The position numbers and the translations under genes were made by a program. DNA of 64,000 nucleotides. Source: a virus. Its lineage: Duplodnaviria; Heunggongvirae; Uroviricota; Caudoviricetes. Below are positions 1-64,000 of the stretch, in pieces. The stretch lies in IMG/VR virus record IMGVR_UViG_2897358383_000002. The stretch is one strand, 5' to 3'. A model generated the notes under the pieces. That model saw only the letters and a program-made list of their open reading frames with translations. It did not search any database and had not been told where the DNA came from. Within the stretch, counting starts at the first letter, position 1. Every line of letters begins with the position of its first letter.

Positions 1-551
1 ACTTCTTCAGGCATCAGGTGCATCATGTTGCGCATGAAAGCCCACCAGCACAGTTCCTGAATACTTAGAACATGGCCATCTGAAAGCCCCATTTCCTGAC
101 GGGCGACATCCAGTATCCAGTTAACGCGATTATTATGCAGCGTTTCTTTCAGCTCATTAAAACCACGCATCCGGTAATGGTTATCGTGATGCCAGCACAA
201 CAACACCGCGCTATTGTCTCGTTCTGCGTGGACAATATGGTTGTCACACCAGCTACGATCTGCGGCCTGGCATTGCCCCTCTTTCCTGCGCAACCACGCC
301 ACCAGCGCGTCAATTCCACCAATACGGCGAAACAGTTCATCGCTGTTAAAAAACGGCTGCAACGCCTCATTTGTTGCCATAGTTTGCTCGGAAACAACGA
401 GGCCGTCGTCCATGTGCTCGATTAACTCACGCGGCACCGGCTCCATAATAAATTTACGGCCAGCCTCCACCAGCTTTCTGACTTCCTGATCCACTTTGAA
501 TGTGGCGACGCCAAGCTCTTTTTGTACAAAGGGAGTAATTACGGCTTTCAC
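1..551 (-). CDS. hypothetical protein, truncated at window edge (C-terminal part lies beyond position 1); possibly a post-doc (pdc-like) gene
   Basis: Open frame on minus strand from GTG at 549-551 to the window start with no stops (about 183 codons); begins 28 nt downstream of the stop of the 579..779 ORF; absent from the ORF track because it runs off the window. Confidence 0.35.
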
Positions 552-578
552 ATCACACCTTTCATCACTGATTGGGCT

Positions 579-779
579 TTATCTGCTGCCCGGCATTCTC
601 TGTTTAAGCACAACCATTTCCTGACGGCATAACACAGCAATAGCGGTCCTAGCACCAATTTGCTTACCAACCAGGTATTGCTTTACCTCGCGGCGACTCA
701 CGCCATCAAGAAGCATCTTTAACGCTTCACGGGACAATTTGTTGTATTTACGTGCCATTAATCTACTCCGCGGAACCAT
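579..779 (-). CDS. small basic putative DNA-binding protein (start may be the internal Met at 758)
   Basis: 66-aa ORF immediately downstream of doc on the same strand; basic, helix-turn-helix-like composition. Confidence 0.4.
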
Positions 780-1143
780 ACAATCTACGTAACGTGTCGG
801 CGACAGAAGATACAGATATCTCTCCGGTCGCAGCCCCTACGGTAAGGTCTGCCAGTTCTGGTGAATCAAATACCTGCACCCCGTTACGGCGTAGAAATAG
901 CAGCGCACTGTTTAGCGCGGTACGCTTATTGGCATCATTGAATATATGCCCTCTCGCTGTAGCCACCAGGTAGGTGGCGGAGACTTCGAAAAGGTCGGTG
1001 ATCTCTTCGTAGGCAACTCTGGCCTGAACTCTCCCGATAATGGCCTCTGCCCTACCCGGATCTGACATTCCCGGCAGGCCGCCGTAGCGGCTTATATTCG
1101 CATCATGAAGCGCAATAAGTTCTTCCGGTGATATATGCCTCAT
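763..1143 (-). CDS. doc: Doc toxin (Fic/Doc family)
   Basis: 126 aa; Doc-type Fic motif HIFNDANKR; start overlaps the stop of the upstream antitoxin gene, typical TA arrangement. Confidence 0.85.
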
Positions 1144-1364
1144 TATCGGTTAACCAGTTCCTTGTTGGTGGAGTCCAGGGTGTCAAACAGGGATGCAAAT
1201 TCAGCATCCAGCGCCGCTTTTTTGTAGGCTTCGAAAGTAGCCTTGCTGACAATTACTGCTGGCTCACGGCCTCTGCGGGTGATTTCAACCTCTTCCCCGG
1301 CCTCAACATTGTTGAGCACTTCAGAAAGGTTGCCGCGCGCGGTACGGAAGTTAATGGATTGCAT
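1143..1364 (-). CDS. phd: Phd antitoxin (Phd/YefM family)
   Basis: 73-aa ORF directly upstream of doc with overlapping stop/start; Phd-like N-terminal sequence. Confidence 0.8.
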
Positions 1365-1370
1365 AAATAC

Positions 1371-1396
1371 CTCGTGTACTCGTTATGTGTACACAA
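1371..1396. promoter_or_regulatory. putative phd-doc operator (palindromic GTGTACAC-type sites)
   Basis: Sequence cgtgtactcg...tgtgtacaca immediately upstream of the phd start; perfect 10-bp palindrome tgtgtacaca at 1386-1395. Confidence 0.35.
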
Positions 1397-1540
1397 TTAT
1401 AAACTTCACAGGCATAAAGCACCAGCACTTTGCGGCTTAACAAACCTCTAGGCAGGTCATTCGTAGCCTAATGTCCGAACTGCTAAAGCATCCAAGTTGC
1501 TGTAGAATCACATCCAATTACTTAAACCTGAAATAAGTGG

Positions 1541-3099
1541 ATGAAAATGACAAGTATTCAACAACGTGCAGAGCTTCATCGCCAGATCTGGCAAATTGCT
1601 AACGATGTCAGGGGTTCAGTCGATGGATGGGATTTTAAGCAGTACGTTTTGGGCGCGCTTTTTTACCGTTTTATCAGCGAAAATTTTTCCAGCTATATTG
1701 AAGCCGGTGATGACAGTATCTGTTATGCGAAACTGGATGACAGCGTAATTACTGATGACATTAAAGACGATGCCATCAAAACCAAAGGTTACTTCATCTA
1801 CCCCAGTCAGCTTTTCTGCAACGTAGCGGCGAAAGCAAATACCAATGACAGACTGAATGCGGATTTAAACAGCATCTTCGTTGCTATCGAAAGTTCTGCT
1901 TACGGTTATCCTTCAGAAGCTGACATCAAAGGTTTGTTTGCTGATTTCGATACAACCAGTAACCGCCTGGGGAATACCGTTAAGGATAAAAATGCCCGCC
2001 TGGCTGCGGTTCTGAAAGGGGTTGAAGGGTTAAAACTTGGTGACTTCCACGAACATCAGATTGACCTGTTCGGTGACGCCTATGAGTTCCTGATTTCTAA
2101 CTATGCGGCGAATGCCGGTAAGTCAGGCGGCGAGTTCTTTACACCGCAGCACGTCTCTAAGCTGATTGCACAACTGGCTATGCACGGGCAGACCCACGTT
2201 AACAAAATCTACGACCCGGCAGCAGGCTCCGGTTCGCTGTTGTTGCAGGCTAAAAAACAGTTTGATGACCATATCATCGAAGAAGGTTTTTTTGGTCAGG
2301 AAATCAACCATACGACCTATAACCTGGCGCGTATGAACATGTTTTTGCACAACATCAACTACGACAAGTTTGATATCAAGCTGGGTAATACACTGACTGA
2401 GCCGCACTTCAGAGATGAAAAACCGTTTGATGCCATCGTTTCTAACCCGCCGTATTCGGTGAAATGGATTGGCAGCGATGACCCGACGCTGATTAACGAT
2501 GAACGTTTTGCCCCGGCTGGCGTTCTGGCCCCCAAATCCAAAGCTGACTTTGCGTTTGTATTACATGCGCTGAACTATCTTTCGGCCAAAGGTCGCGCTG
2601 CGATTGTCTGCTTCCCAGGCATTTTTTACCGTGGCGGCGCGGAGCAGAAAATCCGTCAGTATCTGGTCGATAATAACTATGTCGAAACCGTGATTTCACT
2701 GGCTCCGAACCTGTTCTTTGGCACCACCATTGCCGTAAACATTCTGGTTCTGTCTAAACATAAAACGGATACCAAAGTTCAGTTTATTGACGCCAGCGAA
2801 CTGTTCAAAAAAGAGACTAACAACAACATCCTGACCGATGCCCATATCGAAAAAATTATGCAGGTATTTGCCAGCAAGGAAGATGTTGCTCATCTGGCGA
2901 AATCTGTTGCGTTTGAGACTGTTGTCGCGAATGACTATAACCTGTCGGTGAGCAGCTATGTGGAAGCGAAAGATACTCGCGAAATTATCGATATCGCTGA
3001 GCTGAATGCTGAGCTGAAAACCACGGTCAGCAAAATCGACCAGTTGCGCAAAGATATTGATGCGATTGTGGCTGAAATTGAAGGCTGCGAGGTGCAGAA

Positions 3100-3103
<4 letters not shown>
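1541..3103 (+). CDS. hsdM: Type I restriction-modification system N6-adenine methyltransferase subunit HsdM
   Basis: 520 aa; AdoMet motif [10 protein letters not shown] and catalytic NPPY ([12 protein letters not shown]); stop overlaps hsdS start. Confidence 0.9.
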
Positions 3104-4356
<1,253 letters not shown>

Positions 4357-4477
4357 TTGACCATTGCTACAGACCGGCTCACCTTAACATCCGGTCAGTA
4401 TATAGACTATTTTTTACGCGCCGGAAGTCACTCTTAACGCCCTTCCGGCTCTTGCCAGGCGGCACAAAGGATGCGCT

Positions 4478-7400
4478 ATGACTCATCAAACACACACCAT
4501 TGCTGAATCCAATAACTTTATCGTCCTTGATAAGTACATCAAAGCTGAGCAAACAAGCGACAGCTACCAGAGCGAATCGGACCTGGAACGTGAACTGATT
4601 CAGGACCTGCGGAATCAGGGTTATGAATTTATTTCCGTAAAATCACAGTCGGCAATGCTGTCTAATGTTCGGGAACAGCTTCAGAGCCTCAATGGTGTGA
4701 TGTTTAATGACAGCGAGTGGCGGCGCTTCACGGAGCAGTATCTGGACAACCCCAGCGATGGTATTCTGGATAAAACCCGTAAAATCCATATCGACTATAT
4801 CTGCGACTTTATTTTTGACGACGGGCGACTTGAGAACATCTATTTGATAGATAAAAAGAATCTCATGCGCAATAAGGTGCAGATTATCCAGCAGTTTGAA
4901 CAGACGGGTTCTCATGCTAACCGTTATGACGTCACGATCCTGGTTAATGGTTTACCGCTGGTGCAAATCGAACTAAAAAAACGCGGGGTGGCGATTCGTG
5001 AGGCTTTCAACCAGATACATCGTTACAGTAAAGAGAGTTTTAACAGCGAAAATTCCCTGTTTAAGTATCTGCAACTGTTTGTCATTTCTAACGGCACCGA
5101 TACCCGTTATTTTGCCAACACAACAAAGCGCGATAAAAACAGTTTTGACTTCACCATGAATTGGGCGAAATCAGACAACACGCTGATTAAAGACCTCAAA
5201 GACTTTACCGCTACCTTTTTCCAGAAACATACTCTGCTGAATGTTCTGGTGAACTACAGCGTTTTTGACAGTAGTCAGACGCTACTGGTGATGCGACCGT
5301 ACCAGATTGCCGCCACCGAACGAATCTTATGGAAAATCAACAGCTCCTATAAAGCGAAAAACTGGTCTAACCCCGAAAGCGGTGGCTTTATCTGGCACAC
5401 TACCGGTTCTGGTAAAACACTGACCAGCTTTAAAGCCGCGCGTCTGGCAACAGAACTGGACTTTATTGATAAAGTCTTCTTCGTGGTCGACAGGAAAGAC
5501 CTCGATTACCAGACCATGAAGGAATATCAGCGTTTTTCGCCAGACAGCGTCAACGGCTCGGAAAATACCGCAGGCCTTAAACGAAATCTGGATAAGGACG
5601 ATAACAAAATTATCGTCACTACTATTCAGAAACTCAATAACCTGATGAAAGCAGAAAGCGACCTGTCTGTATATAATCAGCAAGTGGTGTTTATATTTGA
5701 TGAATGCCACCGCAGCCAGTTTGGAGAAGCGCAGAAAAACCTGAAGAAGAAATTCAAACGCTATTATCAGTTTGGTTTTACCGGCACACCTATTTTCCCG
5801 GAAAACGCCTTAGGCTCAGAAACGACCGCCAGCGTATTTGGTCGTGAATTGCATTCGTATGTAATTACCGATGCGATTCGTGATGAAAAAGTGCTCAAAT
5901 TCAAGGTGGACTACAACGATGTGCGGCCACAGTTTAAGTCTTTAGAGACAGAAACTGACGAGAAAAAACTAAGTGCGGCTGAAAATCAGCAGGCGTTTCT
6001 TCATCCCATGCGTATACAGGAAATTACGCAATATATTCTGAATAACTTCCGCCAGAAGACCCACCGTACTTTCCCAGGTTCCAAAGGCTTTAATGCTATG
6101 TTGGCAGTGAGCAGCGTGGATGCTGCAAAAGCCTATTACGCGGCGTTTAAACGGTTACAAGAGGAAGCCGCTAATAAATCTGCAACTTATAAACCGCTGC
6201 GTGTTGCGACAATCTTCTCCTTTGCCGCTAATGAAGAACAAAATGCCATTGGTGAAATTTCCGATGAAACTTTTGATACCAGCGCAATGGACAGCAGTGC
6301 TAAAGAGTTTCTTGACGCTGCAATTCGTGAGTATAACAGCTATTTTAAAACTAACTTCAGCACCGACGGTAACGGTTTTCAGAACTACTATCGCGATTTA
6401 GCCCAACGGGTTAAAAATCAGGATATCGATCTGTTAATTGTCGTGGGGATGTTTTTAACTGGCTTCGATGCTCCAACATTGAACACGCTATTCGTCGATA
6501 AAAACCTGCGTTTTCACGGCTTGATGCAGGCATTTTCCCGCACCAACCGTATTTATGATGCAACTAAAACCTTCGGTAATATCGTCACTTTCCGGGATCT
6601 GGAACGCTCAACTATTGATGCCATAACGCTGTTTGGTGACAAAAACACCAAAAATGTGGTTTTAGAAAAGAGTTATGCAGAGTATATGGAAGGCTTTACT
6701 GATGCTGCCACTGGTGAAGCTAAGCGCGGCTTTATGGCAGTAGTTTCAGAACTGGAACAACGGTTCCCTGACCCTGCCAGTATTGAAAGTGAAAAAGAGA
6801 AGAAAGACTTCGTTAAACTGTTTGGTGAATACCTGCGTGCCGAGAACATCCTGCAAAACTATGATGAATTTGCCACGCTGAAAGCCCTGCAACAAATCGA
6901 TCTTAGCGATCCTGTTGCGGTAGAAAAATTCAAAGAAGAACATTATGTGGATGATGAAAAGTTCGCTGAATTGCAAACGATTCGTCTCCCTGCTGAACGC
7001 AAGATTCAGGATTATCGTTCTGCCTATAACGATATTCGTGACTGGCAGCGCCGCGAGAAAGAAGCTGATAAAAAAGAAAAATCAACCACTGACTGGGATG
7101 ACGTGGTTTTTGAGGTCGATTTGCTGAAGTCTCAGGAAATAAACCTGGATTATATCCTTGGACTGATTTTCGAACACAACAGACAAAATAAAGGCAAGGG
7201 CGAAATGATCGAAGAGGTCAAACGCTTAATTCGTTCAAGCCTGGGGAACCGGGCGAAAGAGGGCCTGGTGGTCGATTTTATTCAGCAAACGAACCTGGAT
7301 GATTTACCAGACAAAGCCAGTATCATTGAGGCATTCTTTACGTTTGCTCAACGCGAACAGCAACGTGAAGCAGAAGCATTGATAAAAGAAGAAAATCTCA

Positions 7401-7594
7401 ATGAAGATGCAGCAAAACGCTATATTCGCACGTCTTTAAAACGCGAATACGCCACCGAAAATGGCACAGAATTAAACGAAACATTACCAAAACTTAGTCC
7501 GTTGAATCCGCAATATAAAACGAAAAAACAGGCAGTTTTCCAGAAAATCGTCTCGTTTATTGAGAAGTTTAAAGGCGTAGGCGGAAAAATATAG
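4478..7594 (+). CDS. hsdR: Type I R-M restriction endonuclease/translocase subunit HsdR
   Basis: 1038 aa; Walker A TGSGKT, DEAD-like FDECHR, N-terminal nuclease-like region; length fits Type IC HsdR. Confidence 0.9.
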
Positions 7595-7610
7595 CCCAAT
7601 TCGTATTTTT

Positions 7611-7638
7611 CTTGCGGGTTCTTAATTAAACCCGCAAG
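7611..7638. terminator. hairpin downstream of hsdR (possible terminator)
   Basis: Inverted repeat cttgcgggtt / aacccgcaag with 8-nt loop; T-run lies upstream rather than downstream, so orientation and efficiency are unclear. Confidence 0.3.
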
Positions 7639-7673
7639 AGACCGTGGGGTTCCAAATGGCTAATATACTCCCC

Positions 7674-7760
7674 TTACCCATGAGCGACGATGCCGCCAAA
7701 AGTGATAGAGAACAGCCAGAAATAGATCGCGGTCATAATGATTTTGAATGCCGTGTTCAT
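7674..7760 (-). CDS. small hydrophobic peptide (28 aa, MNTAFKIIMTAIYFWLFSITFGGIVAHG)
   Basis: Short ORF with upstream GGAG-like RBS, downstream of a C1-operator-like site; not in ORF track (below size cutoff). Confidence 0.25.
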   Translation of the reverse strand: MNTAFKIIMTAIYFWLFSITFGGIVAHG

Positions 7761-7843
7761 ATCTTCAGCTCCTGTGATTGATTGGATACATGCCGCGCCC
7801 TTGCGGCATGTTTTTATTTTCACTTTCTCTGTTTTAAAAATCA

Positions 7844-7860
7844 ATATTTATTAGAGCAAT
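7844..7860 (-). promoter_or_regulatory. C1-repressor operator-like site
   Basis: Reverse complement attgctctaataaatat matches P1 C1 operator consensus ATTGCTCTAATAAATTT at 16/17. Confidence 0.55.
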
Positions 7861-8366
7861 TATTGTTGATGGAGAAGCGCGTTTTCATACTCCCTGACCA
7901 TTAACGTAAGCACGCCGTGCCTCCTGAAAACACGCGCCACTTCAATCTTATCTTCCAGCGCGAACGCGATTTTACTTAGACCAATTTTCTTAAGGAGATC
8001 AATCTTTGCTTGGCCGTCATTTCTGTCATCGGTGGCAGGACGCATAGATAGCAAAGGCTCAGCCCCGTTTGTTACGTACTTCCGCAGCCAGGCTCGTGTT
8101 TTATCCCTTGCGATCTCACAGCGCCCGGTTACAAACCAGACCGTGTAAACGTTAAATAACTGGCGCACAATATCAATAACTGGAGTTATGGGAGTATCAG
8201 TGTCACAGGCGAGATTAAACTCGTTCCAGTCCTTTGTTAATGCACCTTTACCTGGTGGCGGAAGCAAATGCAGTCTGTCTTCAGTTGCCTCTGATATTGT
8301 TCCATCAATATCAACTATGACGATATACGGACGTTCCTGGTGTGCGTGTTTATTGAAAATACTCAA
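7860..8366 (-). CDS. HAD-superfamily phosphatase-like protein
   Basis: 168 aa; N-terminal HAD motif I IVIVDIDGT and downstream VTGR/D-rich motifs. Confidence 0.55.
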   Translation of the reverse strand: MSIFNKHAHQERPYIVIVDIDGTISEATEDRLHLLPPPGKGALTKDWNEFNLACDTDTPITPVIDIVRQLFNVYTVWFVTGRCEIARDKTRAWLRKYVTNGAEPLLSMRPATDDRNDGQAKIDLLKKIGLSKIAFALEDKIEVARVFRRHGVLTLMVREYENALLHQQ

Positions 8367-8438
8367 ATGCCCTCCTCATTGGACGAAAAAAATGCTGGTG
8401 GGCGCACTCCACCAGCATTAAAAGTGACACTGTAACTG

Positions 8439-9701
8439 TCAGCGAACATAAATAGTGCCGCCGTTCTCTTTTTCCCATGCATCGCTACGTGCATAGCAAA
8501 CATCGAGAAGTCTTCTTGCCGCTGTTTCCTCTAAACCCAATTCGACAACCAACTGCTCATGACGGCGGGTAACCACATCAAACAGGGTATGCAGCCCTTT
8601 AGCTGCCAGATCATCAATAAATTCCGGTTCGAACGGCAGCTCTGCCTCTGCCAACATAACCTCTTGCGCCCACTCAACTCGACGGACCAGTTCCGGGCGG
8701 CGGCTTTCCATCTCTTTACAGATCAATTCATGGAAGAACTCTACCCAACCTTCCGGCTGGAACTCGCGGAAAATGGCCAACGGCTGGAAGTTTGGCATCA
8801 ACCATTCGTTGATCCGGATATCAATGGCATAGCCCATGTCGCAGCAGAACTGATAAGCAAAGTCCAGCTTAGAAACGATATAAGGACGCTCGTTATTGAA
8901 CTCTTTAGGCGATGAGATCCCATAAGCCAGGAGGCGCGGGAAGAAGGAGATTTGCCCTAACGTCGGATGAAGTTTGCTTGCAGGGAAACGGCGCTCAGTA
9001 ATGCCATACATTTCCTTCTTGAGCGTCGCAAATTTGGCATTCTCATTAACCAGCGCGGTAACCTCTGCTTTTTTATTAGCAAATGCCACGCGCGCTTCGC
9101 TTGCATCTTTAATAGTTTTTTTGAGCTGTTGGTTAAGGTCGGCGACCTGCTTACGCAGTTCCTGTCGCTCGCTTTTAGCTTTGTTATAGCGTTTCTCAAG
9201 GTTAAAAGGATCAAGTTTCATGATCTCTTTATATTGAGATTTTAGCGTTGAAATCTGTGAGTTCCGCAGTTCAACCATCGCGGTCATTTCATTGAGTTTT
9301 GTTTCCAGCTCAATGCTTATACGTTCGGCATTATCAGCACGCTGGTTGGCGTCATGCGTCGCATCGTCGATCGCGTCCTGTTGCTGGCGTTTCAAATGTT
9401 CAATTTGCAGCTGAAGCTCTTCAATTTCTTTACCCTTCAGACCGAGATCCAACTGCATATTTTCAGCTGCATCTACCAGGGAGTTATGGCTATCAGCTTC
9501 TGCGTTATAAACATCAATAAGCTGTGCGTGAAGCATCTCCGCTGACTGAACCGCATTATCAAAAAAACGTGCTGTGAGGTCATCACAACTAACGCGGCGT
9601 TGCGCGGCCCGGATGTTCTGGATAATGGCCGGGATACCGGCATTCAGGACATCAGGGATAGATACATTTTCGATTGATTGGTTTTGTGCTGAAGTGCTCA
9701 T
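8439..9701 (-). CDS. hypothetical protein with long N-terminal coiled coil
   Basis: 420-aa ORF; heptad-rich charged N-terminal half; no enzymatic motif recognised. Confidence 0.55.
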   Translation of the reverse strand: MSTSAQNQSIENVSIPDVLNAGIPAIIQNIRAAQRRVSCDDLTARFFDNAVQSAEMLHAQLIDVYNAEADSHNSLVDAAENMQLDLGLKGKEIEELQLQIEHLKRQQQDAIDDATHDANQRADNAERISIELETKLNEMTAMVELRNSQISTLKSQYKEIMKLDPFNLEKRYNKAKSERQELRKQVADLNQQLKKTIKDASEARVAFANKKAEVTALVNENAKFATLKKEMYGITERRFPASKLHPTLGQISFFPRLLAYGISSPKEFNNERPYIVSKLDFAYQFCCDMGYAIDIRINEWLMPNFQPLAIFREFQPEGWVEFFHELICKEMESRRPELVRRVEWAQEVMLAEAELPFEPEFIDDLAAKGLHTLFDVVTRRHEQLVVELGLEETAARRLLDVCYARSDAWEKENGGTIYVR

Positions 9702-9702
9702 T

Positions 9703-9921
9703 TCAAAGTTCCGTATTAGCTTGTGCTTCGGTCATTTTTCCTAAGTATGAAGGTGGAAGGACTACGCAATTTGTATCCAGTCCCTCACCTATGGCAGCCT
9801 GTAAAATTCTGGCTAAGGTGAGTCTCTTGTTGCGATACCTGGTGATGACATGCCTGATACCGCCGGTCGGCGTAACAAAGGCGATCAGCCAGTAGTGATA
9901 TTTCCGTCGGAATGGCCACAT
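9703..9921 (-). CDS. hypothetical small protein
   Basis: 72-aa ORF ending 2 nt before the start of the 420-aa gene, same strand, downstream of a pair of C1 operator-like sites. Confidence 0.3.
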   Translation of the reverse strand: MWPFRRKYHYWLIAFVTPTGGIRHVITRYRNKRLTLARILQAAIGEGLDTNCVVLPPSYLGKMTEAQANTEL

Positions 9922-9935
9922 AGTGCACCTTGTAG

Positions 9936-9952
9936 ATTGCTCTAATAAAAAA
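9936..9952 (+). promoter_or_regulatory. C1-repressor operator-like site
   Basis: attgctctaataaaaaa, 15/17 to consensus. Confidence 0.5.
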
Positions 9953-9984
9953 CGTGATGAGTGTACATCACGTTTTAAAAATAT

Positions 9985-10001
9985 GGAATTATTAGAGCAA
10001 T
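9985..10001 (-). promoter_or_regulatory. C1-repressor operator-like site (inverted partner of 9936..9952)
   Basis: Reverse complement attgctctaataattcc, 14/17 to consensus; paired inverted arrangement. Confidence 0.5.
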
Positions 10002-10002
10002 A

Positions 10003-10704
10003 TTATTCTGATTCTCGCTCAAAAAATGAGCTGATAAGGGGAAGCCAATCCTCTGACACTTCGCGAGGTCGCGGTTTGCCGTGGAAAAAGATTATTCGGC
10101 AGTCTTTTGGTAATGCCCCATTCCCCCTGGAGTAACGCGCGCTCGCATATTTTGAACCAGGTTCCACAACATCGGCCTTGTAACTTACAAACCATCCTGG
10201 ATACAGATCCTGAAATGCTGGTGTATCATCGCCCATAACCTTTCGTAAGAACCCCTGGTCACCCCAGCACTCAGTAGTGACACAACGAGAAATCCAACCT
10301 TCCGGATCTTGCCAGAATGAACTCCAGATATGCGCTTTAACACTATTTGGTATCCACAGGGCACCGCTGCCACGATATTGTGGATGGTAAAAATCCCTAA
10401 GCATGGTGAAGCTGGTTGGTGGATGCTCTAGGATTGGGCGTATATCACCGGCAATAACCGTGTCCAAATCCAGATAGAACAGATCATCGGTTATATCCGG
10501 TCGGAACAACTCTATTTTCGCCCACCAGCCACGGTACTTTTGCCACTGGTTGATCAATGGGACAACTTTGACGCCAGGTACATGTAAACGCTTCAGGTCT
10601 GTCAGGCAAATAATTTCATAGCCTTTTGGCAGTTGATTAACCAGCCACTGCACATCGGAAGCGTTATAGTCACCACCAGAGCGAAAAACTAAAGCAATCT
10701 TCAT
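10003..10704 (-). CDS. putative nucleotide-sugar glycosyltransferase-like protein (DxD motif)
   Basis: 233 aa; YLDLDTV DxD-like motif; overlaps the start of the next gene (operon). Confidence 0.45.
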
Positions 10705-11393
10705 GCTGCACCATCACCTTTCACTTTCATCAATGTCAGGTTTCCGCAAAATACGGCACCAGTGTCGATATACTGCTGATTCCAGAATGTCTTCGGGCTT
10801 TTCACCGGAGTGTGACCAAAGATAAAACGATCTGCGCCCGAAATTTCGCCACCAATATCATCCATCGAATCACTGATACGCTCGCGCGCCCAGACAACGT
10901 TGAAAAGCGGCACCTCCTTACCGAATTGGTATTCATTATCCGGATAGTCGGCATGGGCTATAACGATAGTTTCTTGCCCGGTGTTCAACTCAATGATATA
11001 GGGCAGACGCTTTACCAGCTCCACCAGCGCCCAGGCTAATATTTCCTGATCAGTGTCCAGCATGAAGAACCATTGTCCGCCATTCATTAGCCAGTTATTC
11101 ACGTTGCCATCTGGACTTAACGCATCAATCATCAGCCGCTCATGGTTCCCCATCACTGCCCTGAACCAGGGCATCTGCAATAGTTCCAGACATTCGACAT
11201 TTTCAGTACCGCGATCAATAAGGTCGCCGACCGATATCAGTAAATCCTGCGCCGGGTCAAAATCCACACGATGGAGTTCGGACATCAGTCTGGTGTAGCA
11301 ACCATGCAGATCACCAACAACCCAGACATTCCTGTATTTGGTACCGTCGATACGGTGATAAATTGTGGGTGCCATCATGTATTCTTCAGCCAT
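10701..11393 (-). CDS. ppp: Ser/Thr protein phosphatase (lambda PPase-like metallophosphoesterase)
   Basis: 230 aa; calcineurin-like motifs GDLHG, GDLIDRG, GNHE. Confidence 0.8.
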
Positions 11394-12001
11394 TCTTTAA
11401 GAGTCATCTGCGGAATACCTCCCATTTTCCCGCATGAAACAACGTCAATCTGTTCACGCGCAGACTGGAATAACAAAGGCAGGTGACTTAGATTTTTTGG
11501 CGTGCCGCCGGAGTGAACGCGTGGTTCTTGTGTAGCGTCAACGCCCACCAGGGCGACATGTTTGAATCCGATATGGAAAGCCAGGTTCAGAGCGCCATAT
11601 GCACTATTGCCGCTGGCAATTTCATTCTCATCTTCGCAAAGTCCGAAATGTGCGGACCAGCGCCACGCCCACCACTCGGGAGAATTCATATTTTTTGGCT
11701 CCATGCCACGTTCAGCCACACGACGGAAGCACAGAACGCCGTCTCTGACTTCACGTTCTTTAACATCGGGTAGTGCCATGCAATAACAAACACCACGGCG
11801 ACGGCGGCCACGACCAACGCGCCGCATATTGTCTGCCGATGGATCAAGTGTGAAAAAATAAGAAGCGCGGTTCAGCCAGTCGATGGCCCCATTGACCGCT
11901 ATAATCGGCACTCCGCGCGGCGCAACAAAGTTTGCGGCGCTTGGGCCACTGCCGACGATAATAACGCGATCACTGCCTCTAAATTTATTCTTGGGAAACA
12001 T
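11375..12001 (-). CDS. Rossmann-like GSGPS-motif protein (Maf/DUF115/MptE-like), paralog A
   Basis: 208 aa; IIVGSGPS...IIAVNGA motif; paralogous to the adjacent upstream gene; predicted start overlaps upstream gene by about 100 nt. Confidence 0.5.
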
Positions 12002-12561
12002 TGAATTGCACTGCTCCTACTTGCATTCAAAATATGTAAATCTGCGTGTTTTTTGCGGGTATCCAGGAACTGCTGTTGCCATTTTGAAATAGACACCTGC
12101 GTTGGATTCCGTAGTGCTTGAGGGTGCGCGCCATGCCAATGAAGGCCGTTTTGCAGAGAACAGTCATAGCCGACTAATACCACTACTTCAGCCCCTGATT
12201 CAGCAGCCAGACTGATAGCCTGCGCGCCGCTATTTACCCCTTCCGCCGGTCCACAATATCGCCTGTACTCCAACGAAAATGATTTCGCCGCCGCCAGGTT
12301 GGCTGTCACTTTGCGGAATCTCCCTCCCGGTATGGTGGATCCGTATTGCTTCCACCATGACAAATCACCGGCGTATAAGGCATAAATGTCATCGAACATC
12401 TGCCAGGAATTGTTAACCGCGATGATTGAACAGCCAGTTTTTTCTATAGCAGCACAGTCCTCACGAGTGAGTGACGGACCGCTACCGACACAAAAAACAG
12501 TCCTAGTCGCCCTGGGTGGTATGTTCATTCTCAGCTGCAAATTCAGCCTCCAGGCGAGCAT
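11899..12561 (-). CDS. Rossmann-like GSGPS-motif protein (Maf/DUF115/MptE-like), paralog B
   Basis: 220 aa; FCVGSGPS...IIAVNNS and VVVLVGYD motifs aligning with paralog A. Confidence 0.5.
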   Translation of the reverse strand: MLAWRLNLQLRMNIPPRATRTVFCVGSGPSLTREDCAAIEKTGCSIIAVNNSWQMFDDIYALYAGDLSWWKQYGSTIPGGRFRKVTANLAAAKSFSLEYRRYCGPAEGVNSGAQAISLAAESGAEVVVLVGYDCSLQNGLHWHGAHPQALRNPTQVSISKWQQQFLDTRKKHADLHILNASRSSAIQCFPRINLEAVIALLSSAVAQAPQTLLRRAECRL

Positions 12562-12724
12562 TCATTTCAGCGATTACCGGGTCCACTACAGCATCTGCTT
12601 CCTGTTCATTACGCGGCATGATCGATGCCAGCGATTCATAATTAGCCTTGGATGACACGATTATTCTCCCGATGTTAATGTGCGCTGTATCAAAGAACAC
12701 ATATGCACTAATTAATTTATTATT

Positions 12725-35900: not shown

Positions 35901-37490
35901 ATGTCTCAATATTCAATTCAACAGTCATTAGGTAATGCATCCGGCGTCGCGGTTAGCCCGATCAATGCCGATGCGACGTTATCTACCGGTGTTGCATTAA
36001 ATAGCAGCTTGTGGGCTGGTATTGGCGTATTTGCGCGTGGCAAGCCGTTTACTGTTCTTGCGGTTACTGAGTCCAATTACGAAGATGTTCTTGGCGAACC
36101 GCTGAAGCCGTCTTCCGGCTCACAGTTTGAACCAATTCGCCATGTGTACGAAGCTATTCAGCAAACGTCTGGTTATGTTGTCCGTGCTGTTCCGGATGAT
36201 GCGAAGTTCCCGATTATTATGTTCGATGAATCAGGCGAACCGGCTAACAGTGCGTTGCCATACGGTTCTGAAATTGAACTTGATAGCGGCGAAGCCTTTG
36301 CTATCTACGTTGATGATGGTGATCCGTGTATTTCACCTACCCGTGAGTTAACCATCGAAACGGCAACAGCGGACAGCGCGGGTAATGAACGCTTCCTCTT
36401 AAAACTGACCCAGACGACTTCGCTCGGTGTGGTAACGACCCTGGAGACACACACTGTGTCTTTGGCGGAAGAAGCGAAAGATGACATGGGCCGCTTGTGT
36501 TATCTGCCTACGGCTCTGGAAGCCCGTTCTAAATATCTGCGTGCGGTTGTTAATGAAGAGCTGATTTCTACAGCGAAAGTAACAAATAAAAAATCGGTGG
36601 CATTCACTGGCGGTACCAATGGCGATCAGTCGAAAATCTCAACCGCTGCTTACCTGCGTGCGGTTAAAGTGCTGAATAATGCGCCGTACATGTACACCGC
36701 TGTTCTTGGCCTGGGCTGCTATGACAATGCGGCTATCACCGCATTAGGTAAAATCTGTGCAGATCGCCTGATTGATGGCTTCTTTGATGTCAAACCGACA
36801 TTAAGGTACGCAGAAGCACTAACAGCTGTTGAGGGTACCGGTTTACTTGGTACCGATTATGTAAGCTGTTCTGTCTATCACTACCCGTTCTCCTGCAAAG
36901 ACAAATGGACCCAATCCCGTGTGGTCTTCGGTCTGTCTGGCGCGGCGTATGCGGCGAAAGCTCGTGGCGTCAAGAAAAACTCTGATGTCGGCGGTTGGCA
37001 TTACTCACCGGCTGGTGAAGAACGTGCCGTCATTGCTCGTGCGTCAATTCAACCGCTGTATCCGGAAGATACCCCGGACGAAGAAGCAATGGTCAAGGGC
37101 CGTCTCAATAAAGTATCTGTTGGCACCTCTGGCCAGATGATCATCGACGATGCTTTAACTTGCTGCACGCAGGATAACTATCTGCACTTCCAGCACGTCC
37201 CATCCCTGATGAATGCAATCAGTCGTTTCTTTGTCCAGTTAGCCCGACAGATGAAGCATAGCCCGGACGGTATTACTGCGGCTGGCCTGACTAAAGGGAT
37301 GACCAAACTTTTAGATCGCTTTGTCGCCTCCGGCGCTCTGGTGGCTCCTCGTGATCCCGATGCTGACGGTACAGAACCGTATGTGCTGAAAGTTACGCAG
37401 GCGGAATTCGATAAATGGGAAGTAGTCTGGGCCTGCTGCCCGACTGGCGTAGCCCGTCGTATCCAGGGCGTACCGCTGCTTATTAAGTAA
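35901..37490 (+). CDS. phage structural protein (candidate tail sheath)
   Basis: 529-aa ORF second in the structural operon; assignment by position only. Confidence 0.4.
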   Translation: MSQYSIQQSLGNASGVAVSPINADATLSTGVALNSSLWAGIGVFARGKPFTVLAVTESNYEDVLGEPLKPSSGSQFEPIRHVYEAIQQTSGYVVRAVPDDAKFPIIMFDESGEPANSALPYGSEIELDSGEAFAIYVDDGDPCISPTRELTIETATADSAGNERFLLKLTQTTSLGVVTTLETHTVSLAEEAKDDMGRLCYLPTALEARSKYLRAVVNEELISTAKVTNKKSVAFTGGTNGDQSKISTAAYLRAVKVLNNAPYMYTAVLGLGCYDNAAITALGKICADRLIDGFFDVKPTLRYAEALTAVEGTGLLGTDYVSCSVYHYPFSCKDKWTQSRVVFGLSGAAYAAKARGVKKNSDVGGWHYSPAGEERAVIARASIQPLYPEDTPDEEAMVKGRLNKVSVGTSGQMIIDDALTCCTQDNYLHFQHVPSLMNAISRFFVQLARQMKHSPDGITAAGLTKGMTKLLDRFVASGALVAPRDPDADGTEPYVLKVTQAEFDKWEVVWACCPTGVARRIQGVPLLIK

Positions 37491-37499
37491 GGGAATACA

Positions 37500-38315
37500 A
37501 TGAGCAAAAACTTTTTTCAATCCGGGGCATTTTTGGGGAATGGACTGTCCCGTTTCGCTTTGAACTCTGATCCTGTGCAGCTGATGGAGTCTGCCCGAGC
37601 AAGCGCCGAACCGCCAACAGATCCGGTTATTAATAATAATCCGGAACCGGCGGCACAGACTAACGATAACGTTCCATCTGCCCCGGCTCCAGAGCAAATC
37701 CTGGAAGGGAAAGACGGTAAAGAATGGACCGTCGAACAGGCGCACCAGATGATTCTGGAAGCTGCAAATCGAAGTGCTATGCAGAATGCGTTGAGTGATG
37801 CGGCCGACGCCGTTTTCTCCTGGGCTGATAGCGGTGATCTGACTTTCGACTCCCTTGATGGTTTCGTTCAGGCTATCGCTGGTATCTCTGATGACGACGA
37901 CTCCGAAGTTACAGAAGAACAGGACGATGCCTATAACGAAGCATGGGCAAATGTTGCTGACTTCCTCGCAGCATGCGGTGTAGATGATGACCTGATCGAA
38001 GCACTGGCTGACGATGAAGACGACGACGCTGCTGCTGATGTTGGTGCCTCTATCGCTGGTTTAGATAGCGACGACCGCGACGAACTGGAAGCGGCGTTTG
38101 TTGTTGCTGGCACTTCTGATGAAATGCTGACTGAAGCATTTAAGAAGGTTGTTCGTAACGGTGAGATCAAACTCATCCGTAAACGCCTGCGTAAAAAACG
38201 TCTGACTGCGGCTCAAAAATCGGCGCTGAAAAAAGCGCGTCGAAAAGCCCAGACCGGCGCGGCAAAACTTGCCCGCAAAAAGTCAATGAAACTGCGCCGT
38301 AAGCGCCTTGGCTAA
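37500..38315 (+). CDS. acidic protein with strongly basic C-terminal tail
   Basis: 271 aa; D/E-rich body and RKRLRKKR...RRKRLG tail. Confidence 0.5.
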   Translation: MSKNFFQSGAFLGNGLSRFALNSDPVQLMESARASAEPPTDPVINNNPEPAAQTNDNVPSAPAPEQILEGKDGKEWTVEQAHQMILEAANRSAMQNALSDAADAVFSWADSGDLTFDSLDGFVQAIAGISDDDDSEVTEEQDDAYNEAWANVADFLAACGVDDDLIEALADDEDDDAAADVGASIAGLDSDDRDELEAAFVVAGTSDEMLTEAFKKVVRNGEIKLIRKRLRKKRLTAAQKSALKKARRKAQTGAAKLARKKSMKLRRKRLG

Positions 38316-38350
38316 AGGAGGAGGCCGGAGAACTCCGGCCTTTAACTTGA

Positions 38351-38932
38351 ATGGCACCTATACCTTATGGGGTTTACAGCCAGGCTGACGGTGTATCGCC
38401 ATTTCTGAAAGTTACTTTAACGAACTCTCAGTACCAGGTTACCGGATATATCAGCCAGGGAGCGGCAATGAACATGGCCCAGAATTGGGAAGCGCCGTTT
38501 ACCGGTATGTCCATGGGATCTGTTTCTGGTGCTCTGGGTGGTTTTGTGCAAGTAGGTACTGAAACAACGTCGGTTGCCCGTTGGAATAGCTTAATGGTTT
38601 GGGAAGGGGGGACTCCGCCGACGTTCACGCTGCCTGTAACTTTCATTGCTTTGAACAATCCATTCATTGAAGTTTCAGGCGCTATCGCCGCGTTGACAGC
38701 CATGATTAGCCCGGAACTAAAAGCGGCCAATGTTGGTGGTCGAATCCCGGAGCGCGTGACGCTAAACATTGGTCGCCGGATCAACATCACCGATGTCGCC
38801 ATCCAGGACTTAAGTTTTGATCTCGATGCGCCAAGGGACAGTAATGGATATTTCCTGAAAAACACCGTCAACCTCCAGTTGACCGGTTCTTCGATATATA
38901 ACAGCTCCGATATTGTTCGGGCGTTCCAGTAA
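38351..38932 (+). CDS. phage structural protein
   Basis: 193-aa ORF in structural operon. Confidence 0.45.
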   Translation: MAPIPYGVYSQADGVSPFLKVTLTNSQYQVTGYISQGAAMNMAQNWEAPFTGMSMGSVSGALGGFVQVGTETTSVARWNSLMVWEGGTPPTFTLPVTFIALNNPFIEVSGAIAALTAMISPELKAANVGGRIPERVTLNIGRRINITDVAIQDLSFDLDAPRDSNGYFLKNTVNLQLTGSSIYNSSDIVRAFQ

Positions 38933-38943
38933 AAGGATTTTAT

Positions 38944-39453
38944 ATGGGGCACAATAACACTAAGGGAAACCGTAAATTTATTAAGGGCCGCTATACTGCC
39001 AACGCGGCCAAAGGCGAACGACTGGTATCTTCTGAATTCCAGCTCACTTTTGCAGGCCATGAAGATATCAGCGTACTGGTTCGCACGTCGCAAATCCCTG
39101 AAATGACACGCGAGGATGTGGAGGACTATGGTCCGAATGGTGTGAAGTTCAACCAGCACGGACCAATTCGAAACTCTGGGGAAATCCAGGTCCAGTGCGT
39201 GGAGACTATCGAAGGCGATATTCTTCAGTTCATCAAGGATCGCATTGCGGCGAAGGACTATGTTGATATCACGATGGCTGCTACCCCTGAATCCAAATCT
39301 TCCGGGGTTAACGCTGTGACAAAAGCTGCTACAACAATTGAAATGTTGGACTGCAAAATCTACAGTGATGCAATCGACTTTAGTACCGAAGATGTGACTG
39401 CCGCTGTGCGCCCGTCACTTCGTATCGTCTACAACTGGATTGAGTGGGATTAA
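38944..39453 (+). CDS. phage structural protein (possible tail tube)
   Basis: 169-aa ORF followed by a strong terminator. Confidence 0.45.
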   Translation: MGHNNTKGNRKFIKGRYTANAAKGERLVSSEFQLTFAGHEDISVLVRTSQIPEMTREDVEDYGPNGVKFNQHGPIRNSGEIQVQCVETIEGDILQFIKDRIAAKDYVDITMAATPESKSSGVNAVTKAATTIEMLDCKIYSDAIDFSTEDVTAAVRPSLRIVYNWIEWD

Positions 39454-39472
39454 GAGTCATCCCTTGTATTTT

Positions 39473-39497
39473 AAAGCTCCTTCGGGAGCTTTTTTTA
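39473..39497 (+). terminator. rho-independent terminator
   Basis: aaagctcc-ttcg-ggagcttt hairpin followed by ttttttt. Confidence 0.7.
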
Positions 39498-39588
39498 TAA
39501 CTATTTTATATAAGAATGCATCGATAACATTGTCTTGAGTTTTATGTTAGATTATTAATGTTCTAATAAACTACAATTATTGAGGTAG

Positions 39589-40221
39589 ATGTTTGTGCCT
39601 GTACTGTTAAAGGGGGACTCTAAAATGGCTGTGATTCCAATGTCGTACTCCCCGGGTACTGTCGCTCGTCGATTTTCGATCCTGGACGGAGTTACCATCC
39701 AGGGTGTGCTTTACCAGGTTATATGGGATTCCAAAACCCCATTTGCAGCTGTAATAGAGGCTGCGCCTTCTGTTATCGATGGTGATATGCGCCATAAGGT
39801 TGTCGCTACTCTTGAACTTCAACGTCGCCCGCAGCTTGAAGGCGTACTGGTAAGGAAGTTCTGGGAGGATAGCGATGTTGCCCAGATTGAAGGTATCGTG
39901 GTTGATGGAACCGTCCGGGATGTCGGTTTAGCTACTTTTGTTTACGAAACCGTAGCCTCAAAAGCTGGTGTTGTTTTGCTCAGTGATAATGAGCAATACG
40001 AAGGTGGAAAAGCTCTTTGGCAACACATCGCCCGTCGCTCTTCCGAGCTAAAAGTGTTTATCCTCGACACCGATGCCGCTCAGTATTACCCGTTTGACGG
40101 CGAACGTGTTTGCTATGACGGGGTAAGTATTCCTGAATCCGAGATATGGAGTGAACACCCAGATCGAAGTAAGCATGGGGTTGTTCTGGTCGCTGAATCC
40201 ATAATTGGAAAGGCGGCATAG
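39589..40221 (+). CDS. hypothetical protein
   Basis: 210-aa ORF after an AT-rich promoter-like spacer. Confidence 0.4.
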   Translation: MFVPVLLKGDSKMAVIPMSYSPGTVARRFSILDGVTIQGVLYQVIWDSKTPFAAVIEAAPSVIDGDMRHKVVATLELQRRPQLEGVLVRKFWEDSDVAQIEGIVVDGTVRDVGLATFVYETVASKAGVVLLSDNEQYEGGKALWQHIARRSSELKVFILDTDAAQYYPFDGERVCYDGVSIPESEIWSEHPDRSKHGVVLVAESIIGKAA

Positions 40222-40403
40222 CAGTAAAAAATTCCTTGCTCCTAAAAAGGGGAGAGGGCTAATCTACGTATGCTAAGCATAGATATGGCCTCAGATTAAT
40301 GTTAAGCGTCTTGCAGGACGCGTAATGTTATCTGGGGCTTTCTTCTATCTGCTTGTCGGGTAATGCCTGAAGCAGATAGCCTCAAGCACCCGCAGCGATT
40401 GTA

Positions 40404-40730
40404 TCAATGTCTGGCTTTTTTTCTATAGAAATCACCTGGAAGGGTGAATATCCACATCAGAAGAAATGTTGCAGCAAACATGATCCCTAATGGCCAGACC
40501 GCGCCAAAGAAAATCCATACTAAGATCTCCTCTGCTCGTTCTTTGCGGTCGATATCGACAAGCATTTTTCGGCTGATCATGTATACACAGAAGCCAATAC
40601 AAACATATCCTGCAAAAGCGATCGCTAACTGTAAAAAATCAGATTGCATCTCCGACCTCAAACTGAAAACGCCAGGTGACTCCAGATTAGAGCAATCTAT
40701 CACCCTCTGAATCCTGCCGGTATACCCCAT
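40404..40730 (-). CDS. small integral membrane protein
   Basis: 108 aa with two to three hydrophobic helices. Confidence 0.35.
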   Translation of the reverse strand: MGYTGRIQRVIDCSNLESPGVFSLRSEMQSDFLQLAIAFAGYVCIGFCVYMISRKMLVDIDRKERAEEILVWIFFGAVWPLGIMFAATFLLMWIFTLPGDFYRKKARH

Positions 40731-41545
40731 TTTTCGTTATCTTTATTTTTGGCTAAAACCGCATTAAGAGCTTCGTTTACCGTCATGCAATGCGGCAAAT
40801 TATCGAAGTTTGATACCCCGCCAATATCAGGAGAACGCTTGTTCTTCAGGTAAGCATATTTCCGCGCTGCCGCCTCTACTTTCTGCTTGAACTCATGTTT
40901 TTGTGCGCGTTTTTTGGATAACCGCAGATTGTCAGCCTTTGCTTTTGTCTCAGCGATCCATGAAGTCAATTTTTTGAGTCTGCTCGTTCCGGCACCGCCG
41001 GAAACTGATCTTTTTGTTTTTTTAACTTGTGACTTCTTATTCTTTATTGCCACGTCATCCTGACAGGGGGAGGGGGTATCATTTTGACATGGGGGTGTGG
41101 ATAAAAAATTAAATAAAGCCAATGTCTTAGCGAGAACAGCTTTAACCTTGGTTGCCGCTGAAGAGATCTTTAATTTGCTTTCAATCAGCGCATTTTTGGC
41201 TTGTTGTGCGAAGGCCAAAAAGGATGGTGTAAACCGGTACAGGTTAGCGCGACGTTCACGGTGATCGCCGATAACAATCTCTACAGACAGGATTCCTTTG
41301 TTTACAGCTTCACGGAATGCACGAACGACGGTTGATTGGCTATAACCAGTTTCTGCCGCGATCAGGCGGTGAGGCTTGTGAATGAAGTATTCACTGGTTG
41401 TTGCCGCGAGATTTGCACATTGCGACAGGATATGCCCGGCGCTACGGGATAGACCGGAGTGTGTTACAAAGCAGGCCAATTCATAGCCAGAAAAAGTAAA
41501 ATCGCTCATCGTTATACAGCTCAGGAAAGTGACTTTAGCCAGCAT
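40700..41545 (-). CDS. repL: lytic replication protein, RepL-like
   Basis: 281 aa with HTH-like N-terminal region, immediately downstream of kilA under a C1 operator, as in the P1 kilA-repL operon. Confidence 0.45.
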   Translation of the reverse strand: MLAKVTFLSCITMSDFTFSGYELACFVTHSGLSRSAGHILSQCANLAATTSEYFIHKPHRLIAAETGYSQSTVVRAFREAVNKGILSVEIVIGDHRERRANLYRFTPSFLAFAQQAKNALIESKLKISSAATKVKAVLAKTLALFNFLSTPPCQNDTPSPCQDDVAIKNKKSQVKKTKRSVSGGAGTSRLKKLTSWIAETKAKADNLRLSKKRAQKHEFKQKVEAAARKYAYLKNKRSPDIGGVSNFDNLPHCMTVNEALNAVLAKNKDNEKWGIPAGFRG

Positions 41546-41574
41546 TACAATGCTGGTGGTTCTTACTACGTCTG

Positions 41575-42375
41575 TTAGCGCGTTGCCGCGACAGGTACCA
41601 GCACACCAGCATCAAGCAATCGCTTCATCAGCCACTGCTGACCTTTGCCGGTTATACGAGTCGTGAAAGAAATCCTGCTTCCATTGCTTGTATCGATCAC
41701 GGTTTCTTTAAGGGTGAAATACCCACGGGATATGTATTCTTGTTTGGGGACGTTCCTGCGTTCACCGGTTGCGATCAGAATTCCGTTATCACGCAACCAG
41801 GTGAAGAGATAGTTTTGGCCCAGGCCGAGCACTTTGGCATAGTTGCCGATTAGAACCCCGCTGGCGGTAGCAACGCGTTCGGCGAATTCGACTTTAGGTG
41901 CATCCATAAGCATTTTTTGCTCCAGCCGTTGCTTTTGCTCTGCCAGGTCGGCAGCCAAACGGAGAGCTTCAGGGAGACTCTGCGGAATAGCAGGTTGTAA
42001 TCTTCCGGCTCGATAGTCGATAAATGTCTGGTTTACCTTCAGCCGAAACGCGGGAGAAATCCAGCCTGCGTACTCCACAGCGAGCAATTCATGGGCAAAA
42101 GTGCCGCCGCCACGGCCTTCGAACGAAACTATGCAATTCTGCATAGTTTCTTTTTCAAGCTCTTCGATGAGCTGTTTGGCTGACAGCGTTCTTAGCCATT
42201 GAGCTGGCGCTTTATGGGCACCGAGTCCGCTCGCTCTGTGTAGAGCATTAAGGTTGTAACGGCCAGCGCGGTCGGTCGTAATTTCAACACCACAAATAAC
42301 AGGCAGAGTGGTTGAAGGATCGACATTTTGATGAAGGTTTGATATATTCATATCCGCATTGAATGTTTGTTGCAT
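41575..42375 (-). CDS. kilA: KilA (KilA-N domain protein with antirepressor-type C-terminal domain)
   Basis: 266 aa; C-terminal domain paralogous to the C-terminus of the upstream Ant-like protein; C1 operator about 70 bp upstream. Confidence 0.7.
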   Translation of the reverse strand: MQQTFNADMNISNLHQNVDPSTTLPVICGVEITTDRAGRYNLNALHRASGLGAHKAPAQWLRTLSAKQLIEELEKETMQNCIVSFEGRGGGTFAHELLAVEYAGWISPAFRLKVNQTFIDYRAGRLQPAIPQSLPEALRLAADLAEQKQRLEQKMLMDAPKVEFAERVATASGVLIGNYAKVLGLGQNYLFTWLRDNGILIATGERRNVPKQEYISRGYFTLKETVIDTSNGSRISFTTRITGKGQQWLMKRLLDAGVLVPVAATR

Positions 42376-42444
42376 TTTTTCTCCAAATTTGCATCAACCT
42401 TCAATCACCAGCTCGAAATGGTGATTCTTTGCACTTAGAAAACG

Positions 42445-42461
42445 AAATTTATTAGAGCAAA
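42445..42461 (-). promoter_or_regulatory. C1-repressor operator-like site upstream of kilA (Op53-like)
   Basis: Reverse complement tttgctctaataaattt, 16/17 to consensus. Confidence 0.6.
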
Positions 42462-42539
42462 TTTTTCTGACTCGATCCAGATCGGGTTGGACGATCTGCT
42501 CAGAAACCTGCCAGTTTGCTGGCAGGTTTTTTTCTTTTG

Positions 42540-43583
42540 TTAACCTATTGCTACTGGTTTTAACAAACCAGCATCAAGTAGCTTGCGAGTTAACCACTGC
42601 TGGCCTTTACCCGTTAATTGGGGCGTCAGCCGTATCTGGTAGCCATTTTCATCATCCAGCACCACTTCTTTCACCGTGAAATACCCGGCGTTGATGTACT
42701 GTTGGCGCGGTACGTTTTTGCGCGCACCAAAAGCCATGAGAATGCCGTTCTGGCGCAACCATGAGAAAAGGGCGTTTTGCTTAAGTCCAACGACCTTTGC
42801 AAAGTTCCCGATCAGGATTCCATTGGCCGCTGATACCCGGTCGGCAAAATCGACTTTAGGGGCTGCGGCCACCAGCTGCTGTTCCAACTGCATTTTCTGT
42901 TCTGCCAACTCGGCAGCCAGGCGTAGAGCTTCTGGTAATGTTTGGGGGATCGATGGGGCAGGGGAGTTTGCCTGCTGCAATTCTTCCAGTTTGTCGATCA
43001 GCGAACGGCGGACCGCTTTTGACTCACGCGCGGCGACTCGCAAGGCTTGTTTGTAGGTCATGGTGATGACCTCAAAAGAGCGCCCAGCCCTTGTGCCATG
43101 GGATTTTGCACTTTTTGTGTAAAATTCACCTTCAAGTTCATCGAGTATTTTTTCGATGAATTTATTGTTTCTAACCTCTGGTTCTCCACATAACTTGCGT
43201 GCCTCATTGACCATCTTCAACAATGTTTGGCTGTCGATTGTGTCTCCGGTGTTGGGGATGACATTCACGGCTGGTGTTGGCGTAGCTGACGTAACAGGTG
43301 CTGGTTTCTCAACATTCAAATTTTTACCGGTCACTCTATGTGCCTCCTTTCTCATTTCTGCTGCCACTGTTGCGTAACGTAGACGTCCTTGTTCAATCAA
43401 ATAATCCCTGATCTCGGCTATCAGTAGCCTGTTGATCACAGCCTTATCTGTTCGGGTATAAAAACGTCTGGTTATCATGAAATAGTTAGCAATTGCGCCG
43501 GGGATCTCCCGTGTCGGCATACAGGCAGTATGCAAGGCGATCGCTTCGGCTATTTCATTACGGGTGACGAGAGGTGTTTTCAT
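42540..43583 (-). CDS. ant: antirepressor (Ant-like) with phage antirepressor C-terminal domain
   Basis: 347 aa; C-terminal region (FADRVSAANGILIGNFAKV...) shared with KilA; lies downstream of the icd-like ORF. Confidence 0.65.
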   Translation of the reverse strand: MKTPLVTRNEIAEAIALHTACMPTREIPGAIANYFMITRRFYTRTDKAVINRLLIAEIRDYLIEQGRLRYATVAAEMRKEAHRVTGKNLNVEKPAPVTSATPTPAVNVIPNTGDTIDSQTLLKMVNEARKLCGEPEVRNNKFIEKILDELEGEFYTKSAKSHGTRAGRSFEVITMTYKQALRVAARESKAVRRSLIDKLEELQQANSPAPSIPQTLPEALRLAAELAEQKMQLEQQLVAAAPKVDFADRVSAANGILIGNFAKVVGLKQNALFSWLRQNGILMAFGARKNVPRQQYINAGYFTVKEVVLDDENGYQIRLTPQLTGKGQQWLTRKLLDAGLLKPVAIG

Positions 43584-43801
43584 AACCCCCCCTGAACGTC
43601 GGCAGAGAAGGGGAGGCTCCAGTAACTAAGTGAATTGCGCGAGTTAGTTGAAAAACGGGCAGTAAAAATGCAGGGGCCATCAGGCAATTGAGAGCGTGCT
43701 TCGTCTTCTGTTGCTGCGATAACGAAGTGATAGTGGTGTTTTTTACAGGAATAGAAACGCCAGATGAATTCTTGGCGTGCGCAAGGATTGGCATTAACCA
43801 T
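43580..43801 (-). CDS. Icd-like small protein (candidate cell-division inhibitor)
   Basis: 73-aa ORF from internal Met of the 139-aa track ORF, stop overlapping the ant start (ATGA); assignment by position. Confidence 0.3.
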   Translation of the reverse strand: MVNANPCARQEFIWRFYSCKKHHYHFVIAATEDEARSQLPDGPCIFTARFSTNSRNSLSYWSLPFSADVQGGL

Positions 43802-44115
43802 AGTTACGGCCTCATTCGTAGGTTTAACAACCTGCGCCCCGCTGCTAAACGGGTGGCAGGACGTGACGGGGTTAGCAGACTGGCACGAATGAAACCAGCA
43901 GGCCGAAGCCTCCCCATCACGCCCCACCATAATTCGGGCGTAACGTGGTTTTACGGACACAAAAATTCCGCAATATCGGATATCTGCGGTTGTCCGCATT
44001 CGTATTCAGGCTGCTAAACCCGGTCGCAGAATTTGCTACGACGGCGGAACTATAAGCCTGAACGATTAAAAGGTCAATATGATGCGAAAAGATAGCATTC
44101 GCGACTTAAAAATAC

Positions 44116-44132
44116 AAATTTATTAGAGCATT
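44116..44132 (-). promoter_or_regulatory. C1-repressor operator-like site
   Basis: Reverse complement aatgctctaataaattt, 16/17; followed by near-palindrome ttgtgcaataaatgcacaaa. Confidence 0.55.
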
Positions 44133-44228
44133 ATTTGTGCAATAAATGCACAAATGGATCTAATAACCTCTTTTTTTTAAAGGCGAAAATATGTACCCTA
44201 AATGGGTTATAAGGCAGGTGAGATTATA

Positions 44229-44360
44229 ATGAGAAGACTATTACTACCGTTATTATTTATGGCCGGGACTGTTAATGCAGCATCAAGCGTAAAGGAGATT
44301 TGTACCGATTATACGAAATACCTTGGGCACGTTTACGCCTTTGCGATCAATGACTATTAA
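44229..44360 (+). CDS. small secreted peptide (43 aa, signal peptide)
   Basis: MRRLLLPLLFMAGTVNAASS... signal-peptide-like N-terminus; AT-rich context. Confidence 0.3.
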   Translation: MRRLLLPLLFMAGTVNAASSVKEICTDYTKYLGHVYAFAINDY

Positions 44361-44363
44361 TCC

Positions 44364-44699
44364 ATGCGTAGGAGTGGATTTATGCTGATTCGTTTGTTTT
44401 TAGTGCTTTCCTTTTTAACATTTAATGTTTTTGCTGATGAAGTTGACTTTTCGAAGGTAGATTGCAATTCAGTGGAAACAAGAAAAGCTCTTATTGAAGA
44501 ATATAACGAAATATTATCGTCATATGGAATAACAGTGGTTGATTCTTATAATCAAAAAACTATTCAGAAAGGAATAAATAAACTGGTTTGTTATGGTGTT
44601 TACCAATATTCAGATGGCTCTTCGGAGTATGTTATTTATAAAGCATACCCAAATAGTCTTGGTGAATTGATTAGTGAGTTTAAACCGATTAATGAGTGA
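44364..44699 (+). CDS. secreted protein (signal peptide)
   Basis: 111 aa; hydrophobic N-terminal segment LIRLFLVLSFLTFNVFA; AT-rich. Confidence 0.45.
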   Translation: MRRSGFMLIRLFLVLSFLTFNVFADEVDFSKVDCNSVETRKALIEEYNEILSSYGITVVDSYNQKTIQKGINKLVCYGVYQYSDGSSEYVIYKAYPNSLGELISEFKPINE

Positions 44700-44706
44700 A
44701 TGGAAA

Positions 44707-45486
44707 ATGAAATTATTTAATGTAATAACATTTTGTTGTGCTATTTTTGCTGGAAGCGCGATAGCTGATAATAAATTGCCAGATTGGCTTTCTACTTCAA
44801 AAAAAGATTATGATTTAGTAAGGGTGTTCTATTTGTCTGGATTTGCCTCGAAAGCAATGAATAATCAATTTGGTTATCATTTTCCATCTGAGTTGGTTAA
44901 TGATTTTAAAGATAATGAATTTGCCGCTCAGGAAAAATGGAATACAATTTCAATTCTATATGGTGAAATAAAATCCATAAGAATGGTGAATAATGAACCA
45001 ATTGTAGAGTTATTTACTCCAGGGGAAAATGCAACGCCACTAAATTATATCAAATTGAAAGTGTTGGATTCAAAACAAAACTCTCTGTTAAAACTAAAAA
45101 AAGGGGATGATATATATGCAGTGTGCTCCGGTGCTAATTTTAGGTTAGTGCCAATTCTGAGCAACTGCACTCCAGCAACTGACGTCATTGATGCTGCACT
45201 CTCTTTTTCTGGTGAATATATGTTCCCTGCTTTTGATTCTTTTTCACCTACTAAGCAAAACGTCAAATATATATTCACAAATCAAGATCCTGTTCAGATG
45301 ATGAATTTTATAGGGTACCTATCCTTAGTCGATACAACGAAGGATAAGAATAAAATGGATATGGTTCGTAAGTGTACGCCTTGGAAGCCGGAATGTTCAC
45401 AACAATTCGTTGATGTAATGGAAGGATTTGATAACATCATGTATAAATATGAGAGGGAATTTAAAAATTACATAGAATTAAAATAG
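44707..45486 (+). CDS. secreted protein (signal peptide); candidate superinfection-exclusion protein
   Basis: About 259 aa from MKLFNVITFCCAIFAGSAIA; AT-rich; sits where P1 carries sim, as recalled. Confidence 0.45.
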   Translation: MKLFNVITFCCAIFAGSAIADNKLPDWLSTSKKDYDLVRVFYLSGFASKAMNNQFGYHFPSELVNDFKDNEFAAQEKWNTISILYGEIKSIRMVNNEPIVELFTPGENATPLNYIKLKVLDSKQNSLLKLKKGDDIYAVCSGANFRLVPILSNCTPATDVIDAALSFSGEYMFPAFDSFSPTKQNVKYIFTNQDPVQMMNFIGYLSLVDTTKDKNKMDMVRKCTPWKPECSQQFVDVMEGFDNIMYKYEREFKNYIELK

Positions 45487-45709
45487 TATTTGAAAGGATA
45501 GTCAATTTAAGTTTTAACAAAACGCCCATTAAAGGGCGTTTTATTGTTTTACTCAAAACAACCTGACTCAAAGCAACCTGATTGTGTGATAACCATATGA
45601 TACTCCTCATTCCATCTACACTACCTACTCTAACTTAATGATACCATATTACTCCCGGACGGCAATATTCCCACTCAATGAACAAATGACTACTCGTAGA
45701 ATCGGTTAA

Positions 45710-46300
<591 letters not shown>

Positions 46301-46310
46301 GGGGGCTGAT

Positions 46311-46922
46311 ATGGGGCTTAATGTTGCTTCAGTAAAGTCTTATGTATCTTCGGCATTAACGACGACATTATTTGGCTCCGGCGTTGGTGAGCGGGAAGTT
46401 GGTAAGCTGACGTCAATCATCATGAACAAAATGCTGTTCGCGCAAGGATGGCAGTTCTCTGTCGAAGTTGATGGTCTGGAGGGGGCAGACTTCTTTGCTA
46501 AAGACATTACCTACCACGATTACAGCATCGAATATGAAACGATTAAAATCGGCGGAGGGAATATCCTTCAGCCAACGGAGCGTTCGCCTGGGCAGATAAC
46601 AATGATGGTCAGGGATACCGTTGATGGCCTCGTTTTGGACTGGTTTAAGACGGCAAAAAGTCGGGTGATCAATCCGGACGGTACCGGGAATATACCGTCT
46701 AAATATTTGCTCAATGTGCGTATTTATCGGTTGCTGTCCTCCGGTTTAACCAAACTGGAAAATGAGATGACGGTATTCCCGGTCACTACCGGCGATGTCA
46801 CCTATGCGCGGGATCAGGTTACGGAATTTAAGTCATTCCCAATGACCTTCGCGTTGCACAGCACGTTTAACCAATCCTCAAGTTCTTTAGCTTCCCTTCT
46901 GGGCTTTAGTTTTTCGCTTTAA
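46311..46922 (+). CDS. phage tail-associated protein (possible tail tube)
   Basis: 203-aa ORF. Confidence 0.45.
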   Translation: MGLNVASVKSYVSSALTTTLFGSGVGEREVGKLTSIIMNKMLFAQGWQFSVEVDGLEGADFFAKDITYHDYSIEYETIKIGGGNILQPTERSPGQITMMVRDTVDGLVLDWFKTAKSRVINPDGTGNIPSKYLLNVRIYRLLSSGLTKLENEMTVFPVTTGDVTYARDQVTEFKSFPMTFALHSTFNQSSSSLASLLGFSFSL

Positions 46923-46936
46923 ATTAAGGAGCAAGG

Positions 46937-47818
46937 ATGCTTTTACCCCTTTTCCCGCTACCATCGCGGCCAACTGAATTAATCCAGTTCCGTCAGCCAA
47001 ATATTGCTGATGCGATGCGTTTCAACTCGATAACACCGGAGGAACAAGAACAGCAGACAACAGCGTATTTAAAAGCCTTGCTGGCTGAAGCTGCGAAACA
47101 TGATCCACTGAAATGGACGGCACAGGACCGGATTACCGCGTTATGGTGGATATTTACTGGCTCCCGCGAAACACCGATCGAGACATTTACCTACACCTGT
47201 AAACATTGCGGTAAAGAGCATTATTACGATTGCGATATGAATGCTCTGGCTGAAGATATCCAGGTCCTGGAAGTGGAACCGTTCATTGACGATATTGAGG
47301 TGTCTGTAGAGGGCGTGCCTTATCAATGGCGTATCGTGCCGCTTGATGGTTGGGCAATGGAAATGCTGGAGATGCGCCGAGCAGCATTGCCACCTGAAGA
47401 CGACGCGGAATTCAAAGAAGCGATCGTTGATTTGCGTTTTTGGGAATTCGCTTATCAGTGTGAACTTTATAACGATGTTAGCGGTACTCGTGAAGAGCAG
47501 GCTGAGCGTCGTTATGAAACGATCAAACGGATGGCCATTGATACTGAATTTATGAAGCTGGCGGCACACATCCGGCTGGCTCATGAAAAGCTCGAACATG
47601 GTTTACCGTGCTACATCGATAAAGGCGAAATGCGTCTTCGTCTCCCGCCGCACAAATGCCCAAACCAGGATACAAAGGAGTCCACAGAGGGTGCGTATAC
47701 CCGTCTGTGGGTGCCCTTTCGGGCTACCGACTTCATTCCACAGGTGGGGATTGAAAAGCTATCAGACCTTAGTGTCCAACCTGGTTTTGTATGGGGGTAT
47801 ACCGATTCAGGACGCTGA
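46937..47818 (+). CDS. phage tail-associated protein
   Basis: 293-aa ORF immediately upstream of the tape-measure-like gene. Confidence 0.45.
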   Translation: MLLPLFPLPSRPTELIQFRQPNIADAMRFNSITPEEQEQQTTAYLKALLAEAAKHDPLKWTAQDRITALWWIFTGSRETPIETFTYTCKHCGKEHYYDCDMNALAEDIQVLEVEPFIDDIEVSVEGVPYQWRIVPLDGWAMEMLEMRRAALPPEDDAEFKEAIVDLRFWEFAYQCELYNDVSGTREEQAERRYETIKRMAIDTEFMKLAAHIRLAHEKLEHGLPCYIDKGEMRLRLPPHKCPNQDTKESTEGAYTRLWVPFRATDFIPQVGIEKLSDLSVQPGFVWGYTDSGR

Positions 47819-47899
47819 AAGGCTTACTGAATCCTATGCGTTTTTCCTGTTGGAGAAACTGGAAGAAAAACTTAAACCGAAACGGTAGGCGATAAGATC

Positions 47900-50800
47900 A
47901 TGGAAAGAAAAAACGCCAATATTGACGATGTTATAAGGACAGTTGAAACCGCCAGCGCGAAAGAGCTGGAAGAGCTTGCAGGTATTCGGGAAGCTGTTGA
48001 AGATTTGAAAGGGGAACGAGTTGCAACTGTTGATCCTGTCTCTCGCAGTGTGTCGGCATTAAATCGCACAATCGAAAATTCCCGGCCAGACTTTGTGGCC
48101 AATGCGCCATCAGTAGACCCTATTGTTGACGCAATGAAACGGCTTAATTTAGGGGACGTTTCTCGTATACGGGAGGACAAAGTCACTAACCGTGAACAGC
48201 AGGTTGCACCAACAGCGCACAATCCCCCAAATAGACGAAGAGAGGCAATAACAGAGGATGTTAAAGCACAGCGGTTAGAAACGGTCAAACTCGCTCGTGA
48301 TTTGAGAGGGGGACGCGTTGCAACGGTTGACCCAGTATCTCGCAGTGTGTCGGCATTAAATCGAACAATCGAAAATTCCCGGCCAGACTTTGTGGCCAAT
48401 GCGCCATCAGTAGACCCTATTGTTGACGCAATGAAACGGCTTAATTTAGGGGACGTTTCTCGTGTAGTTCAGGAGGGCATTGCTCAAGAGGAACAGCAGG
48501 CCAAATCAACTACACCAAAGGGTAAAAAAAGACGCAGGAAGGCTATATCAGAGGATATAAAGGCACAACGGACCGAAGCAGCCGAACACGCTCGCGAAAT
48601 GTTCGATCAAAAAGGCGGTGCGCAAAAAAGCCAAAACCAACGCGATGCGCGTGGTCGTTTTATTGGAAAGTCAGGGAGTAAGGCCGCAGCGGAAGATGTC
48701 CGTGCTGAACGTGCTGAAAAGGCCAGGCGCAAAGAGGATGATGAGCGTCTAAATGCTGAATCAGGTTTATTAAAAAAACTGTCAAAAGTAGCTGAAGGCA
48801 TAGGTAACCCTTCAGAGACTCGTGCCGTCGATGCGTTAGGTTATGCCGTTGCTGGTCCATTGTGGGCAGCAGGGAAGGAGCTTGGCGGGATATCAAAAGA
48901 AGTTGGTGGATCGCTTAATGGTGCCAGAAAGTCTATTGCCGATGTGATTCGTGGCAATGACGATAACAGCCGTAGAAAAGGTTTTTTTAGGCGTAAATCG
49001 CAAAATAGTGCCGATGTCGTTCAGGTTAACACCCAAAAACGGACGGTTCAGGAACTTCAGGAGCAGACCAGCGAAATTAAAGAGGGCAATGACAAGATTC
49101 TCAGCGCCCTTGATCAGATAGCCAAAAACACCGGGAAAAAGAAGGGCGGCTTGCTGTCCAAACTATTTAGCCTGTTAGGGAAGGGGGCCGGTGGTATTGC
49201 TTCCCTTATTTTTGGCCGTGGGGTACTAAAGAAAGTTGGCTCGATGGCACTAGGCGCTTTAGGTATAAAAAAAGTTGCAAGCTTATTGGGCTTTGGTGGG
49301 AAAAAAGCTGCTGCCAAAGAAGCTGGCGAATTGGCTACTCGCGGTGCCGGAAAACTTGCAACTAAGGGATTGGGGAAACTAGGTGTTAAGGCTCTTGCAA
49401 AGGGGGCTTTACGCGCAATTCCGCTAGTCGGCACGGTGGCTGGAGGTATCTATGATGCGGTAACCGGTTGGAATGATACAGAAGCACAACGTCGGACCTT
49501 TGGGCTTAAGGATGGGGAAGATCCATCTTTTCAGCAAAAAGCGGCTTATACACTGGCTAACGTTCTCGATATGGGAGGACTGGTATCTGGTATTAGCAGT
49601 GCCATTGGCGGCGTTCTCAAATCACTTGGATTTGAGGATATCGGCAATATGTTGCAATCATTTTCGACGGAAAGTATTGCCCAGGCCATTGATAGTGGGA
49701 TTACCAATTTAGAAACATATATTTCTAACCTTGGTGATACTATATCCACGACATTTAGTGATTATACTGCAAAGATTGGTGATGCTATTTCAGCATGGTT
49801 CAGTGACACAACAAAGAACCTGAACGAAAAATTAGACGCCATCAAAAACTTCTTTACTGTCGATAACCTGAAACAGGTTTTCAGTGATGCAATTGATAGT
49901 GCAATTGATTTCATTAAGAACCCAGGGAAATACATTAAAGAAGCTGGCAGTAATCTATGGAGTGCCGCAAAAGAGCTTTCAGGTGAGGTTGCAGATGCCG
50001 CTGTTCAGAGCACCCCTGTGGCCTGGGTTGCATCAAAGCTAGTCAACAAAGCGGATGCGAAAGAGGTTACACCTGAATTAAAAACACCAGCTAAAGAAAG
50101 TCAGGAGGACAATGCTCCTAAGACTGAATATACCCCTAAAAAGGCTAATATTGTCACTCGTGTTGTAAATGCATCCCTAGATACGGCGAAAGATAGCAAT
50201 AAAACAGTTAAAGAAACTGCTAATCAGATTATCAATGCAAATGCCGTAGAAACGGGCAATAGCGCGTTGCAGAAAATTGATAAAGCTATTGGTCAAAATA
50301 GCTCGTCATCATCGTCGCTTAATACCACTGGCACCAGGAATGACATTCAGAAAGCTGCGGATACCTACAACAATGGCAACTTGGATGTAAAAGTCGGAAG
50401 TCTTGGCGCTGAAGGTAAGGCAAATCTCGATAAGTTGGCTCCGTATTTTGCCGAACTAGAGAATAAATACGGTCTTCCAGAAGGCACTCTTTACGCGATT
50501 GCTGCAACTGAATCTGGTGGTAATCCGTATGCAAAATCCCAAACCGGTGCTCTGGGGATGTTTCAGTTCACGGGGATTGCTCGTGAAGAGACTGGCTTAG
50601 CTGAAGGTGAATCGTTTGATCCTGTGAAATCGGCAGAAGCTGCGGCTCTTCTCATGAGCAAATATCTGAAGCAAGCCAATGGAGACTTAAACGAGGCCAT
50701 CACTGCATATAATGCTGGGTTTGGCACTATCAATAAGTGGAAAAAAGGCACAGGTGACTTATCGAAAGAAAACCGTGAGTACGCGATCAAGGTCAATACT

Positions 50801-51595
50801 CATCGTGCTCGCTATTTAGGTGGTGAAATCTATACACCTGGAGCAGGAGCACAGGGTGGGGCGCAATATGGAGTGAGGGGACCACTGCCTGATAACGCTG
50901 TTATCGATCAGTCTACTGGCCTGGCGTTTACCCCTGGTGATAGCCCGTTTGAGAAAGGCGGTCTGGTAGACAAAATTGGCAATGCTGTTGGCGTTAACGA
51001 TCTGGTCAACAAATTCATGAATGGCCGGGGTATGCGTCGGGAAGTCGTTCAGGGAACGCTCGAAGAACGTGCACGAGGGAAGGGGACCGCAACAGCAGCT
51101 GGCAATGTGTATGTTGATACTCCGATGCCAGTTGAAGAGGCGCGTCCGGTGGCCAGCAACTCAAGTTACTTTGACCAACTCGGCGCACAAATGGGGATTG
51201 ATGGACTATTTGATAAACTCCGCAACTCGCCGGGGATGCGGAAAAATAATGCGCCTGAACCAGCCTCCACGTCCCAGGTGACGACTGCCGCCAACGATTT
51301 GCAGCAACCAACCGGTCGTATGCAGATAGACGGACAGGTTATTAGTGACCTTGGCGGCTCCGGTGCCAAGCCGACAATGCAGTTGGCTGATAATACCGTT
51401 TCACTTGATGGTGAAACGAAGCGGCTGTTTGCGCAGATGACCTCATTGCTTGCCAGGATTGAAGAGCACACTAAAGACTCGGCGAAAGGCCAGGGAACTG
51501 TCGTAAAGGTCAGCACGCCTCAACCGGGCGTTATGCGCACGGTGCCACTGTCAATTGATGATCCGTTGATGAATGACTACGCGAGAGTTGATTGA
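47900..51595 (+). CDS. sit: tape-measure-like structural protein with soluble lytic transglycosylase (SLT) domain (P1 Sit-like)
   Basis: 1231 aa; Gly/Ala/Lys-rich repetitive middle; SLT motif region AIAATESGGNPYAKSQTGALGMFQF...AYNAG; two internal 150-bp direct repeats. Confidence 0.8.
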   Translation: MERKNANIDDVIRTVETASAKELEELAGIREAVEDLKGERVATVDPVSRSVSALNRTIENSRPDFVANAPSVDPIVDAMKRLNLGDVSRIREDKVTNREQQVAPTAHNPPNRRREAITEDVKAQRLETVKLARDLRGGRVATVDPVSRSVSALNRTIENSRPDFVANAPSVDPIVDAMKRLNLGDVSRVVQEGIAQEEQQAKSTTPKGKKRRRKAISEDIKAQRTEAAEHAREMFDQKGGAQKSQNQRDARGRFIGKSGSKAAAEDVRAERAEKARRKEDDERLNAESGLLKKLSKVAEGIGNPSETRAVDALGYAVAGPLWAAGKELGGISKEVGGSLNGARKSIADVIRGNDDNSRRKGFFRRKSQNSADVVQVNTQKRTVQELQEQTSEIKEGNDKILSALDQIAKNTGKKKGGLLSKLFSLLGKGAGGIASLIFGRGVLKKVGSMALGALGIKKVASLLGFGGKKAAAKEAGELATRGAGKLATKGLGKLGVKALAKGALRAIPLVGTVAGGIYDAVTGWNDTEAQRRTFGLKDGEDPSFQQKAAYTLANVLDMGGLVSGISSAIGGVLKSLGFEDIGNMLQSFSTESIAQAIDSGITNLETYISNLGDTISTTFSDYTAKIGDAISAWFSDTTKNLNEKLDAIKNFFTVDNLKQVFSDAIDSAIDFIKNPGKYIKEAGSNLWSAAKELSGEVADAAVQSTPVAWVASKLVNKADAKEVTPELKTPAKESQEDNAPKTEYTPKKANIVTRVVNASLDTAKDSNKTVKETANQIINANAVETGNSALQKIDKAIGQNSSSSSSLNTTGTRNDIQKAADTYNNGNLDVKVGSLGAEGKANLDKLAPYFAELENKYGLPEGTLYAIAATESGGNPYAKSQTGALGMFQFTGIAREETGLAEGESFDPVKSAEAAALLMSKYLKQANGDLNEAITAYNAGFGTINKWKKGTGDLSKENREYAIKVNTHRARYLGGEIYTPGAGAQGGAQYGVRGPLPDNAVIDQSTGLAFTPGDSPFEKGGLVDKIGNAVGVNDLVNKFMNGRGMRREVVQGTLEERARGKGTATAAGNVYVDTPMPVEEARPVASNSSYFDQLGAQMGIDGLFDKLRNSPGMRKNNAPEPASTSQVTTAANDLQQPTGRMQIDGQVISDLGGSGAKPTMQLADNTVSLDGETKRLFAQMTSLLARIEEHTKDSAKGQGTVVKVSTPQPGVMRTVPLSIDDPLMNDYARVD

Positions 51596-51951
51596 TGGCC
51601 AACAATAATGAAATTGATCCTTTACTGACGCTGGAGTTATCCGGCGTAAAAACGTATGAGTCCCAGGAGGAGGCCTGGGGCGCTCGTTTATATGAGTGGC
51701 TAAACACTTATCAGGGTGAGGTATACGGAGATCCGTCATGGGGCAATGTTTTACCGCAGTTTAAACACGAACCGACCAACTTGTCGCATGTTCAAATTGC
51801 GGTTGAGGCAATGCTGTTGCAAAAACTGACGGTAGATTTACCTGACATACCGATTTCTGGCTTGTCAGTAGCCGAGGGAGATGCTTTTGATAAGTTGAAA
51901 ATATCCATTCGTATCAGGGATATAACTATCACACAGGACGTGGTGCTATGA
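51592..51951 (+). CDS. baseplate/tail assembly protein
   Basis: 119-aa ORF overlapping neighbours. Confidence 0.45.
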   Translation: MMANNNEIDPLLTLELSGVKTYESQEEAWGARLYEWLNTYQGEVYGDPSWGNVLPQFKHEPTNLSHVQIAVEAMLLQKLTVDLPDIPISGLSVAEGDAFDKLKISIRIRDITITQDVVL

Positions 51952-53381
51952 GTAAAACAACACCGACTAAAGACAGTATTCGTGCAGAGTTTGAAGAGCT
52001 TGTCGAGAAAGATTCATTCTGGTCGAAGTTTGTCGGCTCTCAATTTGTCTCGATGCTGACATTGTTTATTACCCAGATTGTCTACAGGTGCTTTCAGTAT
52101 GCCGATGCGGCGCTGGCTGAAGGCTTTATATCGACCGCGACGCGGCGTTCCTCTATCCTGGCAGCGGCAGAAACGAATAGTTACGTTGGTACCAAGCCAA
52201 CACCGTCATCGGGGATGATTGAGATCACCGCCACAAGTGAAGATGCCCCAGCGGTAATCCCCAAAAATATGCCTTTAATATCTGACGACCAGTACCCTTA
52301 CATGACTATGGATGTATGCAGGTTGGTTGACGGCACCGGTACGGTAGAAGTGGCACAGTTGGAAATCCAGGAGGTGACATATACCGTTACGGCAGCCAAA
52401 GAATTTCTGGAAGTCGTGTTATCAAAGGCTCTCACTGCTGTCTGCTATAAGCTGGAAGTATTCGTGACGACCGATGGTAAGACCACGCAGTGGTCTTCCA
52501 GCACTATGTTCCGGTTAGCCGGTAGTAAAAGCCAGGTCTACGTTGAGTTTTATAAGCCATCCGAGCAGTTGGGGGTTCGATTCGGTGATGGGCTAATTGG
52601 GCAAATACCGCCAGAAGGCTCGACCATTACACTTAAGGTATGGTGCACCAACGGAGATATAACCCTGGTTGCTGGCCAAAACCTGACGCCTGTCGATTCT
52701 GCGGCTAATTTAGCTAATTTGATTTCAGTTAAGACAACGACACCCATAACCGCAGGTACCGATGCCGAAACAACGGAGATCACACGTAATCGTGCACAAT
52801 ATTACCTTGCCTATGATGATCAGGTCGTATGGGGCGGGGACTATACGTATTTTTTGGTGCGTAACATCCCGGGACTGTCCTGGGTAAAGGCATGGGGCGA
52901 AGGCCAGCAAGAGAAATTAGATGGTGCTTATAATGTTCGGAATATCAATAAGATATTTATTTCAGGATGGCATCCAAACAAAAGCCAGTCAGAGCTTGAA
53001 GAAGTGATCCTGGCTGCCTTTAAGAAGGTGCCGAATGAGTTGAACAAGAAATTCTCGTATAAAGAGGTCAGAAAACTCCCCTTTAAGATCACTATCACTG
53101 GGCGGATATCGGCAAGCCTGACCATTGAGAACGTGACTGATGAGCTGAAGTCGGCACTGGAAACAAAATTTGGGCGTGACTCAACTTTCTTTGATCCGAA
53201 CCGTGTCGGCAAGTACATCCTAATCAAGAAAAAAGACGTTTGGGCATTTATCGAAACGCTGGGTTATTTCCGCGACTTTTATCTGGAATTTGTCGAGTGG
53301 AATGAGTCCAACGGCTTTTACGATTTCGTTTATCTGGATACAGAAAACTCCACCTTTAATATTTCGTATGAGGAGGAGTGA
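51948..53381 (+). CDS. baseplate protein
   Basis: 477-aa ORF in the tail operon. Confidence 0.5.
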   Translation: MSKTTPTKDSIRAEFEELVEKDSFWSKFVGSQFVSMLTLFITQIVYRCFQYADAALAEGFISTATRRSSILAAAETNSYVGTKPTPSSGMIEITATSEDAPAVIPKNMPLISDDQYPYMTMDVCRLVDGTGTVEVAQLEIQEVTYTVTAAKEFLEVVLSKALTAVCYKLEVFVTTDGKTTQWSSSTMFRLAGSKSQVYVEFYKPSEQLGVRFGDGLIGQIPPEGSTITLKVWCTNGDITLVAGQNLTPVDSAANLANLISVKTTTPITAGTDAETTEITRNRAQYYLAYDDQVVWGGDYTYFLVRNIPGLSWVKAWGEGQQEKLDGAYNVRNINKIFISGWHPNKSQSELEEVILAAFKKVPNELNKKFSYKEVRKLPFKITITGRISASLTIENVTDELKSALETKFGRDSTFFDPNRVGKYILIKKKDVWAFIETLGYFRDFYLEFVEWNESNGFYDFVYLDTENSTFNISYEEE

Positions 53382-54217
53382 TGCAGCGTTCCTGGTTTAA
53401 TAACCGGCTTACATCAGCTAAGCAAAAGTCATTACTTTATAAATCATTGGCTGATTTGGTTCAGTCAATGATGGACACCTTTGTTGACCCATGGTTGGAG
53501 CGAATTACCAACCGGAAGTCTATTTTCTCCATGAGCAAGGAGGATCTGGAGACTAGGACAAATGAACTTGGCCAGTTTTTTACTATCAGAACGTCGAATT
53601 CATCTTCCGTTCCGATGTTGTTACAACAGCGGTTTGATGAGATCCATTTTAAGGGTACTGAACGCCCTATAAACCAGACAATTTATCGCGAATTTAACGG
53701 TATATCGGTTTTATGGGATCCAATATATGCTCCGGTGGACTTTGAACGTCATCCCTATGGCACGGTCCTGATTCCAGAAAGCACACTGGAAACCACCGGC
53801 GGCACATTCGGCGAGATGTTTCTGACTTCCAGAGGAATGATCAGTATTCCCATAAACGACCTGGCCCGGACAATGGGTATTACTGGAACGATAGATCAGT
53901 CCGCAATTACAGAAGAAATTCTCAGAAAGTTTAATCAGTTCGTAAAGCCTCTACTGCCACTGCATATAGTGTTTGATGGGCTTACGCTCTATTTGTCGGT
54001 TGTTGTAAATGAACAGGCCGACATGATCACTTTGAATGAGATTTCTGATACCGAAAAAGCATTCTGCTGGTTTGAAACTTCGGATACAACTTCGCTTACT
54101 GAAGTTACGTCGATTAACGCCCCGATCACTGCAACGCCGGGCGGCACTATTGTGAAAGCAACGCCTACGTTTGATCGCACCCGCGCAGATGATTTGCTGT
54201 TGGATAGCGATGCGTGA
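53378..54217 (+). CDS. baseplate/tail-fibre-associated protein
   Basis: 279-aa ORF; a partial inverted copy recurs at the window end. Confidence 0.5.
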   Translation: MMQRSWFNNRLTSAKQKSLLYKSLADLVQSMMDTFVDPWLERITNRKSIFSMSKEDLETRTNELGQFFTIRTSNSSSVPMLLQQRFDEIHFKGTERPINQTIYREFNGISVLWDPIYAPVDFERHPYGTVLIPESTLETTGGTFGEMFLTSRGMISIPINDLARTMGITGTIDQSAITEEILRKFNQFVKPLLPLHIVFDGLTLYLSVVVNEQADMITLNEISDTEKAFCWFETSDTTSLTEVTSINAPITATPGGTIVKATPTFDRTRADDLLLDSDA

Positions 54218-54295
54218 CAATCACCCCGTCCGCAGGGCGGGGTGACAAGTTACTTATCTTACAATGAGGCTTCACAACATTGATTAGGGAAAATC

Positions 54296-54730
54296 ATGTC
54301 TGACGTCTCAACAAACCTCTATAAGAGTCAGTTGTTGGACTATTACTATCAGCGGCGCGCTGAATCGTCCATTAACAAAGGCTCTCGATTTTTAATCAGC
54401 AAGGCCGTTTTCGGTACCAGTTCACTGGTTACTAAGAAAGGAGATGGCACTTATGAGATTGGAGAACTGCCAAAGGCTTTCGATCTGGCAGAACTGACCA
54501 GTCAATTTTGCACCATCAACCTCGTCCCAACCTACTCAGGCGGGATAATTACTGTCCGAATGGACCTTGATCAAAGTCAGTTGCAGGAAGGGAAAAACTA
54601 CCCATTCAACACTCTGGTTGTTCTGGATAACGAGAATAAGCCAATCGCCATTATTTGTGTCCAGGAAGACTCGCTGTATGTGGGCAAAACATATACCGCA
54701 GTTATGGCCATAAACTCGACTACAGCATAA
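54296..54730 (+). CDS. tail-fibre-associated protein
   Basis: 144-aa ORF directly upstream of the tail-fibre gene; identical inverted copy at 63068..63502. Confidence 0.5.
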   Translation: MSDVSTNLYKSQLLDYYYQRRAESSINKGSRFLISKAVFGTSSLVTKKGDGTYEIGELPKAFDLAELTSQFCTINLVPTYSGGIITVRMDLDQSQLQEGKNYPFNTLVVLDNENKPIAIICVQEDSLYVGKTYTAVMAINSTTA

Positions 54731-54741
54731 GGATATGCTTG

Positions 54742-57666
54742 ATGAATGACGTTACAGTTGTTACATCGGTTACTTACCCATCACCCGAGTCGTTGGCTCT
54801 GGTGGCTGATGTGCAATACCACGAACCATATCTGTCAGCCGCTCTAAACCGAAAATTCAGGGGAATTGTTGACCCGGGATTTTATGCTGGTTTCTTGCCT
54901 AAGCCTGGCGGTGGGATGAACCTGTTAATCACCTCAGTGGATGGAGATAAAACCGCTGGCGCGGCGTCAGTGGATATTGGTGAATTCTACCAGGTAACTA
55001 TTCAGCATCGTAAGGATATCTCTCTTGCACTTAACGCAGGCAAGAAATATGCAATTGTGCTGAAGGGAAGATACCTTCTTGGAGAAGATACCTATCAGGT
55101 GAATACCGCGTCACATATTCATGCAGCTGAATTTGTTGCCAGAACCTATACCGATTCATATCAGTTAGGTGATGGGGAACTGCTGGTTTGTACGGTGAAT
55201 ATCCCTGCTGGCGTATCTACCATTACTCAAGAGATGATTGATACATCCGAGCGTATCAACCGCACGATCGGCATTGATATTTCAGACTCTGTAACCAGTA
55301 CCAGAAGTGATGTTGCTGCGAGTTCGCTGGCAGTTAAAAAAGCCTACGATCTGGCGAAAAGCAAGTATACGGCGCAGGATGCAAGCACAACGCAAAAGGG
55401 ATTAGTTCAGCTCAGTAGTGCCACTAACAGTACGTCCGAAGTGCTGGCCGCCACACCGAAAGCTGTCAAGGCTGCATATGACCTGGCTAACGGGAAGTAT
55501 ACAGCCCAGGATGCAACCACGACACAAAAAGGGATAGTTCAGCTCAGTAGCGACACCAACAGCACTTCTGAAACATTAGCTGCAACGCCAAAAGCGGTTA
55601 AAGCTGCATACGATCTAGCAGCCGGAAAGGCACCATCCAGTCATACACATCCCTGGAATCAGATCACTGGTGTGCCAACAGCTTCATTGACAGCGAAAGG
55701 CATCACTCAGCTCAGTAGTGCCACTAACAGCACGTCTGAAGTGCTGGCCGCCACACCGAAAGCTGTCAAGGCTGCATATGACCTGGCTAACGGGAAGTAT
55801 ACAGCCCAGGATGCAACCACGACACAAAAAGGGATAGTTCAGCTCAGTAGCGACACCAACAGCACTTCTGAAACATTAGCTGCAACGCCAAAAGCGGTTA
55901 AAGCTGCATACGATCTAGCAGCCGGAAAGGCACCATCCAGTCATACACATCCCTGGAATCAGATCACTGGTGTGCCAACAGCTTCATTGACAGCGAAAGG
56001 CATCACTCAGCTCAGTAGTGCCACTAACAGCACGTCTGAAGTGCTGGCCGCCACACCGAAAGCTGTCAAGGCTGCATATGACCTGGCTAACGGGAAGTAT
56101 ACAGCCCAGGATGCAACCACGACACAAAAAGGGATAGTTCAGCTCAGTAGCGACACCAACAGCACTTCTGAAACATTAGCTGCAACGCCAAAAGCGGTTA
56201 AAGCTGCATACGATCTAGCAGCCGAAAAAGCACCATCCAGTCATACACATCCCTGGAATCAGATTACTGGTGTGCCAACAGCTTCATTGACAGCGAAAGG
56301 CATCACTCAGCTCAGTAGTGCCACTAACAGCACGTCTGAAGTGCTGGCCGCCACACCGAAAGCTGTCAAGGCTGCATATGACCTGGCTAACGGGAAGTAT
56401 ACAGCCCAGGATGCAACCACGACACAAAAAGGGATAGTTCAGCTCAGTAGCGACACCAACAGCACTTCTGAAACATTAGCTGCAACGCCAAAAGCGGTTA
56501 AAGCTGCATACGATCTAGCAGCCGGAAAGGCACCATCCAGTCATACACATCCCTGGAATCAGATCACTGGTGTGCCAACAGCTTCATTGACAGCGAAAGG
56601 CATCACTCAGCTCAGTAGTGCCACTAACAGCACGTCTGAAGTGCTGGCCGCCACACCGAAAGCTGTCAAGGCTGCATATGACCTGGCTAACGGGAAGTAT
56701 ACAGCCCAGGATGCAACCACGACACAAAAAGGGATAGTTCAGCTCAGTAGCGACACCAACAGCACTTCTGAAACATTAGCTGCAACGCCAAAAGCAGTTA
56801 AAGCTGCATACGATCTAGCAGCCGGAAAGGCACCATCCAGTCATACACATCCCTGGAATCAGATCACTGGTGTGCCAACAGCTTCATTGACAGCGAAAGG
56901 CATCACTCAGCTCAGTAGTGCCACTAACAGCACGTCTGAAGTGCTGGCCGCTACACCGAAAGCTGTCAAGGCTGCATATGATTTGGCTAATGGAAAGCAA
57001 GCGGCAGACGCTACGCTCACTGCTCTAGCGGCACTAGCTACCGCAGCAGATAAACTCCCTTATTTCACAGGGGTTGATCGTGCCGCGTTAACTGCACTGA
57101 CAAGTGTTGGACGTGCAATTCTTAGTAAGCCCAGTATTCAGAGCGTTCTTAATTACCTTGGTTTAGGGGAAGGCTCGGCGCTGCCCGTTGGTGTACCTGT
57201 TCCATGGCCCTCAGCCACACCACCAACGGGGTGGCTGAAATGTAACGGAGCAGCATTTTCTTCTGAAAAGTACCCAAATCTGGCAAAGGTTTACCCAACG
57301 TTAAAATTACCTGATTTACGCGGTGAGTTTATCCGTGGTTGGGATGATTCGAGAGGGATTGATACAGGGCGTTCATTGCTAAGTGGTCAGACTGCAACAT
57401 TTATTCGTACAGCTTTGCAGGATTATTACGGTGTCGATCTGACTACTAATGTCAAAGTAGGTATCGCTTATGCTACTGCTGATTCTGTTATAACTGTTGG
57501 AAACCCTGCTAATCCTAAAGCAGGAGATAATAGCGATTATGTTCCAGCATCATCAGATAACTCCATAACAGGCACTCAAAGGACGGCAGAGGATAATTTT
57601 ACCGGGGCATGGATATCAATGCGCCCCCGCAACGTTGCTTTTAATTACATCGTAAGGGCAGCATGA
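54742..57666 (+). CDS. tail fibre protein (constant part fused to currently expressed variable C-terminal cassette 1)
   Basis: 974 aa from ATG at 54742 (RBS AAGGA); five 100-aa tandem repeats; C-terminus ends with conserved RPRN(I/V)AFNYIVRAA shared by all cassettes. Confidence 0.85.
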   Translation: MNDVTVVTSVTYPSPESLALVADVQYHEPYLSAALNRKFRGIVDPGFYAGFLPKPGGGMNLLITSVDGDKTAGAASVDIGEFYQVTIQHRKDISLALNAGKKYAIVLKGRYLLGEDTYQVNTASHIHAAEFVARTYTDSYQLGDGELLVCTVNIPAGVSTITQEMIDTSERINRTIGIDISDSVTSTRSDVAASSLAVKKAYDLAKSKYTAQDASTTQKGLVQLSSATNSTSEVLAATPKAVKAAYDLANGKYTAQDATTTQKGIVQLSSDTNSTSETLAATPKAVKAAYDLAAGKAPSSHTHPWNQITGVPTASLTAKGITQLSSATNSTSEVLAATPKAVKAAYDLANGKYTAQDATTTQKGIVQLSSDTNSTSETLAATPKAVKAAYDLAAGKAPSSHTHPWNQITGVPTASLTAKGITQLSSATNSTSEVLAATPKAVKAAYDLANGKYTAQDATTTQKGIVQLSSDTNSTSETLAATPKAVKAAYDLAAEKAPSSHTHPWNQITGVPTASLTAKGITQLSSATNSTSEVLAATPKAVKAAYDLANGKYTAQDATTTQKGIVQLSSDTNSTSETLAATPKAVKAAYDLAAGKAPSSHTHPWNQITGVPTASLTAKGITQLSSATNSTSEVLAATPKAVKAAYDLANGKYTAQDATTTQKGIVQLSSDTNSTSETLAATPKAVKAAYDLAAGKAPSSHTHPWNQITGVPTASLTAKGITQLSSATNSTSEVLAATPKAVKAAYDLANGKQAADATLTALAALATAADKLPYFTGVDRAALTALTSVGRAILSKPSIQSVLNYLGLGEGSALPVGVPVPWPSATPPTGWLKCNGAAFSSEKYPNLAKVYPTLKLPDLRGEFIRGWDDSRGIDTGRSLLSGQTATFIRTALQDYYGVDLTTNVKVGIAYATADSVITVGNPANPKAGDNSDYVPASSDNSITGTQRTAEDNFTGAWISMRPRNVAFNYIVRAA
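55321..57000 (+). repeat. 300-bp tandem repeats (about 5.5 units, each with two diverged 150-bp sub-repeats) inside the tail-fibre gene
   Basis: Near-identical units starting at 55621, 55921, 56221, 56521, 56821 with a diverged unit before. Confidence 0.9.
57145..57170 (+). other. candidate invertase crossover site A (hix/gix-like), junction of constant tail-fibre part and cassette 1
   Basis: Start of the homology block shared by all cassettes; attaccTTGGTTTaggggaagg resembles hix/gix half-sites. Confidence 0.4.
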
Positions 57667-57683
57667 AAACGTTGGTTTGGGGG
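57658..57683 (+). other. candidate crossover site B
   Basis: gcatGAAAACGTTGGTTTgggggaagg, imperfect dyad resembling hix (TTCTTGAAAACCAAGGTTTTTGATAA as recalled). Confidence 0.4.
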
Positions 57684-58105
57684 AAGGCTCTGCACTGCCT
57701 GTTGGTGTGCCCGTTCCGTGGCCCTTAGAAACACCACCAACGGGCTGGCTAAAATGTAACGGAGCAGCATTTTCTTCTGAAATGTATCCCAAACTGGCAA
57801 AAGCCTACCCCACCAATAAATTACCGGATTTACGCGGTGAATTTATCCGTGGCTGGGATGATGGGCGCGGGATTGATGCGGGACGTACCCTGCTTTCAGG
57901 GCAGGATGGTACAAGTTTTTCTCATTACGGAGGTAATTTCGACATTGGGTCTGGTCATTCAATCAATAACTATGACCAAATTGTTTCTAACCAACCAGGA
58001 TTTTCCCGTTTTTCATTTGCAGGGCCTTCACGAGGTGATGGGGTTAATTATGTAACCATTCGTCCTCGTAACATTGCGTTTAATTATATCGTAAGGGCGG
58101 CATGA
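57677..58105 (+). CDS. silent alternative tail-fibre C-terminal cassette 2
   Basis: Begins with conserved GEGSALPVGVPVPWP...PTGWLKCNGAAFSS and ends ...RPRNIAFNYIVRAA; distinct variable middle. Confidence 0.6.
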   Translation: MGEGSALPVGVPVPWPLETPPTGWLKCNGAAFSSEMYPKLAKAYPTNKLPDLRGEFIRGWDDGRGIDAGRTLLSGQDGTSFSHYGGNFDIGSGHSINNYDQIVSNQPGFSRFSFAGPSRGDGVNYVTIRPRNIAFNYIVRAA

Positions 58106-58123
58106 AAACGTTGGTTTGGGGGA
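58098..58123 (+). other. candidate crossover site C
   Basis: Same catgaaaacgttggtttggggg motif as site B. Confidence 0.4.
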
Positions 58124-58574
58124 AGGCTCTGCACTGCCCGTTGGCGTGCCCGTTCCGTGGCCATCAGCCACACCTCCAACGGGGTGGCTGAAATGCAATG
58201 GCGCAGCATTTTCTTCTGAAAAGTACCCAAATCTGGCAAAGGTTTACCCAACGTTAAAATTACCTGATTTACGCGGTGAGTTTATCCGTGGTTGGGATGA
58301 TGGGCGAGGTGTGGATGCGGGAAGGGTCATCTTAAGCATACAGGGGTGGTTAACAGGAAGTCATTATCATAATATTCGGTCATGGGACGCGTGGGATAAC
58401 ACGGTATTGGTGCCAAATGACAGAGGGGGGGATAGCCTGTTGTCGACAGATAACGCCGTCCAAGAAGGAGCGATTAATGGTAAATTTACCAGTCAATACA
58501 GAACGGAGTTATCTGGGGGGAATGAAACCCGCCCACGTAACATTGCCTTCAATTATATTGTGAGAGCAGCATAA
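58116..58574 (+). CDS. silent alternative tail-fibre C-terminal cassette 3
   Basis: Same conserved ends as cassette 2 with a different variable core. Confidence 0.6.
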   Translation: MGEGSALPVGVPVPWPSATPPTGWLKCNGAAFSSEKYPNLAKVYPTLKLPDLRGEFIRGWDDGRGVDAGRVILSIQGWLTGSHYHNIRSWDAWDNTVLVPNDRGGDSLLSTDNAVQEGAINGKFTSQYRTELSGGNETRPRNIAFNYIVRAA

Positions 58575-59185
58575 TGGATAATGCGATATTAAATAGCGAA
58601 CTTATAGCCATACAGGCAGGAAACATTATCGTTTATAACTATGATGGTGGTAATCGGGAATATATTTCTGCATCAACTGAATATCTTGCTGTTGGCGTTG
58701 GTATTCCGGCACATTCTTGTTTGGATGCTCCAGGCTCACATAAAGCAGGTTATGCGATTCTCCGTTCAGAGGATTTAAGTTCATGGGAGTATGTGCCAGA
58801 TCATCGTGGCGAAACTGTCTATAGCATTGACACAGGGAATCCCGAAGAAATCACGGTGTTGGGTGACTATCCGGAAAATACAACCACTATCGCCCCGCTA
58901 ACACCATACGACAAATGGGATGGAGAGAAATGGGTGGTTGATACTGAGGCTCAACATAGTGCAGCTGTAGAGGCAGCAGAAACAAAACGTCAGTCATTGA
59001 TTGATACTGCGATGGATTCCATTAGTCTGATTCAGTTGAAATTACGGGCTGGACGGAAGTTGACGCAGGCAGAAACCACGCAGCTTAACTCCGTGCTAGA
59101 TTATATAGACGAGCTGAACGCGATGGATTTAACCACGGCACCAGATCTCAACTGGCCTGAAAAACAACTTTCTACAGCCAGTTGA
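58574..59185 (+). CDS. tail fibre assembly chaperone (Tfa/U-like)
   Basis: 203 aa; typical Tfa N-terminal region; located inside the cassette region. Confidence 0.75.
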   Translation: MDNAILNSELIAIQAGNIIVYNYDGGNREYISASTEYLAVGVGIPAHSCLDAPGSHKAGYAILRSEDLSSWEYVPDHRGETVYSIDTGNPEEITVLGDYPENTTTIAPLTPYDKWDGEKWVVDTEAQHSAAVEAAETKRQSLIDTAMDSISLIQLKLRAGRKLTQAETTQLNSVLDYIDELNAMDLTTAPDLNWPEKQLSTAS

Positions 59186-59190
59186 TATAA

Positions 59191-59688
59191 TTAATCCGCC
59201 CTCACAATATAATTAAATGCAATATTACGAGGGCGGGTTTCTAAGCCAGCAGTACCTAAATTAGCTACGGACTGTTTATATGTTTTAAAAGTTCCATAAT
59301 TAGGGGCTGGCAATCCTGCATCGCTTGTGTTCCCCCATCTGATAACTCCCGTATTACCACTAGTAGCCCATGCCTCGTCAAAGTAGAAATTAATTGAGCT
59401 GTCAGTTGCTACGGTTGATTTTGACGGTAATCCGTGAGCATGATCCTCCGTTGCATATCCTTGCTCGCTTAAAATAGAGCGACCTGGATCAATCCCGCGC
59501 CCGTCATCCCAGCCACGAATGAACTCACCACGTAAATCAGGCAATTTATTTGTCGGGTAAGCCTTTGCCAGATTTGGGTACTTTTCAGAAGAAAATGCTG
59601 CACCATTGCATTTCAGCCACCCCGTTGGAGGTGTGGCTGAAGGCCACGGAACAGGGACACCAACAGGTAATGCAGAGCCTTCTCCCAA
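59191..59688 (-). CDS. silent alternative tail-fibre C-terminal cassette 4 (inverted orientation)
   Basis: Intact 165-aa ORF with conserved N- and C-terminal cassette ends on the minus strand. Confidence 0.6.
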   Translation of the reverse strand: MGEGSALPVGVPVPWPSATPPTGWLKCNGAAFSSEKYPNLAKAYPTNKLPDLRGEFIRGWDDGRGIDPGRSILSEQGYATEDHAHGLPSKSTVATDSSINFYFDEAWATSGNTGVIRWGNTSDAGLPAPNYGTFKTYKQSVANLGTAGLETRPRNIAFNYIVRAD

Positions 59689-59706
59689 ACCAACGTTTTT
59701 ATGCCG
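59681..59706 (-). other. candidate crossover site D (inverted)
   Basis: cccaaaccaacgtttttatg, reverse complement of the site B/C motif. Confidence 0.4.
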
Positions 59707-60135
59707 CCCTTACGATGTAATTAAATGCGATATTTCGTGGACGGGTTACTCCCCATATTACCTCCCTCGTGAATGAAGTGTCGGTGATGATCAAATCCTC
59801 TGTATTGTCATCAGATCCATCCTTGGTGTATGTTTTTTTGAAATGTCCCAGCTCCCATTCATCTTTTGTGTCGTAACCATCATGCTACAAAATATGTCGA
59901 TGCTTTCAGCATTCCTGTCTGAATGCCAATAAAGCACGTCCCGCATCCACCCCGCGCCCATCATCCCAGCCGGAATAAATTCTCCCGTAATCCGGTAATT
60001 TATTGGTGGGTAGCTTTGCCAGATTTGGGTACTTTCAGAAGAAAATGCTGCACCATTGCATTTCAGCCACCCCGTTGGAGGTGTGCTGAGGGCCACGGAA
60101 CGGGACGCCAACAGGCATGCAGAGCCTTCCCCCAA
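59707..60135 (-). pseudogene. degenerate alternative tail-fibre cassette 5 (frameshifted)
   Basis: Conserved cassette ends recognisable across three frames; several indels relative to the other cassettes. Confidence 0.45.
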
Positions 60136-60153
60136 ACCAACGTTTTTTATGCT
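60128..60153 (-). other. candidate crossover site E (inverted)
   Basis: cccccaaaccaacgttttttatg. Confidence 0.4.
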
Positions 60154-63056
60154 GCCCTTACGATGTAATTAAAAGCAACGTTGCGGGGGCGCATTGATAT
60201 CCATGCCCCGGTAAAAATTATCCTCTGCCGTCCTTTGAGTGCCTGTTATGGAGTTCTGATGATGGAACATAATCGCTATTATCTCCTGCTTTAGGATTAG
60301 CAGGGTTTCCAACAGTTATAACAGAATCAGCAGTAGCATAAGCGATACCTACTTTGACATTAGTAGTCAGATCGACACCGTAATAATCCTGCAAAGCTGT
60401 ACGAATAAATGTTGCAGTCTGACCACTTAGCAATGAACGCCCTGTATCAATCCCTCTCGAATCATCCCAACCACGGATAAACTCACCGCGTAAATCAGGT
60501 AATTTTAACGTTGGGTAAACCTTTGCCAGATTTGGGTACTTTTCAGAAGAAAATGCTGCGCCGTTGCATTTCAGCCACCCCGTTGGAGGTGTGGCTGAAT
60601 GGGCCTGGAACAGGGTACGCCAAACGGGCCAGTGCAGAGCCTTCCCAAACCAAGGTAATTAAGAACGCTCTGAATACTGGGCTTACTAAGAATTGCACGT
60701 CCAACACTTGTCAGTGCAGTTAACGCACCCCTGTGAAATAAGGGAGTTTATCTGCTGCGGTAGCTAGTGCCGCTAGAGCAGTGAGCGTAGCGTCTGCCGC
60801 TTGCTTTCCATTAGCCAAATCATATGCCAGCCTTGACAGCTTTCGGTGTAGCGGCCAGCACTTCAGACGTGCTGTTAGTGGCACTACTGAGCTGAGTGAT
60901 GCCTTTCGCTGTCAATGAAGCTGTTGGCACACCAGTGATCTGATTCCAGGGATGTGTATGACTGGATGGTGCCTTTCCGGCTGCTAGATCGTATGCAGCT
61001 TTAACTGCTTTTGGCGTTGCAGCTAATGTTTCAGAAGTGCTGTTGGTGTCGCTACTGAGCTGAACTATCCCTTTTTGTGTCGTGGTTGCATCCTGGGCTG
61101 TATACTTCCCGTTAGCCAGGTCATATGCAGCCTTGACAGCTTTCGGTGTGGCGGCCAGCACTTCAGACGTGCTGTTAGTGGCACTACTGAGCTGAGTGAT
61201 GCCTTTCGCTGTCAATGAAGCTGTTGGCACACCAGTGATCTGATTCCAGGGATGTGTATGACTGGATGGTGCCTTTCCGGCTGCTAGATCGTATGCAGCT
61301 TTAACCGCTTTTGGCGTTGCAGCTAATGTTTCAGAAGTGCTGTTGGTGTCGCTACTGAGCTGAACTATCCCTTTTTGTGTCGTGGTTGCATCCTGGGCTG
61401 TATACTTCCCGTTAGCCAGGTCATATGCAGCCTTGACAGCTTTCGGTGTGGCGGCCAGCACTTCAGACGTGCTGTTAGTGGCACTACTGAGCTGAGTGAT
61501 GCCTTTCGCTGTCAATGAAGCTGTTGGCACACCAGTAATCTGATTCCAGGGATGTGTATGACTGGATGGTGCTTTTTCGGCTGCTAGATCGTATGCAGCT
61601 TTAACCGCTTTTGGCGTTGCAGCTAATGTTTCAGAAGTGCTGTTGGTGTCGCTACTGAGCTGAACTATCCCTTTTTGTGTCGTGGTTGCATCCTGGGCTG
61701 TATACTTCCCGTTAGCCAGGTCATATGCAGCCTTGACAGCTTTCGTGTGGCGGCCAGCACTTCAGACGTGCTGTTAGTGGCACTACTGAGCTGAGTGATG
61801 CCTTTCGCTGTCAATGAAGCTGTTGGCACACCAGTGATCTGATTCCAGGGATGTGTATGACTGATGGTGCCTTTCCGGCTGCTAGATCGTATGCAGCTTT
61901 AACCGCTTTTGGCGTTGCAGCTAATGTTTCAGAAGTGCTGTTGGTGTCGCTACTGAGCTGAACTATCCCTTTTTGTGTCGTGGTTGCATCCTGGGCTGTA
62001 TACTTCCCGTTAGCCAGGTCATATGCAGCCTTGACAGCTTTTCGTGTGGCGGCCAGCACTTCAGACGTGCTGTTAGTGGCACTCTGAGCTGAGTGATGCC
62101 TTTCGCTGTCAATGAAGCTGTTGGCACACCAGTGATCTGATTCCAGGGATGTGTATGACTGGATGGTGCCTTTCCGGCTGCTAGATCGTATGCAGCTTTA
62201 ACCGCTTTGGCGTTGCAGCTAATGTTTCAGAAGTGCTGTTGGTGTCGCTACTGAGCTGAACTATCCCTTTTTGTGTCGTGGTTGCATCCTGGGCTGTATA
62301 CTTCCCGTTAGCCAGGTCATATGCAGCCTTGACAGCTTTCGGTGTGGCGGCCAGCACTTCGGACGTACTGTTAGTGGCACTACTGAGCTGAACTAATCCC
62401 TTTTGCGTTGTGCTTGCATCCTGCGCCGTATACTTGCTTTTCGCCAGATCGTAGGCTTTTTTAACTGCCAGCGAACTCGCAGCAACATCACTTCTGGTAC
62501 TGGTTACAGAGTCTGAAATATCAATGCCGATCGTGCGGTTGATACGCTCGGATGTATCAATCATCTCTTGAGTAATGGTAGATACGCCAGCAGGGATATT
62601 CACCGTACAAACCAGCAGTTCCCCATCACCTAACTGATATGAATCGGTATAGGTTCTGGCAACAAATTCAGCTGCATGAATATGTGACGCGGTATTCACC
62701 TGATAGGTATCTTCTCCAAGAAGGTATCTTCCCTTCAGCACAATTGCATATTTCTTGCCTGCGTTAAGTGCAAGAGAGATATCCTTACGATGCTGAATAG
62801 TTACCTGGTAGAATTCACCAATATCCACTGACGCCGCGCCAGCGGTTTTATCTCCATCCACTGAGGTGATTAACAGGTTCATCCCACCGCCAGGCTTAGG
62901 CAAGAAACCAGCATAAAATCCCGGGTCAACAATTCCCCTGAATTTTCGGTTTAGAGCGGCTGACAGATATGGTTCGTGGTATTGCACATCAGCCACCAGA
63001 GCCAACGACTCGGGTGATGGGTAAGTAACCGATGTAACAACTGTAACGTCATTCAT
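60138..63056 (-). pseudogene. inverted near-copy of the tail-fibre gene (constant part + cassette), reading frame broken into at least 4 ORFs by small indels
   Basis: Minus-strand ORFs 60218..60433, 60820..61530, 61811..62059, 62181..63143 match successive parts of the plus-strand tail fibre; single-base indels seen by direct comparison. Confidence 0.6.
60641..60666 (-). other. candidate crossover site F (inverted mirror of site A)
   Basis: cccaaaccaaggtaattaag is the reverse complement of the site A motif. Confidence 0.35.
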
Positions 63057-63067
63057 CAAGCATATCC

Positions 63068-63502
63068 TTATGCTGTAGTCGAGTTTATGGCCATAACTGC
63101 GGTATATGTTTTGCCCACATACAGCGAGTCTTCCTGGACACAAATAATGGCGATTGGCTTATTCTCGTTATCCAGAACAACCAGAGTGTTGAATGGGTAG
63201 TTTTTCCCTTCCTGCAACTGACTTTGATCAAGGTCCATTCGGACAGTAATTATCCCGCCTGAGTAGGTTGGGACGAGGTTGATGGTGCAAAATTGACTGG
63301 TCAGTTCTGCCAGATCGAAAGCCTTTGGCAGTTCTCCAATCTCATAAGTGCCATCTCCTTTCTTAGTAACCAGTGAACTGGTACCGAAAACGGCCTTGCT
63401 GATTAAAAATCGAGAGCCTTTGTTAATGGACGATTCAGCGCGCCGCTGATAGTAATAGTCCAACAACTGACTCTTATAGAGGTTTGTTGAGACGTCAGAC
63501 AT
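63068..63502 (-). CDS. inverted duplicate of the 144-aa tail-fibre-associated gene
   Basis: Encoded protein identical to that of 54296..54730. Confidence 0.55.
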   Translation of the reverse strand: MSDVSTNLYKSQLLDYYYQRRAESSINKGSRFLISKAVFGTSSLVTKKGDGTYEIGELPKAFDLAELTSQFCTINLVPTYSGGIITVRMDLDQSQLQEGKNYPFNTLVVLDNENKPIAIICVQEDSLYVGKTYTAVMAINSTTA

Positions 63503-63576
63503 GATTTTCCCTAATCAATGTTGTGAAGCCTCATTGTAAGATAAGTAACTTGTCACCCCGCCCTGCGGACGGGGTG

Positions 63577-64000
63577 ATTGTCACGCATCGCTATCCAACA
63601 GCAAATCATCTGCGCGGTGCGATCAAACGTAGGTTGCTTTCACAATAGTGCCGCCCGGCGTTGCAGTGATCGGGGCGTTAATCGACGTAACTTCAGTAAG
63701 CGAAGTTGTATCCGAAGTTTCAAACCAGCAGAATGCTTTTTCGGTATCAGAAATCTCATTCAAAGTGATCATGTCGGCCTGTTCATTTACAACAACCGAC
63801 AAATAGAGCGTAAGCCCATCAAACACTATATGCAGTGGCAGTAGAGGCTTTACGAACTGATTAAACTTTCTGAGAATTTCTTCTGTAATTGCGGACTGAT
63901 CTATCGTTCCAGTAATACCCATTGTCCGGGCCAGGTCGTTTATGGGAATACTGATCATTCCTCTGGAAGTCAGAAACATCTCGCCGAATGTGCCGCCGGT
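63577..64000 (-). pseudogene. inverted partial copy of the 279-aa baseplate/tail gene (frameshifted near its 3' end; runs off window)
   Basis: Minus ORF 63623..63979 matches the C-terminal half of the 53378..54217 product until single-base deletions change the frame. Confidence 0.45.

What the first reader, a model, noticed from the sequence alone, without database searches (positions are those of the whole stretch)
44100..45500. AT-rich islet encoding three signal-peptide proteins at the position of the P1 sim locus
Between the immunity-region C1 operator and the tail operon lies a visibly AT-rich segment encoding a 43-aa, a 111-aa and an approximately 259-aa protein, each with an N-terminal signal-peptide-like segment. 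P1 carries simABC here, as recalled, and SimC is a secreted exclusion protein. These sequences may be divergent Sim analogues or a different periplasmic exclusion cargo.
Basis: partly seen in the sequence, partly recalled or inferred. Interest (0 to 1): 0.5.

Follow-up and report, generated by a model that had tools for sequence, protein, structure and literature searches.

The report
The known P1 sim exclusion locus
The AT-rich islet is the already described simA-simB-simC superinfection-exclusion operon of phage P1, carried almost unchanged by a P1-like phage-plasmid, so it is ordinary; two small additions are that "simA" is a cut-down remnant of a longer gene and that SimC contains an OB-fold domain.

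Summary
Window 44100-45700 is the lowest-GC stretch of the 64-kb window (0.33 against a mean of 0.47). It lies between the C1 operator Oc4 / C4 RNA and the pmgC-tub-pmgB-sit late operon. It encodes three + strand proteins with Sec-type signal peptides.

The DNA is 97% identical to P1 simABC. SimA is 42/43 identical, SimB 111/111 and SimC 249/259. The low GC and variability of simABC among P1-like phage-plasmids are already published. So is the function: SimC is a processed exclusion protein that blocks P1 after adsorption.

Three details appear to be additions:
- **simA is a remnant.** It is the 5' part of a 163-215-aa secreted-protein gene that is intact at this locus in related elements. Its TAA stop aligns with a Glu codon there. 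The annotated simB ATG is an old simA codon, so SimB probably starts at 44382.
- **The slot is a swap site.** Only 135 of 623 related plasmids carry sim; the three alternative cargo types inspected start with signal-peptide or lipoprotein genes.

Verdict: already known, low interest.

The parts
44116..44132 (-). C1 repressor operator Oc4 (former Op51), at the left edge of the divergent c4 / sim control region
   Evidence: 16/17 match to ATTGCTCTAATAAATTT. It sits at the same position as the P1-annotated Oc4, and the region aligns with P1 without indels.
44138..44164 (+). Predicted sigma-70 promoter PsimA, transferred from the P1 annotation and not tested
   Evidence: P1 annotation at L001 3039-3065, mapped through the gap-free alignment. 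The window differs from P1 at 5 bases within 44140-44155. My own consensus scan did not pick it up.
44229..44360 (+). simA: a 43-aa remnant (signal peptide plus 26 residues) of a longer gene. P1 annotates it from 44202 as 52 aa.
   Evidence: 42/43 identical to P1 SimA. A GGTGAG Shine-Dalgarno sequence precedes 44229. It matches positions 1-41 of the 213-position profile phrog_3933. It aligns with the first 39 residues of 163-215-aa proteins at the same locus in L003, L006, L007 and L008.
44358..44360 (+). TAA stop of simA, aligned with a GAA/GAG Glu codon of full-length simA, and in frame with simB
   Evidence: DNA alignment A5. The codon is AAA in pMCR_SCKP-LL83, giving a 156-aa SimA'-SimB fusion. 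It is TAA in P1, vB_EcoM-673R5 and all 24 IMG/VR contigs that matched the pattern.
44382..44699 (+). simB: a secreted 105-aa protein. P1 annotates it from 44364 as 111 aa.
   Evidence: 111/111 identical to P1 SimB. An AGGAG sequence lies 6 nt upstream of 44382. phrog_14329 is 105 positions long and aligns to residues 7-111. The ATG at 44364 lies inside the stretch still homologous to full-length simA. dN/dS is 0.26.
44707..45486 (+). simC (= sim): the 259-aa precursor of the processed exclusion protein. P1 annotates it from 44692 as 264 aa.
   Evidence: 249/259 identical to P1 SimC. The 7-nt gap between the simB stop and this ATG is conserved in L007 and L008, where the upstream MSEWK codons are not. 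The cluster representative P0001 is 259 aa. dN/dS is 0.17.
44884..45150 (+). OB-fold (tRNA_anti-like) core of SimC, residues about 60-148 in 259-aa numbering
45519..45542 (+). Intrinsic-terminator-like hairpin plus T run that closes the sim operon
   Evidence: 9-bp stem with 5 GC pairs, followed by ATTGTTTT. It is conserved in P1 except for one base in the stem.
44345..45681 (.). Replaceable low-GC cassette. The left edge is variable: about 44147 in SJ46-type elements and about 44369 in elements with full-length simA. The right edge is 45681/45682, just before the late promoter LPsit.
   Evidence: Junction coordinates come from blastn against L003-L006 and L008. In the plasmid survey, 623 records match the flanks and 135 carry the whole sim segment.
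45682..45733 (+). Conserved right arm containing the late promoter LPsit of the pmgC-tub-pmgB-sit operon, by transfer from the P1 annotation
   Evidence: 95-99.5% identical across L003-L006 and L008 whatever the cargo. P1 annotates LPsit immediately upstream of pmgC.

Best explanation
This is the simABC (superimmunity, i.e. superinfection-exclusion) operon of a P1-like phage-plasmid of genus Punavirus. It is transcribed divergently from c4-icd-ant and ends at its own terminator before the late tail operon.

Shown here:
- The identity with P1 sim.
- The position and the low GC content.
- Signal-peptide-like N-termini on all three products.
- Purifying selection on simB and simC.
- An OB-fold core in SimC.

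From the literature: sim causes exclusion of superinfecting P1, and the protein is processed.

Inferred mechanism: SimC is exported through Sec and its signal peptide is cleaved after AIA. In the periplasm it blocks transfer of incoming P1 DNA across the envelope after adsorption. Its OB-fold most likely binds a ligand that appears there only during injection. Candidates are the ejected tape-measure / transglycosylase Sit or tail-tube tip, the DNA itself, or a host inner-membrane entry factor.

SimB is a small periplasmic partner. It always sits 7 nt upstream of simC, which suggests translational coupling and a joint function.

simA in P1-type elements is not an independent accessory gene. It is the first ~48 codons of a longer secreted-protein gene, cut by a deletion and closed by a TAA stop.
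For: Identity with P1:
- Searches give 97.4% identity to P1 46610-48172, annotated simA, simB and simC.
- One search gives the protein identities of 42/43, 111/111 and 249/259.

Context: searches place C4 RNA and Oc4. Searches place ant1, pmgC, tub and pmgB.

Signal peptides and start codons.

Terminator.

Selection: one search gives dN/dS of 0.26 for simB and 0.17 for simC across 21 and 16 intact copies.

Conserved simB-simC pairing at the same slot: a P1-like contig whose SimC is only 39% identical (L007) and L008 both keep the pair with identical 7-nt spacing.

OB-fold.

simA as a remnant.

Literature:
- 'simC superinfection exclusion gene', citing Maillou & Dreiseikelmann 1990, 'purification of the processed protein' (PMC2409434).
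- simA, simB and simC are non-essential in a CRISPRi screen (PMC10695390).
- simABC is a low-GC variable region of P1-like phage-plasmids (PMC9603915).
Against: No evidence contradicts the identity with sim.

The mechanism has several weak points:
- The SimC model is only of moderate confidence (mean pLDDT 55.7, pTM 0.48, residues 141-190 below 50).
- SimC itself is below Pfam's cut-off for PF12869.
- No ligand is known.
- The roles of SimB and SimA have never been tested, as far as I could find.
- As I recall, unverified here, the phenotype was first seen with multicopy clones, so the strength of exclusion from a single-copy prophage is uncertain.
- The signal-peptide calls come from a home-made heuristic, not SignalP.
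- The primary papers from 1982, 1989 and 1990 are not in the held library. I know them only through titles and citing sentences.
Confidence: 0.9

Rival explanations
1. One reading: the three proteins are divergent Sim analogues or a different periplasmic cargo that replaces sim at this slot.
For: Other P1-like elements really do carry different cargo here. Pfam, NCBIfam and PADLOC give no family name for any of the three proteins.
Against: The DNA is 97.4% identical to P1 sim over the whole locus. SimB is identical to P1's, SimA differs at one residue and SimC at ten.
Confidence: 0.01
2. The identity is the same, but the mechanism differs. SimC acts on a host envelope component, such as an inner-membrane or periplasmic factor that P1 needs for DNA translocation. 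It does not bind a virion protein or the DNA. This would resemble DicB or Cor-type exclusion, which disables a host entry factor.
For: The closest solved fold is a bacterial periplasmic lipoprotein of unknown ligand (3f1z). OB-folds also bind proteins and oligosaccharides (established knowledge). Purifying selection with dN/dS of 0.17 and no hypervariable patch fits a conserved host target better than an arms race with phage proteins.
Against: There is no direct evidence either way, and no P1 inner-membrane entry factor is known to me. Exclusion is reported for P1 itself, but its range against other phages was not checked here.
Confidence: 0.3
3. Exclusion is a multicopy side effect. At prophage copy number, the operon's selected role is something else in the envelope, for example host fitness or protection against unrelated phages or colicins.
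For: The slot holds many unrelated envelope cargos. Examples are a weakly TraT-like lipoprotein, DUF5384, a YfjT-like protein and an SH3 protein, which suggests a general accessory-envelope-gene site. The sim genes are dispensable for lytic growth. A 99.8%-identical phage (vB_EcoM-673R5) and one IMG/VR contig carry a frameshifted simC.
Against: simB and simC are under purifying selection. The pair is kept in a P1-like contig whose SimC is only 39% identical. Published work assigns exclusion to sim.
Confidence: 0.15

Closest known systems
Bacteriophage P1 simABC (superimmunity / superinfection exclusion; Devlin et al. 1982, Kliem & Dreiseikelmann 1989, Maillou & Dreiseikelmann 1990, Lobocka et al. 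2004)
   Same: The locus, order and orientation are the same, as are the flanking Oc4 operator and LPsit promoter. The DNA is 97% identical. SimB is identical, SimA is 42/43 and SimC 249/259.
   Different: - SimC has ten substitutions.
- The window has 15-bp and 23-bp insertions relative to P1 between the terminator and LPsit.
- Five bases differ in the predicted PsimA region.
Nothing suggests a functional difference.
Pfam PF12869 tRNA_anti-like OB-fold proteins (structure 3f1z, putative nucleic-acid-binding lipoprotein of Klebsiella pneumoniae)
   Different: SimC scores below the family cut-off (15.9 against 23.5 bits). It carries an extra N-terminal helix and a roughly 110-residue Cys-containing C-terminal helical region. 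It is not a lipoprotein, because there is no lipobox. The family has no established function.
Other envelope-located superinfection-exclusion proteins that block DNA entry (P22 SieA, T4 Imm/Sp, phi80/N15 Cor, T5 Llp, Streptococcus phage Ltp)
   Same: The outcome is the same: the phage adsorbs but its DNA does not reach the cytoplasm. The protein is made by the resident prophage and acts outside the cytoplasm.
   Different: I did not compare Sim directly with these proteins. Nothing named in the family, solved-structure or fold searches was one of them. The only link is one BFVD fold match at E about 1e-3 to a phage 'host cell surface-exposed lipoprotein'. SieA and Imm are inner-membrane proteins, and Cor, Llp and Ltp are lipoproteins, whereas SimC looks like a soluble periplasmic protein.
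Full-length SimA family (phrog_3933; 'simA domain protein' in RefSeq; gp35 of phage vB_EcoM-Ro157c2YLVW)
   Same: The first 39 residues, comprising the signal peptide and SSVKEICTDYTKYLGHVY.FA, are shared with the window's SimA. The upstream DNA is 94% identical.
   Different: The window keeps only the first 43 codons and then a TAA stop. The remaining 120-170 residues are absent.

Membership tests
P1 sim locus (simA-simB-simC) | Sequence orthology to P1 SimA, SimB and SimC over their full length | tested here: met
   42/43 (49/52 in the long form), 111/111 and 249/259 identical. DNA is 97.4% identical.
P1 sim locus (simA-simB-simC) | Position between the C1 operator Oc4 / c4 and the late promoter LPsit / pmgC, transcribed away from c4-icd-ant | tested here: met
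   Oc4 is at 44116-44132 (-), C4 RNA at 43849-43934 (-), sim is on the + strand and pmgC is at 45734.
P1 sim locus (simA-simB-simC) | SimC made as a precursor with a cleavable N-terminal signal peptide ('processed protein') | tested here: inconclusive
   The heuristic finds an n-h-c region and an AIA|DNK site. No SignalP run was possible and processing was not measured. Processing is reported only in the title of Maillou & Dreiseikelmann 1990.
P1 sim locus (simA-simB-simC) | Confers exclusion of superinfecting P1 at a step after adsorption | not testable with these tools
   Phenotype known from the literature only.
Pfam PF12869 tRNA_anti-like (OB-fold) | Score at or above the gathering threshold (23.5 bits) | tested here: not met
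   SimC scores 15.8-15.9 bits, E 0.01. Its sequence relatives P0013 (53.8 bits) and P0014 (25.9 bits) do pass. SimC is therefore a distant relative by transitivity, not a scored member.
Pfam PF12869 tRNA_anti-like (OB-fold) | Five-stranded OB barrel with a helix between strands 3 and 4, superposable on 3f1z | tested here: met
Bacterial lipoproteins (as in Cor, Llp, Ltp, TraT exclusion proteins) | Lipobox [LVI][ASTVI][GAS]C at the end of the signal peptide | tested here: not met
   By inspection, the N-termini printed have no lipobox in SimA, SimB or SimC. SimC has ITFCC, with F at position -1. The SJ46-type alternative cargo does have one (LLSGC).

The most novel reading that the evidence does not exclude
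Two modest readings are not excluded.

(1) The sim slot may be a dedicated exchange site for envelope-targeted cargo in P1-like phage-plasmids. Conserved arms would serve as recombination handles. The left arm is the Oc4 operator up to the signal-peptide-coding 5' end of simA, and the right arm is LPsit. P1's 'simA' and the first six annotated codons of 'simB' would then be scars of one such event.

(2) SimC may exclude by using a periplasmic OB-fold to capture something that exists in the periplasm only during injection, namely DNA or the ejected Sit / tube tip. That would be the first exclusion protein assigned to the otherwise function-less PF12869 family.
Probability: 0.3. Interest if true: 0.35.

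Novelty: already known. Interest (0 to 1): 0.12.

Why it matters
As a scan hit it matters little. It re-finds a locus named in 1982, sequenced in 1990 and annotated in the 2004 P1 genome. Its low GC and variability were described in 2022.

The side results could help anyone who finally works out how Sim blocks P1 DNA entry, which appears still unknown:
- They suggest corrected starts for SimB (44382) and SimC (44707).
- They show simA is a remnant rather than an 'accessory function'.
- They give SimC a fold and a testable binding face.
- They show simB-simC is the conserved functional pair.

Tried and rejected
- **Single-sequence AlphaFold of SimC.** pLDDT was 30.9 and the model was unusable.
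- **Sequence search of solved structures with SimC.** No hit even at E 10.
- **NCBIfam and PADLOC on all three proteins.** No meaningful hit; NCBIfam gave only two far-below-cut-off SimB matches and PADLOC none.
- **SimB and SimC as paralogues.** Rejected; BLASTP E was 0.75.
- **Diversifying selection on SimC.** This was suggested by 10 amino-acid changes against P1 versus none in SimB. It is rejected because dN/dS is 0.17-0.18, similar to neighbouring genes.
- **The SimA'-SimB read-through fusion as the common state.** Rejected; 26 of 27 copies have TAA.
- **Wider homologue searches.** SimC has only 14 hits at E <= 1e-3 among 1.84 billion representatives, most of them fragments. SimB has 12, all from Enterobacteriaceae P1-like contexts. 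No deeper alignment could be built.
- **Context of the most distant SimC-like protein, P0014.** The contig is only 1 kb and gives no information.
- **The Lobocka 2004 genome paper and the 1982-1990 primary papers.** They are not held in the library, so their details are cited only through other papers.

Full report
**1. The observation**

The segment is real and stands out.
- GC is 0.33 across 44100-45681, against 0.472 for the window and 0.48-0.50 for the immediate flanks.
- It is the lowest-GC 1.3-kb stretch of the whole 64 kb, and the next trough is 0.416.

Three consecutive + strand ORFs fill it:
- 44202-44360, 52 aa, or 43 aa from the internal ATG at 44229.
- 44364-44699, 111 aa, or 105 aa from 44382.
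- 44674-45486, 270 aa from GTG, 264 aa from 44692, or 259 aa from 44707.

A simple n/h/c-region and -3/-1 rule check finds a Sec-type signal peptide at each N-terminus. The predicted sites are VNA|ASS, VFA|DEV and AIA|DNK. No lipobox is present in the printed N-termini, and no further strongly hydrophobic segment was found in SimB or SimC.

- A C1 operator lies at 44116-44132.
- C4 antisense RNA and its a1b1 target lie at 43849-43934 and 44003-44055 on the - strand.
- ant1 is at 42540-43583 on the - strand.
- pmgC, tub, pmgB and sit begin at 45734.

**2. What it is**

Megablast of 44100-45700 hits phage P1 at 97.4% identity over P1 46610-48172, annotated simC, simB and simA.
- Protein identities to P1 are SimA 42/43 (49/52 in the annotated long form), SimB 111/111 and SimC 249/259.
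- Some E. coli plasmids are 100% identical.
- The window as a whole is a Punavirus phage-plasmid. Where it was searched (1-25000 and 50001-64000), the closest phage record is vB_EcoM-673R5.

The literature already covers the essentials:
- simC is the exclusion gene and its protein is processed (PMC2409434 citing Maillou & Dreiseikelmann 1990).
- All three genes are non-essential (PMC10695390).
- simABC is one of eight variable, low-GC regions of P1-like phage-plasmids (PMC9603915).

**3. Anatomy and gene starts**

The operon is divergent from c4-icd-ant. P1 annotation places a predicted PsimA just right of Oc4. That stretch aligns without gaps but differs at five bases in the window. A clean intrinsic terminator follows simC at 45519-45542.

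Shine-Dalgarno contexts favour the internal starts:
- GGTGAG precedes 44229.
- AGGAG precedes 44382.
- For simC only a weak GGA-type element precedes 44707, so that start rests on the spacing evidence below.

The simB stop and the simC ATG at 44707 are 7 nt apart. This spacing is also found in L007, a P1-like contig whose SimC is only 39% identical, and in L008, where the codons upstream of that ATG are not conserved. The likely products are therefore 43, 105 and 259 aa.

**4. simA is a remnant**

SimA matches only positions 1-41 of a 213-position phage family, phrog_3933. At the same slot, several related elements encode 163-215-aa proteins whose first 39 residues are SimA:
- phage vB_EcoM-Ro157c2YLVW;
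- an E. fergusonii plasmid, where RefSeq calls the protein 'simA domain protein';
- contig L008;
- the divergent contig L007.

In L007 the order is full-length simA, then simB, then simC.

DNA alignment gives three results:
- The window's TAA at 44358-44360 lies opposite a GAA/GAG Glu codon of the full-length gene.
- Homology continues through TCC ATG CG, so the P1-annotated simB ATG at 44364 is the old simA Met codon.
- Homology stops at about 44369-44372.

simA and simB are in the same frame. One K. pneumoniae plasmid has AAA instead of TAA, and so a 156-aa SimA'-SimB fusion. P1, vB_EcoM-673R5 and all 24 IMG/VR contigs that matched the pattern have TAA.

The simplest history is a deletion from simA codon ~48 to just upstream of the simB ribosome-binding site, followed by a nonsense mutation. 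I did not find this stated in the papers I could read. I could not read the 2004 genome paper.

**5. SimB and SimC as proteins**

Both families are tiny.
- SimC has 14 hits at E <= 1e-3 among 1.84 billion representatives. Only three are near full length, at 83%, 39% and 28% identity.
- SimB has 12 hits, with the most distant at 59% identity.

Across the copies I collected, dN/dS is 0.26 for simB (21 intact copies) and 0.17 for simC (16 intact copies). Both are maintained genes and there is no sign of an arms race. Two copies, L002 and L014, have a disrupted simC reading frame.

SimC's middle part is an OB-fold, supported by four lines of evidence:
- It scores weakly on PF12869 tRNA_anti-like (15.9 bits against a cut-off of 23.5), but its relatives P0013 and P0014 pass at 53.8 and 25.9 bits.
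- An AlphaFold model built from the nine-sequence alignment has mean pLDDT 55.7 and pTM 0.48, and shows helix, beta1-3, helix, beta4-5 at residues 60-148 with pLDDT 61-72.
- Foldseek against viral models returns phage tRNA_anti-like proteins and one 'host cell surface-exposed lipoprotein'.

The N-terminal helix and the C-terminal helical part have no informative match. The mature protein has four Cys residues.

**6. The slot in other elements**

Of 623 PLSDB plasmids that match the flanks, 135 (22%) carry the whole sim segment. The alternatives inspected are:
- **Ro157c2YLVW type.** Full-length SimA plus a 158-aa secreted protein; its L008 counterpart is PF27224 YfjT.
- **SJ46 type.** A 170-aa lipoprotein with weak TraT / glycine-zipper similarity, plus a DUF5384 protein with a signal peptide.
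- **E. fergusonii type.** SimA of 163 aa, a 168-aa secreted protein and an SH3-domain protein.

The right junction is the same in all of them, at 45681/45682 just before LPsit. Left junctions are at about 44147 or about 44369. L008 carries simB-simC followed by full-length simA and the YfjT-like gene.

**7. Mechanism**

Shown here:
- Export signals on all three products.
- The OB-fold core of SimC.
- The conserved simB-simC pair with tight spacing.
- Purifying selection.

From the literature: exclusion of P1 after adsorption, and processing of the protein.

Inferred: mature SimC sits in the periplasm and uses the OB-fold to bind something needed for, or present only during, DNA transfer. SimB is its partner, and simA' is dispensable. 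I hold the general mechanism (periplasmic block of DNA entry by SimC) at about 0.7. I have no preference that I can defend between a phage-derived ligand and a host target. The low dN/dS mildly favours a conserved target.

**8. Verdict**

Interest is low. The remnant nature of simA, the suggested corrected starts and the OB-fold assignment are small but usable additions.

Noticed in passing
L002 (phage vB_EcoM-673R5, ON470615.2) 3107-3884; also IMG/VR locus L014: In the phage record closest to this window (99.8% identical), simC does not read through. It is annotated as a 111-aa 'SimC' plus a 121-aa hypothetical protein, and my extraction shows 21 stops in frame. L014 is also shifted. This is either a real pseudogene or a sequencing error. 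The window's simC is intact.
   Followed up: partly
L009 (K. pneumoniae pMCR_SCKP-LL83, MF510496.1) 430-900: The simA stop codon is AAA here, so SimA' and SimB are read as one 156-aa protein with two hydrophobic segments. The published table of that plasmid calls the fusion 'simB'.
   Followed up: yes
window 45559-45573 and 45629-45651: The window has 15-bp and 23-bp insertions relative to P1 in the non-coding stretch between the simC terminator and LPsit. The first duplicates a CAACCTGA motif (caacctgactcaaagcaacctgatt).
   Followed up: no
window 44137-44155: The window has a perfect short palindrome, TGTGCAATAAATGCACA, over the predicted PsimA -35 region. P1 has TGTTTAATAAATACACA there, and the five base differences from P1 cluster in this stretch. 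This may be a regulatory variant.
   Followed up: no
window 54655-63500: The tail-fibre region holds a 1003-aa fibre gene with 12 fibre repeats. It is followed by several short ORFs on both strands, each starting with a Phage Tail Collar domain (57677-58105, 58116-58574, 59191-59688 on the - strand), a tail-fibre assembly gene (58574-59185), and inverted fibre-repeat ORFs (60820-61530 and 62181-63143 on the - strand). It resembles an invertible C-segment with more alternative tips than P1's. P1-like phage records cover only about half of 50001-64000.
   Followed up: partly
window 1-25000: P1 covers only 75% of this part. The closest phage record annotates a type I restriction system (HsdR, S subunit) there, which is not among P1's annotated features in this stretch.
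   Followed up: no
window 7844, 13609, 23460, 23471, 26993, 42445, 44116: There are seven matches to the 17-bp C1 operator consensus at up to 2 mismatches, against 0.01 expected by chance. They include an overlapping inverted pair at 23460-23487.
   Followed up: no
L004 (SJ46-type plasmid) 823-1335: The cargo that replaces sim in SJ46-type elements begins with a 170-aa lipoprotein (lipobox LLSGC). It has a glycine-zipper segment and sub-threshold similarity to the F-plasmid surface-exclusion protein TraT (23.1 bits against a cut-off of 31).
   Followed up: partly
P1 47270 and 47906 (= inside simC and at the simA/simB junction): A 2008 paper (PMC2409434) reports high-scoring ArgR boxes inside simC and exactly at the simA-simB junction. 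They are untested. The junction box coincides with the deletion scar described in this report.
   Followed up: no

What the first reader, a model, noticed from the sequence alone, without database searches (positions are those of the whole stretch)
53378..64000. About 4 kb inverted duplication of the tail-fibre region with frame-breaking indels: real degenerate copy or assembly artefact
The region 60.1-64.0 kb (minus strand) is an inverted near-copy of 53.4-57.7 kb (plus strand). The 144-aa upstream gene is copied perfectly, but the tail-fibre copy and the 279-aa gene copy carry single-base indels, concentrated in the 300-bp tandem repeats and near cassette junctions. The cassette content between the arms is not a mirror image, so a simple fold-back is excluded. 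A genuine duplication would give two long inverted repeats able to flip the intervening segment; alternatively, population heterogeneity from an active inversion system may have confused a long-read assembly.
Basis: seen in the sequence. Interest (0 to 1): 0.6.

Follow-up and report, generated by a model that had tools for sequence, protein, structure and literature searches.

The report
Assembly artefact at invertible tail-fibre segment
The "inverted duplicate" of the tail-fibre genes is almost certainly not a real second copy: it is an error-laden stretch at the very end of a public plasmid record, formed when reads from two orientations of a known flip-flop tail-fibre switch were joined into one contig.

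Summary
The inverted repeat is really in the sequence. Arm A (53795-57666, +) matches arm B (64000-60147, -).

The window is GenBank CP027133.1, positions 32001-96000. This is a P1/p15B-like E. coli phage-plasmid of 97,167 bp. Arm B continues for another 1,167 nt to the last base of the record, so the full arms are about 5.05 kb.

Window 1-59740 matches an independent RefSeq plasmid with 7 mismatches and no gap. From 59746 onward the quality collapses:
- 59746-60146 carries 28 deletion events in 440 nt.
- Arm B carries 26 indel events and 9 substitutions against arm A.
- None of these indels occurs in any of 519 related plasmids.

Both arms stop exactly at two oppositely oriented crossover cores (AAACCAACGTTT, 57667-57678 and 60134-60145). 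These cores bound a 2.5-kb block of tail-fibre cassettes. Near-identical plasmids show this block and its neighbours in other orders and orientations. The window therefore reads left flank, segment, reverse-complemented left flank. That is what results from joining the main isomer to the reverse strand of the flipped isomer.

The invertase that follows the segment in relatives is absent from the part of the record I could read.

Verdict: a contig-end misassembly (confidence 0.85) over a known Min/Cin-type switch. Interest is low.

The parts
53378..54217 (+). gp16 (P1 tail-tube/baseplate gene 16), authentic copy
   Evidence: Relatives carry PF26903 Phage_P1_Gp16 on the identical gene. The stretch 53378-54730 is 100% identical to many plasmids.
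54296..54730 (+). R (tail-fibre protein R, 144 aa), authentic copy
   Evidence: PF26881 Phage_P1_tail_fiber_R in relatives. Annotated R in P1 and P7.
54742..57666 (+). S tail-fibre gene (974 aa): constant part Sc fused to cassette Sv1. Contains 5.3 copies of a 300-nt tandem repeat at 55407-56997.
   Evidence: Pfam Phage_fiber_2 (E 1e-224) and Collar. Tandem repeat found. The identical 974-aa protein occurs on 8 public contigs.
57153..57164 (-). Crossover-site core at the Sc|Sv1 junction (AAACCAAGGTAA)
57667..57678 (-). Crossover-site core (AAACCAACGTTT) at the 5' end of cassette Sv2. This is the left boundary of the invertible sub-segment and the inner end of arm A.
   Evidence: 5 matches against 0.3 expected. 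Arm boundary.
57677..58105 (+). Cassette Sv2 (alternative S C-terminus, 142 aa)
   Evidence: Pfam Collar, E 7e-15.
58116..58574 (+). Cassette Sv3 (152 aa). Its crossover core lies at 58106-58117.
   Evidence: Pfam Collar and S_tail_recep_bd. Core.
58574..59185 (+). U-type tail-fibre assembly protein (203 aa)
   Evidence: Pfam Caudo_TAP, E 3e-30.
59191..59688 (-). Cassette Sv4' (165 aa). Its crossover core lies at 59687-59698.
   Evidence: Pfam Collar. Core.
59746..60146 (-). Cassette Sv6' in very low-quality sequence: 28 deletion events (39 nt), 4 mismatches and no insertion against the relative's intact 158-aa cassette. The crossover core at 60134-60145 is the right boundary of the invertible sub-segment.
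   Evidence: Intact versions are seen in L002, L003 and L005.
60147..64000 (-). Arm B: a reverse-complement, error-laden copy of the left flank (Sv1', Sc', R', part of gp16'). In the source record it continues 1,167 nt further, through gp16' and into bplA', to the last base.
   Evidence: Against arm A it has 17 deletion events, 9 insertion events and 9 substitutions. Its indels occur in none of 519 related plasmids.
60647..60658 (+). Copy of the Sc|Sv1 crossover core within arm B. The next ~90 nt (60560-60636) carry 6 substitutions, all toward the Sv3 sequence, plus several indels.

Best explanation
The locus is the tail-fibre operon of a P1/p15B-like phage-plasmid. It has a multi-cassette invertible region of the Min/Cin type: a constant S gene followed by start-less alternative C-terminal cassettes and an assembly gene. 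Each cassette is headed by a crossover site.

In the sequenced culture the cassette block bounded by the cores at 57667-57678 and 60134-60145 existed in both orientations. Call the left flank L and the invertase side R. Reads of the main isomer read L - segment(+) - R. Reads of the flipped isomer, taken on the opposite strand, read R' - segment(+) - L'.

The assembler overlapped the two sets through the shared 2.5-kb segment. It extended the end of the contig as L - segment - L'. The extra arm had little read support, so its consensus stayed poor. It sits at the end of the deposited record.

Shown here:
- the identity of the source record and the position of the arm at its end;
- the collapse in sequence quality;
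- the arms ending at the crossover cores;
- alternative isomers in near-identical plasmids;
- the absence of the invertase from record positions 32001-97167.

Inferred: that the join was made by the assembler from a mixed population. No reads could be examined.
For: 1. Source. The window equals CP027133.1 32001-96000. A 1,000-nt stretch across the noisy region is identical, and the coordinates and the 3' continuation fit. Arm B runs to the record's last base, so no outer junction exists.

2. Quality. Window 1-36404 is 100.000% identical, and 36405-59740 is 99.97% identical (7 mismatches, 0 gaps), to RefSeq plasmid NZ_JBQJRN010000004.1. Beyond that point, 59746-60146 has 28 deletion events in 440 nt, and arm B has 26 indel events and 9 substitutions in 5,047 nt.

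3. Private errors. Arm A 53795-55800 is 100.0% identical to at least 6 PLSDB plasmids. The arm B equivalent reaches at best 99.7% in 519 records.

4. Arm ends. The arms stop at 57666 and 60147, abutting oppositely oriented AAACCAACGTTT cores.

5. Natural junction. The arm-B junction Sv6'-core-Sv1' is the reverse complement of the natural Sc.Sv1-core-Sv6 adjacency in JADDLL010000003.1, which encodes the identical S protein. The Sv4'-Sv6' adjacency occurs in NZ_JBQJRT010000006.1. In that record, viewed in the orientation that matches the window's cassettes, the invertase lies on the left and Sc-R-gp16 lie inverted on the right.

6. Missing genes. No recombinase, holin, lydB or darA sequence occurs in the window plus tail. 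In relatives the recombinase follows Sv6' directly.

7. Copy number. gp16-R is single-copy in about 97% of related records (470 records with 486 places; 467 records with 478 places).

8. Recurrent trouble. Sibling assemblies produce separate 2.5-2.6-kb contigs made only of this cassette block.
Against: - No reads, coverage or quality values could be examined, so the mis-join itself is inferred.
- I could not read record positions 1-32000. Whether the invertase and lysis genes are truly missing from the record is therefore unknown. A predicted truncated darA product at the record start was not found.
- The sequencing technology is unknown.
- The noise starts at 59746, inside the segment, rather than exactly at its right boundary.
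- The relative's Sv5' cassette is absent from the window. Explaining this needs either a different main isomer or a collapsed repeat.
Confidence: 0.85

Rival explanations
1. Rare but real L-segment-L' molecules. The invertase acts between crossover sites in two different units of a plasmid dimer, or replication switches template at the inverted cassettes. Either would produce head-to-head dimers, and a few long reads from such molecules would have seeded the contig end.
For: The arms end exactly at oppositely oriented crossover cores. That fits site-specific recombination as well as a mis-join does. The poor consensus fits very low read support. Sequence alone cannot separate this reading from an assembler join.
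Against: It is not needed, because a mixture of two monomer isomers gives the same contig. From general knowledge, Gin/Hin/Cin-family invertases act in cis on one supercoiled molecule, so the event would also require a plasmid dimer. Related records carry one gp16-R copy in about 97% of cases. Even if true, this would be a minority by-product and not the plasmid's genome structure.
Confidence: 0.09
2. A genuine, stable inverted duplication of about 5 kb in this plasmid. It would have replaced the invertase and lysis region, and the second copy would be decaying into pseudogenes.
For: The deposited record contains it. The rest of the record (32,000 nt) is 4,496 nt shorter than the rest of the relative (36,496 nt). 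That would fit a deletion beside the duplication (arithmetic).
Against: - The differences are indel-dominated: 26 indel events to 9 substitutions in the arm, and 28 deletions to 4 mismatches in Sv6'. The same plasmid differs from a relative by 7 substitutions and 0 indels over 59.7 kb.
- A 9% deletion load in 400 nt next to 99.3%-identical arms is not a pattern of natural decay.
- The errors are private and lie only in arm B.
- The homology runs off the end of the record with no outer junction.
- Six of the 9 substitutions form a hybrid with another cassette.
Confidence: 0.04
3. A fold-back (palindromic) chimeric long read created during library preparation or sequencing and incorporated at the contig end.
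For: An inverted copy at a contig end with a poor consensus is typical of such reads.
Against: A fold-back is a mirror image about one point. Here 2.5 kb of non-palindromic, correctly ordered cassettes lie between the arms. The arms end exactly at two recombination cores. The junction is a natural isomer junction.
Confidence: 0.02

Closest known systems
Min multiple-inversion system of plasmid p15B (Sandmeier et al. 1990 PNAS 87:1109, cited in PMC5903667; Min invertase X62121 cited in PMC6906374)
   Same: Both sit on a P1-related IncY-type phage-plasmid backbone. Both have a constant S tail-fibre gene followed by several start-less C-terminal cassettes in both orientations, each headed by a crossover site, plus a tail-fibre assembly gene. 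In relatives a serine recombinase (PF00239 + PF02796) sits directly beside the block. Different cassette orders occur in near-identical plasmids.
   Different: This record lacks the recombinase next to the segment and instead repeats the left flank in reverse, which I attribute to misassembly. I did not compare the cassettes or the recombinase with the p15B sequence itself. That p15B has six crossover sites is from my own knowledge.
Cin/C-segment of phage P1 and Gin/G-segment of phage Mu
   Same: The same principle applies: a serine invertase flips the 3' part of the tail-fibre gene S together with U to switch host range (PMC6906374). The gp16-R-Sc region is 96.3% identical to P1.
   Different: P1 and Mu have two crossover sites and two alternative cassette sets. 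Here at least five cassettes and six cores are visible in the window, two of the cores being the duplicated Sc junction.
Assembly problems at shufflons and other invertible segments, for example the R64/IncI shufflon
   Same: A clonal culture holds several isomers. Assemblers then give collapsed, chimeric or extra contigs. Sibling assemblies of this plasmid lineage yield separate 2.5-2.6-kb cassette-only contigs.
   Different: The outcome here is a specific terminal flank-segment-flank' chimera kept in a deposited record. That shufflons cause assembly problems is from my own knowledge. My literature search returned no paper that I read on this point.
Palindromic (fold-back) chimeric long reads
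   Same: Inverted sequence at a contig end.
   Different: The interior is not mirror-symmetric and is bounded by recombination sites.

Membership tests
Min/Cin/Gin-type invertible tail-fibre switch (p15B Min multi-cassette type) | Serine invertase gene directly adjacent to the invertible block | tested here: inconclusive
   There is no recombinase anywhere in the window plus the 1,167-nt tail (tblastn). In plasmids whose flanks are 99.97-100% identical, a 190-aa PF00239 + PF02796 recombinase follows Sv6' directly. Record positions 1-32000 could not be read.
Min/Cin/Gin-type invertible tail-fibre switch (p15B Min multi-cassette type) | Several crossover sites with a shared core, in both orientations, at the 5' end of each cassette and at the end of the constant part | tested here: met
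   AAACCAACGTTT occurs at 57667(-), 58106(-), 59687(+) and 60134(+), with 0.3 matches expected by chance. The variant AAACCAAGGTAA occurs at the Sc junction, at 57153(-) and in its copy at 60647(+).
Min/Cin/Gin-type invertible tail-fibre switch (p15B Min multi-cassette type) | Cassettes encode alternative C-termini of the tail-fibre protein, and a tail-fibre assembly gene lies in the block | tested here: met
   The Collar domain is found in the S C-terminus and in each cassette, and Caudo_TAP in the 203-aa gene. The cassettes share 72-93% identical 5' parts.
Min/Cin/Gin-type invertible tail-fibre switch (p15B Min multi-cassette type) | Alternative isomers found in otherwise near-identical genomes | tested here: met
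   L002/L004, L003 and L005 carry the same cassettes in different orders and orientations.
Genuine segmental inverted duplication | Both copies of equal sequence quality, with differences following a natural mutation spectrum | tested here: not met
   Arm A has 0 indels against relatives. Arm B has 26 indel events and 9 substitutions, all of the indels private to this record.
Genuine segmental inverted duplication | A defined outer boundary where the copy joins unique sequence | tested here: not met
   The homology continues to the last base of the record.
Isomer-mixture misassembly (flank - invertible segment - flank') | Arms end at the recombination sites that bound the invertible segment, and the junction equals a natural isomer junction | tested here: met
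Isomer-mixture misassembly (flank - invertible segment - flank') | Low read support for the extra arm, and no single read spanning both arms | not testable with these tools
   No reads or quality values are available. The collapse in consensus quality from 59746 to the record end is indirect support.
Fold-back (palindromic) chimeric read | Mirror symmetry about a single turning point | tested here: not met
   2,479 nt of non-palindromic cassettes (57667-60145) lie between the arms.

The most novel reading that the evidence does not exclude
The flank-segment-flank' arrangement existed in real molecules. These would be head-to-head plasmid dimers made when the Min-type invertase recombines crossover sites that belong to two different units of a dimeric phage-plasmid. 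Multi-cassette tail-fibre switches would then also generate palindromic dimers as a by-product.
Probability: 0.08. Interest if true: 0.35.

Novelty: not a real feature. Interest (0 to 1): 0.08.

Why it matters
The matter is mainly one of data hygiene. The last ~5.4 kb of CP027133.1 (record positions 91746-97167) should not be read as a second tail-fibre locus, as pseudogenes, or as long inverted repeats able to flip DNA. Surveys of gene content or of repeats that include this record would pick up false frameshifted S, gp16 and bplA fragments.

On the positive side, the artefact is indirect evidence that the Min-type cassette switch was actively inverting in the sequenced culture. It also shows that this region is a recurrent trouble spot in assemblies of P1-like phage-plasmids.

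Tried and rejected
**Leads that went nowhere**
- CP027133.1 is absent from PLSDB and from the RefSeq complete E. coli set. I therefore could not read its annotation or its first 32 kb.
- To reach the record start I searched with the relative's 995-aa DdrB-like protein. Only a 98% cluster representative came back, which is unusable for an exact look-up.
- I then looked up seven predicted truncated DarA products, assuming the record starts at the collinear position (relative 68404). None is in the collection. The record start remains unknown.
- Literature searches for the accession and the assembly found nothing. A search for neighbouring accessions found only a passing mention of CP027130.1 as 'punnamed1'.
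- The p15B Min paper (PMC53420) and the P1 genome paper (PMC523184) are not held.

**Explanations rejected**
- A simple fold-back, because the interior is not a mirror image.
- A genuine decaying duplicate, because of the error spectrum, the asymmetry between arms, the private indels and the lack of an outer junction.
- Extension of the arms to 57886 / 59936. That stretch is only the conserved 5' part of different cassettes. The window's 59746-60146 matches the relative's Sv6' cassette apart from deletions, and matches Sv2 less well.

**Technical note.** Only the first locus fetched since the previous script call appeared as a file for Python. L006 was therefore read with get_sequence and pasted in.
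Full report
**1. The observation.** The inverted repeat is real.
- BLAST of the reverse complement of 59001-64000 against 53001-59300 gives one alignment: 64000-59936 (-) to 53795-57886 (+), 98.3% over 4,101 columns, with 23 mismatches and 30 gap openings.
- The repeat finder reports exact blocks of 1,412 nt (54181-55592 / 62206-63617) and 918 nt.
- The 144-aa gene copy (63068-63502) lies inside the perfect block.
- Between 53795 and 57075 the two arms differ at only 9 places, almost all of them 1-2-nt deletions in the second arm.

**2. What the locus is.** The window is a P1/p15B-like phage-plasmid of E. coli. The gp16-R-Sc stretch is 96.3% identical to P1 and 96.5% to P7, and hundreds of E. 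coli plasmids match it. Pfam gives the following layout:
- S, 54742-57666: Phage_fiber_2 repeats plus a C-terminal Collar domain.
- Three further Collar-domain cassettes on the + strand or the - strand: 57677-58105, 58116-58574 and 59191-59688(-).
- A Caudo_TAP tail-fibre assembly gene, 58574-59185.
- Broken cassette fragments at 59791-60433(-).

In relatives the order is gp16, R, S(Sc.Sv1), Sv2, Sv3, U, Sv4', Sv5', Sv6'. A 190-aa serine recombinase (Resolvase + HTH_7) follows, then the holins, lydB and darA. This is the architecture of the Cin/C-segment switch of P1 (PMC6906374), in the multi-cassette form described for the Min system of p15B (Sandmeier et al. 1990, cited in PMC5903667; the details of p15B are from my own knowledge).

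**3. Where the window comes from.** An exact look-up of the 974-aa S protein returned 8 contigs. One of them, GenBank CP027133.1 (assembly GCA_002968735.1, 97,167 bp), shows the same broken reverse-strand fragments after the cassettes.
- The coordinates fit window = record 32001-96000.
- The record's sequence continues the window's last 119 nt.
- A 1,000-nt stretch across the noisiest part (59701-60700) is identical in window and record.
- The record ends only 1,167 nt after the window, and that tail is still the reverse complement of gp16 and bplA.
- The full arms are 52620-57666 and 65167-60147 in window coordinates, about 5.05 kb. Arm B has no outer junction: it runs to the last base of the record.
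- The record is absent from PLSDB and from the RefSeq complete E. coli set.

**4. Quality collapses exactly where the odd structure begins.** I compared the window with RefSeq plasmid NZ_JBQJRN010000004.1 (96,236 bp, an unrelated submission).

| Stretch | Compared with | Differences |
|---|---|---|
| Window 1-36404 | relative | 100.000% identical |
| Window 36405-59740 | relative | 99.97%: 7 mismatches, 0 gaps |
| Window 59746-60146 | relative's intact Sv6' cassette | 28 deletion events (39 nt), 4 mismatches, 0 insertions in 440 nt |
| Arm B, 60147-65167 | arm A | 17 deletion events, 9 insertion events, 9 substitutions in 5,047 nt |

Arm A's stretch 53795-55800 is 100.0% identical to at least six PLSDB plasmids. 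The corresponding arm B stretch reaches at best 99.7% against the same places in 519 records, so its indels are private. A genuine duplicate would be expected to differ mainly by substitutions, and both copies would be of equal quality. Neither holds here.

**5. The arms end at recombination sites.**
- The core AAACCAACGTTT occurs at 57667-57678(-), 58106-58117(-), 59687-59698(+) and 60134-60145(+). That is one per cassette 5' end, against 0.3 matches expected by chance.
- The variant AAACCAAGGTAA marks the Sc|Sv1 junction at 57153-57164 and its copy at 60647-60658.
- Arm A stops at 57666 and arm B starts at 60147. Both abut oppositely oriented cores.
- The apparent extension of the arms to 57886 / 59936 is only the conserved 5' part of two different cassettes. 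Window 59746-60146 matches the relative's Sv6' apart from deletions, and matches Sv2 less well.
- The junction Sv6'-core-Sv1' is a natural one. JADDLL010000003.1, which encodes the identical S protein, has Sc.Sv1-core-Sv6 on the forward strand. The window's version differs from it only by the deletions.
- NZ_JBQJRT010000006.1 has the Sv4'-Sv6' adjacency. Viewed in the orientation that matches the window's cassettes, its recombinase lies on the left and Sc-R-gp16 lie inverted on the right.

**6. The model.** Let L be bplA-gp16-R-Sc.Sv1 and R be the invertase side.
- The main isomer reads L | Sv2 Sv3 U Sv4' Sv6' | ... R.
- One inversion between the cores at 57667 and 60134 gives L | Sv6 Sv4 U' Sv3' Sv2' | ... 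R.
- The opposite strand of that flipped isomer reads R' ... | Sv2 Sv3 U Sv4' Sv6' | L'.
- Reads of the two isomers share the 2.5-kb segment in the same orientation, so an overlap assembler can walk L - segment - L'. This is exactly the window.
- The extra arm would then have little or ambiguous read support. That explains the poor consensus, and also the hybrid stretch next to the Sc core in arm B, where all six substitutions point toward the Sv3 sequence.
- That the join was made by the assembler is inferred. No reads were available.

**7. What is missing.**
- Neither the recombinase (tblastn) nor any of the relative's 63001-72016 region (darA, lydB, holins, recombinase) occurs in the window plus tail.
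- The record has 32,000 nt left for what occupies 36,496 nt in the relative. At least 4.5 kb is therefore absent, unless the unseen part differs in other ways (arithmetic).
- I could not read record positions 1-32000.

**8. Context.**
- gp16-R is single-copy in nearly all related records: 470 records with 486 places in PLSDB, and 467 records with 478 places in RefSeq E. coli.
- Sibling assemblies of this plasmid lineage include separate 2.5-2.6-kb contigs made only of the cassette block (NZ_JBQJRM010000005.1 and NZ_JBQJRS010000019.1). The latter matches window 57637-59731 at 99.6%. The region is thus a recurrent assembly trouble spot.

**9. Rivals.**
- Rare real head-to-head dimers, made by the invertase acting within a plasmid dimer, would give the same sequence. 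Sequence alone cannot exclude them (about 9%).
- A stable genuine duplication is contradicted by the error spectrum, the asymmetry between arms, the private indels and the missing outer junction (about 4%).
- A fold-back read is contradicted by the non-mirror interior bounded by recombination cores (about 2%).

**10. Verdict.** The underlying biology, a Min/Cin-type multi-cassette tail-fibre switch in a P1-like phage-plasmid, is already known. The duplicate is not a real feature of the plasmid genome (confidence about 0.85). Interest is low.

Noticed in passing
window 1-59740: The window is 100.000% identical (1-36404) and 99.97% identical (36405-59740) to plasmid unnamed3 of E. coli 2022N21-074, a blood isolate from Taiwan (NZ_JBQJRN010000004.1). 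The same phage-plasmid therefore appears, with no indels, in an unrelated submission.
   Followed up: partly
window 60560-60636 (partner 57177-57249): All six substitutions between the arms just downstream of the Sc crossover core change arm B toward the Sv3 cassette sequence, giving a hybrid Sv3/Sv1 5' end. This could be a consensus of mixed isomer reads or real gene conversion between cassettes.
   Followed up: partly
NZ_JBQJRS010000019.1 (L010, 2,526 bp) and NZ_JBQJRM010000005.1 (2,595 bp): Two RefSeq 'complete' assemblies of sibling strains contain separate small contigs that consist only of the tail-fibre cassette block. These are probably alternative isomers output as extra contigs.
   Followed up: partly
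window 55407-56997: The S gene holds 5.3 copies of a 300-nt tandem repeat (98-99% identical). Each unit is made of two diverged Phage_fiber_2 sub-repeats spaced 132/168 nt apart. S length varies among relatives: 559 aa in NZ_CP104791.1, 854 aa in NZ_JBQJRT010000006.1 and 974 aa here. This suggests changes in repeat number.
   Followed up: no
window 1541-7594: A type I restriction-modification system (hsdM, hsdS, hsdR) sits next to phd/doc. From my own recollection, P1 itself carries the type III res/mod genes at this position. The annotation is taken from the identical relative.
   Followed up: no
proteins P0005 and P0007: Public assemblies contain DdrB-like proteins fused to an SLT domain or to tail-fibre repeats (1,084 aa and 1,300 aa, on short contigs). 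These may be further misassemblies or rearrangements in P1-like contigs.
   Followed up: no
window 59738-59746 versus L002 8739-9190: The relative's Sv5' pseudo-cassette (~450 nt) is missing between Sv4' and Sv6' in the window. Another relative (L003) also has Sv4' directly followed by Sv6', so this may be a different isomer rather than a deletion.
   Followed up: partly

What the first reader, a model, noticed from the sequence alone, without database searches (positions are those of the whole stretch)
57145..60666. Multi-cassette tail-fibre host-range switch with six hix/gix-like crossover sites (Min/shufflon-like), no invertase gene in the window
The tail-fibre gene ends in a variable C-terminal cassette, and at least four further cassettes (two direct, two inverted, one degenerate) follow, all sharing conserved ends (GEGSALPVGVPVPWP...PTGWLKCNGAAFSS and RPRNIAFNYIVRAA). 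Each cassette boundary carries an imperfect dyad (GAAAACGTTGGTTTGGGG) resembling serine-invertase sites, three in each orientation. A single Tfa chaperone gene sits in the middle. This is more complex than the two-state P1 C-segment and resembles the six-site Min system of plasmid p15B, so several receptor-binding tips could be shuffled onto one fibre. The expected Cin/Min-type recombinase gene is not in this window.
Basis: partly seen in the sequence, partly recalled or inferred. Interest (0 to 1): 0.7.

Follow-up and report, generated by a model that had tools for sequence, protein, structure and literature searches.

The report
Known tail-fibre shuffling switch, misassembled end
This is the long-known p15B "Min"-type switch that lets a P1-like phage-plasmid swap the tip of its tail fibre. 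It looks odd here (six sites, a decayed cassette, no invertase gene) only because the deposited sequence folds back on itself at the switch, which is almost certainly an assembly artefact.

Summary
The tail-fibre gene S (54742-57666) ends in a cassette. More cassettes with conserved ends follow, along with one tfa gene and repeated 26-bp crossover sites (5 gapless matches, 0 expected by chance).

The window is CP027133.1 positions 32001-96000, a P1-like phage-plasmid. Up to 59,740 it matches a 96,236-bp sister plasmid with 7 mismatches and no gaps. From about 59.7 kb to the record end the sequence is indel-ridden:
- The "degenerate" cassette is an error-laden copy of an intact sister cassette (F).
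- Everything from 60,113 onward is an inverted copy of 52,620-57,700. This includes the sixth site and the last cassette.

The 2.4-kb loop is bounded by inverted crossover sites. That is what results when reads from two inversion isomers are joined into one contig. The fold-back takes the place of the sequence that, in sisters, carries two more cassettes and a Cin/Min-family serine invertase 67 nt past the last site.

Sister plasmids carry identical cassettes in four different orders, including two isolates of one strain, so the switch is active. Six sites give 240 isomers and six tips, which is the p15B Min architecture.

Verdict: a known system and low novelty.

The parts
54247..54265 (+). 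P1 late promoter LPs (-22 box and -10) driving R-S-(cassettes)-tfa
   Evidence: An exact match to the LPs feature annotated in P1 NC_005856.
54296..54730 (+). Gene R (tail-fibre structure or assembly protein)
   Evidence: ORF. PF26881 Phage_P1_tail_fiber_R.
54742..57159 (+). Constant part (Sc) of tail-fibre gene S, including 5.3 tandem 300-nt repeats (55407-56997)
   Evidence: Twelve stretches of Phage_fiber_2. Tandem repeat. The first ~1.2 kb of the query (gene R and the start of Sc) is 97% identical to P1 and P7.
57146..57171 (+). Crossover site 1, at the Sc/cassette junction: TTCTTAATTACC TT GGTTTAGGGGAA
   Evidence: It matches P1 cixR at 20 of 26 positions when aligned on the annotated crossover dinucleotide.
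57160..57666 (+). Cassette A, currently fused to Sc and expressed
   Evidence: Collar domain at S residues 817-864. The S protein is identical in two sister plasmids.
57660..57685 (+). Crossover site 2. The TGA stop codon of cassette A lies in its left half.
57674..58105 (+). Silent cassette B (143 aa, no start codon of its own)
   Evidence: PF07484 Collar. 100% identical in four sister loci.
58099..58124 (+). Crossover site 3
58113..58574 (+). Silent cassette C. Its stop codon overlaps the tfa start (ATAATG).
58574..59185 (+). tfa, the only tail-fibre assembly chaperone gene in the array
   Evidence: PF02413 Caudo_TAP, E = 3e-30.
59190..59230 (.). 15-bp-stem hairpin just after the tfa stop codon. 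On the other strand it encodes the conserved C-terminus of cassette D. Possibly a terminator.
   Evidence: Predicted at -21.5 kcal/mol with z = -5.4; none of 200 shuffles folded as well. Any function is inferred.
59191..59691 (-). Silent cassette D' (166 aa), inverted. C-tfa-D' forms one 1581-nt segment with a crossover site at each end.
59680..59705 (-). Crossover site 4
59706..60138 (-). It is an error-laden copy of an intact sister cassette.
   Evidence: Its segment is 447 nt against 487 nt in the sisters, with 40 gap columns and 4 mismatches. F is 100% identical among four sisters.
60127..60152 (-). Crossover site 5, the turning point of the fold-back
60113..64000 (-). Fold-back arm: an inverted, indel-ridden copy of 53795-57700 (A', a copy of site 1, Sc', R', gp16'). 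It continues to the record end.
   Evidence: 98.9% identity, 9 mismatches and 19 gap openings. The tail beyond the window matches 52620-53994 with 0 mismatches and 9 gap openings, and the record ends there.

Best explanation
The locus is a p15B Min-type multiple-inversion switch of a P1-like (IncY) phage-plasmid.

How it works:
- The late promoter LPs transcribes R, S and the downstream genes.
- S consists of a constant 5' part (Sc) joined in frame, at a 26-bp crossover site, to whichever C-terminal receptor-binding cassette lies next to it.
- Every cassette begins with such a site. A Cin/Min-family serine invertase exchanges strands at the central TT between any two oppositely oriented sites. 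This flips the DNA between them and brings a different cassette next to Sc.
- The complete element has six sites: four single cassettes plus the two-headed C-tfa-D' segment. That gives 240 isomers and six alternative fibre tips.

What is wrong with the window: it shows this element truncated. The deposited record (CP027133.1) leaves the array at site 5 and runs back along the opposite strand through a second copy of cassette A, Sc, R and gp16 to the record end. The fold-back is best explained as a long-read assembly artefact that joined reads from two co-existing inversion isomers. One isomer is Sc-A-B-C-tfa-D'.... The other, read in reverse, is Sc-A-F-D-tfa'-C'-....

This accounts for the sixth site, the extra cassette, the 'degenerate' cassette and the absent invertase gene.

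Shown:
- the anatomy of the locus;
- the fold-back and its error profile;
- near-identity to sister plasmids that carry the invertase;
- natural isomers among those sisters.

Inferred:
- that the artefact arose from mixed isomers in the sequenced culture;
- that the invertase, rather than RecA, performs the inversions;
- that the cassettes change host range.
For: Source and quality of the record:
- The window equals CP027133.1 positions 32001-96000, and the record ends 1167 nt later.
- Window 1-59740 matches the sister NZ_JBQJRN010000004.1 with 0 mismatches over 36,404 nt, then 7 mismatches and 0 gaps over 23,336 nt.
- Beyond 59,740 errors appear abruptly. F' has 40 gap columns in 487 and A' has 15 in 514. 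The arm has up to 15 gap columns per 500 nt, and they rise again near the contig end.

Shape of the fold-back:
- The loop (57700-60113) is bounded by oppositely oriented sites 2 and 5, and each junction taken alone is a legitimate junction.
- An isomer beginning Sc-A-F-(C-tfa-D')' is three inversions away from the sister's arrangement.

Sister plasmids:
- In sisters the array continues with G' and F', then a 190-aa recombinase 67 nt past the last site, followed by the lyd and dar genes.
- The recombinase has PF00239 and PF02796 domains and is 74% identical to P1 Cin.
- Segments B, C-tfa-D', F and G are 100% identical in all these loci except G in L004 (99.5%, a 1-nt deletion), but appear in four different orders. 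Two of these orders come from two isolates of strain 405, on a plasmid of the same length with the same flanks.
- Left and right half-sites reassort exactly across TTGGTTT.

Sites and combinatorics:
- The sites resemble P1 cix, with site 1 matching cixR at 20 of 26 positions. The central dinucleotide coincides with the crossover point annotated in P1.
- An exhaustive search of the six-site model reaches 240 isomers.

Precedent:
- Forde et al. 2014 (PMC4134206) describe spurious PacBio contigs caused by tail-fibre inversion and warn about artefactual duplications.
- Related assemblies break inside this array or produce separate 2.5-2.6-kb contigs.
Against: - No reads were available, so neither the mixture of isomers nor low coverage over the arm could be observed directly.
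- The first 32 kb of the record could not be read. Whether the invertase gene is present elsewhere in the deposit is unknown.
- The sister has 36,496 nt where the record has 32,000, so at least 4.5 kb is unaccounted for.
- The copy of A in the arm is not a simple error-laden copy of the left A. Its first ~115 nt carry six substitutions that match cassette C. This needs either a further variant molecule or mixing during consensus building.
- The D'-F' adjacency seen in the window was not found in any of the four sister arrangements examined.
Confidence: 0.85

Rival explanations
1. The fold-back is real DNA. It could be a head-to-head (inverted) plasmid dimer, or an inverted duplication with a deletion, made by recombination between site 2 of one plasmid copy and site 5 of another. 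It would be present in at least part of the population.
For: An intermolecular exchange between two oppositely oriented sites would give exactly the order seen: Sc-A-B-C-tfa-D'-F'-A'-Sc' (reasoned). The turning point lies at a crossover site, not at a random position.
Against: - The arm and F' are full of indels, while the other 59.7 kb has none against a sister. A real, fully covered structure would give a clean consensus.
- The record ends inside the arm.
- From established knowledge, Hin/Gin/Cin-type invertases need both sites in cis on one supercoiled molecule and strongly disfavour intermolecular exchange.
- A roughly 190-kb inverted dimer could not be packaged.
Confidence: 0.07
2. The array is a decayed switch frozen in one arrangement. 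The invertase was lost and one cassette is degenerating.
For: There is no invertase gene in the window. One cassette is frameshifted. At least 4.5 kb of sister sequence is unaccounted for in the record.
Against: - The backbone has no substitutions over 36 kb against a sister that has an intact invertase and an intact F cassette.
- Forty scattered deletions confined to one 487-nt cassette cannot be natural decay on that timescale.
- The 'loss' coincides with the fold-back.
- The same cassette set occurs in four orders in sister plasmids, including within one strain.
Confidence: 0.03
3. The rearrangements are made mainly by RecA-dependent homologous recombination between the ~230-nt conserved 5' ends of the cassettes, not by a site-specific invertase.
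For: - Cassette 5' ends are 85-99% identical over more than 200 nt in both orientations.
- Six of the seven differences between the window and its sister cluster in the first 85 nt of cassette A.
- Alleles of A in different plasmids carry patches of B-, C- or F-type sequence. This indicates gene conversion.
Against: - In all the sisters compared, the left half-sites travel with the preceding cassette and the right half-sites with the following one. This confines the exchange to the 7-nt TTGGTTT.
- A Cin-family invertase lies next to the array.
- The sites match cix at the annotated crossover point.
- Conversion tracts next to crossover sites are already known for Cin (Iida & Hiestand-Nauer 1986, listed among the references seen).
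Confidence: 0.05

Closest known systems
Min multiple-inversion system of plasmid p15B (E. coli 15T-); Sandmeier, Iida, Meyer, Hiestand-Nauer & Arber 1990, and Sandmeier et al. 1991 and 1992
   Same: - It sits in a P1-related plasmid prophage.
- A constant S gene part is joined in frame to alternative 3' cassettes that have conserved ends.
- The complete element, as seen in sisters, has six crossover sites in both orientations, which bound overlapping invertible segments.
- There is a single tfa-type gene.
- The serine invertase gene lies beside the array and reads towards lydA.
- My model gives 240 isomers, the number I recall being reported for p15B.
- The P1 record annotates homology to p15B across this region.
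   Different: - Nothing differs in principle.
- The p15B sequence (X62121) was not available, so I could not compare cassettes one by one.
- Some relatives have seven or eight sites (L005, L001), which give 1,440 or 10,080 isomers.
- In this window the element is truncated by a fold-back.
Cin/cix C-segment inversion of phage P1 (and Gin of Mu, Pin of e14, Hin of Salmonella)
   Same: - The backbone is the same: the first ~1.2 kb compared (gene R and the start of Sc) is 97% identical to P1 and P7, and LPs is an exact match.
- The sister invertase is 74% identical to Cin.
- The 26-bp sites share ACCTTGGTTTA.G.GAA with the same central dinucleotide.
- A stretch 58/72 identical to the P1 enhancer lies in the 5' part of the sister invertase gene.
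   Different: - P1 has two sites, two states and two chaperone genes (U and U').
- This element has six sites, six tips and one chaperone gene.
- The P1 cin gene reads towards the C segment and overlaps cixL. Here the invertase gene reads away from the array.
R64 shufflon (Rci / sfx / pilV)
   Same: It follows the same logic. Several oppositely oriented sites shuffle alternative C-terminal segments onto a constant gene part that determines recipient or receptor specificity.
   Different: - Rci is a tyrosine recombinase and the sfx sites are unrelated.
- The target is a pilus adhesin, not a phage fibre.
- It is an analogy only.
Spurious contigs and duplications from tail-fibre inversion in long-read assemblies (E. 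coli EC958; Forde et al. 2014, PMC4134206)
   Same: Mixed inversion isomers in the sequenced culture make the assembler build alternative versions of the locus. The authors explicitly warn against merging these into the replicon.
   Different: In EC958 the alternative alleles came out as separate contigs. Here the alternative isomer appears to have been appended to the contig end as a 5-kb inverted arm and deposited.

Membership tests
Min/Cin-type (Din family) serine-invertase tail-fibre switch | A Hin/Gin/Cin/Pin/Min-family serine recombinase gene next to the invertible region | tested here: not met
   It is not in the window (tblastn, no hit). It is present 67 nt beyond the last site in plasmids that match the window almost exactly up to 59,740. 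That protein has PF00239 and PF02796 domains and is 74% identical to Cin. Its absence here coincides with the fold-back, so the failure concerns the record rather than the element.
Min/Cin-type (Din family) serine-invertase tail-fibre switch | 26-bp crossover sites with conserved half-sites around a 2-bp core | tested here: met
   Five gapless matches against 0 expected. Site 1 matches P1 cixR at 20 of 26 positions, and the central TT coincides with the crossover annotated in P1. The dyad symmetry is weak, at 5-6 of 12 positions, compared with 8 of 12 in cix.
Min/Cin-type (Din family) serine-invertase tail-fibre switch | A constant 5' gene part fused in frame at the site to alternative promoterless 3' cassettes | tested here: met
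   The site lies in the codons for LGLGEG. The silent cassettes have no start codon of their own, and each stop codon lies in the left half of the next site. Sister plasmids encode S proteins with different tips on the same Sc.
Min of p15B specifically (multiple inversion) | More than two sites, in both orientations, bounding overlapping invertible segments | tested here: met
   The window has five independent sites, 3 on the + strand and 2 on the - strand. Sisters have six, seven or eight.
Min of p15B specifically (multiple inversion) | Several isomeric arrangements actually occur | tested here: met
   Near-identical segments (100% in most loci) occur in four orders in sister plasmids, two of them in isolates of one strain. 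For this isolate itself the evidence is only indirect, from the fold-back.
Min/Cin-type (Din family) serine-invertase tail-fibre switch | A Fis-dependent recombinational enhancer in cis | not testable with these tools
   The window has no invertase gene. In the sister, the 5' part of the gene is 58/72 identical to the enhancer annotated in P1. Fis binding was not tested.
R64-type shufflon | An Rci tyrosine recombinase and sfx sites | tested here: not met
   The recombinase in the sisters belongs to the serine (resolvase/invertase) family, and the sites are cix-like.

The most novel reading that the evidence does not exclude
The fold-back reflects real molecules: head-to-head plasmid dimers or palindromic duplication-deletion derivatives made when the Min invertase recombines oppositely oriented sites on two plasmid copies. 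Invertases of this family are thought to be topologically prevented from doing this.
Probability: 0.05. Interest if true: 0.5.

Novelty: already known. Interest (0 to 1): 0.2.

Why it matters
There is little new biology. The p15B Min system has been known since 1990, and the same array is common in E. coli and Salmonella P1-like phage-plasmids.

The practical points are these:
- A record deposited as a plasmid ends in a 5-kb inverted duplication created at an active inversion switch.
- That artefact produces false pseudogenes, a false extra cassette and site, and an apparent loss of the invertase.
- Anyone scoring "decayed" or "orphan" switches from assemblies would be misled by it.
- Comparing near-identical plasmids shows that the switch is active in clinical lineages, including between two isolates of one strain.
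- The only sequence differences between two otherwise identical 96-kb plasmids lie in a conversion tract next to the crossover site.

Tried and rejected
- **Missed-adapter or hairpin chimeric read.** Rejected. Such artefacts give a perfect palindrome with no loop at a random position. Here the loop is 2.4 kb of asymmetric sequence bounded by inverted crossover sites.
- **Hairpin telomere of a linear N15-type prophage.** Rejected. The backbone is P1-like and circular in the sisters, and the arms differ by indels.
- **Finding the invertase gene elsewhere in the same record.** Not possible. The accession is in none of the annotated collections. The homolog search returned only 99%-identical cluster representatives. 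No paper mentions the accession.
- **Reading the original p15B papers** (PMC53420, PMC206102). They are not held. The six sites and 240 isomers of p15B are therefore from my own recollection, supported by my own enumeration.
- **Promoter and terminator scans** around the array and the invertase gene. Counts were at or below the shuffle mean, so they were uninformative.
- **Conserved cassette 3' ends as a general RNA or DNA hairpin.** Only the D' copy folds significantly (z = -5.4). The A, B and C copies do not.
Full report
**1. What is in the sequence**

ORF listing and repeat finding confirm the core observation.
- Tail-fibre gene S runs from 54742 to 57666 (974 aa from its ATG). It has twelve Phage_fiber_2 repeat stretches and a C-terminal Collar domain.
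- After it come two direct Collar-domain cassettes, B (57674-58105) and C (58113-58574).
- Next is a Caudo_TAP chaperone gene, tfa (58574-59185).
- Then come inverted cassettes.

Aligned cassettes share a nearly invariant 77-aa N-terminus, a variable middle of about 50-80 aa, and the invariant C-terminus RPRN(I/V)AFNYIVRA(A/D).

Each cassette starts with the motif ACSTTGGTTTRGGRGAAGGCTC. It occurs five times without gaps, three on the + strand and two on the - strand, with none expected in 100 shuffles. A sixth copy carries a 2-nt deletion.

No Hin/Gin/Cin-like gene is in the window (tblastn).

**2. Where the window comes from**

An exact-protein look-up with S found three plasmid contigs. One of them, CP027133.1 (97,167 bp), is identical to the window over the 19,259 nt that could be compared. 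The window is therefore record positions 32001-96000, and the record ends 1167 nt after it.

The element is a P1-like IncY phage-plasmid.
- The first ~1.2 kb of the query, covering gene R and the start of Sc, is about 97% identical to P1 and P7.
- The P1 late promoter LPs is an exact match at 54247-54265.
- Hundreds of E. coli and Salmonella plasmids carry the same array.

**3. The fold-back**

Window 60113-64000 is an inverted copy of 53795-57700. It is 98.9% identical, with 9 mismatches and 19 gap openings. The copy continues to the very last base of the record, where it matches 52620-53994 with no mismatches and nine gap openings.

So the sixth site, the last inverted cassette (A') and everything to the right of them are a second, reversed copy of Sc, A, R, gp16 and part of bplA.

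A whole-plasmid comparison sharpens this. Window 1-59740 matches the 96,236-bp sister NZ_JBQJRN010000004.1 with 0 differences over 36,404 nt, then 7 mismatches and no gaps over 23,336 nt.

Directly after 59,740 the quality collapses.
- A' has 15 gap columns.
- The arm shows up to 15 gap columns per 500 nt, and they rise again at the contig end.

Natural decay cannot produce this next to a backbone with no substitutions. It is the signature of a thinly supported long-read consensus.

**4. Why it folds back there**

Cutting every locus at the central TT of its sites gives the same modules everywhere: A (514 nt), B (439), the two-headed C-tfa-D' segment (1581), F (487) and G (439).

| Locus | Order of modules |
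|---|---|
| Window | Sc, A, B, C-tfa-D', F', A', Sc' |
| Sister L004 | Sc, A, B, C-tfa-D', G', F', invertase |

The loop of the fold-back (57700-60113) is bounded by oppositely oriented sites 2 and 5. Read on the other strand, the right-hand part is Sc-A-F-D-tfa'-C'-.... That is a legitimate isomer, three inversions away from the sister's arrangement.

Joining reads of two isomers through their shared B-C-tfa-D' stretch gives exactly this contig.

Forde et al. (PMC4134206) documented spurious PacBio contigs from tail-fibre inversion and warned about artefactual duplications. Related assemblies end inside this array or yield separate 2.5-2.6-kb contigs.

A missed-adapter palindrome is excluded, because the loop is long, asymmetric and bounded by sites.

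**5. The missing invertase**

In the sisters, a 190-aa recombinase gene starts 67 nt beyond the last site and is followed by the holin, lydB and darA genes.
- It has Resolvase and HTH_7 domains.
- It is 74% identical to P1 Cin.
- It is identical to a UniRef "DNA-invertase" entry seen on at least 1000 contigs.
- Its 5' part is 58/72 identical to the P1 recombinational enhancer.

In this record the fold-back sits where that gene should be.

The first 32 kb of the record could not be read. The sister has 36,496 nt in the corresponding interval, so at least 4.5 kb is unaccounted for. The gene may therefore be absent from the deposit without being absent from the plasmid.

**6. Is the switch active, and how?**

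Five near-identical plasmids show the same modules in different orders. Most segments are 100% identical between loci; the exceptions are A, which has allelic 5' ends, and G in L004.

| Locus | Order of modules |
|---|---|
| L004 | A, B, CtD, G', F' |
| L005 | A, F, B, CtD, H', G' |
| L007 | (CtD)', B', F', A', G' |
| L008 | B, F, A, (CtD)', G' |

L007 and L008 are two isolates of strain 405. They carry a plasmid of the same length with identical flanks but encode different S proteins.

Across all of these loci, the left half-sites stay with the preceding cassette and the right half-sites with the following one. This confines the exchange to TTGGTTT. The central TT is the crossover dinucleotide annotated in P1 cix, and site 1 matches cixR at 20 of 26 positions. 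That fits site-specific strand exchange by the serine invertase.

An exhaustive search of the six-site model reaches 240 isomers, six expressed tips, and tfa co-oriented with S in half of them. From my own recollection, 240 is the number reported for p15B Min.

**7. Comparison with known systems, and verdict**

This is the p15B Min architecture on a P1 backbone. It works like Cin/cix of P1 but has six sites and one chaperone gene. It resembles the R64 shufflon only by analogy.

The features that raised its interest are explained by a fold-back misassembly. Those features are six sites with three in each orientation, a degenerate cassette and no invertase.

Novelty: already known. Interest: low.

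**8. Residual puzzles**

- The arm's copy of A carries C-type substitutions in its first ~115 nt.
- Six of the seven differences between the window and its sister lie in the first 85 nt of cassette A. Other sisters carry further mosaic alleles of that stretch. This points to gene conversion next to the crossover site.
- In L007 and L008 the only tfa gene is antisense to S.

Noticed in passing
window 57165-57243: Six of the only seven differences between the window (1-59740) and a 96-kb sister plasmid lie in the first 85 nt of the expressed cassette A, just 3' of the crossover site. Alleles of A in other sisters carry patches of B-, C- or F-type sequence there. This looks like gene conversion among the cassette 5' ends.
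   Followed up: partly
window 59190-59230: A 15-bp-stem hairpin (-21.5 kcal/mol, z = -5.4) sits just after the tfa stop codon. On the other strand it encodes the conserved C-terminus of cassette D. The equivalent stretches of A, B and C do not fold significantly. It may be a terminator for the R-S-tfa transcript.
   Followed up: partly
L007 and L008 (strain 405 plasmids), and half of the modelled isomers: When the C-tfa-D' segment is flipped, the only tfa gene is antisense to S. P1 avoids this by having two chaperone genes, U and U'. How the chaperone is expressed in these isomers is unclear.
   Followed up: no
L002/L003 (CP083412.1, S. Typhi plasmid) and NZ_CP035313.1 (hit H29): Resistance genes are inserted inside the cassette array of related phage-plasmids. 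One carries ISEcp1-blaCTX-M-15 between cassettes. In the other, ISApl1 and mcr-1.1 lie under the match.
   Followed up: no
L005 15436-15937 and L004 14951-15389: Sister arrays contain genuine pseudo-cassettes. H in L005 is A-like and has three in-frame stops. G in L004 has a 1-nt deletion in the G run of its site. L001 has eight sites and L005 has seven.
   Followed up: partly
NZ_JBQJRM010000009.1 (L012), NZ_JBQJRM010000005.1, NZ_JBQJRS010000019.1: Other assemblies of this plasmid lineage break inside the array. One is a linear contig ending in a cassette, and there are separate 2.5-2.6-kb contigs holding the invertible segment.
   Followed up: partly
window 55407-56997: S contains 5.3 tandem copies of a 300-nt (100-aa) unit at 98% identity. 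This is an expansion of the repeated elements annotated in P1 Sc.
   Followed up: no
window 1541-7594, 21145-22805, 40217-40391, 43849-44055: Ordinary P1-type cargo was seen: type I restriction-modification genes (named from the matching sister annotation), three tRNA genes (Met, Thr, Asn), a sok-like antitoxin RNA, and the C4 antisense RNA with its a1/b1 targets.
   Followed up: no
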